From contig OY843585.1 of the NCBI GenBank assembly GCA_963692945.1, positions 480,001 through 512,000 of the forward strand: a DNA stretch of 32,000 nucleotides. Direction: 5' to 3'. Source of the DNA: Bdellovibrionales bacterium (GTDB lineage: Bacteria > Bdellovibrionota > Bdellovibrionia > Bdellovibrionales > UBA1609). The notes beneath the pieces were generated by a model that saw only the letters and a list, made by a program, of their open reading frames with translations, was not told the DNA's origin and ran no database searches. Numbering within the stretch: position 1 is the first letter of the stretch; the number at the start of each line of letters is the position of its first letter. Below, in pieces: positions 1-32,000 of this stretch. The position numbers and the translations under genes are program-made.

Positions 1-1
1 C

Positions 2-184
2 AGTTCCTAAAAAATCACCCCAGTCCTTCCAATCTTTTTTGTAAATAGAATTAGGATTGGTCGGAATGTTTTTTGGTTTTTTATTAGATTTAGCCCATTT
101 AACAAATGCTTTTCTATTTCTAAACTTCTGTAGATGAATGTATTTTCTGGCTTCAGTAAAAGTTTTATAGCTTTTTTGAGGCAT
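2..184 (-). CDS. partial CDS (N-terminal 61 aa, continues past window start): integrase-repeat-like domain protein
   Basis: Minus-strand ATG at 184-182, 1 nt after the stop of the XRE gene, open to the window edge. It is absent from the ORF track because no stop lies inside the window. My translation is MPQKSYKTFTEARKYIHLQKFRNRKAFVKWAKSNKKPKNIPTNPNSIYKKDWKDWGDFLGT. From memory this fits the ~55-aa integrase-repeat motif (F.EAR...W..W....P.NIP..P...Y...W..WGDFLG). Confidence 0.45.
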   Translation of the reverse strand, partial: MPQKSYKTFTEARKYIHLQKFRNRKAFVKWAKSNKKPKNIPTNPNSIYKKDWKDWGDFLGT

Positions 185-185
185 C

Positions 186-557
186 TTATTTTATTGGAAA
201 TCTAAATTCTTTGATAGACTGGATGTGTTTAATCATTACTAAAATCAATTGCAATTTCCATTCTTCATTGATGAGATAGACTGTGGATACAATTTCTTTT
301 TTCACTGTAGGTTCTTTTTTATTTTGCAATAGTTTTTTATTATCAATTTCAAAAAAGTATTTTATTGGAATTTTATAAGCCAATGCGATTTTTTGGAGAT
401 TGATGAGAGAAGCTCCCATGTGTCCTTTTTCTATTTTATTAAAATGAGCTTGATCAATACCAGCATTCAAAGCAAATTTTCTTTGAGATAAATTTAGTTT
501 TTTTCTTAGGTTAATTATGCTCAATCGGATATGGTTTTCTAAATGTTTTACTTTCAA
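186..557 (-). CDS. XRE-family helix-turn-helix transcriptional regulator
   Basis: 123-aa ORF. The N-terminal LNLSQRKFALNAGIDQAHFNKIEKGH is a typical HTH_3/XRE motif. It has a TTG start with AGGAG about 9 nt upstream. Confidence 0.8.
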   Translation of the reverse strand: MKVKHLENHIRLSIINLRKKLNLSQRKFALNAGIDQAHFNKIEKGHMGASLINLQKIALAYKIPIKYFFEIDNKKLLQNKKEPTVKKEIVSTVYLINEEWKLQLILVMIKHIQSIKEFRFPIK

Positions 558-785
558 AATGTCAAACTCCTTTCATTTTTAAAAAGCAAAAAGAATGTTT
601 TTATGGTTATAATTTTATATTTTTTGAAAAATTTCTATATTGATTATTTTACTTAACTATCTATAGTATAAATATACTTCACAAAGAGCTTCTTAAATGG
701 AAAAATCATTTTAAAATAGGTTCTTTTGGAGAAGAGTTTGTAATGCGAAATCGAGACTTCAGTTCAAAAAATAAAAAGGTAGGTA

Positions 786-1439
786 TTAGAGTTTTTGAAA
801 AAATTTGGGTTTAAACCCCTGCTTATTAATAATACTGGAACTGCTTCCTGTCGCTCTGATCACAAACAAACCCTCTTTCTCAGCTCTTTTGTCAGAAGAT
901 TGATTGGCTTTTAAATACGCAACGGCTCCATAAACTTTCTTACCTTTAAATTCTGGCATAAAATCCGTAACTCTATTTAATTTCTTAATAAAATAATTCA
1001 ACTCTTTAATATCTAAAGTTGTTTTCACTTCTACAACAACGATCTCTTCCCCATTGAAAGCTAAAATATCAAATTCAAATTGTTGTTCCCCGTGTTTTTT
1101 CAGTATATTTGTTGCCGTCCGATCAACTTGGATACCTTTTTGTTTTAGAAGTTTCACTAAATCTCCTTCAACTAAAGTTTCCATCAACTTACCCCAGTGA
1201 CCATTGAATTTTAAATCAGTCTCTCTTATTTGTTTGGTAGTTATTTCGTGTTGTATTCTAACCCTTTCAAAACCCTCTTCTGATCGTCTTTTGTATTCTT
1301 CTAGTTCTTTTTTTCGCTTTTCTTGTTCTTTTTTTTGCTTTTCTGCCATTTTTTTATCGTACTCTTTTTGCTCTTTAAAAAGTTGCCGAATTTCTGCAAA
1401 ATAAGCTTTAGCCTCTAAAACAGTAGATTTATTACTCAT
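786..1439 (-). CDS. coiled-coil protein with C-terminal PD-(D/E)xK-like (restriction-endonuclease-fold) motif, function unknown
   Basis: The track ORF is 786..1490. I prefer the ATG at 1439 (MSNKSTV...) because AAGGAG lies 5 nt upstream. The N-terminus is K/E-rich coiled coil (KEQKEYDKKMAEKQKKEQEKRKKELEEYKRR). The C-terminus carries FEFDILAF-x8-VVVEVKT, which reads as D...E.K. Confidence 0.6.
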   Translation of the reverse strand: MSNKSTVLEAKAYFAEIRQLFKEQKEYDKKMAEKQKKEQEKRKKELEEYKRRSEEGFERVRIQHEITTKQIRETDLKFNGHWGKLMETLVEGDLVKLLKQKGIQVDRTATNILKKHGEQQFEFDILAFNGEEIVVVEVKTTLDIKELNYFIKKLNRVTDFMPEFKGKKVYGAVAYLKANQSSDKRAEKEGLFVIRATGSSSSIINKQGFKPKFFQKL

Positions 1440-1559
1440 TATTTCTCCTTTTTTTAGTTTACCATAAGTTATATGCAAAAACCATGCCAAGTTTTATAAA
1501 GAAATATGAAAAACAAAGTTTTTTAGTTCAAATAAATTGTTAGTAATATCATCTTATCT

Positions 1560-1579
1560 CACCAACTCATTCAACAAAC
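1560..1579. repeat. 20-bp direct repeat caccaactcattcaacaaac, copy 1 (copy 2 at 1888-1907)
   Basis: Exact 20-mer read at both positions. Confidence 0.85.
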
Positions 1580-1692
1580 TCTATTTGCAAAAACCAGAAG
1601 GTTTTCTCTAGGAATACCTTTTTATTTTTTGAGATTTGAAGAGTGTCTCTCTTACGATGAAAAGCTCAAAAAATAAAAAGGAAGAACTAGAG

Positions 1693-1723
1693 TTTTATAA
1701 AATGGATGGGGCGGCAGGATTCG
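1693..1723. repeat. 31-bp perfect direct repeat of the tRNA-Gln 3' end plus 10 nt of flank (att-like), distal copy; proximal copy at 1977-2007
   Basis: ttttataaaatggatggggcggcaggattcg is identical at 1693-1723 and 1977-2007. The flanking bases differ on both sides. Confidence 0.9.
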
Positions 1724-1810
1724 CCTACTACATTCGTTCGCATCCAGCTCACTCATTGCGTAGGCTCACTTCAGTCACTAAGAAAAACATCCTGTTTTTC
1801 TTCCCTGTAT

Positions 1811-1856
1811 CACTTGCTCCTAAAGTCGCAAGTGATTTGCTCCTAAAGTCGCAAAT
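1811..1856. repeat. two tandem stem-loops sharing the loop tcctaaagtc (18-mer ttgctcctaaagtcgcaa repeated at 1814-1831 and 1837-1854)
   Basis: CACTTGC-tcctaaagtc-GCAAGTG is followed immediately by ATTTGC-tcctaaagtc-GCAAAT. Confidence 0.7.
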
Positions 1857-1887
1857 AATACAGGTCGTTCCTTCACTTCGAATCCTG

Positions 1888-1907
1888 CACCAACTCATTC
1901 AACAAAC
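1888..1907. repeat. 20-bp direct repeat copy 2, immediately preceded by a plus-strand tRNA T-arm-like fragment ttcgaatcctgc (1877-1888)
   Basis: Exact match to 1560-1579. The 12-mer TTCGAATCCTGC is the same T-loop/T-stem string as in tRNA-Gln, but in the opposite orientation. Confidence 0.8.
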
Positions 1908-1986
1908 AGGGCTAGAGAGAACAAAAAAAGCAAAGTTAAAACTTTACTTTTTTTCTTCTTATAGGTTTTGATTATCTTTTATAAAA

Positions 1987-2061
1987 TGGATGGGGCGGCA
2001 GGATTCGAACCTGCGAATGACAGAATCAAAATCTGTTGACTTACCACTTGTCGACGCCCCA
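1987..2061 (-). tRNA. tRNA-Gln (anticodon UUG), CCA encoded
   Basis: Manual cloverleaf fold. Acceptor stem TGGGGCG/CGCCCCA. D-loop AAGTGGTAA. Anticodon stem ACAGA/TCTGT with loop TT-TTG-AT. Variable region CATTC. T-arm GCAGG-TTCGAAT-CCTGC. Discriminator T followed by CCA. Length 75 nt. Confidence 0.9.
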
Positions 2062-2207
2062 TAGGCAACAAAAATATCTCTAATTTTTAATTTAAAATCA
2101 AGAGTTTTTATTGAAAAAAACAATACTCTTATGGAAAAATAAAATCTACAAAGTCTTTTTTTGAAAGTGATACAAAATAATACTTTAAAGTAAAATCTCT
2201 AATAGAT

Positions 2208-2489
2208 CTAAGCCATTTCTTTGAGAGTGTTTTGATATTCTTCTATGACAGCATTTTCAATTTCGTCTCTTGTACTTTTGTTGATAGGATGAGCAATATC
2301 TTTATAAACATCTCTATCACTATTGCCACTTTTTATTTTTTTACTTGGCATGGCTACAAAAAGTTTATCCTCTGTTTTGATAATACGAAGGTCATGAACT
2401 ACAAAACAATCATCAATAGTGATGCTTGCAAAGGCTTTTAGAGGGTCTTGTCTTGACATTAAACTGATTTTTATTTCTGTTATTTTCAT
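2208..2489 (-). CDS. spoVG: SpoVG family protein
   Basis: MKITEIKISLMSRQDPLKAFASITIDDCFVVHDLRIIKTEDKLFVAMPSKK is a typical SpoVG N-terminus. The ATG at 2489 is preferred over 2501 because GGAG lies 6 nt upstream. Confidence 0.85.
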   Translation of the reverse strand: MKITEIKISLMSRQDPLKAFASITIDDCFVVHDLRIIKTEDKLFVAMPSKKIKSGNSDRDVYKDIAHPINKSTRDEIENAVIEEYQNTLKEMA

Positions 2490-2821
2490 TGCAGTCTCCA
2501 CTATAATTCTTATCGGGAGTTTAAGAATGAGGTGTTAATAAGAATGAACTTTAAAACAGTAATTTTTGAGAGACAGGACTTAAAGTCTAAGTTTTATCTT
2601 AAAAGCAAGATATTAGTCTTAGTGATGTTCTCATAAAAAAACAAAAGTGATCTTAAAGTGCATTTTGCACTACGAATATTTTCACTTTGCTTTTGATGAA
2701 TATTCAGAAGAAACTCTTAAAGTCATTTTGCACCCCACCAGTCAAAACGAGAGGGGATAAGATTTATAACTTTCAATAGGATATAAAAAATCTATTGTCC
2801 AAAAGAAATCAGAAGAAACTT

Positions 2822-4153
2822 TTAAAGCCTTATTTTTATTATAAAAGCAAGATACTGGTTATAACCTCTATGGTATCTTAAAACTTGTATCAGATGATGG
2901 CCTTTTTTTAATTTTAATTTGAGTTGACGAATGGAAGTGATAGTTTGTCCGTTCACTTGAGAAATAGAGTCACCAACTTGTAACCCAGCTCTATCGGCTA
3001 AAGAGTTTTTTTGAACATGAGTCACTATAAGATAGGTTGCTCCTAGATTAGGAAGATTAAATTGGTTCAGAAGTTTAGAGCTTGGTTTTGAAACTTTAAA
3101 TCCCACTTTAGAAATGTGGCCTCCTTTTCCAGCAATAGGGCTTTGAGGGTTTATAGAAGAAAAACTATTTTTAGAAAGTATTTTTGGTGTGATGGTGAAA
3201 GTTTTTTTTCTACCGTTTCGTAAAACAGTTATTTTTGATTTTTTTCCAACAGGTGTTTTATCAACAGCTTTTGGTAAATCTCTAGATTTTTTAATAGAGT
3301 TAGAATTGAATTTTATAATAGTATCTCCTATTTTTAATCCTGCTTGGTCAGCAGGGCTATTTCTTACAACACCTGTAATGACAGCTCCTTTATAATCTTG
3401 TCGGAATTGAATACCAATAAAACCTCTTCTTACATAGCCATAATTTTTTAAATCTTCTAAAACTGTTTTTACATTGTTAATAGGTATGGCAAAACTGATA
3501 CCATTTGCACCAGCTGCAATCGCATTGTTCACACCTACAACTTCCCCTTTTAAATTAACAAGAGGTCCTCCTGAGTTTCCAGGATTTATACTTGCATCGG
3601 TTTGTAGTAGAGGAAATAAATTTAAATCATCAATTTCTCTTTTAATGGCAGAGATGATTCCTTTAGTCATTGTATGACCGTAGCCATGAGGATTCCCAAT
3701 AGCAGCAACCCACTCACCAACTTGAAGTTTTTGACTATCGCCAAACTCTATAGGCTTAAGTGATTTTTTGACATTCACTTTTAAAAGAGCAATGTCACTG
3801 GATCGATCTGCTCCTAAAATTTTAGCAGGATAAAGTTTTGTATCATTTTCAAATTGAACTTGTATTTTATCAGAACCTTTAACAACATGAGCATTGGTTA
3901 CAATCAATCCATCCTTACTAATAATAAAACCAGAACCAGAACCCATCATTTGAGGAGTTTGATGAGGGATGTACAAGCCAGGTCCTAACTTTAGATAACT
4001 TTTCCCTTGTTTTTTTTGAGTTGAAATATTGACTACACTTGGTTGGACTTTTTTTGCTAAGTGAATGAAAACGGTATTGGGGTCAATCGCTTGTGAATAG
4101 TGAAAGAAAAAAGAAAAAAGAATTGTAAAAAAAAGTTGTAAAATTTTTTTCAT
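2822..4153 (-). CDS. htrA: periplasmic serine endoprotease, HtrA/DegP/DegQ family (trypsin domain plus two PDZ)
   Basis: N-terminal signal peptide. Catalytic triad contexts TNAHVV (His), DIALLKV (Asp) and GNSGGPLVN (Ser). Two PDZ-like segments (SPADQAGLKIGDTII and SLADRAGLQVGDSI). Confidence 0.9.
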   Translation of the reverse strand: MKKILQLFFTILFSFFFHYSQAIDPNTVFIHLAKKVQPSVVNISTQKKQGKSYLKLGPGLYIPHQTPQMMGSGSGFIISKDGLIVTNAHVVKGSDKIQVQFENDTKLYPAKILGADRSSDIALLKVNVKKSLKPIEFGDSQKLQVGEWVAAIGNPHGYGHTMTKGIISAIKREIDDLNLFPLLQTDASINPGNSGGPLVNLKGEVVGVNNAIAAGANGISFAIPINNVKTVLEDLKNYGYVRRGFIGIQFRQDYKGAVITGVVRNSPADQAGLKIGDTIIKFNSNSIKKSRDLPKAVDKTPVGKKSKITVLRNGRKKTFTITPKILSKNSFSSINPQSPIAGKGGHISKVGFKVSKPSSKLLNQFNLPNLGATYLIVTHVQKNSLADRAGLQVGDSISQVNGQTITSIRQLKLKLKKGHHLIQVLRYHRGYNQYLAFIIKIRL

Positions 4154-4166
4154 ATCTTAGCCCTCT

Positions 4167-4439
4167 TTATTTTGATTTTGAAGTTTCTTTATTCACTTGT
4201 ATAAAATGAAGTTTGAGATCTTTTAAACAATCTTTAATCAATTTAGATTCTTCGGGTGTTAAATTGTTTTCGGTTTTGTCTTTTATAATTTCAAGTAAAT
4301 CAATATTGTAACGAGCCATTTCTAAATTTTTTTCATCTTTAGAGCTGGGGTCTAAACCCATTTTTAAAATGGTGCTTGTAGCCATAGACATAACTAAAGA
4401 TGAGAAACTCGGTTCTAATTTTTTTGTATCTTCTTCCAT
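4167..4439 (-). CDS. DUF1844 domain protein
   Basis: FSSLVMSMATSTILKMGL...NLEMARYNIDLLEIIKDKTENNLTPEE matches the DUF1844 consensus as I remember it. GAGAGG RBS upstream. Confidence 0.65.
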   Translation of the reverse strand: MEEDTKKLEPSFSSLVMSMATSTILKMGLDPSSKDEKNLEMARYNIDLLEIIKDKTENNLTPEESKLIKDCLKDLKLHFIQVNKETSKSK

Positions 4440-4455
4440 AAGTACCTCTCTTTTT

Positions 4456-5262
4456 TTAAGGTGGGTAAGAGCCTATTAAGTTTTTGACTCTTGATCTTAT
4501 TTTAGGGTGAAGAAAAGTATAGCCTATTGATTTGATGTTCGTCAAGGGGTTAGTGAGGAAGACAGGGGCAAAAAAAGTAGGAAAATTTCTTTTTTCCTGT
4601 TTGTAAAGAGAATCCACTTTCCATAAAAACGAAGCCCATAATCTTTTTTCTTTTTCTGTTTTCATAAATTGACGATCTAATTTTAAGAAGAGAGGCCTTG
4701 TTAGCCAACTCCAAATAGAAAGATTCCAAACCCTAAGGAAATTTATAGATTTGTTTTTTTGAAAGAATCTCAATGGGGAGTTGAGTACAAATAAAAGACG
4801 ATCCATACAATAAATGATTCCGCTAAGTAGGGTTAGAAATAAAATAGATCCACGAGAAATAGCCTGAAAGTAGTAAGATAATAGAAGTTTTATTTCTTTT
4901 TCTGAAAATGTATCCAACAGTTGCTCTGAAAAAATAATAGAATAATTTTTTGGAGTTCCAAAACAAACACTTACTGGATAGTCCATTTTTGTTTTGTAGC
5001 AATGGAGATTTTCTAAATCAGCCTCTTTTTGCATTTTTTTGAAGGAAGTCATAACCTTCCAAGGGTCATTAGGGCTAAAATGTTGGTGAGTGAAGTTCTT
5101 TAAAATTTTAAGTGAATGAAATTGATAAAGATAGATATTAAAAACGCACAGAAGGGCTAGTGTGGGGATAAGGAATGGAAGTTTTAAAAAAAAGAGAACC
5201 AATAAACAAGGAAAAAGGTTTATAAATATTAACAAAAAGAAAGATTGGAAAAGAGGTTTCAT
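4456..5262 (-). CDS. polytopic membrane protein, HtpX/M48-peptidase-like layout but lacking HExxH
   Basis: Two N-terminal TM helices, a soluble stretch, then further TM helices. Where M48 enzymes carry HExxH this protein has LLLSYYFQAIS. The C-terminal FLHPKIRSRVKNL resembles the M48 HP...R motif. Confidence 0.5.
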   Translation of the reverse strand: MKPLFQSFFLLIFINLFPCLLVLFFLKLPFLIPTLALLCVFNIYLYQFHSLKILKNFTHQHFSPNDPWKVMTSFKKMQKEADLENLHCYKTKMDYPVSVCFGTPKNYSIIFSEQLLDTFSEKEIKLLLSYYFQAISRGSILFLTLLSGIIYCMDRLLFVLNSPLRFFQKNKSINFLRVWNLSIWSWLTRPLFLKLDRQFMKTEKEKRLWASFLWKVDSLYKQEKRNFPTFFAPVFLTNPLTNIKSIGYTFLHPKIRSRVKNLIGSYPP

Positions 5263-5289
5263 TAAAATCCTTTAGAAGTAAATAATTTT

Positions 5290-5317
5290 TTGCTTTAAAT
5301 AAAAAACATTATATAAT
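5290..5317 (+). promoter_or_regulatory. candidate sigma70-type promoter for the moxR/bat operon
   Basis: TTGCTT (5290-5295), 16-nt spacer, TATAAT (5312-5317), 70 nt upstream of the ATG at 5387. This is a sequence match only. Confidence 0.35.
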
Positions 5318-5386
5318 AGGTTCTTGCTTAACAAGAAAAAAATAGATAAAAGAATTGTTTATTAAATAAGAAGGAGGGGGGTTTTT

Positions 5387-6376
5387 ATGGAAGAAACTCA
5401 AAATATTTCAAAGTCTTCAGATGAATACAATAAGGTTCAAAGCCTTTTTCATGAAGTAAAAAAGGTTATAGTTGGTCAAGATCAAATGATACAAGGGATA
5501 CTGACTGGGCTTTTCACGGGAGGGCATATTTTAATTGAAGGGTTTCCGGGTTTGGCTAAAACTTTATCTATTTCTACAGTGGCTAAAGCGGTTTCTTTAA
5601 AATTTCAACGAGTTCAATGCACTCCTGACTTACTTCCTACAGATATTATTGGCACTACAATTTTCAATGCAAACACTCAAGAATTTAAACCGAAAAAAGG
5701 ACCTATATTCACAAATATTTTATTAACAGATGAAATCAACAGAGCTCCTGCTAAAGTTCAAAGTGCTTTGTTGGAGGCTATGGGAGAAAAACAAGTGACC
5801 ATTGGAGATGTAAGCTATGCTCTATCTGAAACGTTTGTGGTGTTAGCCACCCAAAATCCTATTGAGCAAGAAGGGACTTTCATTCTTCCAGAAGCACAAA
5901 GAGATCGGTTTTTATTTCAAGTGAAAGTGGATTATCCAGAAGAAGAGGAAGAGATGATGATCTTAAATCGTAGCTTTCAAGAAAAATTTTTAGATGTAAA
6001 AACGGTTCTCACACAAGAAGATCTTTTTAAGATTAAAGAATCCATTAAGGGAGTTTTTATTCATGATAAAATAAAAAAATATATTGTGGATATTGTTTTA
6101 GCTTCTCGTAAGCCAAAAGAGTACGGGCTTCCTGAATTAGAAGATCTCATTGAAGTTGGAGCTTCTCCTAGGGCTACAGTTTATTTTCCAAAGGCTTGTA
6201 AAGCGAGGGCTTTTTTTCAAGGAAGAGATTATGTTTCAGCCAATGATGTCAAAGCCGTGGCCTTACCTTTATTAAGGCATAGACTTATCTTATCTTATGA
6301 GGCTCAGGCAGAAAGCATAACCCCTGACGATGTCATAAAAGATTTAATTAAAAATATAGAGGTTTTAGAAAATTGA
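5387..6376 (+). CDS. MoxR-like AAA+ ATPase
   Basis: Walker A GFPGLAKT, Walker B LLTDEINRA, and the typical MoxR tail (GASPRA...). Strong AGGAGG RBS. Confidence 0.9.
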   Translation: MEETQNISKSSDEYNKVQSLFHEVKKVIVGQDQMIQGILTGLFTGGHILIEGFPGLAKTLSISTVAKAVSLKFQRVQCTPDLLPTDIIGTTIFNANTQEFKPKKGPIFTNILLTDEINRAPAKVQSALLEAMGEKQVTIGDVSYALSETFVVLATQNPIEQEGTFILPEAQRDRFLFQVKVDYPEEEEEMMILNRSFQEKFLDVKTVLTQEDLFKIKESIKGVFIHDKIKKYIVDIVLASRKPKEYGLPELEDLIEVGASPRATVYFPKACKARAFFQGRDYVSANDVKAVALPLLRHRLILSYEAQAESITPDDVIKDLIKNIEVLEN

Positions 6377-7281
6377 ATAAAGAGTCAGACAAGGAGATAC
6401 TTAAAAAAGTCCGACAAATTGATATTCGTTTGAGACGAAAAGTTCATCATTTGTTTTCAGGGCAGTATCGCTCAGCATTTAAAGGGCAGGGTATGGTTTT
6501 TTCTGATTTTAGAGAATATGTTCCAGGGGATGATGTTCGTGCTATATCTTGGAATGTAACTGCAAAAATGTCCCGACCCATTGTAAAAACTTTTGAAGAA
6601 GATAGAGAAACTCAAATTCTTTTATTAGTGGATGCTAGTTCCTCTTTAAATTTTGGAGTGGGGAAACAATCCAAGTCAGAGGTTGTTAATTTGTTAACGG
6701 CACTTGTTGCTTTTTGTGCTCAAAAAAATCAGGATGCTGTAGGTCTTTTACTTTTTGCAGGAGATGTTCAACTTTATCTACCTCCAAAAAGAGGATCTCA
6801 CCATGTTTTTCGTATTATTAAAGAAGTTTGTAATAGGAAAAAACAAGCTTCTCAGGCTGGATTTCATGAATCTCTTGGTTTTTTACACAAAGTTTTAAAT
6901 CGGCGAAGTCATATCTTTTTATTTAGTGATTTTTTATGGCCTTTTTCTTTTGAACACGCTTTAAGAAAATTGGGAAACCGTCATGACGTTGTTAGTGTTA
7001 TTGTATCGGATTTATTTGAAAGAGAAATTCCCCCTTTAGGGCTTGTAGATGTAGAAGATTTAGAAACAGGAAAAAATAGGACTCTTGATTTTTCTTCTTT
7101 GTTTTTCCAAAAACACCATAAAAAAATAATGAAAGAAGCAAGAATGAAAAGAAGCAAAGAATTGTTACGATCTAAATCAGAGCAAATTTTTGTAGATACA
7201 AGTAAAGATATTTATCAACCTTTCATTCAGTTTTTTCAAAAGAGAGCACAACATCCTATATCAGTGACGCAAGCAAAATGA
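6373..7281 (+). CDS. DUF58 domain protein (MoxR partner, VWA-like)
   Basis: FREYVPGDDVRAISWNVTAK is the DUF58 signature. The TTG start overlaps the moxR stop, and the exact start is uncertain. Confidence 0.8.
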   Translation: MNKESDKEILKKVRQIDIRLRRKVHHLFSGQYRSAFKGQGMVFSDFREYVPGDDVRAISWNVTAKMSRPIVKTFEEDRETQILLLVDASSSLNFGVGKQSKSEVVNLLTALVAFCAQKNQDAVGLLLFAGDVQLYLPPKRGSHHVFRIIKEVCNRKKQASQAGFHESLGFLHKVLNRRSHIFLFSDFLWPFSFEHALRKLGNRHDVVSVIVSDLFEREIPPLGLVDVEDLETGKNRTLDFSSLFFQKHHKKIMKEARMKRSKELLRSKSEQIFVDTSKDIYQPFIQFFQKRAQHPISVTQAK

Positions 7282-8090
7282 AAAAGTGGAATTGTGAACT
7301 AAAAAATCCTCCTCAAAAAATCACAGTAGGGACAAAACTTCAGTTGTCTTGTGATGGAGAGATACCTACATCTTTAGGTAAAAAAAATTTGAGTATTATT
7401 TTTCCAAAAAAAGAGAATGCTTACAAATTGCATTTTTTAAAAACACTTAATATAAAAGAGGGTCATATAGATTTAGAGGTGACGTCTTATAAAACAGGAT
7501 TTTTTGAAGGCTCTTTTACAATCACTGATGGTTTGGAAAGTTTTGTTGTGGAAAATTTTTCTTTTCAAGTTGATTCTGTATTGTCTAAAAATCAGCAAGT
7601 TAAACCTCATGGAGCCTTTGGACCTTGGAAAGAGCCAATTCCTTTTTCTTATTTTTTATTTTGTGGATTAACCCTATCTTTATTTTTGGCTATGACTGGT
7701 ATTCTTTTTTATCGTTTCTTTCAAAGAAAAAAATTAAAAGAAAGGATTGCAACGAGATTGCAGGGGCGTTGGCCAAGTAAAATTTTTATTAAAAATCTAA
7801 GAAGGTTGAGCAAACATTCATCACATTATATTTCTGATCTGGAAGTTCTTTTTAAAATTTTTTTAGAAAACCTTTTTTGTATCCCTACTTTAAAAAAGAG
7901 TTCTTTTCAAATTTTGCATTCTTTAAGAAAATATGAAACTTCTATTTACAAAAAACACTCTAATGAAATTCGTCAACTTTTAAAGGAGCTGAAAAAAATG
8001 AAAGAGCAAAAAGTGAAACAAGAAATACACTTTCAATTAGAGAAAACTTGTAAGGATCTGGTTTTTCTATTAGAGGAGGAGAAAAAATAA
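7278..8090 (+). CDS. hypothetical single-pass membrane protein of the Bat cluster
   Basis: ATGA overlap with the DUF58 stop. One central TM helix (FSYFLFCGLTLSLFLAMTGILFY). No motif recognised. Confidence 0.6.
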   Translation: MKKWNCELKNPPQKITVGTKLQLSCDGEIPTSLGKKNLSIIFPKKENAYKLHFLKTLNIKEGHIDLEVTSYKTGFFEGSFTITDGLESFVVENFSFQVDSVLSKNQQVKPHGAFGPWKEPIPFSYFLFCGLTLSLFLAMTGILFYRFFQRKKLKERIATRLQGRWPSKIFIKNLRRLSKHSSHYISDLEVLFKIFLENLFCIPTLKKSSFQILHSLRKYETSIYKKHSNEIRQLLKELKKMKEQKVKQEIHFQLEKTCKDLVFLLEEEKK

Positions 8091-9100
8091 TGATTTGGTC
8101 TTTTTCATCGGCTTTATTTCTTTTTATACCTTTATGTTTGCTTGTTTTGTATATGATTTTTTTTCAAAGTAAGAAGAAAGCTTCTTTTCGTTATAGTTTT
8201 TTAAATCTTTTTCCTAAAAATTATTTTTCTATAAGAGTGTTTCTTTCTCCTGTTCCTCATTTGTTAAAAGTTTTATCTTTAGTTTTTTTGATTATAGCTC
8301 TTGCTCGTCCACAAAGTGTTGAAGAAAGATCGGAACAAAATGTAAAGGGTATAGATATTATGATAGTTATGGATATTTCATTAAGCATGCTTTTAAAAGA
8401 CATGGGAGGTGGTTTAACAAGATTAGAATCGGCTAAACAGGTGGTCTCTCGTTTTGTGAAAGGGAGAATTTCAGATCGTATTGGATTGATTGTTTTTTCA
8501 GGAGGGTCTTTTACAAAAGTGCCTTTAACTTTAGATTATGATCTTGTTTTGAAAAGTCTCTCAGAAGTAAAAACGATCTCTACTATCAAGCAGGGGACGG
8601 CAATAGGTGTTGCTTTAGCCAATGCTTTAGTGAGATTGAAACATTCTTCACAAGAGAGTCGAGTGATAGTGTTTTTAACAGATGGAGACAACAATGCAGG
8701 TTTTATTGATCCTGAAACGGCTGTAAAAATGGTTCGTAAAAATAAAATAAAGATCTACACTATTGGTTTAGGAAGTATGAGTGGAGATAATACGGTTGTT
8801 TTGGAAGATGTTGATAGATATGGAAGAAAAATAAAACAACGAGCTCGTATAAATAATTATATCAATAAAGATCTTATGAAAAAAATGGCTAAAGAAACAA
8901 AGGGAGAATTTTTCATGGCTAAAAGTTTGACAAGTCTAAAAAATATTTTTGACCGTATTGATAAATTAGAAAAGCAAGAGATTAAAATTCATAAATGGAT
9001 AGAGTATGAAGAGCATTTCCCTTATTTTTTAAAAATAGGAATCTTTTTGTATTTTTTATCTCTTGTCTTATCTATAACGGTATTTTTTAGGGGAGTGTAG
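8090..9100 (+). CDS. batA: BatA-like von Willebrand factor A membrane protein
   Basis: N-terminal TM helices then RPQ, MIDAS DISLSM, and TDGDNN. TAATG overlap with the upstream gene. Confidence 0.8.
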   Translation: MIWSFSSALFLFIPLCLLVLYMIFFQSKKKASFRYSFLNLFPKNYFSIRVFLSPVPHLLKVLSLVFLIIALARPQSVEERSEQNVKGIDIMIVMDISLSMLLKDMGGGLTRLESAKQVVSRFVKGRISDRIGLIVFSGGSFTKVPLTLDYDLVLKSLSEVKTISTIKQGTAIGVALANALVRLKHSSQESRVIVFLTDGDNNAGFIDPETAVKMVRKNKIKIYTIGLGSMSGDNTVVLEDVDRYGRKIKQRARINNYINKDLMKKMAKETKGEFFMAKSLTSLKNIFDRIDKLEKQEIKIHKWIEYEEHFPYFLKIGIFLYFLSLVLSITVFFRGV

Positions 9101-9106
9101 ATTTCT

Positions 9107-10135
9107 ATGTTTTTTTATCAAGCAGAATATTTATCTTGGATATTGGTTCTAGTCTTTTTAGTTTTGATCTATATGGCTCAAGTTCAAATAAGAAATAAAC
9201 GAGTTCAAAAATGGTTAGGGAAGCAACAGTTTTTTTTAAGAGAGCTTATTTCAGAAAAAAAACGACATTTAAAAATAGGGTTACAAGTGTTAGCTCTTTT
9301 ATTTTTTATAATTGCTTTTGCTCGTCCTCAAAAGCATGGAGAAAAAATAGATATGCAAACGGCTGGTGTGTATATTGCTTTAATGGCTGATGTTTCTCAA
9401 AGTATGTTGGCTGAAGATGTAAAACCTAGTCGGTTGGCTTTTATGAAACAAGAGTTGGGTCGTTTTTTAGATCTATCACGAGGAGATCAAGTGGCTCTTA
9501 TAGCTTTTGCTCATTCGGCTGTTTTGGTTTCTCCATTCACTCAAGATTTACTTGCTGTCAAATCTTACCTAAAAGACTTAACATCAGATTATTTTACCAA
9601 TCAGGGGACTCATTTTGGTAAGGCATTTGATTTTGCAGGAAAAACTTTTCAAAGAATCCGAGAGAAAAAAAATCAAACAGCTGTAAAAGTTTTGATTGTA
9701 GCTTCAGATGGAGAAGATTTTTCTAATACAAGTAAAAATCAAATTAAAAAGTTACTAGAACAAAAGATAAGAGTTTTTACTTTGTCTTTTGGAACTTCAA
9801 AAGGAGGCCTTATTCCTATTAAGGATGATAAGGGGGAAGTGTTAGAGTATAAAAAAGATTTAGAAGGTAAAGTTGTCATTAGTAAATTGAATAATAAAGA
9901 TCTCAAAAATTTTGCTCGATTGGGTAAGGGGGCTTATTACCATGTAACTTATGGAGGAGGAGCTATCAAAAAATTAAGATTAAACATAAATCAATTAGAA
10001 AAAACAGTTTTTGAAACCTCTTCTTTTGTTAAAAATAAAGAAATTTATTTTTGGTTTTTAATCTTAGGTTTAATATTTGCTGTTTTTGAAGTTTTGTTGA
10101 GTGATCGTTCTTTTAAAACAAAAGGTGATAATTGA
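9107..10135 (+). CDS. batB: BatB-like von Willebrand factor A membrane protein
   Basis: Same architecture as BatA: ARPQ, MIDAS ADVSQSM, ASDGED, and a C-terminal TM helix. Confidence 0.8.
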   Translation: MFFYQAEYLSWILVLVFLVLIYMAQVQIRNKRVQKWLGKQQFFLRELISEKKRHLKIGLQVLALLFFIIAFARPQKHGEKIDMQTAGVYIALMADVSQSMLAEDVKPSRLAFMKQELGRFLDLSRGDQVALIAFAHSAVLVSPFTQDLLAVKSYLKDLTSDYFTNQGTHFGKAFDFAGKTFQRIREKKNQTAVKVLIVASDGEDFSNTSKNQIKKLLEQKIRVFTLSFGTSKGGLIPIKDDKGEVLEYKKDLEGKVVISKLNNKDLKNFARLGKGAYYHVTYGGGAIKKLRLNINQLEKTVFETSSFVKNKEIYFWFLILGLIFAVFEVLLSDRSFKTKGDN

Positions 10136-10962
10136 TGAAGTTAGATGCTAAAAAGGACTTTAGGAAAAGTTTTTACTTATCTATTTGGGATTTTGGACTC
10201 TTTTTAATTCCTATTTTAATGTCTTGTCTATTGATGGTTTTTTATTTTAATATTTTATTTCAACATTCTAACTCTGAAGGAGTAAAATCTCTTAAGAACA
10301 AGGATTTTAATTCAGCTGTTCAGTCCTTTTCTCAAGCGGTAGAAGAAGAACCTTTAAATGCTTGGGTTCATCTCAACTTATCTCTCACTTATGATTTGCT
10401 GAACAATCCTTTAAAATCTTTACAAATTTATAAATTAGTTTCTTCTCAGTTTATAAATCATCCTCAATTTTTTTCTTATTTTAATCAAGCTGAATTGAAT
10501 GGTCGTTTGGGTTTTTTAGATAAAGCTCTTGAAAATTATCAGAAGGCTTTAGACTTTAAGTATAAGGAGAAAGAAATTAAAGAAAATATAGAACTTTTAT
10601 TTCAAAACAATAAAAATAAAAAAGATTCAAAAGATAAAGAAGATAAAAGCAAAGACAAAAAATCGTCAGGAAAAGATCAAGGAGGTCAGAAAGGAAAATC
10701 AGATCAGGAAGAAGAAAAAGATTCCTCAAAAAAAGAAGCGAATCAAGGGGAAGAAAATCACGGAGAAAAAAATGTTGAAAAAGAAAACAAAAAGGAACAG
10801 GATAAAAATCAAGGTCAGGAGGGGCAGCAAAGACCTGATGACTTAAAAAAAGAGCAAGAAAAAGCAATATTAAAAGCGATAGAGCGACAAGAGGGAGAAA
10901 ATCGGGCAAAAGCCTTTAAAAGAAAAAATCAGCATGGAGACAAAACAAAAAAGGATTGGTAG
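10135..10962 (+). CDS. batC: BatC-like TPR protein with long K/E/D/Q-rich low-complexity tail
   Basis: The ATG at 10135 overlaps the batB stop (TGATG); the track lists TTG at 10132. N-terminal TM helix and TPR-like helices (AWVHLNLSLTYDLL, ALENYQKALDF). The charged tail runs from about nt 10600. Confidence 0.65.
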   Translation: MKLDAKKDFRKSFYLSIWDFGLFLIPILMSCLLMVFYFNILFQHSNSEGVKSLKNKDFNSAVQSFSQAVEEEPLNAWVHLNLSLTYDLLNNPLKSLQIYKLVSSQFINHPQFFSYFNQAELNGRLGFLDKALENYQKALDFKYKEKEIKENIELLFQNNKNKKDSKDKEDKSKDKKSSGKDQGGQKGKSDQEEEKDSSKKEANQGEENHGEKNVEKENKKEQDKNQGQEGQQRPDDLKKEQEKAILKAIERQEGENRAKAFKRKNQHGDKTKKDW

Positions 10963-12777
10963 TTGAAAATTTTTAATATTTTTTTTCTTATTTTTATCAG
11001 TTTGGCTTCTGTCGCTCAAAAAGTTACAGTGTCTGCTAAAACAGATCGTACGCAAGTTTCTCTCAATGGATTTTTTACTTTTACAATAACAATACAATAT
11101 GAAGGGAGAAAACCTAAGAACTTACAAATGCCTCATGTATCGGAACTGACAAACTTTGTTGTTTTAGATCAATGGTCAGGGTCTCAAAGTTCTGTCAGTA
11201 TTGTTAATGGTCGTATGGAAAAGACTCAATCCTTAGCTTACAACTATCGGTTGCAAGCTCAAAAAAAGGGAACTTTAAAAATTAAATCTTTAGAAGTAAA
11301 AGTAAATGGGAAAGTTTATAAGACAGAACCTATAATGATGGTAGTGACTAAAAAACAAAATCAAGCTCCTCCCTCTTCTTCTCCAAGGTCTCTATTTCCA
11401 AAAAACTTTTCTGGTATAGATCCCTTTTTTGATTCCTTTTTTAACAATACAAATATTTTCCCTGAACCACTCAACGCAAAACAATCTGTTAAATTAAAAG
11501 TGGATTTAAGTAAAAAGACGGCTTATGTTGGTGAAGCAGTCAAAGCCAATTGGATTTTATTAGTCAGTTCAGGAAATGTTCATTATGAAATTCAAAAAAA
11601 TCCGAAATTACAAGGCTTTTGGAAAGAAGGAGTGGCATCAAATCCTCACGGTCAATTTTTAGGAACATCTATTATAGATAATGTTCTTTACCGTAAAACA
11701 CTTGTTGATTCTATGATTTTATTTCCTTTAAGAAGAGGGAAATTAAAAGTTGATTCTTATGTTTTAAAAGTGAGATCTGTGTTTGGTTTTAATTCTCGGT
11801 CAAAAAATAAAACAACTCCTTCTCAAATCATTACAGTAAAACCTTTACCTTTAGCAGGAAAGAAAAATTTTACAGGAGCGGTTGGAACTTTTAAAGTGAC
11901 GGCTTCTCTCAAGGAAAAAAAAGGCAAAGTGAATGAACCTCTTTCTTATACTGTTAAGTTTGAAGGAGACGGCCATCCTCAGTTTATTAAGTTACCAAAA
12001 ATTCCTTTTCCTGATACTGTCAAAACCTATAATCCTGTAGAAAAATCAAAGTTTAACTCAAATGGTAAAAACTTTAAAAATTATGAAATTATTTTTATAC
12101 CTAAAGTTCAAGGTCAAATTGTTATTCCTGCTTTTCAAGTGAGCACTTTTGATCCTAAACAAGGTGTTTATATTTATCATCAAATCCCTTCTTTTCAAAT
12201 TAAGGTGGGACAAGGGAATCAAAAGGTGGAAGAAGAACTTCATTTTTTTGATAATGAAAAACAAACGAGTGAAGGGACAGATGAACTGCAACCTCTGCAA
12301 CCCATGGTTTGGCCTTTCTTTTTAAACCATAAATTTCTTATGCGATGTTGGTTGTTTTTTTACACCAGTTTGTCTCTTCTCTTTTTACTATTGGTTCTTT
12401 GGCCTTTAAGGCATAGAAAAAAAACAGTTAAAGAAAAACTTAAAAATGGATTGAGACAGGTAGAAAGTCTTATAGGTAATAAAAAATGGAAGCCTTCTTC
12501 TGTAAAATTGATTTCTTTGGTGTATTTGGTGTTGTATCAGTTTGATACGAAAAACATTTCTACGGATTGGTTGGAGCTTGTTAAAAAGTTACCCCCTAGT
12601 TTGTATGAGAAATATGGTCTTTCTTTAATACAAATTATGAGAAGTCTTGAAAAATTAAGTTTTGCACAAAAAACATTATCTGATGAGCAAGCTTTAGAAA
12701 AGGTTAAAGATTTGTATCAACGAACAGAAAAACTTTTAGTTGAATTGCTTTATACGAGTGGTAGAAAAAATCTTTAA
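10963..12777 (+). CDS. batD: BatD-like (oxygen-tolerance family) protein
   Basis: TTG start directly after the batC stop. Signal peptide, a long beta-rich ectodomain, and a C-terminal TM helix (WLFFYTSLSLLFLLLVLWPL). Its position after batC matches canonical bat operons. Confidence 0.7.
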   Translation: MKIFNIFFLIFISLASVAQKVTVSAKTDRTQVSLNGFFTFTITIQYEGRKPKNLQMPHVSELTNFVVLDQWSGSQSSVSIVNGRMEKTQSLAYNYRLQAQKKGTLKIKSLEVKVNGKVYKTEPIMMVVTKKQNQAPPSSSPRSLFPKNFSGIDPFFDSFFNNTNIFPEPLNAKQSVKLKVDLSKKTAYVGEAVKANWILLVSSGNVHYEIQKNPKLQGFWKEGVASNPHGQFLGTSIIDNVLYRKTLVDSMILFPLRRGKLKVDSYVLKVRSVFGFNSRSKNKTTPSQIITVKPLPLAGKKNFTGAVGTFKVTASLKEKKGKVNEPLSYTVKFEGDGHPQFIKLPKIPFPDTVKTYNPVEKSKFNSNGKNFKNYEIIFIPKVQGQIVIPAFQVSTFDPKQGVYIYHQIPSFQIKVGQGNQKVEEELHFFDNEKQTSEGTDELQPLQPMVWPFFLNHKFLMRCWLFFYTSLSLLFLLLVLWPLRHRKKTVKEKLKNGLRQVESLIGNKKWKPSSVKLISLVYLVLYQFDTKNISTDWLELVKKLPPSLYEKYGLSLIQIMRSLEKLSFAQKTLSDEQALEKVKDLYQRTEKLLVELLYTSGRKNL

Positions 12778-12889
12778 AAAATGGATTTTAAAGAAAGTTG
12801 TAATTTTTATATATAAGGTATAATTTTTTTCTATTTAGTAAAAAAAGTCTTGAATATTTTCCAAAGATTTCTTAAGCTCTTTATAAGAG

Positions 12890-12908
12890 CCAGCTCAAGG
12901 AGAGCTGG
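12890..12908. other. GC-rich hairpin CCAGCTC-aagga-GAGCTGG in the batD/mltD intergenic region
   Basis: 7-bp stem and 5-nt loop, read directly. No adjacent T-tract on either strand, so a terminator role is uncertain. Confidence 0.3.
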
Positions 12909-12998
12909 TATTAAGGTGTGTTTATTTTAAAATAGGCTTGGTTATTAAACCAAAAAGAGAAAAAAGACGATAACGATAATATTATAGGGCTTTTGAGT

Positions 12999-14492
12999 AT
13001 GCGTATTTTTATTTTTTTATTATTTTTATCTTGTCTTTTGTCTTGTAGTCATTTAGCTGAAGAAGGTTTTCAGGGAAACAATCATAGTATTCCTAATATC
13101 TCTCATTTTGATCTTCCCACTTCTGTTTCTTACAAAAAAATGAAGGAAGAGTATCAAAGCTCTTATGGTGAAGTGTCTTTAGATGATCATCATCAGGTGG
13201 ATAAATGGATGACTTATTTTACGGGTCGTGGTCGTAATATAATGAGGACTTATTTAGAACGTTCTTCTCGCTATCTTCCTATTATGAAAAATGTAATGAG
13301 AGAGGCGGATCTTCCAGAAGATTTAGTTTATGTGGCTTTGATTGAATCGGGTTTTAGTCCTGCAGCCCATAGTCGTTCCAATGCTGTGGGTTACTGGCAG
13401 TTTATTCATGGAACGGGAAAAAGATACGGTTTAAGAATTGATGGTTTTGTAGATGAGAGACGAGACCCTGTTTTATCAACTCGTGCAGCGGTGGAATATT
13501 TTAAAGATCTCTATAAACTTTTTGGCTCTTGGCATTTGGCTTTATCTGCTTACAATGCTGGGGAGTATAGAGTGAACCGATCTGTTTTAAAACATTACAA
13601 TCGTAATTTTTGGTATTTAATTTCTAAGCGAGCTTTACCTAGGGAAACAAGAAACTATGTGCCTAAGTTTATTGCTGCTGTTCGTATTGCTAAAAATCCA
13701 AAAAAGTATGGTTTTTACAATATTAATTATCAAGAACCTCTTAATTATGACATTTTATCTATTTCAAAATCTATTAGTTTAAAAAAGTTATCTGGTCATT
13801 TAGATATACCCTATAAAAAGTTGAAACAATTAAATCCTATGTATAAAGGAGAGTATGTTCCTATTTATAATAATAAAACCATTGTAAGATTGCCAGCAGG
13901 TGTTTCAAGAGTCTCTCAAAAGTTGATAGCCAAGTCTTATATGGTTCAACCAAAAAATGGTTATCATCATTATTATTGGTATAGGGTGAGAAGAGGAGAT
14001 ACTCTCTATAGAATTGCTCGTAGAAATAAAACAAATATTTCTAGTTTAAGACGCTCTAATAATCTTGGCAGAAGATCTTTAATTAGGATTGGACAAAAAT
14101 TAAAGATACCATCCAGGACTTTGGTCAGCTCCAGAAGGCTCGCTTCTTCTAAAAAAACAAGTAAGAATTTTTATATTGTGAGGAAGGGAGATAGTTTATC
14201 TCGTATTGCTAAAAAACATAAATTAACAGTTTCTCAAATAAGATCTTTTAATAATTTAACAAGGTCTTCAATGATACATCCCAAGCAAAGACTTAGATTA
14301 AAAAGAAAAGTGAGTCGTCCCAATAGAAAATTAGCAAGTGCTTCAAAATTACATCATATTGTGATTCGAGGAGACACTTTAATTAGTATTGCCAAGAAAT
14401 ATAAAGTAGGGCTTACCGATCTTATGCGAGCCAACTCTATGACTTTCAAATCTATCCTTCTTACAGGAAGCCGATTGATAATTCCTAAGTGA
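12999..14492 (+). CDS. mltD: membrane-bound lytic murein transglycosylase D-like lipoprotein (SLT domain plus three LysM)
   Basis: Lipobox LLSC. SLT catalytic context ALIESGFSP...AVGYWQF. Three LysM-like repeats (YRVRRGDTLYRIA, YIVRKGDSLSRIA, HIVIRGDTLISIA). ATG at 12999 is preferred to TTG at 12993. Confidence 0.85.
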   Translation: MRIFIFLLFLSCLLSCSHLAEEGFQGNNHSIPNISHFDLPTSVSYKKMKEEYQSSYGEVSLDDHHQVDKWMTYFTGRGRNIMRTYLERSSRYLPIMKNVMREADLPEDLVYVALIESGFSPAAHSRSNAVGYWQFIHGTGKRYGLRIDGFVDERRDPVLSTRAAVEYFKDLYKLFGSWHLALSAYNAGEYRVNRSVLKHYNRNFWYLISKRALPRETRNYVPKFIAAVRIAKNPKKYGFYNINYQEPLNYDILSISKSISLKKLSGHLDIPYKKLKQLNPMYKGEYVPIYNNKTIVRLPAGVSRVSQKLIAKSYMVQPKNGYHHYYWYRVRRGDTLYRIARRNKTNISSLRRSNNLGRRSLIRIGQKLKIPSRTLVSSRRLASSKKTSKNFYIVRKGDSLSRIAKKHKLTVSQIRSFNNLTRSSMIHPKQRLRLKRKVSRPNRKLASASKLHHIVIRGDTLISIAKKYKVGLTDLMRANSMTFKSILLTGSRLIIPK

Positions 14493-14548
14493 TTTTTTGT
14501 CTGGTTCAGACTTGACATTTTTATCTAAAATATACAAATTAGCATATA

Positions 14549-15472
14549 ATGATTACGGCTAAGAATTTAACTAAAAATTATGGTTATCGTAAGGCTATCT
14601 CTAATGTGTCCTTTAATGTTAATAAAGGTGAGATTGTTGGTTTTCTAGGTCCTAATGGGGCAGGAAAGACAACAACAATGAAAATACTAACAGGTTACAT
14701 GGCCCCCACTAGAGGAGATGTGTCCATTGATGGTATTGATATTTTTGAAGAGCCTGTTCTTGCTAAAAGGAAATTAGGTTATTTGCCAGAAGTTCCTCCT
14801 GTTTATGGAGATATGTATGTTGAAAACTATTTAAGATACGTTGCTCATTTAAAGTTATGTGAACCTAAAAAAATTAAAAATTTAGTGAATTTATCTATGG
14901 AAAAGACAGGTCTTGTTGATGTCCGTTCAAGACTTATACAAAATCTTTCAAAAGGTTTTAGGCAAAGAGTTGGTTTGGCTCAAGCTTTAGTGTCTGACCC
15001 AGAAATACTTATTTTAGATGAACCAACAGTGGGTTTAGATCCTAAACAAGTGATTGAAATGAGAGAGTTATTGGCTCAATTAAAGGGGCAACATACAATC
15101 ATTTTATCCACCCATATTTTACCAGAAGTTCAAATGAGTTGTGAGAGAGTGATTATTATCAATGACGGCGAAATTGTAACTCAAGATAGTTTAGAAGGTT
15201 TAAGTCGTAAGATGGCTGCAAAAAGCCAAATTTTTGTGAAAGTTAAAAGACTTTCAGAAGAGCTTATCAATAAACTAAAAAGTGTAAAAGGTGTATTGGA
15301 TCTTAGAAAAAAACAAGAGGGTGTAGAGATAGATGTTTCTCCAGAAGAAAATATAAATGAAGATATTGCAAAATCTGTTATTTCTGGAGGTTATGGTTTG
15401 TTGGAAATTAAAAATACCAATTTTGATTTAGAGGATGTGTTTATTAGTTTAACTAATAAACAAAAGAAATAA
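14549..15472 (+). CDS. ABC transporter ATP-binding protein (GldA-like)
   Basis: Walker A GPNGAGKTT, signature LSKGFRQR, Walker B ILILDEP. Confidence 0.9.
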   Translation: MITAKNLTKNYGYRKAISNVSFNVNKGEIVGFLGPNGAGKTTTMKILTGYMAPTRGDVSIDGIDIFEEPVLAKRKLGYLPEVPPVYGDMYVENYLRYVAHLKLCEPKKIKNLVNLSMEKTGLVDVRSRLIQNLSKGFRQRVGLAQALVSDPEILILDEPTVGLDPKQVIEMRELLAQLKGQHTIILSTHILPEVQMSCERVIIINDGEIVTQDSLEGLSRKMAAKSQIFVKVKRLSEELINKLKSVKGVLDLRKKQEGVEIDVSPEENINEDIAKSVISGGYGLLEIKNTNFDLEDVFISLTNKQKK

Positions 15473-15474
15473 AT

Positions 15475-16278
15475 ATGAAGGATTTTTTTACAGATATAAA
15501 AATGTTTTTCAGACAATCTAAAGTGATAGGTGTTAGAGATTTCTGGCAATTGCTTATGAGTCCTTTGTTTTATGTTTTTGTAGGTCTTTCCTGTATTTTT
15601 TTAAGTTATGTTTTTCCTAGGGATTTATTCCGTTTTGCTAGCTCTTACATTGTTCCTGCTTTTCAACAGGGGATGAATCAAGAGCGTAATATTCATTTTG
15701 AAGTTTTTGTTTCTCATATATCTTATATCAATTTAATATTTCTTTTTTGTGTTCCTGTTTTAGCTATGAAACTTTTATCCGAAGAGAAAAAAAATCGTAC
15801 CTATGATTTATTGATGACAGCACCTGTTTCTACTTTACAAATCGTGATGGGGAAATATGTAGCTCTTCTCTCCATTTTAACTATCTTTTTGTTGATAACT
15901 TTAATTTACCCATTATCCACAGCTTTTTTAACAGACATTCCAGCGGGACCTTTACTATCCTCTTACATTGGACTTTTCTTACTTACAGCTGTGTATGCTT
16001 CTATAGGTTTATTTACATCTTCTTTAACAAGTTCCTTATTTTTGAGTGTATTTATAGGTATCATTTTGAATATTTCTCTATGGTTTATTTCTCAAGGACA
16101 AGAATTTTCAAACCCTATTTTAACATCGGTTATGGAGTATCTTTCTTTATCTCAACATCTTACTAATTTTATTAAAGGGAGTTTAGTTATTAACTCTTTT
16201 ACTTTCTTTTTTAGTTTTATTGTTTTCTTTTTATTTCTTGTTTACAAAGTGATTGAATTTTCTAGATGGAGATCTTAA
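15475..16278 (+). CDS. ABC-2 type permease (GldF-like)
   Basis: About six hydrophobic helices. It lies immediately downstream of the ATPase. Confidence 0.75.
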   Translation: MKDFFTDIKMFFRQSKVIGVRDFWQLLMSPLFYVFVGLSCIFLSYVFPRDLFRFASSYIVPAFQQGMNQERNIHFEVFVSHISYINLIFLFCVPVLAMKLLSEEKKNRTYDLLMTAPVSTLQIVMGKYVALLSILTIFLLITLIYPLSTAFLTDIPAGPLLSSYIGLFLLTAVYASIGLFTSSLTSSLFLSVFIGIILNISLWFISQGQEFSNPILTSVMEYLSLSQHLTNFIKGSLVINSFTFFFSFIVFFLFLVYKVIEFSRWRS

Positions 16279-17883
16279 ATGAGTACTTGGGGTAAGTTAG
16301 GTCTTTTATTAAGTGGATTTTGTTTGATTGTGATGGCAGGGAGTCGCTCTGTTTTAGGAGTTTGGCATCCTTTCCTCTATGGGTTTTTAGCTTTATTTAT
16401 TGTAGGGCTTCTTGTTTCTTTAATTATAGACTATAAGTTTTATTTAGATTTTTTATCTATGAGGACAACCAAAAATGGTTTGAGTCTTGGTTGGTCTTTA
16501 ATATTGCTTCTTATTTTATTGGTAGCGTTTGGGTATTTAGGCAATCGGTTCAATAAGTCTTTTGACTTAACAGAAGAGGGTATTAACTCTTTAGCAATTC
16601 AAACAAAACAAGCTTTAGATAATTTAGAGGAAGAATTAAAAATATATGTTTTTTACAAAGGAGAAAAAATCTCTCAACAAACAATAGCATCCAAACAACT
16701 TTTGAAAGACAATTTATTTCTTTATAAACAAGAATCTTCAAAAGTTAAGGTGTTGTATATTGATACTTATAAAAACAATCTTCTATCTGAGAAGTTTCTA
16801 AACAATCTTTCTGATAAAAACAATAAAGAGATTTTTGTTTTTATAGAGTATGCAAATCGTAGAGTTAGAGCCGATGAACCTTTTACAGAGCAAAGTTTAA
16901 CTTCTGCTATGATTAAAGCAAAGAAAAGAGAGACAAAGGAAATTTATTTTGTAGTCGGTCATGGTGAAAGAAATTTAAAAGGGGAGCAACCCGATGGTGT
17001 AAAAGCTTTTGAACAGTATTTAAAAGATTCAGGTTTTATTTTGAAGGAATGGAGTTTTGTTCAAGATGGAGTTCCAACAAGAAATCCTCCTTTAGTCCTT
17101 GTTATAGGTCCGAGTCGTCCTTTTTTAAAGGCTGAACTCAATTGGTTTAAAAAGTATTTATCAGAGGAAGGTCGTCTTATTTTTGCGATTGATCCTAAAG
17201 AAAAACACAATTTAAGAAATTTTTTAAAAGAGTATGGTGTGGTTTTTAAAGATGGGTTTATTGTGAGCCAAATAGGGATGATCTATGGAGGAGTTACAAA
17301 AGCTTTAGGAGTTAGTTTTGATAGTATGAACTCTATCACGAAACGTTTTTCTTCTGGTAAAGATGTTGCCTTTTTTGAAAGAGCCAGTCCTTTAGATATT
17401 TTACCAGAGGCTTTTAATAAATTTAAATACTCTTATCTTATTCGCAGTCATAATAAAAGTTTTTCTGTTCCTCAATTAAGTAAAAAAATTAAAGTTACAA
17501 AATTTGAATCTTTAACTATGGCTTTAGAGGTTCGTCCTAAAGAAGATGGTCACGAAGGAGAAAGTGAAGAAGAACATAAAGGGCATGGACATGAAAAGGA
17601 TCAGGACTCAGAAGAGGGGTTTCGTCTTGCTGTCTTTGGAGATAGTGATTTTGTGAGTAATCGTTATTTTTATGAAGGTATCAATAGAGATTTGATTTTA
17701 AACACAGTGGTTTCTTTTTTAGGAGAAGAAGATTTGGTGACCATACGGCCTAAGCAACCTAAAGGTACAAAAGTAGATTTAACTCGTGTTCATAGAATGG
17801 GTATTGTTTTTTTAATGATAACTCTTCCTCTTGTTTTTCTTATAGTGAGCTTGCTTTTATGGTATCGTAGGAGAGAGGCGTGA
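16279..17883 (+). CDS. GldG-like ABC-transport auxiliary protein
   Basis: N- and C-terminal TM helices flank a large ectodomain. VVGHGE and FGDSDF motifs as remembered for the GldG/ABC_transp_aux family. A His/Glu-rich insert is encoded at about 17539-17616. Confidence 0.7.
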   Translation: MSTWGKLGLLLSGFCLIVMAGSRSVLGVWHPFLYGFLALFIVGLLVSLIIDYKFYLDFLSMRTTKNGLSLGWSLILLLILLVAFGYLGNRFNKSFDLTEEGINSLAIQTKQALDNLEEELKIYVFYKGEKISQQTIASKQLLKDNLFLYKQESSKVKVLYIDTYKNNLLSEKFLNNLSDKNNKEIFVFIEYANRRVRADEPFTEQSLTSAMIKAKKRETKEIYFVVGHGERNLKGEQPDGVKAFEQYLKDSGFILKEWSFVQDGVPTRNPPLVLVIGPSRPFLKAELNWFKKYLSEEGRLIFAIDPKEKHNLRNFLKEYGVVFKDGFIVSQIGMIYGGVTKALGVSFDSMNSITKRFSSGKDVAFFERASPLDILPEAFNKFKYSYLIRSHNKSFSVPQLSKKIKVTKFESLTMALEVRPKEDGHEGESEEEHKGHGHEKDQDSEEGFRLAVFGDSDFVSNRYFYEGINRDLILNTVVSFLGEEDLVTIRPKQPKGTKVDLTRVHRMGIVFLMITLPLVFLIVSLLLWYRRREA

Positions 17884-19232
17884 GAAAAAGGCTTGTTCGC
17901 CATATTGTTTCTCTGGGTTTTGTTTTTAGTGTTGTAGGTTATGCCTATTATGAGTACTTAAAAACTAAAGAATCTAAAAAGATAGAATCTCAAAGCAGTT
18001 ATTTTCTTACTCAGCAGTTTAAAGACCTTTCTGGAATAAAAATAAAAAAAGAAAAAAAAGTCATAACGCTTTTAAAAAAAAATCAAGATTGGTTTTTAAA
18101 AAAGCCCCTTAGAGATGTAGCCTCTTTTTCTGAAGTGTCTCGTTGGTTTGATGAAGTTAGAAATCAAAGAATAAGAGAGATTTTTATAGAGGGAGATATT
18201 GTATGGAAGGATTATTATCTTGAAAGGAGTCCTGAAGTTCAGTTGGAGTTTTCAAATGGAAGTTCAATAACTTTTTTAGTGAGTTCTAAAAGCTCCTTTG
18301 ATGAAAAATATTTTATAAAAAGAGACAATAAACTATTTGTTGGTGAGAAATATTTTTTTACGGAAGTGAATTCAAAAAGTTTTGATTCTTTTCGGCGTAA
18401 AAAGATCATTCCAAGTTATGGTCATCCTATAAAAGTTGTCCTTAAAAGTAACAGAACGCTATCTTTGAATTGGGATAATTATAAATGGTCTTTTAAAGAG
18501 AAAGATTTTCCTTTAAGTAACAAACGTTTAGATGATTTTTGGTCAGACTTATCTAGTATTGAGGCCCGATCATTTAAAGAAAGGGCAACGGCTTTTTATT
18601 TAAAAAAATATGGATTGGATCAAGCAGATTATCAAATACAGTTAAGTTATAGTGGTGGGAAGAAAACAACCATTAAAATAAATCCTGTAAAAAACAATCA
18701 GGTTTATGTTTATGGCTCTCATAGAGATTATATTTTAGAAATATCAAAAGAGGATATGGAAAAAATAAAAATTTCTAAAAACGATATTCGCGATCATGGT
18801 CAGGCTTTTCGGTATGAAAAAGATAAAGTTTCCAGTTTGGAGTTAAAATCTGAAAAGATATCTTACTCAGTTATAAAGAAAAAAGATCAATGGGTTTCTC
18901 TTTCTTCTCCAAAGAAAAAAGTGGATTCCAAAAAAGTTCAATCTCTACTGAACTCTATTTATAAGTTAAGAGGTCAAAAATATAAAAAGGGAAACCTTAA
19001 AAAAGTTGCAGCTTCTATTATAATTAAAGGAGCTTCTGGAAAAGTTTTACTGGAGTTAAAATCTGATTCAGGTGCAGGTTCTATCGTGTGGGTTCAAACC
19101 AATCTTTCTAAAGGTTTAGTGGCTATTTCTAAGTCTTCTTTAGATTTGATTTTGCAAAAACATGTTTACCATTCGGTTGTAAATTTGAAAAAAGACAAAA
19201 CAAAAAAATCAGATAAATCAGATAAAGAATAG
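17880..19232 (+). CDS. DUF4340-like protein (usual fourth gene of GldG-type ABC operons)
   Basis: GTGA overlap with the upstream stop. N-terminal TM anchor. The assignment rests on operon context plus general architecture. Its last ~125 nt are repeated twice downstream. Confidence 0.55.
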   Translation: MRKRLVRHIVSLGFVFSVVGYAYYEYLKTKESKKIESQSSYFLTQQFKDLSGIKIKKEKKVITLLKKNQDWFLKKPLRDVASFSEVSRWFDEVRNQRIREIFIEGDIVWKDYYLERSPEVQLEFSNGSSITFLVSSKSSFDEKYFIKRDNKLFVGEKYFFTEVNSKSFDSFRRKKIIPSYGHPIKVVLKSNRTLSLNWDNYKWSFKEKDFPLSNKRLDDFWSDLSSIEARSFKERATAFYLKKYGLDQADYQIQLSYSGGKKTTIKINPVKNNQVYVYGSHRDYILEISKEDMEKIKISKNDIRDHGQAFRYEKDKVSSLELKSEKISYSVIKKKDQWVSLSSPKKKVDSKKVQSLLNSIYKLRGQKYKKGNLKKVAASIIIKGASGKVLLELKSDSGAGSIVWVQTNLSKGLVAISKSSLDLILQKHVYHSVVNLKKDKTKKSDKSDKE

Positions 19233-19283
19233 ATTGTAGATACTATGGAAACAAGTGGCTAATAACTACTGACAATAGTGATT

Positions 19284-19304
19284 CTAGATCATGATCTAGT
19301 TTTT
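19284..19304 (+). terminator. candidate intrinsic terminator after the DUF4340 gene
   Basis: Perfect 16-bp palindrome ctagatcatgatctag followed by ttttt. The stem is AT-rich and therefore weak. A near copy lies at 20762-20784. Confidence 0.35.
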
Positions 19305-19310
19305 CTATCT

Positions 19311-19338
19311 TTGTATAAAAAGCCTAAGAAGGTATAGG
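19311..19338 (+). promoter_or_regulatory. candidate promoter of ankyrin cassette 1
   Basis: TTGTAT, 16-nt spacer, TATAGG. The paralogous site at 20789-20816 reads TTGTAT-16-TATAGT. Confidence 0.3.
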
Positions 19339-19427
19339 TTACTTACTTAGATTTTTAATTGAATTAAATGCTTAGATATAGTTAATTAGATATTAGTGTT
19401 AATCTTTTCAAAAAACTTAAAGAGGTA

Positions 19428-20186
19428 ATGATGAAAACTTTATTTGCATTTACATTTGTATTTTTAATGAGTGGACTTTATATTCAACCGAGTTTTGCTA
19501 CTGAAAAAAAACAATTAGGTGAATCTTTATTAAGGAATGCAAGAAACGGAAATATAAACGCAGTGAAAGGTTTATTAAAAGACGGTGCAGATGTCAATTA
19601 CCTTGGAGTTGTTGAAAGAGATAACACTGCTATGAGTACTGCACTTATAGAAGCATCTACATATGGACATTACAATATGGTCAAGTTCTTGTTAGATAAA
19701 GGAGCAGATCCAGATGTTTTTAGATTACAATATATCTCAAAACATGTATCAAGTTCATTTCATGGAGCAGTCAGAAATGGGCATTTCAGTATTGTAAAAC
19801 TTTTGGCAGAAAGAGGGGCAAGTATTCCACCTAAACGTTTAAAAAAATATCCTGACTATTACAAAAGAAACATTCTACTTCATGAAGCGGTTAAATATAA
19901 ACATCTCAATATAGTGAAATTCTTATTAGATAAAGGGGTAGATATAAATGCAAAAGATAAAAATGGAAACACGGCCTTGCACTCACTAATTAAGCAGGGT
20001 AAGAGGGGTCTTTTAGATAAAAACACGTTTGATATAGCAGAATTATTGCTATCAAGAAAAGCAGATGTAAATGTAAAAAATAATCTTGGTCTAACTCCTT
20101 TCATGTCGGCAGATTCTTATAAACGAAAAACATTTTTAAAATTTTTAAAAGCAAATGGAATTAAAGGACAATACATTCAAAAGTAA
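19428..20186 (+). CDS. secreted ankyrin-repeat protein, paralogue 1
   Basis: Signal peptide MMKTLFAFTFVFLMSGLYIQPSFA. ANK motifs (GADVNY, NMVKFLLDKGADP, LLHEAVKYKHLNIVKFLLDKGVDINAKDKNGNTALH). RBS AGAGG. Confidence 0.85.
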   Translation: MMKTLFAFTFVFLMSGLYIQPSFATEKKQLGESLLRNARNGNINAVKGLLKDGADVNYLGVVERDNTAMSTALIEASTYGHYNMVKFLLDKGADPDVFRLQYISKHVSSSFHGAVRNGHFSIVKLLAERGASIPPKRLKKYPDYYKRNILLHEAVKYKHLNIVKFLLDKGVDINAKDKNGNTALHSLIKQGKRGLLDKNTFDIAELLLSRKADVNVKNNLGLTPFMSADSYKRKTFLKFLKANGIKGQYIQK

Positions 20187-20219
20187 AAAACCTGCGTTGG
20201 TAAGAGAATAGAAATTAGT

Positions 20220-20360
20220 TCTAAAGATTTAGTGGCTGTCTCTAAATCTTCTTTAGATTTGATTTTTCAAAAACATGTTTACCATTCGGTTGTAAAATCG
20301 GTTTTAAAAAAAGACATGAAACAAAATTTGAAAAAAGATAGAACAAAAAAAATCAGATAA
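20220..20360 (+). pseudogene. detached copy (X2) of the 3' end of the DUF4340 gene
   Basis: Reads SKDLVAVSKSSLDLIFQKHVYHSVVKSVLKKD...* in the same frame as the native SKGLVAISKSSLDLILQKHVYHSVV. There is no upstream coding continuity. Nucleotide homology to 19107-19272 continues past the stop. Confidence 0.65.
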
Positions 20361-20393
20361 AGAATAGATTGTAGCCACTATGAAAATAAGTGG

Positions 20394-20763
20394 CTAATAA
20401 CTACTAACTACTGATGATAATAATACTCACAAAAGATTCTACATCCTAAAAGTAAAATACGGTTAATAACTACTAACTACTGATGATAGTGCTCTCACAA
20501 AAGATTCTACATCCTAAAAATAAAATACGGTTAATAACTACTAACTACTGACGATAATAATACTCACAAAAGATTCTACATCCTAAAAGTAAAATACGGT
20601 TAATAACTACTAACTACTGATGATAGTGCTCTCACAAAAGATTCTACATCCTAAAAGTAAAATACGGTTACTAACTACTAACTACTGACGATAATAATAC
20701 TCACAAAAGATTCTACATCCTAAAAGTAAAATACGGTTACTAACTACTGATGATAATAATACT
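20394..20763. repeat. tandem repeat, ~69-bp unit, about 5.4 copies, two alternating variants
   Basis: Unit starts (taataac/tactaac) fall at 20395, 20464, 20532, 20601, 20669 and 20738, giving periods of 68-69. The variants differ at gatgataataatactcac versus gatgatagtgctctcac. Stops occur in all frames. Confidence 0.9.
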
Positions 20764-20788
20764 AGACCATGATCTAGTTTTTTTATCT

Positions 20789-20871
<83 letters not shown>

Positions 20872-20949
20872 GGTTTTTAATTGCATTAAATACTTAGATA
20901 TAGTTAATTATATATTAGTGTTAATCTTTTCAAAAAACTTAAGGAGATA

Positions 20950-21672
20950 ATGATGAAAATTTTATTTACATTTGTATTTTTAATGAGTGGATTTTATATT
21001 CAACCGAGTTTTGCTACTAAAAATAAAAAAGAACAATTAGGTGAATCTTTAGTAAAGCATGCAAAAAACGGAAATATAAACACAGTGGAAGGTTTATTAA
21101 AAGACGGTGCAGATATTAATTATTTCTTGGGCTTTGAGAATTCACTTATATCAGCATCTAGAGTTGGAGATTACAATATGGTCAAGTTCTTGTTAGATAA
21201 AGGAGCAGATATAAAGCGGGGTAATGTAAACATAATCACAAAATATATGAGAACTCCACTTCATGCATCAGTCAGATATGGGCATTTCAATATTGTAAAA
21301 TTTTTGACAGAAAGAGGGGCAAGTATTCCACCTAAAATCTCAAAAAAATATCCTGACTATTACAAAAGAAACATTCTACTTCATGAAGCGGTTAAAAATA
21401 AACATCTCAATATAGCGAAATTCTTATTAGATAAAGGGGTAGATGTAAATGCAAAAGATAAAAAGGGAAACACGGCCTTGTACTTAATAGTTAAGAAGGA
21501 AGGTAAGAAGGGTCTTTTAGATAAAAACGCGTTTGAAATTGCAAGATTATTGGTATCAAGAAAAGCAGATGTACATACAAAAAATGATCTTGGTCTAACT
21601 CCTTTTAAAGTGGCAACTTCTTATAAACGAAAAAAGTTTTTAAATTTTTTAAAAGCAAGTGGAGTTAAATAA
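20950..21672 (+). CDS. secreted ankyrin-repeat protein, paralogue 2
   Basis: Signal peptide MMKILFTFVFLMSGFYIQPSFA. ANK repeats (TPLHASVRYGHFNIVKFLTERGA, LLHEAVKNKHLNIAKFLLDKGVDVNAKDKKGNTALY). Confidence 0.85.
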   Translation: MMKILFTFVFLMSGFYIQPSFATKNKKEQLGESLVKHAKNGNINTVEGLLKDGADINYFLGFENSLISASRVGDYNMVKFLLDKGADIKRGNVNIITKYMRTPLHASVRYGHFNIVKFLTERGASIPPKISKKYPDYYKRNILLHEAVKNKHLNIAKFLLDKGVDVNAKDKKGNTALYLIVKKEGKKGLLDKNAFEIARLLVSRKADVHTKNDLGLTPFKVATSYKRKKFLNFLKASGVK

Positions 21673-21734
21673 TATATATTCAAAGGTAAAAGACCTGTGT
21701 TGGTCTTAGATTTTCAAAAAAACTTAAGGAGGTA

Positions 21735-22514
21735 ATGATGAAAATTTTATTTATATTTGTATTTTTAATGAGTGGATTTTATATTCAACCGAGTTTTGCT
21801 ACTAAAAATAAAAGAGATTTATTAGGTACATCTTTATTAAAGAATGTAAAAAACAGAAATATAAACACAGTGAAAGGTTTATTAAAAGACGGTGCAGATG
21901 TCAATTACACTGGAGATGAAGTAACAGATAATACTACTGCACTTATAGAAGCATCTAGAAATGGAGATTACAATATGGTCCAGTTCTTGTTAGATAAAGG
22001 AGCAGATCCAGAGCTTAGTAGAATCGGCACAGCAACAAACCATATATCAAGTCCACTTCTTGTAGCAATCAGAAATGGGGATTTCAATATGGTAAAATTT
22101 TTGGTAAAAAGAGGGGCAAGAATTCCAGCAACTGGACTCTTAAAAAGATATCCTAACTATTACAAAAGGCAAAGGCTACTTCATGAAGCGGTTAGATATA
22201 AACATATCAATATAGTGAAATTCTTATTAGATAAAGGGGTAGATGTAAATGCAAAAGATAAAAATGGAAATACTACCTTGCACTCACTAATTAAGCAGGG
22301 TAAGAGAGGTCTTTTAGATAAAAACACGTTTGATATAGCAGAATTATTGCTATCAAGAAAAGCAGATGTAAATGTAAAAAATAATCTTGGTCTAACTCCT
22401 TTCATGTCGGCAGATTCTTATAAACGAAAAACATTTTTAAAATTTTTAAAAGCAAATGGAATTAAAGGATATAAGTTCAAAAGAAGTAAAAGACCTGTTT
22501 TGGTAAGAGAATAG
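21735..22514 (+). CDS. secreted ankyrin-repeat protein, paralogue 3
   Basis: Same signal peptide and ANK repeats. It starts 62 nt after paralogue 2 with its own AGGAGG RBS but no intervening promoter block. Its 3' part is near-identical to paralogue 1. Confidence 0.85.
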   Translation: MMKILFIFVFLMSGFYIQPSFATKNKRDLLGTSLLKNVKNRNINTVKGLLKDGADVNYTGDEVTDNTTALIEASRNGDYNMVQFLLDKGADPELSRIGTATNHISSPLLVAIRNGDFNMVKFLVKRGARIPATGLLKRYPNYYKRQRLLHEAVRYKHINIVKFLLDKGVDVNAKDKNGNTTLHSLIKQGKRGLLDKNTFDIAELLLSRKADVNVKNNLGLTPFMSADSYKRKTFLKFLKANGIKGYKFKRSKRPVLVRE

Positions 22515-22558
22515 AACATCAATTCTAAAGATTTAGTGGTAAAAGAATAAAAATCAAT

Positions 22559-22690
22559 TCTAAAGATTTAGTGGCTGTTCCTAAGTCTTCTTTAGATTTG
22601 ATTTTGCAAAAACATGTTTACCATTCGGTTGTAAAATCGGGTTTAAAAAAAGATAAACTTTCTAAACCTGATAAATCAACAAAACCTTAA
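22559..22690 (+). pseudogene. detached copy (X3) of the 3' end of the DUF4340 gene
   Basis: Reads SKDLVAVPKSSLDLILQKHVYHSVVKSGLKKDKLSKPDKSTKP* in frame. It is preceded by a stuttered ~32-nt segment (22508-22539 / 22544-22575). Confidence 0.65.
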
Positions 22691-22723
22691 ATTTTTGTCT
22701 CTGATTGTGGTTTTCAGCTATTT

Positions 22724-22779
22724 TAATGTGCCTTTTATAGCACATTAAGTGAGGTTTAATGTGCCTTTTACAGCACATA
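22724..22779. promoter_or_regulatory. two tandem inverted repeats (AATGTGC-N8-GCACATT and ATGTGC-N8-GCACAT), candidate operators
   Basis: taatgtgccttttatagcacatta (22724-22747) and taatgtgccttttacagcacata (22757-22779), 40-95 nt upstream of the HTH gene start at 22820. Confidence 0.4.
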
Positions 22780-22819
22780 TTTCTTTACAAAATACAGATT
22801 TTAGAGTAGGCTTAGATTT

Positions 22820-23314
22820 ATGAAACACGATATTAAAAAAATAAAATCTCAAAGACGTATCATGGATAAAAAACTTACATCATGGAAAAAACTTAGATTA
22901 GACAGAAGACCTCCGAAAGGTTGGTTGCGATCCATTCGAGAATCTTTAGGGATGAGCATTACACAACTAGCAAAAAGAGTTGGAGTTAGTAACCATTCAT
23001 CCATTGTCCGTTTAGAAGAAAGAGAATCTCAAGGTAAAGCCTCTATTGAATCTCTTAGTAAAGCTGCTGAAGCTATGAATTGTAAGTTTATTTATGCGAT
23101 TGTTCCAAAAAAAGAATTTTCTAGTTTAGAAGATATTATAGATCAACGAGCAAAAAAAATGGCAAAGAATATAATTAGAGAAGTAGATCAAACTATGAGA
23201 CTTGAGTCTCAAGGTGTTTTTACTCAAAAAGAGATACAAAAACAAATCTCTAAGACGTCTGTAGATTTAAAATCTAAGATCATCTCTTCTTTCTGGAAAG
23301 ATACTAAAGAATAA
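22820..23314 (+). CDS. mobile mystery protein A-like HTH protein
   Basis: The HTH segment LRSIRESLGMSITQLAKRVGVSNHSSIVRLEERE and its pairing with a downstream Fic gene match the mobile mystery protein A/B pair as I remember it. Confidence 0.65.
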   Translation: MKHDIKKIKSQRRIMDKKLTSWKKLRLDRRPPKGWLRSIRESLGMSITQLAKRVGVSNHSSIVRLEERESQGKASIESLSKAAEAMNCKFIYAIVPKKEFSSLEDIIDQRAKKMAKNIIREVDQTMRLESQGVFTQKEIQKQISKTSVDLKSKIISSFWKDTKE

Positions 23315-23917
23315 ATGAGTAAAATTAAGTTAGATTACCCAAGTGGAGCAACACCTCTTGATAAGAATGAAATGGCAGGCCTTATACCTAGTTATATTAC
23401 AACGCAAGATGAATTAAATGATTTAGAACAAGAAAATATCAAAGTAGCTACTGAATGGACTTACACTAAAAACTTTTCAGATATTCTCAATGTAACATTC
23501 TGTCTTGATCTTCATAAAAAAATGTTCAATGAGGTATGGAGCTGGGCTGGAATGTTTAGACAAACTCAAAAAAATTTAGGTGTTGATCCACAAGAAATCG
23601 GAGATAAATTAGAACAATTATTTCAAAATACAAAGTATTGGATTGAAAACAACATTTATGAATGGGATGAATTAGCTACTAGGTTTCATCATAAGTTAGT
23701 TTCTATTCATTGCTTTTCAAATGGAAATGGTCGTCATGCTCGTTTAATGACTAACTTACTTTTAAAAGTAAATAATAAAAAACTTTTTACATGGGGAAGT
23801 AAAAGTTCTAAATGTCCGATTGAAACTCAAGGTACAATTCGCAACTCTTACCTATCTGCTCTTAAAAAAGCAGATAATAATTCTTTTTCTGATCTTATTA
23901 TTTTTGTTAGAAGTTAG
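23315..23917 (+). CDS. Fic/DOC family protein (mobile mystery protein B-like)
   Basis: Fic motif HCFSNGNGRHAR at residues 132-143 (nt 23708-23743). The ATG directly follows the stop of the upstream gene (TAAATG). Confidence 0.8.
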   Translation: MSKIKLDYPSGATPLDKNEMAGLIPSYITTQDELNDLEQENIKVATEWTYTKNFSDILNVTFCLDLHKKMFNEVWSWAGMFRQTQKNLGVDPQEIGDKLEQLFQNTKYWIENNIYEWDELATRFHHKLVSIHCFSNGNGRHARLMTNLLLKVNNKKLFTWGSKSSKCPIETQGTIRNSYLSALKKADNNSFSDLIIFVRS

Positions 23918-23942
23918 GTTTAATTTATTTGATTTTCAGTTT

Positions 23943-24296
23943 TTAATTAACACACTCTGTTATTTCTTTAAATTTTTTAAACATAGTAATAGAACATTTT
24001 TTATGTATTTCAAAACCTTTATCTGGTTGCAAACATTCGTTAGACTGGCTTGCAATTGCATTTAATTTTTTGCCCTTATCTTTGCTTACTTGAAGAAAAC
24101 CTGAACCTAAAGTGCGAATTGTGTTAAGATAAGAAATAGTACAATTAATAAACATCTCGTCACTTCTAACTTTTTCAATACATTTAATTGTTTCGCTAAA
24201 AAAATGACAACGTAATTCTTGATTAGATGGAGCGGAATTGTTAGGTGCTATTCCCCACGCTTTAAATGTAATCAAGAAAAGTAAAAGATACCTCAT
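23943..24296 (-). CDS. small secreted Cys-containing protein, unknown function
   Basis: 117 aa. Signal-like N-terminus MRYLLLFLITFKAWG. Six Cys residues in the mature part. No motif recognised. Confidence 0.45.
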   Translation of the reverse strand: MRYLLLFLITFKAWGIAPNNSAPSNQELRCHFFSETIKCIEKVRSDEMFINCTISYLNTIRTLGSGFLQVSKDKGKKLNAIASQSNECLQPDKGFEIHKKCSITMFKKFKEITECVN

Positions 24297-24399
24297 AAAT
24301 TCTCCTTATTTTTGAAATCTAATGTATATAAACATAAGAGTTACCCTTATTTTTGTCAATTATTTTTTTAAGGTTTTAGAAAATTTGAAATTGATGTGT

Positions 24400-24577
24400 A
24401 TTTCCGTTACTAGGGAATGCATTATACTAAAGAAACTTGTAATAATTACACACGCCCCCGTATATAACAGGTTTCAGTTACTAGGGAATGTGTTGTACTA
24501 AAGAAACTGTTAATATGCCCAATAGGACTTATGAAAAGGAGTTTCAGTTACTAGGGAATGTGTTATACTAAAGAAAC
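24400..24577. CRISPR. orphan CRISPR-like mini-array: three 37-bp repeats, two spacers (34 and 33 nt)
   Basis: R1 24400-24436 atttccgttactagggaatgcattatactaaagaaac has 4 mismatches to R3. R2 24471-24507 has 1 mismatch. R3 24541-24577 is gtttcagttactagggaatgtgttatactaaagaaac. The spacers ttgtaataattacacacgcccccgtatataacag and tgttaatatgcccaataggacttatgaaaagga are unrelated to each other. The six-frame track contains no cas-like ORF. Confidence 0.6.
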
Positions 24578-24688
24578 TGAGTGTAAGCACCTACATAAAA
24601 GTCTAAGGCTTGTACCGCACTATGCTTTTAATATTAAGACACATGGAAGATTGTCTGAATTGAGAACAAACGGGAGGATTAAAAACCC

Positions 24689-25225
24689 TTGAAAATGAAA
24701 AAATATTTTTCTAGAAAATTTCTTTTTTCCATAAAAGGACGATTAAATAGAAAAGACTATGTATTATTTAATTTAGTTTTTTTATCTTTAATCTCTTTAG
24801 TTGTAATTTTAAGACCTGTGGTTGAAAATATTTCTACTTCTCTCCCTCCTATTCAGACTCTGTCTATTCTTCCTCTGATTCTTCTTCTGATTCAGACTGT
24901 TCTTCTCGCTCTTTTTCTGATTCTTCTGGCAGCTATAATTTATATTCTAGTAGCTTGTTATATTTTTGGATCAATTTCAACAACTATAAAAAGGCTTCAT
25001 GATTTCAATTTTAGTGGTTGGTGGTTGTTTTTTGCTTTTATTTTGTTTGTAATTTTATGTTTATTAGAGCTTGTTATGACTGGGAAATTGGAAAGTGCTA
25101 TCGATTCATTTGACGAATTAATTACATATAATTTATTTGGGAGTATTTTTGCTCTATTGCTTATATTCAAAAAAGGAACAGTAGGGAAAAATAAATTTGG
25201 AGAGGGATCCATAAAAGTAGTTTAA
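24689..25225 (+). CDS. DUF805 family inner-membrane protein
   Basis: GRLNRKDY near the N-terminus and KRLHDFNFSGWW are the DUF805 hallmarks. Multiple TM helices. The start is ambiguous (TTG 24689 or ATG 24695). Confidence 0.7.
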   Translation: MKMKKYFSRKFLFSIKGRLNRKDYVLFNLVFLSLISLVVILRPVVENISTSLPPIQTLSILPLILLLIQTVLLALFLILLAAIIYILVACYIFGSISTTIKRLHDFNFSGWWLFFAFILFVILCLLELVMTGKLESAIDSFDELITYNLFGSIFALLLIFKKGTVGKNKFGEGSIKVV

Positions 25226-25285
25226 AATAATAAAATGGTTTTAAAATCTTATTTTTAACAACTTGTTTTAAAATACAAAAAAAGC

Positions 25286-26392
25286 CTAAAAGCTTTTTGT
25301 GATATTGAGATCAAAATCTTTTTTGAGAGAAGGGATTTTTTTAGGAGGAGATTTCATAACATTTAACCAGTTTTCTGGAGTCTCCATACATAAAAAAATA
25401 TTCCAGTCTGGGTCATGCTCTTTAAATTTGTTCAAGACATATTGAAACATCTTTTGACGAACTTCATTGTCATAGCGAAGTTTTCCATCTTTGCCTCTAA
25501 AAAACTCTCCTCTGCAAACAAGACTTTCCATTCCAAAACGTTTTCTCATTATGGATTTTTGAAAGGGTTGGAATCGTAAAGCTCCTAAGGAAATATGAGT
25601 CACTTCTTTTGCAGAAAACAAGGAAGTGATTTGTTGAACCAACTCTCCATAATTTGTTTTCCATTCGGGATGATAAATAAGAGGGTCTATATGAAAAGAT
25701 AGTCTAAATCCTTTGTCTCTCACTTTTTGAGCGGCTTCCAATCTTTTTTTAAGAGAGGCTGTTCCATGTTCTTCTTTTGTAACAATGTATTCAGGGTTGA
25801 TAGACCAACTCACAACAACATTTCCAATATGGTTTTCCTTTTCAAAATTTTTAATATTGTCAGATTTTGTTTTAAATTCAAGAAGCCAGTTTGGACAATC
25901 TTTAAAGAAATGAACTAATTTTTTAGAGTAAAGACTTATGTCATCAAGGCTTAAACTATCTGTTTGTTCCCCTGTTCCAATGCGAATGTATTGGTCTTTG
26001 TATTTGTTTTTTAAATCTTTTAATTCCTCTAAGGCCTGCTCTATGTTGGTGTAAATAACAACGGCAGGGAAGTTGATAAAAGATTGTAAGTAACAATAAG
26101 AGCAATCCATTTCACAATGTTGACCAAGATTTAAAACATAATAATTGCAACACATCATTTTAGGATTAGCTCCAGGACATCTTTTGAAAAAAGACCCTTT
26201 AAACTTTTTTAAGAGAAGCGTTTTTTTACTTTTATCCATATCAGAAGCCGATAAACTTCCTTTTTTAAAATCATCTTCTTCTATAATTTGAATTTTACTT
26301 TTAGGGAAAAGAGATAAAATCCTTTGAGCCACTTCACTGTTTTTAGAAGATCTTTCAATATAAATTTTTTCAAAATAATTTAGGAGTTCCAT
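25286..26392 (-). CDS. spore-photoproduct-lyase-like radical SAM protein (SplB family)
   Basis: CEMDCSYC is a CxxxCxxC radical SAM cluster motif. IGTGEQTDSL resembles the SPL family. I prefer the ATG at 26392 (MELLNYFEKIYIE...). The longer track ORF to 26485 would overlap the upstream gene by 53 nt. Confidence 0.75.
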   Translation of the reverse strand: MELLNYFEKIYIERSSKNSEVAQRILSLFPKSKIQIIEEDDFKKGSLSASDMDKSKKTLLLKKFKGSFFKRCPGANPKMMCCNYYVLNLGQHCEMDCSYCYLQSFINFPAVVIYTNIEQALEELKDLKNKYKDQYIRIGTGEQTDSLSLDDISLYSKKLVHFFKDCPNWLLEFKTKSDNIKNFEKENHIGNVVVSWSINPEYIVTKEEHGTASLKKRLEAAQKVRDKGFRLSFHIDPLIYHPEWKTNYGELVQQITSLFSAKEVTHISLGALRFQPFQKSIMRKRFGMESLVCRGEFFRGKDGKLRYDNEVRQKMFQYVLNKFKEHDPDWNIFLCMETPENWLNVMKSPPKKIPSLKKDFDLNITKSF

Positions 26393-26432
26393 TATTTTAG
26401 TTGTTCCGTGATTTTTTTGTGAAGAGATGTGA

Positions 26433-26933
26433 TTAATTGTTCCATAATTTTTTTTCTTTTTTAATGGTATCTTTGATTTGTTCAAGATTTTTTATTTTTT
26501 GTTCTAAATCTTTTATAGAAGAGCTTTGGAAAGAAACTTCTAAACACCCTTGGTCTTTATTGCGAACCCATCTTCCTTTCAAAAAAGATGACCAAGGTAA
26601 GTTTTTTATAATTTGAGTCCTCTGTTTATCTTGTTTAGAAGACAAAGGGTATCTTAAATCTTTTAGTTTTTTTAATAGAATTTTTGGATCGTGTTCTTTT
26701 TCAAAAAGAATCTTAAGAGATTTTCCCATAAGAAGCAATTCTCCACTGAGCTCTAAAATTTGAGAACCTTGGGAGTGACTAGGTTGATTTTGTCCTATCC
26801 ACTCTAAAATGGGTTTAATAGAATCCAATTTAGAAAATTCTGTGAGAATGCTCAATTCTCTAAGACTTAGTTTTTTATCTTTCACCCAAGATTTAAAAGG
26901 AAGAGAGTGTTTTAAAATTTGAGGAAGTTCCAT
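26433..26933 (-). CDS. hypothetical protein
   Basis: 166-aa ORF immediately upstream of and co-oriented with the SPL-like gene. No motif recognised. Confidence 0.45.
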   Translation of the reverse strand: MELPQILKHSLPFKSWVKDKKLSLRELSILTEFSKLDSIKPILEWIGQNQPSHSQGSQILELSGELLLMGKSLKILFEKEHDPKILLKKLKDLRYPLSSKQDKQRTQIIKNLPWSSFLKGRWVRNKDQGCLEVSFQSSSIKDLEQKIKNLEQIKDTIKKEKKLWNN

Positions 26934-27101
26934 AACTTTTTTTAATCAGATTTTTGTGAATCTTCAAGTAAAAGATTCTTGATAGTAGAAAATAAGGACG
27001 GAAAAGGGGTTTTATTGTTTTATATTGTTATCCGTCTTTTTTTGTTGAAACATTTTGGGTTTGTATTCAGATAAGGAGTTTTGAGATTAACTTTTAGAAA
27101 T

Positions 27102-27443
27102 CTATTTTGATACTGGTGTTTTTGGATTGGTTTTAGAATTTACTGGGGGTTTAGAATCAGCAGGAGATTCTTCTGAAGAAACATTTTTTAGACCAGACAT
27201 TAAATCACTGTCTTGGTTGGAACTTACATAAGATAAGTAAATAGAAGTGGAAGCAAAGACAATGGCTAACCATTTGGTTGTTTGGACTAAGAAATTAGAA
27301 GCACCACCTGTTCCAAAAAGAGATTTGCTGCCACCGCCTCCTCCTAAAGTTCCTAAAACGCCTCCTTTAGGGTCTTGAAGAAGTATAAAAATCACCACAA
27401 AGATACAAGTTAGAAGATGAATAATAGAGGCCATGTAAACCAT
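27102..27443 (-). CDS. secG: preprotein translocase subunit SecG
   Basis: ILLQDPKGGVLGTLGGGGGSKSLFGTGGASNFL...TKWLAIVFASTSIYLSY is the SecG pattern. The ATG at 27443 has AGGT upstream. The track start at 27461 is TTG. Confidence 0.8.
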   Translation of the reverse strand: MVYMASIIHLLTCIFVVIFILLQDPKGGVLGTLGGGGGSKSLFGTGGASNFLVQTTKWLAIVFASTSIYLSYVSSNQDSDLMSGLKNVSSEESPADSKPPVNSKTNPKTPVSK

Positions 27444-27552
27444 AGACTTACCTATAAACAAAAATGCTGTATTTGAAAAGAAAAAAGATAAATTTTTGTA
27501 AGAATTATTGGTGTTAGGAGCCGTTTATAGGCATTAAAAGTTATGGATTTGA

Positions 27553-28818
27553 CTAGGGTTTAAAAAAACTTTCTATGATATCCCAAGTTTTATGTAAATC
27601 TTCTTTAGAAATACAATACGGTGGAAGAATATAAATGGTTCCACCTAAAGGCCTTAGAAAAACACCTTTATCAAAGGCTTTTTTTGTCCATTCTTCTGAA
27701 AGTAAGGAGCCATAGCCTTTAGAGTTTTCAACTTCAACGGCTGCAATAAGTCCTTTCCAACGAACATCTTTTAATTGAGAGCTTTTTTGAAGCTGTTCCG
27801 CTCTTTCTTTATGAATGGATTCAATTTTTTTCCATTTGTCTTTTAAAGTTTGTTTGTTTTTTTTCAAGAGTTTTAAATTGGCATAAGCAGCCGCACAGGA
27901 GATAGGATTTCCTGTAAAACTATGACCATGAAAAAGAGCCGTTTCTTTTTTATTGGATAAAAAATCTTCATAAATAGAATTTGAACTTATAGTTAAAGCC
28001 AAAGGTAAAGAACCTCCTGTTAATCCTTTGGAAAGGCAGAGTATGTCAGGTTTTGTATGTAATTGCTCTAAAGCAAAGAGTGTTCCTGTTCGGCCAAAAC
28101 CAGTCATCACTTCATCAAAAATAAGATAAACTCCAGCTTCTTTTGTGATTTTGCAAATATGTTCTAAGGCTTCTTGAGGCCAAATAATCATGCCACCCGC
28201 TCCTTGAATAAAAGGTTCTATGATAACAGCGGCAAGATTTTTATGATGTTTTTCTAATTTTCTTTCAAAATCTTCATAAAATGTTTTTACAGAGTCTGTG
28301 CTAAAATGTCCTTGTTGGGAAAGTTCAATAGAAAATAAAAGAGGTTTGTAAGGTTTTGTAAAAACACTAGGTGCACTTACACTCATAGCTCCTACAGTGT
28401 CTCCATGATAAGAATGACTGAAACTTAAAAATTTTTTTCTATTAGGTTCTCCTTTTTGATTCCAACTTTGCAGTGACATTTTTAAAGCCACTTCCACAGC
28501 GGTTGACCCATTGTCAGAGAAAAAAACTTTTTGAAGATTTTTAGGTAAAAGGCTTAGCAATTCATTGGCTAGATTTTCGGCTGTTTCATGTGTGAGATTA
28601 GCAAATAAAATTTGATCTAATTTTTGAACTTGGTTTTGAATGGCTTGAACAATCTCTGGTTCACAATGCCCATGAGTGATAACCCACCAAGAAGAAATAG
28701 CATCAATTATTTTTTTTCCATTTTGTAATAAAAGATAAGTCCCTTTTGCTTCAGAAACTTTCGGAAAACTTTTATCGGCCAATTTCATTTGAGTGAAAGG
28801 TCGCCAAATAGAAGACAT
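27553..28818 (-). CDS. bioA: adenosylmethionine-8-amino-7-oxononanoate aminotransferase
   Basis: Class-III aminotransferase motifs: WWVITHGHCEPEI, DEVMTGFGRTG, and the PLP lysine context LSKGLTGG. Sits in a bio operon. Confidence 0.9.
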   Translation of the reverse strand: MSSIWRPFTQMKLADKSFPKVSEAKGTYLLLQNGKKIIDAISSWWVITHGHCEPEIVQAIQNQVQKLDQILFANLTHETAENLANELLSLLPKNLQKVFFSDNGSTAVEVALKMSLQSWNQKGEPNRKKFLSFSHSYHGDTVGAMSVSAPSVFTKPYKPLLFSIELSQQGHFSTDSVKTFYEDFERKLEKHHKNLAAVIIEPFIQGAGGMIIWPQEALEHICKITKEAGVYLIFDEVMTGFGRTGTLFALEQLHTKPDILCLSKGLTGGSLPLALTISSNSIYEDFLSNKKETALFHGHSFTGNPISCAAAYANLKLLKKNKQTLKDKWKKIESIHKERAEQLQKSSQLKDVRWKGLIAAVEVENSKGYGSLLSEEWTKKAFDKGVFLRPLGGTIYILPPYCISKEDLHKTWDIIESFFKP

Positions 28819-28819
28819 A

Positions 28820-29503
28820 TTATGGATGTTGTTCTTGGGGATAGAGAGGTTGATGATTTTTAGATAAGGTTTGTACTTTTACAGTGTTTGATTGAGAGTG
28901 TTTGAAAACCTCTTCTTCTAAATTTCTTAACAAGGTAAAGTAAATTTGATGTTCATACTCTTTAATCTCTTCAAAATTTTGTTCAGAAAAAGGATCTAGT
29001 TTTTTAATAGAATACATAACCGTCTCAAGATGTTTTTCTTCTTCTTTCAAGATGCAATTCACTGTAAAAGGAAAATCATTTCTTTCTAAAATTTTATTAT
29101 ATATAGAATAAACCAGAGTGGCTCGTAATTCTACAATATAGGTTGTGTATAAGTAATTCAAAATAGTATTAGATCGGGATAAAGTTTTAGACTTTTGATC
29201 TATTTGTTGAAAGTAACTTTCGGCTTGTTTAGAACATAGCATTTCATGTTCATGAAAGGATAAATCTTTTCCAGAAACTTTTTTAGCCAGTCTTTTGAAA
29301 AAAAGACTGTGGCGGGATTCTTCGTTAATGTGTTCCAGAAGAGTTTCATTTAAACTGTGAGCTGGAAGGCTTTTTAACATTTTGCGAGTTCCAATGTATT
29401 CCAAAAAAGATAAGGTGTTTAACCAAGAAGAATGTGTAGTCTTATCAGAAATAATCCTCTCTAAAATTTTTATTAAAAGTAGAGTGGTTTTTTTGGATTG
29501 CAT
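28820..29503 (-). CDS. uncharacterised ferritin-like diiron-carboxylate-motif protein embedded in the bio operon
   Basis: Residues E35...E62-S-R-H65 and E125...E155-E-K-H158, i.e. a duplicated E-x(27-30)-ExxH. Predicted all-helical. The stop lies 1 nt from the bioA ATG. Confidence 0.6.
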   Translation of the reverse strand: MQSKKTTLLLIKILERIISDKTTHSSWLNTLSFLEYIGTRKMLKSLPAHSLNETLLEHINEESRHSLFFKRLAKKVSGKDLSFHEHEMLCSKQAESYFQQIDQKSKTLSRSNTILNYLYTTYIVELRATLVYSIYNKILERNDFPFTVNCILKEEEKHLETVMYSIKKLDPFSEQNFEEIKEYEHQIYFTLLRNLEEEVFKHSQSNTVKVQTLSKNHQPLYPQEQHP

Positions 29504-29580
29504 CGTCTAGAGGATAGATTTTTTATTATAAAATAGCAAAACTTTTTTGGTAATCCTTTTTATAAGAGAAGGTTTGTTTG

Positions 29581-30177
29581 TTAAATTTTAAAACCTTGAA
29601 AGACCTTTAGAATTTCTTGCTTTGTGATTTGTTGAAGGTGGGGGATTTCTAACAAAATTGGAACTTCGCTCCAATTTTGTAAGTCTTTTTTATTTAAGGG
29701 GTGTGGTTCACCTGAAAGAATAAGTCCTGCCACTTCAAGTCCTCTGGATTTTAAGGTTTCAAGTGTCAGAAGGCTGTGGTTTAAAGTTCCCAGTCCACTT
29801 CTAGCAACAACAAGAATGGGTAATTGAAGTTGTTTCATCAAATCCAATTGGCTTTCCTTGTTGTTGAGAGGAACAAAAACTCCTCCTAAACCTTCTACTA
29901 TTAAAAAATCAGCACTTGGTTTTTGGATGTTTTTCAAGGAGAGACTTTGTTGTTCTTTTTGAGCCGCTTGGTTAGGAGATAAGGGATGTTTGAAGGAGTA
30001 AGAGCTTTTGTGTATTTTTTGAGATTCTAAAAAGGGACGAATAAAATCACTGTCTGTTGGTTCTCCAGTTTGTATGGGTTTCCAATAGCTAGCTTTAAAA
30101 AAAAGACAGAGACCTAAAGAGACTAGAGTTTTCCCCACCCCCGTATCTGTTCCTGTAACAAAAAAACCTTTAGACAT
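29581..30177 (-). CDS. bioD: dethiobiotin synthetase
   Basis: P-loop FFVTGTDTGVGKT, about 200 aa, overlaps the bioF stop by 8 nt. Confidence 0.9.
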   Translation of the reverse strand: MSKGFFVTGTDTGVGKTLVSLGLCLFFKASYWKPIQTGEPTDSDFIRPFLESQKIHKSSYSFKHPLSPNQAAQKEQQSLSLKNIQKPSADFLIVEGLGGVFVPLNNKESQLDLMKQLQLPILVVARSGLGTLNHSLLTLETLKSRGLEVAGLILSGEPHPLNKKDLQNWSEVPILLEIPHLQQITKQEILKVFQGFKI

Positions 30178-31255
30178 TTTGTAAATGATTTTTTAAGTTT
30201 TCTAAATCTTTTTCATTGTGCTTGTATTGTAAAATGACTCTTAAACCGGCTTGTTCTTTAGGCACTGTAGGATAACGAATGGCTCGGATGTTAAACCCTT
30301 TTTCTCTAAGTTTTTTTGCTTTTTCAAGAGCTGATGTAGGGGTTTTTAACCAGATGGGAAGAATAGGACTTTCACTTTCTTTAAGTGAGAGAGATTTTCT
30401 AAATTGTAAAGATTTTTTTCTCACTTCTAAAGGTCTATACACTTCCGATTTTAAAACTTCTACGGCCGCTTTCCACTGAACCATTAAAAGAGGAGGTGGA
30501 GCTGTTGTATAAATAAAAGAGCGACAATAATTTACAAGATAGTCTTTGATGAGTTTGGAGCAGGCAACAAAAGCTCCTGAACTCCCTAGAGCCTTTCCAC
30601 AAGTATGAAGAGATACAATATGTTCTTTGTCTTTTAGATCATAGACCAACCCTGAAAATTGACGACCAAACAGACCTGTAGAGTGAGCTTCATCCACAAC
30701 AAGAAGGGCTTTGTGTTTTAGAGCCAAATCAGACAATTGTTTTAAATGTGAAAAATCTCCTTCTATACTAAAGAGGCTTTCTGTTACCAGAAGTTTTTCT
30801 CGTTTTTCTTTTTTCAATAAATCTTCTAAAACATTTAGATCATTGTGAGGAAAAATATGATAAGGGGAGTGGCTTAAACGAATGCCGTCAATAAGGCTTG
30901 CATGGTTTAATTCATCTGAGAAAATGACTTTATTTTTTGCTAGAGCAGGAATCAGTCCAACATTTGCTAGATAACCTGATGAAAAACTTACAATGGATGG
31001 TCTTCCTGTAAAGTCTTGTAGAATGGTTTCTGTTTCTTCATGCCATGTTGTTGTTCCCGACAGCAGCCTAGAAGATTTTGCGGAAAGCTCTATGTTGTTT
31101 TCAAGAGCTGCTATCATTTCTTCACGAATTGTAGGATGAGTGCTAAGATTTAAGTAATCGTTAGAAGTAAAATCTAAGCCGTTGAGTTTATTGGTTTTGC
31201 GATAAATATTTTTCTTTTTTCTGTCTTCTAAATTTTTTTCAAAAAGATCAAACAT
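30170..31255 (-). CDS. bioF: 8-amino-7-oxononanoate synthase
   Basis: Class-II aminotransferase fold. DEAHSTG and the PLP lysine context HTCGKALGSSG. Overlaps the bioB stop by 8 nt. Confidence 0.9.
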   Translation of the reverse strand: MFDLFEKNLEDRKKKNIYRKTNKLNGLDFTSNDYLNLSTHPTIREEMIAALENNIELSAKSSRLLSGTTTWHEETETILQDFTGRPSIVSFSSGYLANVGLIPALAKNKVIFSDELNHASLIDGIRLSHSPYHIFPHNDLNVLEDLLKKEKREKLLVTESLFSIEGDFSHLKQLSDLALKHKALLVVDEAHSTGLFGRQFSGLVYDLKDKEHIVSLHTCGKALGSSGAFVACSKLIKDYLVNYCRSFIYTTAPPPLLMVQWKAAVEVLKSEVYRPLEVRKKSLQFRKSLSLKESESPILPIWLKTPTSALEKAKKLREKGFNIRAIRYPTVPKEQAGLRVILQYKHNEKDLENLKNHLQNV

Positions 31256-32000
31256 GAATATTCTCTAGAGGTTTTGTGAGCTGAAGTCCCGCTTCTTTTA
31301 GTAGGAGTTTATCCGATTTTAAAGAAGGATTTTCTGCTGTCAGAAGTTTATCTCCTAAGAAAATAGAATTGGCTCCACTGTAAAAACAAAGGAGTTGTTC
31401 GGCTTCATTCATAGTGCTTCGTCCTGCACTGAGACGAATAAAAGATTTTTTCATGAGTATTCGTGATACAGCAATGACTCGTAAAACTTCCAGAGCAGAA
31501 ATAGGTTTTTGATGTTCCAGAGGAGTTCCTTTTATAGGGACAAGGGTATTTATAGTTAGGCTTTCTGGAGGAGGAGATAGTTTGTTTAATTGATGAATAA
31601 AAGAGATGCGATCTTCTTTTGTTTCCCCCATTCCTAAAATGCCACCAGTGCAAACCGTTAAACCCGCTTCTCTTACATTTTGTAAAGTTTTTAATCGGTC
31701 TTCATATTTTCTAGTGGTTATAATTTGGGAGTAAAATTCAGGTGAGGTATCAATGTTATGATTGTAAGCATAGAGACCAGCTTGTTTTAATTTTTTAGCT
31801 TGATTAAGATTCAGCATTCCTAAAGTGCAACAAACTTCAAGCCCGAGTTCCTTCACGGCTGTAACCATTTTTAAAACTTTTTCAAAATCAGATCCTTCTT
31901 TAATTTCTCTCCAAGCAGCACCCATACAAAAACGAGAAGCTCCTTCTTTTTTTGCTTCCTTTGCTTTTTTCAAAACCGTTTCTAAATCTAAAAGTTTTTC
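31248..32000 (-). CDS. bioB: biotin synthase, partial (N-terminus with radical SAM cysteines lies beyond the window end)
   Basis: ASRFCMGAAWR, YNHNIDTS and CTGGILGMGE are BioB motifs. The frame stays open from 31973 to 32000 (EKLLDLETV...), so the track M at 31973 (a TTG) is internal. Confidence 0.9.
   Translation of the reverse strand, partial: EKLLDLETVLKKAKEAKKEGASRFCMGAAWREIKEGSDFEKVLKMVTAVKELGLEVCCTLGMLNLNQAKKLKQAGLYAYNHNIDTSPEFYSQIITTRKYEDRLKTLQNVREAGLTVCTGGILGMGETKEDRISFIHQLNKLSPPPESLTINTLVPIKGTPLEHQKPISALEVLRVIAVSRILMKKSFIRLSAGRSTMNEAEQLLCFYSGANSIFLGDKLLTAENPSLKSDKLLLKEAGLQLTKPLENIHV

Follow-up and report, generated by a model that had tools for sequence, protein, structure and literature searches.

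An ankyrin gene array between copies of a DUF4340 gene end, probably built by one founding insertion and ordinary homologous recombination

Introduction

In a 32,000-nucleotide stretch of a Bdellovibrionales genome (contig OY843585.1, positions 480,001 to 512,000; hereafter the window), three ankyrin genes lie among three copies of the 3′ end of a DUF4340 gene, which raises the question of whether the locus is a mobile cassette system lacking its own recombinase, as a preliminary description suggested, or a product of ordinary recombination. We favor one founding insertion followed by ordinary homologous recombination over recombinase-less mobile cassettes, with a probability of about 0.6, and the sequence suggests that the locus holds three ankyrin genes in a lineage-specific tandem array, in a gap prone to insertions that separates the DUF4340 gene from an SPL-family gene.

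An insertion zone downstream of the DUF4340 gene

All features of the layout previously described (X1 - ank1 - X2 - 69-bp repeats - (TTAC) - ank2 - ank3 - X3) were found (Table 1). The DUF4340 gene is the final member of an ABC_tran / ABC-2 permease / ABC_transp_aux / DUF4340 operon, and its product can be aligned over its full length with 10 orthologues (437-483 aa). In four of the five relatives compared (L001, L002, L006 and L007), the gene directly abuts the convergent SPL gene, so the ~6 kb between them here (window 19233-25285) would represent a lineage-specific insertion zone with the SPL gene as its far edge. The relatives' loci contained no duplicated gene end, no homologue of any ankyrin gene, of the intergenic region or of the 69-bp repeat, and no ankyrin gene 3′ of DUF4340. 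Because the relatives thus present the empty site that the preliminary description had proposed to look for, the ankyrin DNA is best read as an insertion; with DUF4340 proteins only 48-69% identical in the nearest available relatives, the pre-insertion state of this lineage itself would be seen only indirectly. The form predicted for the empty site, an X3-type tail followed by twin inverted repeats, was incorrect since these repeats are part of the adjacent mobAB module; a relative (L008) keeps them in front of mobA at a locus unrelated to this one, and they do not represent the ancestral flank of DUF4340.

Table 1. Positions of the features in the window
Feature	Position	Strand	Evidence
Intact DUF4340 gene, 450 aa	17880-19232	+	ORF list; Pfam PF14238, E 6.6e-20
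X1, functional gene end (core 19106-19183; Lys-rich tail t1 19184-19229; stop TAG 19230-19232)	19106-19232	+	Local alignments, core statistics, translation
Intergenic region I	19233-19427	+	Sequence; homology families D7 and D8
ank1, ankyrin-repeat protein, 252 aa	19428-20186	+	Pfam Ank_2, E 2.4e-32; paralogue alignment
Filler p between ank1 and X2	20187-20218	+	Repeat family D10, alignment
X2, apparent relic, hybrid gene-end copy	20219-20360	+	Alignments, diagnostic sites, translation
Minisatellite, 69-bp unit, 5.2 copies	20395-20748		Tandem repeat finder
(TTAC)13.8, directly 3′ of a TATAGT hexamer, upstream of ank2	20817-20871		Tandem repeat finder
ank2, ankyrin-repeat protein, 240 aa	20950-21672	+	ORF list, Pfam, paralogue alignment
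Hairpin AAGACC-TGTGTT-GGTCTT after ank2	21690-21707		Sequence; family D10
ank3, ankyrin-repeat protein, 259 aa	21735-22514	+	ORF list, Pfam
Tandem stutter, 35 nt, across the p|X3 junction	22501-22574		Tandem repeat finder
X3, apparent relic gene end (core 22558-22635; tail t3; stop TAA 22688-22690)	22558-22690	+	Alignments, diagnostic sites, translation
Accessory mobAB module, apart from the ankyrin array (twin palindromes 22722-22778; mobA (HTH) 22820-23314; mobB (Fic) 23315-23917)	22718-23917	+	NCBIfam TIGR02612 and TIGR02613
SPL-family radical-SAM gene	25286-26485	-	Right-hand neighbour of the DUF4340 gene by synteny

Three gene ends and one junction

The repeated gene end comprises ~127 bases, with homology setting in at 19106, 20219 and 22558 in local alignments, a slight correction of the coordinates first given for the three copies. 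The alignment proposed earlier proved significant: the 78-nt cores differ at 3 (X1-X3), 5 (X1-X2) and 4 (X2-X3) positions (94-96% identity), the longest identical run, perfect in X1 and X3, is 55 nt, and a core 50-mer has exactly 3 matches within the window compared to 0 in 100 shuffles. Identity is 96% within the core but falls sharply at the core/tail boundary, to 67% over the 52 nt of the t1 and t3 tails, whose stops are in register and whose similarity none of 1,000 shuffles exceeded. The X1/X3 repeat ends with the gene, as recombination through gene homology predicts, and the drop from core to tail would need an extra assumption, either core-limited gene conversion or fast evolution of a low-complexity tail. 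The tails themselves consist of 16-21 Lys-rich residues without a domain, t1 and t2 being identical in kind. As previously noted, X2 and X3 stay open in the original DUF4340 frame; an extra A in X2 shifts the frame of its tail, substitutions in both copies are mostly non-synonymous, and both appear to be inert relics of the gene end.

X2 is a hybrid, resembling X3 up to 20314 and X1 from there through the stop and beyond: it agrees with X3 at diagnostic sites 19114 and 19125 (X1 numbering) and in an ATCGGK insertion, and with X1 from the tail and stop onward into the post-stop sequence and the intergenic region. X2 starts 32 nt past the ank1 stop, behind the filler p (AAAACCTGCGTTGGTAAGAGAATAGAAATTAG), and the same p|X joint recurs at 22484-22557 before X3, which starts 43 nt past the ank3 stop. 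Local alignments detected no homology between p and the DUF4340 sequence upstream of 19106, and p|X is best interpreted as an illegitimate junction that, because it is identical in X2 and X3, would have formed once. A stutter reported at the right junction as ~32 nt is indeed present, with a period of 35 nt (2.1 copies, 92% matches). Because the ankyrin DNA appears to be an insertion, and from the topology of the locus, X3 with t3 is probably the displaced older gene end, as had been supposed; which tail is ancestral we infer.

A private, mosaic ankyrin gene family

The three ORFs previously read as ankyrin genes all encode ankyrin-repeat proteins by Pfam, with a signal-peptide-like N-terminus in the ank1 product. 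Their similarity is patchy, with a 162-nt identical tract in ank3 (22308-22469) and ank1 (20007-20168), 96-98% identity between the 5′ ends of ank2 and ank3, and 93-97% identity between ank1 and ank2 in mid-gene; because this identity is a mosaic, apparently of gene conversion, homologous exchange seems to be active at the locus. The genes show dS values of 0.09-0.13 and dN/dS values of 1.5-2.1, and all three are open while 99-100% of neutral simulations gain a stop, which suggests that they are functional; by appearance, their products are secreted and the genes diversifying. A homologue search, as had been advised for further ankyrin cassettes, returned only the three members of this locus (100, 75 and 66% identity, all on the 1.56 Mb contig), with the next-best match outside it only 35% identical and no close relative among 185,579 species genomes, suggesting a family private to the locus.

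Proposed history and alternatives

We agree with the preliminary description that a simple tandem duplication leaves no trailing X3 and that a founding event is needed, one that would have flanked ankyrin DNA with two gene ends. Our reconstruction takes as observed the anatomy, the relatives' empty site, the single junction origin, the hybrid X2 and the mosaic identity, and proposes the order of events and the mechanism of the first step. Donor DNA comprising a diverged gene end (t1), the intergenic region and one ankyrin gene would have recombined via gene-end homology, either as a circularised fragment through one crossover or by homology-facilitated illegitimate recombination, while one illegitimate joint, p|X, sealed the opposite side; the product would be X-t1-ank-p|X-t3, in which X3-t3, formerly the resident end, has moved downstream. 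Unequal homologous crossing-over of one X repeat with another would then have doubled the whole unit and generated the hybrid X2, a short tandem duplication would have given ank2 and ank3, and replication slippage the 35-nt stutter as well as the 69-bp minisatellite and the TTAC tract, with patchy gene conversion holding the cores of X and some stretches of the ankyrin genes near-identical. Every one of these steps should be achievable by general host recombination, without a dedicated recombinase.

As stated before, no recombinase was evident in or beside the cassettes: no ORF tested in the 32 kb window of the ~1.56 Mb genome matched an integrase, transposase or recombinase family, although a recombinase acting in trans, or more X copies beyond these 32 kb, would be conceivable. 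RecA-type recombination in E. coli needs roughly 25-50 bp of homology, for which the 55 nt of perfect X1/X3 identity should be ample, so the missing recombinase would be no puzzle. The composition of the locus did not deviate, and a donor with DUF4340-ankyrin adjacency was not found. Mobile circular cassettes with a replacement gene end, integrated site-specifically at least twice by a recombinase located elsewhere or unrecognised, are quite unlikely. Three direct repeats with the gene end and a different outermost tail do have the att-site topology of 3′-end islands, the empty site in relatives fits, X2 and X3 start at an inverted repeat (9 bp, with a spacer of 9 nt) like a recombinase core site, displaced protein-gene ends have a precedent in e14 at icd/icdC (PMC13626634), and two successive integrations of one circle type predict the hybrid X2 and the common junction equally well. 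However, beyond the absent recombinase, neither the cassette nor its ankyrin gene was found at a second location or in a second genome, the repeats measure ~127 nt and have variable tails, unlike a short fixed core, orthologues keep the inverted repeat only in part and it is explained by SK(D)L...SKS codons, and the mosaic identity suggests homologous exchange. Thus, from the earlier proposal of integration with a replacement gene end we retain one founding insertion that displaced the old end and discard repeated cassette integration; mobilisation in trans or by an unrecognised mechanism gives way to the single junction, the hybrid X2, the confinement of the family to one locus and gene conversion.

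A purely local origin, in which an ankyrin gene already lay 3′ of DUF4340, the block X-tail-intergenic-ank-filler was tandemly triplicated and the last unit was reduced to X3 (by loss of its ankyrin gene and of the intergenic region, for instance through mobAB insertion), is unlikely. Head-to-tail units with one novel junction are a signature of tandem duplication, slippage and duplication are evidently frequent here, and the mobAB module starts only ~27 nt beyond the X3 stop; yet an extra deletion with its left edge exactly at the stop codon is required, the relatives lack an ankyrin gene downstream of DUF4340, and t3 and t1 are 33% diverged compared to ~15% for the intergenic copies and the ankyrin dS given above, and because of this greater divergence X3-t3 would predate the unit duplication. 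Very improbable is a tip-swapping system of the kind seen in rhs, CDI or T6SS arrays, in which orphan DUF4340 tails with cognate ankyrin genes would be kept in store, with recombination through the conserved core exchanging them: the serial pattern of conserved core, sharply diverging tail and downstream gene, the open X fragments and the core homology kept by orphan tips, as in rhs (PMC2935791), are in its favor, but the short tails lack a domain, t1 and t2 are one tail, X2 is frameshifted, X2 and X3 substitutions are mostly non-synonymous, DUF4340 is a transporter-operon protein rather than a delivered toxin, and X3 is followed by the unrelated mobAB module. Collapsed or mis-joined repeats, conceivable at so repeat-dense a locus, are hardly credible given diverged copies (X cores as above, ankyrin proteins 66-75%), each with unique flanks, in a window that is part of a 1.56 Mb contig.

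Comparison with known systems

Unequal crossing-over between direct repeats leads to tandem amplification and concerted evolution of paralogues. The present array shares with its products n units with n+1 repeats, a hybrid middle repeat and mosaic identity; the process entails an expectation of unstable copy number, and would account for the growth of the array, not for the founding X pair. Chromosomal integron cassette arrays likewise alternate genes with a ~100 nt repeated element, whereas here intI is missing, X does not form an attC-like hairpin fold and is a piece of an adjacent protein-coding gene, and the units have their own leader and ribosome-binding site.

The closest precedents appear to be C-terminal displacement in rhs genes and the icd/icdC ends around prophage e14. 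In the former, a circular intermediate recombines homologously through the conserved 3′ part of the resident gene (Jackson et al. 2009, PMC2935791), so that a new end and downstream gene(s) arrive and the old end becomes a downstream orphan with core homology. Both cases share the sharp drop of identity at the core/tip boundary and involve no dedicated recombinase, but here short Lys-rich tails stand in place of toxin domains, the downstream genes encode secreted-looking ankyrin proteins instead of demonstrated immunity proteins, two of the three tails are identical in kind, and this array would have grown mainly via internal duplication instead of serial acquisition. For Vibrio cholerae T6SS effector-immunity arrays, sequential displacement by homology-facilitated illegitimate recombination was proposed (Kirchberger et al. 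2017, PMC5361080); there too, 3′ remnants of the upstream gene alternate with downstream genes and one homologous anchor is paired with one illegitimate joint, although those arrays are independent acquisitions with their own junctions, while here the two internal junctions go back to a single one. Prophage e14 (and phage 21) supplies a replacement end to icd and leaves an icdC pseudogene at the far side (PMC13626634), comparable to the present insert in a protein-gene 3′ end with a displaced C-terminal fragment beyond it; e14 encodes an integrase of its own and leaves by site-specific excision when SOS is induced, whereas the 3.4 kb cargo here has no integrase and an additional middle copy.

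Intergenic repeats and the mobAB module

The mobAB module encodes mobile-mystery-protein A/B, and its twin palindromes are a probable operator. Within the array, the minisatellite has a higher-order unit of 137 bp (2.6 copies, 98% matches); the 69-bp unit has five matches in the window, none of them outside the minisatellite, and only ~24 nt of it occur at the equivalent place in intergenic region I, which is homologous to 20363-20408 and 20735-20838 (83-85%). This region contains an imperfect hairpin, promoter-like hexamers, a ribosome-binding site and (TTAC)2 at 19339-19346, the only two TTAC units at this position 5′ of ank1 compared to 13.8 before ank2. A consensus scan flagged neither its palindrome CTAGATCATGATCTAG with a T-run (19284-19309) nor its TTGTAT/TATAGG hexamers, and any terminator and promoter roles are putative. 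Immediately 3′ of the AAGACC hairpin the sequence runs into the CTTTTCAAAAAACTTAAGGAGG leader, which marks the junction of the ank2|ank3 tandem duplication, and the copies of this hairpin element behind ank1 and ank3 have lost the 3′ arm.

Repeats of a gene end frame the ankyrin array

The DUF4340 gene closes an operon (ABC_tran, ABC-2 permease, ABC_transp_aux, DUF4340), and its protein, in which DUF4340 was the only domain found, could be aligned end to end with orthologues. The last 127 nt of this gene recur in two further copies downstream, and the three copies (X1, the gene end itself, followed by X2 and X3) bracket an array of three ankyrin-repeat genes (ank1, ank2 and ank3), as a preliminary description of the locus had claimed. 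In local alignments the homology of all three copies began at a common TTCTAAAG, and a 50-mer of the core had exactly three matches in the 32 kb window and none in 100 shuffles. Over the 78-nt core, X1 differed from X3 at 3 positions and from X2 at 5, while X2 and X3 differed at 4 (94-96% identity), and X1 and X3 shared 55 nt without a mismatch. The translations of the three copies were the same as those first described; the three ankyrin ORFs, the 69-bp repeats and the TTAC tract were likewise present, and the stutter reported at the right junction was recovered with a period of 35 nt, not the ~32 nt originally given.

Features of the locus and its surroundings (positions in the window)
Feature	Position	Content
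Nuclease-domain protein region	186-1490, minus strand	234-aa protein, Hjc/PD-(D/E)xK nuclease domain
tRNA-Gln	1987-2061	
DUF4340 gene	17880-19232	Pfam PF14238
Start of homology, X1 / X2 / X3	19106 / 20219 / 22558	
Identity drop, X1 / X3	19184 / 22636	96% core to 67% tail
Unit alpha		X1 - tail t1 - intergenic region I - ank1 - filler p
Unit beta		X2 - t2 - I' - ank2 - ank3 - filler p
Array end		X3 - t3
Short TTAC site upstream of ank1	19339-19346	two TTAC units
ank1	19428-20186, plus strand	
ank2	20950-21672, plus strand	
ank3	21735-22514, plus strand	
Identical tract, ank1 / ank3	20007-20168 / 22308-22469	162 nt
Filler p with p|X joint, before X2 / before X3	20187-20219 / 22484-22558	
Minisatellite	20395-20748	69 bp x 5.2 copies
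TTAC tract	20817-20871	(TTAC)13.8
Twin palindromes	22722-22778	TTTAATGTGCC...GCACAT twice, 33 nt apart
CRISPR-like mini-array	24401-24579	three copies of GTTTCAGTTACTAGGGAATGTGTTRTACTAAAGAAAC
SPL-family radical-SAM gene	25286-26485	

The array consists of two head-to-tail units followed by a terminal X3. The intergenic region of the second unit (I') is the same as that of the first (I) except for its greater length, which comes from the TTAC run and the 69-bp array. The 69-bp copies form a higher-order repeat of 137 bp (98% matches) and are confined to this stretch of the window; unit alpha has only ~24 nt of the 69-bp unit at the corresponding place. The long TTAC tract lies directly past a TATAGT hexamer upstream of ank2 and ank3, at the place equivalent to the short TTAC site of ank1, and is a candidate phase-variation tract judging by its sequence. 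A separate small tandem duplication gave rise to ank2 and ank3, with its joint just 3' of the ank2 hairpin. The promoter and terminator labels previously attached to the array are plausible, and a consensus scan flagged none. G+C content was ~30% across the window, and composition did not shift at the locus.

The tails that follow the core encode 16-21 Lys-rich residues. The tails of X1 and X3 (t1 and t3) gave an ungapped alignment of 52 nt with 67% identity (score 18, compared with 9.0 ± 1.6 in 1000 dinucleotide shuffles, of which 0/1000 reached 18). Since their stop codons were in register and the similarity stopped a few bases past the stop, X1 and X3 are both complete gene ends, with the repeat ending where the gene ends. 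At the boundary of core and tail, the sole indel is a 6-nt ATCGGG insertion. All three X1-X3 core differences were non-synonymous, so purifying selection does not account for the likeness of the cores, and the abrupt drop from core to tail needs either gene conversion confined to the core or a rapidly evolving Lys-rich, low-complexity tail. The orthologue tails, considered as a guide to the ancestral tail, were all Lys-rich, of low complexity and uninformative. X2 is a hybrid: it carries X3-type bases at 19114 and 19125 together with a 6-nt ATCGGK insertion, and its right part (tail, stop codon, post-stop sequence and intergenic region) is of the X1 type.

Filler p, the sequence between the ankyrin stop and the following X, was also considered as DUF4340 sequence from 5' of X; it has no homology to it, the local alignments starting at TTCTAAAG. 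At 20184-20360, X2 lies in frame with ank1, one TAA stop between them, and at 22512-22548 the first 35-nt stutter copy sets the X3 start in frame with ank3 past its TAG stop; because the reading frame through the filler is not the same at the two places, this continuity is probably a coincidence.

A probable insertion into the gene end followed by amplification

The most likely history of the locus starts with a homology-anchored insertion that displaced the gene end; the insert would then have been amplified in tandem, its copies evolving in concert. The preliminary description had argued that tandem duplication of [X + ank] alone would leave no trailing X3, and this logic is correct: a founding state X...ank...X is required because such a duplication supplies no trailing X. 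[quoted passage not shown] X3-t3 would then be the displaced resident end. Unequal crossing-over between the two X repeats would have duplicated the unit and produced exactly the hybrid X2 that is observed, and slippage and gene conversion would explain the remaining features. Filler p and the p|X joint are alike before X2 and before X3, and because the joint is identical in both places it arose once and was then copied. The order of events also fits the levels of divergence, which are 33% between t1 and t3, ~15% between I and I', and 0.09-0.13 (dS) among the ankyrin genes.

The locus shows features of a tandem segmental duplication with gene conversion, namely head-to-tail units with one novel junction, a hybrid middle repeat and mosaicism. 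Two successive integrations of one circle would equally produce this hybrid X2 and these junctions; we prefer duplication by parsimony only, together with the finding of no other copy. The resulting arrangement resembles the displacement of polymorphic-toxin ends in rhs, CDI and T6SS loci in having a conserved core (94-96%), a variable tip (67% from 19184) and orphan tips with core homology. The recombination inferred here for the founding insertion is also the mechanism put forward for rhs C-terminal displacement (PMC2935791) and for T6SS effector-immunity arrays (PMC5361080), and in neither case is a dedicated recombinase needed. Unlike those systems, the tails here are short and Lys-rich, with no toxin domain, in a protein whose sole domain is DUF4340, and where an immunity protein would be expected there are ankyrin proteins with signal-peptide-like N-termini. 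The footprint of rhs-style "C-terminal displacement" is thereby extended to an ordinary housekeeping operon gene.

Mobile cassettes need not be invoked

The preliminary description had interpreted the array as the product of Campbell-type integration of circular ankyrin cassettes, mobilised in trans or by an unrecognised mechanism. The founding displacement of the gene end contained in that interpretation is supported, with X3-t3 as the displaced end, but a recombinase-less mobile cassette system is not. As had been noted, no recombinase was seen in or beside the cassettes: none was found by Pfam and NCBIfam among the ORFs tested, which took in all those of at least 90 aa at 14.5-26.9 kb and 1-6.4 kb of the window but excluded several operon and biotin-cluster ORFs. 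The window, placed by protein search on one contig of 1.56 Mb, gives a view of ~2% of that ~1.56 Mb. Searches of sequence collections for further X-like sequences and ankyrin cassettes returned none: the X core had 0 matches in JGI metagenomes, plasmid and phage collections gave only short generic ankyrin-repeat similarity, and among 185,579 species genomes (one per species, the source genome being outside the collection) ank3 matched only generic ankyrin proteins at 24-33% identity. In 5.8 billion protein clusters the close relatives of ank3 were ank1 and ank2 only, on the same contig, and the next match was a generic ankyrin protein at 35%.

A site-specific island or prophage would share with this locus the direct repeats containing a gene end and the empty site in relatives, described below; the repeats span ~127 nt, include the end of the target gene and leave the DUF4340 gene intact through a replacement end. 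They are, on the other side, much longer than typical att cores, and neither an integrase among the tested ORFs nor an occurrence in the other genomes and sites searched was found. An integron-like reading was rejected, as X lacks the fold of an attC hairpin (single-stranded DNA folds of X1, X2 and X3 gave z of 0.39, -1.79 and -2.17 for the top strand and -0.09, -1.84 and -1.96 for the bottom strand, and the one structure to appear was a short local hairpin) and intI is absent; at the array end, where intI with attI and Pc would be expected, an ABC-transporter operon lies upstream and no integrase was found. A hairpin at the left edge of X (AAGRTTTAG-N9-CTAARTCTT) was considered as a conserved recombinase core. 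Among the contigs of relatives, L001 has it in perfect form, L002 and L005 have an imperfect version, and L006 and L007 lack it; we dismissed it because it is only partly conserved and follows from the codons of SK(D)L...SKS. It strikes us as highly improbable that X serves a cassette-capture platform of an undescribed kind as its attachment site, at which a recombinase encoded elsewhere in the ~1.56 Mb genome, or a non-canonical enzyme, repeatedly inserts and excises ankyrin circles and regenerates the gene end each time; if true, secreted effectors would have an integron-like platform that uses the end of a protein-coding gene. The evidence speaks against mobile cassettes, or at least mobility need not be invoked. 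One homology-anchored insertion with unequal crossing-over reproduces every junction, which clears up the apparent anomaly, and gene-end repeats around a cargo with no visible recombinase do not alone imply a new mobility mechanism.

A lineage-specific insertion zone between DUF4340 and SPL

The search for an empty site that had been suggested drew on five relatives with readable contigs, all of them distant (the nearest DUF4340 orthologues are only 48-69% identical at the amino-acid level), and one more distant match was labelled Bdellovibrionales. In four of the five (L001, L002, L006 and L007) a convergent SPL-family radical-SAM gene (SPL) comes next, its stop abutting or overlapping that of DUF4340. 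Because DUF4340 adjoins SPL in these relatives, the ~6 kb at 19233-25285 is lineage-specific in the window. This zone is a patchwork: besides the ankyrin array, including X2 and X3, it holds a mobile-mystery-protein A/B module (mobAB), a small minus-strand ORF, the CRISPR-like mini-array and a DUF805 gene. At the loci of the relatives the DUF4340 end is not duplicated, and homologues of the ankyrin genes, the 69-bp unit and the intergenic region are all missing. At 6560-7251 of L005 a Cu/Zn superoxide dismutase gene replaces the SPL gene and an adjacent 166-aa ORF, and the DUF4340/SPL junction of L007 includes a non-coding gap of 450 nt (9315-9764). The convergent junction seems to tolerate insertions.

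A diversifying ankyrin gene family

The ankyrin genes form a mosaic, with identity in sliding windows ranging from 41% to 100%. The tract shared by ank1 and ank3 is identical throughout, consistent with recent gene conversion; ank2 and ank3 are 96-98% identical at the 5' end, ank1 and ank2 93-97% in mid-gene, and in other 60-nt windows all pairs fall as low as 41-55%. Among these paralogues dS was 0.09-0.13 and Nei-Gojobori dN/dS was 1.5-2.1. In simulations applying the observed substitution spectrum at random, amino-acid changes were about neutral, and a stop codon was gained in 99-100% of simulated sequences, whereas ank1, ank2 and ank3 are all open. From the open frames and the near-neutral amino-acid change we infer that the genes have been maintained while diversifying.

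All three ankyrin proteins have an N-terminus that looks signal-peptide-like by eye (MMKxLF...SGxYIQPSFA|T), and the substitution pattern suggests diversifying selection on a family with secreted-looking products. With a TTAC tract beside the promoter-like element of ank2 and ank3, active gene conversion, and genes that are maintained yet diversifying, the locus looks, at the level of sequence, like a contingency-type family of secreted effectors. Several hallmarks of contingency loci come together here: a minisatellite and gene conversion accompany a 4-nt repeat tract that lies by a promoter-like element, and the frames are still open while amino acids change at the neutral rate or faster. 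A small, AT-rich Bdellovibrionales-like genome thus holds a private, rapidly diversifying ankyrin trio with secreted-looking products, which points to an effector family for host or prey interaction.

Neighbouring modules

The mobAB module was identified by TIGR02612/TIGR02613. The twin palindromes, previously taken as a flank of the DUF4340 gene, have a nearly identical counterpart ahead of mobA in a relative (L008, 9410-9470), where the locus is an unrelated one. They therefore belong to the mobAB module and were rejected as an ancestral DUF4340 flank or att site; they are probably the operator of this HTH/Fic pair. Homologues of mobAB in relatives occupy other loci, whose neighbourhoods lack integrase, DUF4340 and ankyrin genes. 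The mobB product also matches the PADLOC candidate defence family PDC-S04.

Further downstream, a repeat of ~36-38 nt, the first copy of which is degenerate, recurs at a spacing of 70-71 nt around two unique spacers of ~33 nt, the geometry of a CRISPR mini-array. As RNA this repeat has no structure, and it had 0 exact matches in the metagenome and viral collections; the two spacers had 0 exact matches in the viral collection, no cas genes accompany the mini-array in the window, and Rfam gave no match in the locus. Beside tRNA-Gln, the 234-aa nuclease-domain protein matches the PADLOC CARF_PDDEXK/Csx1 models (E 1.8e-9), with an HTH protein next to it; a CRISPR-ancillary or defence role is possible for this gene and would be notable alongside the orphan mini-array 23 kb away.

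Follow-up and report, generated by a model that had tools for sequence, protein, structure and literature searches.

Organization of the biotin gene cluster

The stretch of DNA analysed here (the window) covers 32 kb of a Bdellovibrionales contig of about 1.56 Mb (total length 1,561,448 bp). At one end of the window, five minus-strand genes follow one another in the order bioB-bioF-bioD-X-bioA, where X denotes an ORF whose product is predicted to be a ferritin-like diiron oxygenase. The genes flanking X were identified with the curated models of Pfam and NCBIfam, and the features of the cluster are as follows:

27553..28818, minus strand: bioA (adenosylmethionine-8-amino-7-oxononanoate transaminase); TIGR00508, 529.7 bits against a cut-off of 405
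28820..29503, minus strand: bioE homologue X; ORF of 227 aa, predicted ferritin-like diiron oxygenase
29504..29580, minus strand: bioD-bioE intergenic spacer of 77 nt; promoter-like TTACCA-17-TATAAT at 29553..29525
29581..30177, minus strand: bioD (dethiobiotin synthase); TIGR00347, 133 bits against a cut-off of 83.3; Pfam AAA_26, 1e-52
30170..31255, minus strand: bioF (8-amino-7-oxononanoate synthase); TIGR00858 as top match, 1.7e-100, 336 bits
31248..>32000, minus strand: bioB (biotin synthase), 3' part only; TIGR00433, 299 bits, model positions 81-306

The matches of bioA, bioD and bioB were above the curated cut-offs; that of bioF (336 bits) was below the TIGR00858 equivalog cut-off of 426, and its assignment is supported also by its position in the operon. 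Since the TIGR00433 match of bioB begins at model position 81, the 5' end of this gene lies beyond the window. Coordinates and curated models confirmed the preliminary description of a 227-aa ORF inserted between bioD and bioA and ending immediately before the latter: the stop codon of X (28822..28820) and the ATG of bioA (28818..28816) are separated by 1 nt, a spacing which suggests translational coupling. The promoter-like site in the bioD-bioE spacer matches at 10 of 12 positions and might drive bioE-bioA from within the operon, but a scan of the region for promoters and terminators gave no more sites than shuffled sequence did, so that this evidence is weak. Several relatives carry bioE-bioA alone, without bioBFD nearby, as seen by tblastn of their loci. 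The GC content of X (29.8%) matches that of the window (31.2%), so the gene looks native. Other genes in the window code for HtrA, a MoxR/DUF58/BatA-D operon, a murein transglycosylase, a GldA/F/G-like ABC system, ankyrin-repeat proteins, 'mobile mystery' proteins A and B, a DUF805 protein, SecG and a spore-photoproduct-lyase-like radical SAM enzyme.

A conserved diiron motif and a predicted helical fold

X carries the duplicated E/ExxH motif that had been read from its sequence (E35, E62xxH65, E125 and E155xxH158). The first homology search with X yielded 95 proteins, none with a name other than 'hypothetical' and all from MAGs of Bdellovibrionales or Oligoflexia, and the six putative iron ligands were invariant in 32/32 aligned homologues, down to 30% identity. 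A profile scan using one genome per species then gave 175 relatives, 80 of which were kept; these span Bdellovibrionales, Leptospirales, Gammaproteobacteria, Elusimicrobia, Myxococcales, Pedobacter, Myroides, Flavobacterium, Dyadobacter and many Chlamydiae. In a joint alignment covering several phyla and reaching down to about 27% identity, the six ligands were present in 84/84 sequences, which disposes of the concern that the motif residues might not be conserved among homologues. G38, K41, H58, E61, Y97, Y117, R127 and E184 were invariant in the same 84 sequences. The spacing of the ligands is 27/3 in the first half of every sequence and 30/3 in the second half of nearly all, and the halves are joined by a linker of variable length (58 to 95 residues). 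Invariance and spacing together argue that the motif of X is not a chance pattern. The family is compact: clustered at 50% identity, it comprises 730 representatives at E ≤ 0.001, 590 of them at E ≤ 1e-10. An apparent 923-aa 'fusion' protein at one locus (L043) was most likely an artefact of the start-codon rule on a high-GC contig.

In line with the helical structure predicted earlier, an AlphaFold2 model of X built from the 32-sequence alignment was all-helical (mean pLDDT 91.2, pTM 0.84), with the ligands located on helices 21-45, 53-77, 113-141 and 149-169 and a disordered C-terminal tail comprising residues about 200-227. When the PDB sequences were searched with the X family profile, the matches included designed diiron four-helix bundles (E = 7e-5 to 2e-3), the cyanobacterial aldehyde decarbonylase (cADO) 5uwz (E = 0.0025), which was the sole natural enzyme among the top matches, and the ferritin-like diiron-carboxylate protein TM1526 (E = 0.007). 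The same search with X as a single sequence gave noise only. The profile matches to diiron bundles and cADO are consistent with the proposed placement of X among ferritin-like proteins, but Foldseek found nothing significant for the X model in the PDB (best ferritin-like matches at E about 0.25-0.6; 4kvq, a cADO, at E = 0.64). cADO is ferritin-like and diiron-containing and cleaves a C-C bond in chains derived from fatty-acyl groups, all of which it would share with X; however, the sequence similarity between the two is marginal, cADO takes C1 off an aldehyde and it shows no linkage to bio genes. The profile match to 5uwz agrees with the statement of the authors who characterised BioE that cADO is the structurally characterised relative nearest to this enzyme (PMC12704756).

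Homology of X to characterised BioE enzymes

Two papers of December 2025 describe BioE, one from Elizabethkingia and Chryseobacterium (PMC12704756), the other from Chlamydia psittaci (PMC12915131); on this point the preliminary description, which took acyl cleavage by a diiron oxygenase in biotin synthesis to be undescribed, has been overtaken. The enzyme, a non-haeme diiron oxygenase of the ferritin-like type, cuts C14, C16 and C18 acyl-CoA/ACP at C7-C8, giving pimeloyl-CoA/ACP and the Cn-7 acid (PMC12704756). The enzymes of E. meningoseptica (EmBioE, BBD33_16475) and Chryseobacterium indologenes (CiBioE, CEQ15_06550) require O2 and a reductant, contain about 2 Fe per monomer and complement delta-bioC, delta-bioH and delta-bioC/H mutants of E. 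coli (PMC12704756). EmBioE loses its activity when any of E26, E53, H56, E125, E155 and H158 is replaced (PMC12704756), and each of the six diiron ligands of the C. psittaci enzyme CpBioE (E41, E68, H71, E140, E170 and H173) is essential by mutagenesis (PMC12915131). CpBioE is a monomer, uses acyl-ACP only and has no BioL (PMC12915131), so that it differs from EmBioE in carrier preference and oligomeric state, while the pimeloyl product is the same (PMC12704756, PMC12915131). The characterised enzymes were assayed with NADH/PMS as the reductant (PMC12704756, PMC12915131).

A search with the homologue of Myroides phaeus led to an E. meningoseptica protein of 209 aa (WP_407483761.1; P0205 in our set), which has F24, E26, R31, K32, E53, H56, R87, E125, E155 and H158 and thereby agrees with the published EmBioE numbering at 10/10 positions. 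On the strength of this indirect identification through residue numbering, P0205 is treated here as EmBioE itself or an allele nearly identical to it. BLASTP aligned residues 13-208 of X with residues 4-208 of P0205 (about 196 aligned; 28% identity, E = 5e-25), and all six ligands were in register (X/EmBioE: E35/E26, E62/E53, H65/H56, E125/E125, E155/E155, H158/H158). X was 30% identical (E = 7e-30) to the Myroides protein, whose gene lies in a bioL/bioE-bioF-bioD arrangement, and the Bdellovibrionales clade as a whole showed about 28-30% identity to the characterised enzymes. Alignment of the X family profile with a Bacteroidota BioE profile of 20 sequences by hhalign gave a probability of 100% and E = 1.9e-40 over 196 columns.

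Conservation extends to positions around the substrate. The proximal carrier contacts F24, R31 and K32 of EmBioE are kept in X as F33, R40 and K41, and the channel residues W33, L37, L40, Y147 and Y150 of CpBioE, mapped by their offset from the ligands using published residue numbers only, correspond to W27, L31, L34, Y132 and Y135. The basic distal carrier patch is not kept, X having E95/S96/Q99 where EmBioE has R87/Q88/H91 and CpBioE K102/Y103/D106. This column is variable over the 84 sequences (R in 20, E in 17, L in 14, others in the remainder); the patch is therefore no hallmark of the family, and carrier preference of X is not to be inferred from it.

X resembles EmBioE and CiBioE in length (about 200-230 aa), in its single, predicted ferritin-like domain, in the six identical ligands at 27/3 and 30/3 spacing, and in that its gene adjoins late bio genes. 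It differs from EmBioE in gene order (bioD-bioE-bioA instead of bioE-bioF-bioD), in lacking a divergent MocR-type BioL gene, in a linker of 60 residues, which is 9 shorter than the 69 of EmBioE, and in about 25 additional disordered residues at its C-terminus. By the published residue numbers, the linker of CpBioE is also 69 residues (PMC12915131), i.e. again 9 longer than that of X. With CpBioE, which was compared through homologues in Chlamydiae MAGs and through published numbers, X shares the ligand pattern, the absence of BioL, a compact bioBFDA-type operon and a small genome, whereas the Chlamydiae homologues form a clade of their own and have the order bioB-F-D-A-E. X is very probably a divergent BioE of the kind already published.

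Linkage of the family to bio genes

The BioA, BioD, BioF and BioB proteins of the window were used as tblastn queries against the 80 loci. In 64 of these, bio genes were found within 8 kb of the homologue, and nearly always directly adjacent, so that the linkage to bio genes, asked about at the outset, also holds for the family in other genomes. The linked loci belong to Bdellovibrionales, Oligoflexia, Gammaproteobacteria, Chlamydiae, Bacteroidota, Elusimicrobia and Myxococcales; about a fifth of all loci have no bio genes nearby, including every locus of the Leptospirales clade. Clades in a neighbour-joining tree of the homologues differed in gene order: E-F-D, E-F-D-A or E-B(-A) in the Bacteroidota clade, which contains EmBioE; B-F-D-A-E in the Chlamydiae MAG homologues, which are separate in the tree; mostly B-F-D-A-E in a mixed clade of Oligoflexia, Gammaproteobacteria and others; and B-F-D-E-A, or E-A alone, in the Bdellovibrionales clade, to which the window belongs. 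In the Leptospirales clade the homologue stands alone, often beside lgt; its neighbours (lgt, a peptidase and unknown genes) are uninformative on function.

In the published Elizabethkingia and Chryseobacterium genomes, bioE lies beside bioF-bioD and is repressed by the MocR-type regulator BioL (PMC12704756). Myroides phaeus has the arrangement published for Elizabethkingia, with a divergent 499-aa MocR-type gene followed by the homologue, bioF and bioD. With the Myroides BioL-like protein as the tblastn query, BioL-like MocR genes were found beside Bacteroidota homologues only (L051, L052, L055, L056 and L058), and none in the window or at the loci of the other clades. Adjacency to bio genes has been retained under three gene orders in phyla far apart from one another, which argues strongly that the family has a role in the pathway.

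These data also bear on whether X might instead be a ferritin-like protein of an unrelated kind that merely sits in the bio operon, for example a peroxide scavenger resembling rubrerythrin, a protein for iron storage or a COQ7-/AurF-like hydroxylase. Such a protein could be suspected from the 'rubrerythrin' label carried by some Bacteroidota homologues, from a precomputed COQ7 Pfam match on one distant homologue (P0093), from the location of one homologue next to ubiE (L024) and from a weak match of X to Pfam AurF (E = 0.028, 14 bits). The last was the only Pfam match of X and falls under the cut-off of 29.6; COQ7 and rubrerythrin gave nothing at E ≤ 0.1 and NCBIfam gave no matches, so that X reaches the threshold of no Pfam or NCBIfam model. 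Neither database has a model for the BioE family. In view of the unambiguous homology to experimentally characterised BioE, and of an adjacency to bio genes in at least six phylum-level groups and three gene orders that chance placement does not explain, we regard an unrelated ferritin-like protein as extremely improbable.

Other routes to the pimeloyl moiety

In agreement with the earlier remark that the visible operon lacks a gene for pimeloyl-thioester supply, no bioC, bioH, bioW, bioI or bioZ was found within the 32-kb window. Among the window ORFs of at least 100 aa, nearly all of which were scanned (those omitted being too short for any pimeloyl-route enzyme), there was no methyltransferase, alpha/beta-hydrolase, P450, KAS III or pimelate-CoA ligase, and tblastn with E. 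coli BioC and BioH gave no match in the window. At the 80 related loci, the same two queries gave matches in two (the strongest in L024, and two weak ones in L035 with E about 0.002-0.004). The BioC-like match beside the homologue in L024 was identified as a UbiE/MenG methyltransferase and rejected as a candidate. Where bioD and bioE are separated in related loci, the intervening DNA contained repeats, purD-like genes or unrelated ORFs, and no bioC/bioH-type gene or reductase partner.

X could be a functional BioE and yet be redundant, with a BioC/BioH-type or other pimeloyl route encoded elsewhere in the genome, given that the window takes in 32 kb of the roughly 1.56-Mb contig. We consider this unlikely: neither the window nor the DNA between the bio genes at related loci yielded such a gene, the strongest BioC-like match across the 80 loci was the UbiE/MenG methyltransferase of L024, redundancy would be less expected in a small genome, and the published BioE-bearing Weeksellaceae are without other pimeloyl routes (PMC12704756). 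BioE would then be the only pimeloyl source in this genome, the absence of other routes having been seen within the 32-kb window.

Proposed function of X

Homology, conservation of the ligands and synteny together make it very likely that X is a functional BioE orthologue that makes a pimeloyl thioester. In Bacillus subtilis, long-chain acyl-ACP is converted to pimeloyl-ACP by the P450 BioI (CYP107H1) through O2-dependent cleavage at C7-C8. The original idea that X is a diiron oxygenase which supplies the pimeloyl moiety by an analogous oxidative C-C cleavage gains support, since this function is now published for BioE and X is a clear homologue in sequence. BioI and X would nevertheless be functional analogues only: the proposed task is the same, but a haem-thiolate P450 and a diiron four-helix bundle are unrelated in fold and cofactor.

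By analogy with the characterised enzymes, the four-helix bundle of X would hold two Fe through E35, E62, H65, E125, E155 and H158. A C14-C18 acyl chain from the fatty-acid synthesis of the cell, bound to ACP (or CoA), would enter the hydrophobic channel formed by W27, L31, L34, Y132 and Y135. Drawing on O2 and an electron donor, the enzyme would oxidise C7 and C8 over several rounds before cutting the bond between them, a net ten-electron oxidation that would free the distal Cn-7 fatty acid and leave pimeloyl-ACP/CoA. BioF, encoded two genes upstream, would then join the pimeloyl thioester with alanine, and BioA, BioD and BioB would complete biotin. Of the two carriers, acyl-ACP is favoured as the substrate of X, being the direct product of FAS II.

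It is also conceivable that X belongs to the BioE family and still serves biotin synthesis, but that its chemistry or substrate has diverged within the Bdellovibrionales clade, for example towards another chain length or carrier, towards a hydroxylated or desaturated intermediate as the end point, or towards a dedicated partner bound by the tail. Several features would fit such a divergence, namely the identity of only 28% to EmBioE, the residues E95/S96/Q99 in place of R87/Q88/H91 (EmBioE) or K102/Y103/D106 (CpBioE), the shorter linker between the halves, the clade's own disordered tail with its conserved terminal motif, and an arrangement of genes that sets the clade apart, bioE being tightly coupled to bioA. 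On the other hand, X has the ligands, the invariant second-shell residues and the channel residues W27/L31/L34/Y132/Y135 in common with the characterised enzymes, the BioF of the operon still requires a pimeloyl donor, and EmBioE and CpBioE, despite differing in carrier and oligomeric state, form the same pimeloyl product. Changed chemistry or substrate therefore appears very unlikely to us, and a pimeloyl-forming BioE is the reading that we retain for X.

Features of the Bdellovibrionales clade

The published surveys, which used >40% identity to EmBioE, found BioE in Bacteroidota families, Burkholderiaceae and Chlamydiaceae (PMC12704756, PMC12915131). The Bdellovibrionales BioE clade, with its own bioD-bioE-bioA order, shorter linker and tail, is in neither of these papers (PMC12704756, PMC12915131). 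Its tail extension of about 25 residues is missing from the EmBioE-numbered P0205 and mostly has a conserved end of the type ...S-Y-H-Q-K-I; the protein of the window and its closest relatives end in ...Q-E-Q-H-P/L. The coupling of X to bioA is tight and probably translational. One speculative interpretation, to which we attach a low probability, is that the tail works in a clade-specific manner as a docking peptide, like the C-terminus of RNR R2, for a partner that could be the electron donor, ACP or a downstream Bio enzyme. If this were true, tail docking would offer a handle on which partner reduces BioE in vivo.

Implications

How organisms with bioFADB but without bioC, bioH, bioW, bioI or bioZ obtain pimelate was answered by BioE in December 2025. 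Our data widen the distribution of this family: homologues that are linked to bio genes and have all ligands intact occur in Bdellovibrionales, Oligoflexia, uncultured Gammaproteobacteria, Elusimicrobia, Myxococcales, Verrucomicrobiae and environmental Chlamydiae. Within the family, the tail of the Bdellovibrionales clade and the variable carrier patch provide ways into the carrier choice and the electron donor of BioE. BioE-family genes are still annotated as 'hypothetical' or 'rubrerythrin', some databases applying the latter label to Bacteroidota homologues, and with mislabelled genes and no Pfam or NCBIfam model to detect them, genome-based calls of biotin prototrophy will be wrong for these lineages.

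Organization of bioE loci

Comparison of window positions 27553..29580 with other genome loci carrying bioE homologues showed that in many Bdellovibrionales (L002–L005, L007, L008 and L010) bioE and bioA form a pair by themselves, and none of bioB, bioF and bioD is close by. The 77-nt spacer that separates bioD from bioE in the window contains the following element:

29553..29525, match to TTACCA-17-TATAAT

Together, the isolation of the pair in many relatives and this match in the spacer hint that bioE–bioA is a separate transcription unit. Directly after bioA lies secG, both in the window (27102..27461, reverse strand) and on a distantly related Bdellovibrionales chromosome (L018, 4925..5323), so the bio cluster has a conserved downstream end. 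At another locus (L011, about 6965..7800), a 24-nt unit is repeated perfectly in tandem over a long stretch between bioD and the BioE homologue; in one frame the array reads as about 30 copies of HYRKSQLL.

In Bacteroidota, a divergently transcribed gene of about 499 aa coding for a MocR-type protein (GntR plus aminotransferase) was found directly upstream of the BioE homologue (L051, L052, L055, L056 and L058). The layout in the Pedobacter and Myroides loci is that published for BioL, the MocR-type repressor of bioE, and the MocR-type proteins of the two genera share 55–57% identity. This arrangement is confined to the Bacteroidota clade.

Throughout the Leptospirales/Spirochaetia clade (L021, L027, L028, L030, L031, L032, L036 and L042), no bio gene was present within 8 kb of the homologue, and all six diiron ligands (E35, E62, H65, E125, E155 and H158 in the window protein) are intact; at two of these loci (L030 and L042) the homologue follows lgt, the gene for prolipoprotein diacylglyceryl transferase. 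The genomes of this clade either have their bio genes scattered or use the homologue in a different role. On an Oligoflexia contig (L024, 993..3324), the homologue is preceded by genes for a DAHP synthase and a UbiE/MenG quinone methyltransferase rather than by bio genes, and one distant homologue (P0093) has a precomputed COQ7 Pfam match.

C-terminal extension of Bdellovibrionales BioE

The window protein and its homologues P0002–P0074, of the Bdellovibrionales BioE clade, carry a C-terminal extension modelled with low confidence (pLDDT about 50):

28823..28906, reverse strand, tail of the window BioE (residues about 200–227)

In most clade members the tail has the conserved terminal motif S-Y-H-Q-K-I or Y-H-K-I; the window protein and the homologues closest to it end in Q-E-Q-H-P/L. 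EmBioE, the Elizabethkingia meningoseptica enzyme, in contrast has no such tail, which in the Bdellovibrionales may be a docking peptide.

Other genes in the window

Further genes were assigned as follows:

186..1490, reverse strand, 234-aa protein with an archaeal Hjc-type Holliday-junction-resolvase domain (PF01870, 3e-9), adjoined by a small HTH_3 regulator gene
5387..12777, forward strand, complete Bat-type operon (MoxR AAA ATPase, DUF58, a 270-aa ORF of unknown kind, BatA-like and BatB-like VWA proteins, BatC-like TPR protein and BatD)
14549..19232, forward strand, GldA/GldF/GldG-like ABC transporter set and DUF4340 protein, all scoring below the equivalog cut-offs for gliding-motility proteins
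19428..22514, forward strand, three tandem paralogous genes (about 240–260 aa)
22820..23917, forward strand, 'mobile mystery protein A/B' pair (TIGR02612 and TIGR02613, both above cut-off), with an AT-rich region without clear genes (23900..24700) just after it
25286..26933, reverse strand, 399-aa spore-photoproduct-lyase-like radical SAM protein (PF20903, 4e-33), its gene overlapping by about 50 nt an upstream 166-aa ORF without a family match

The three tandem paralogues resemble the Legionella Dot/Icm Ank effectors in their ankyrin repeats. Taken together with a contig of only 1.56 Mb and a window GC content of 31%, these genes suggest that the source organism is host-associated.
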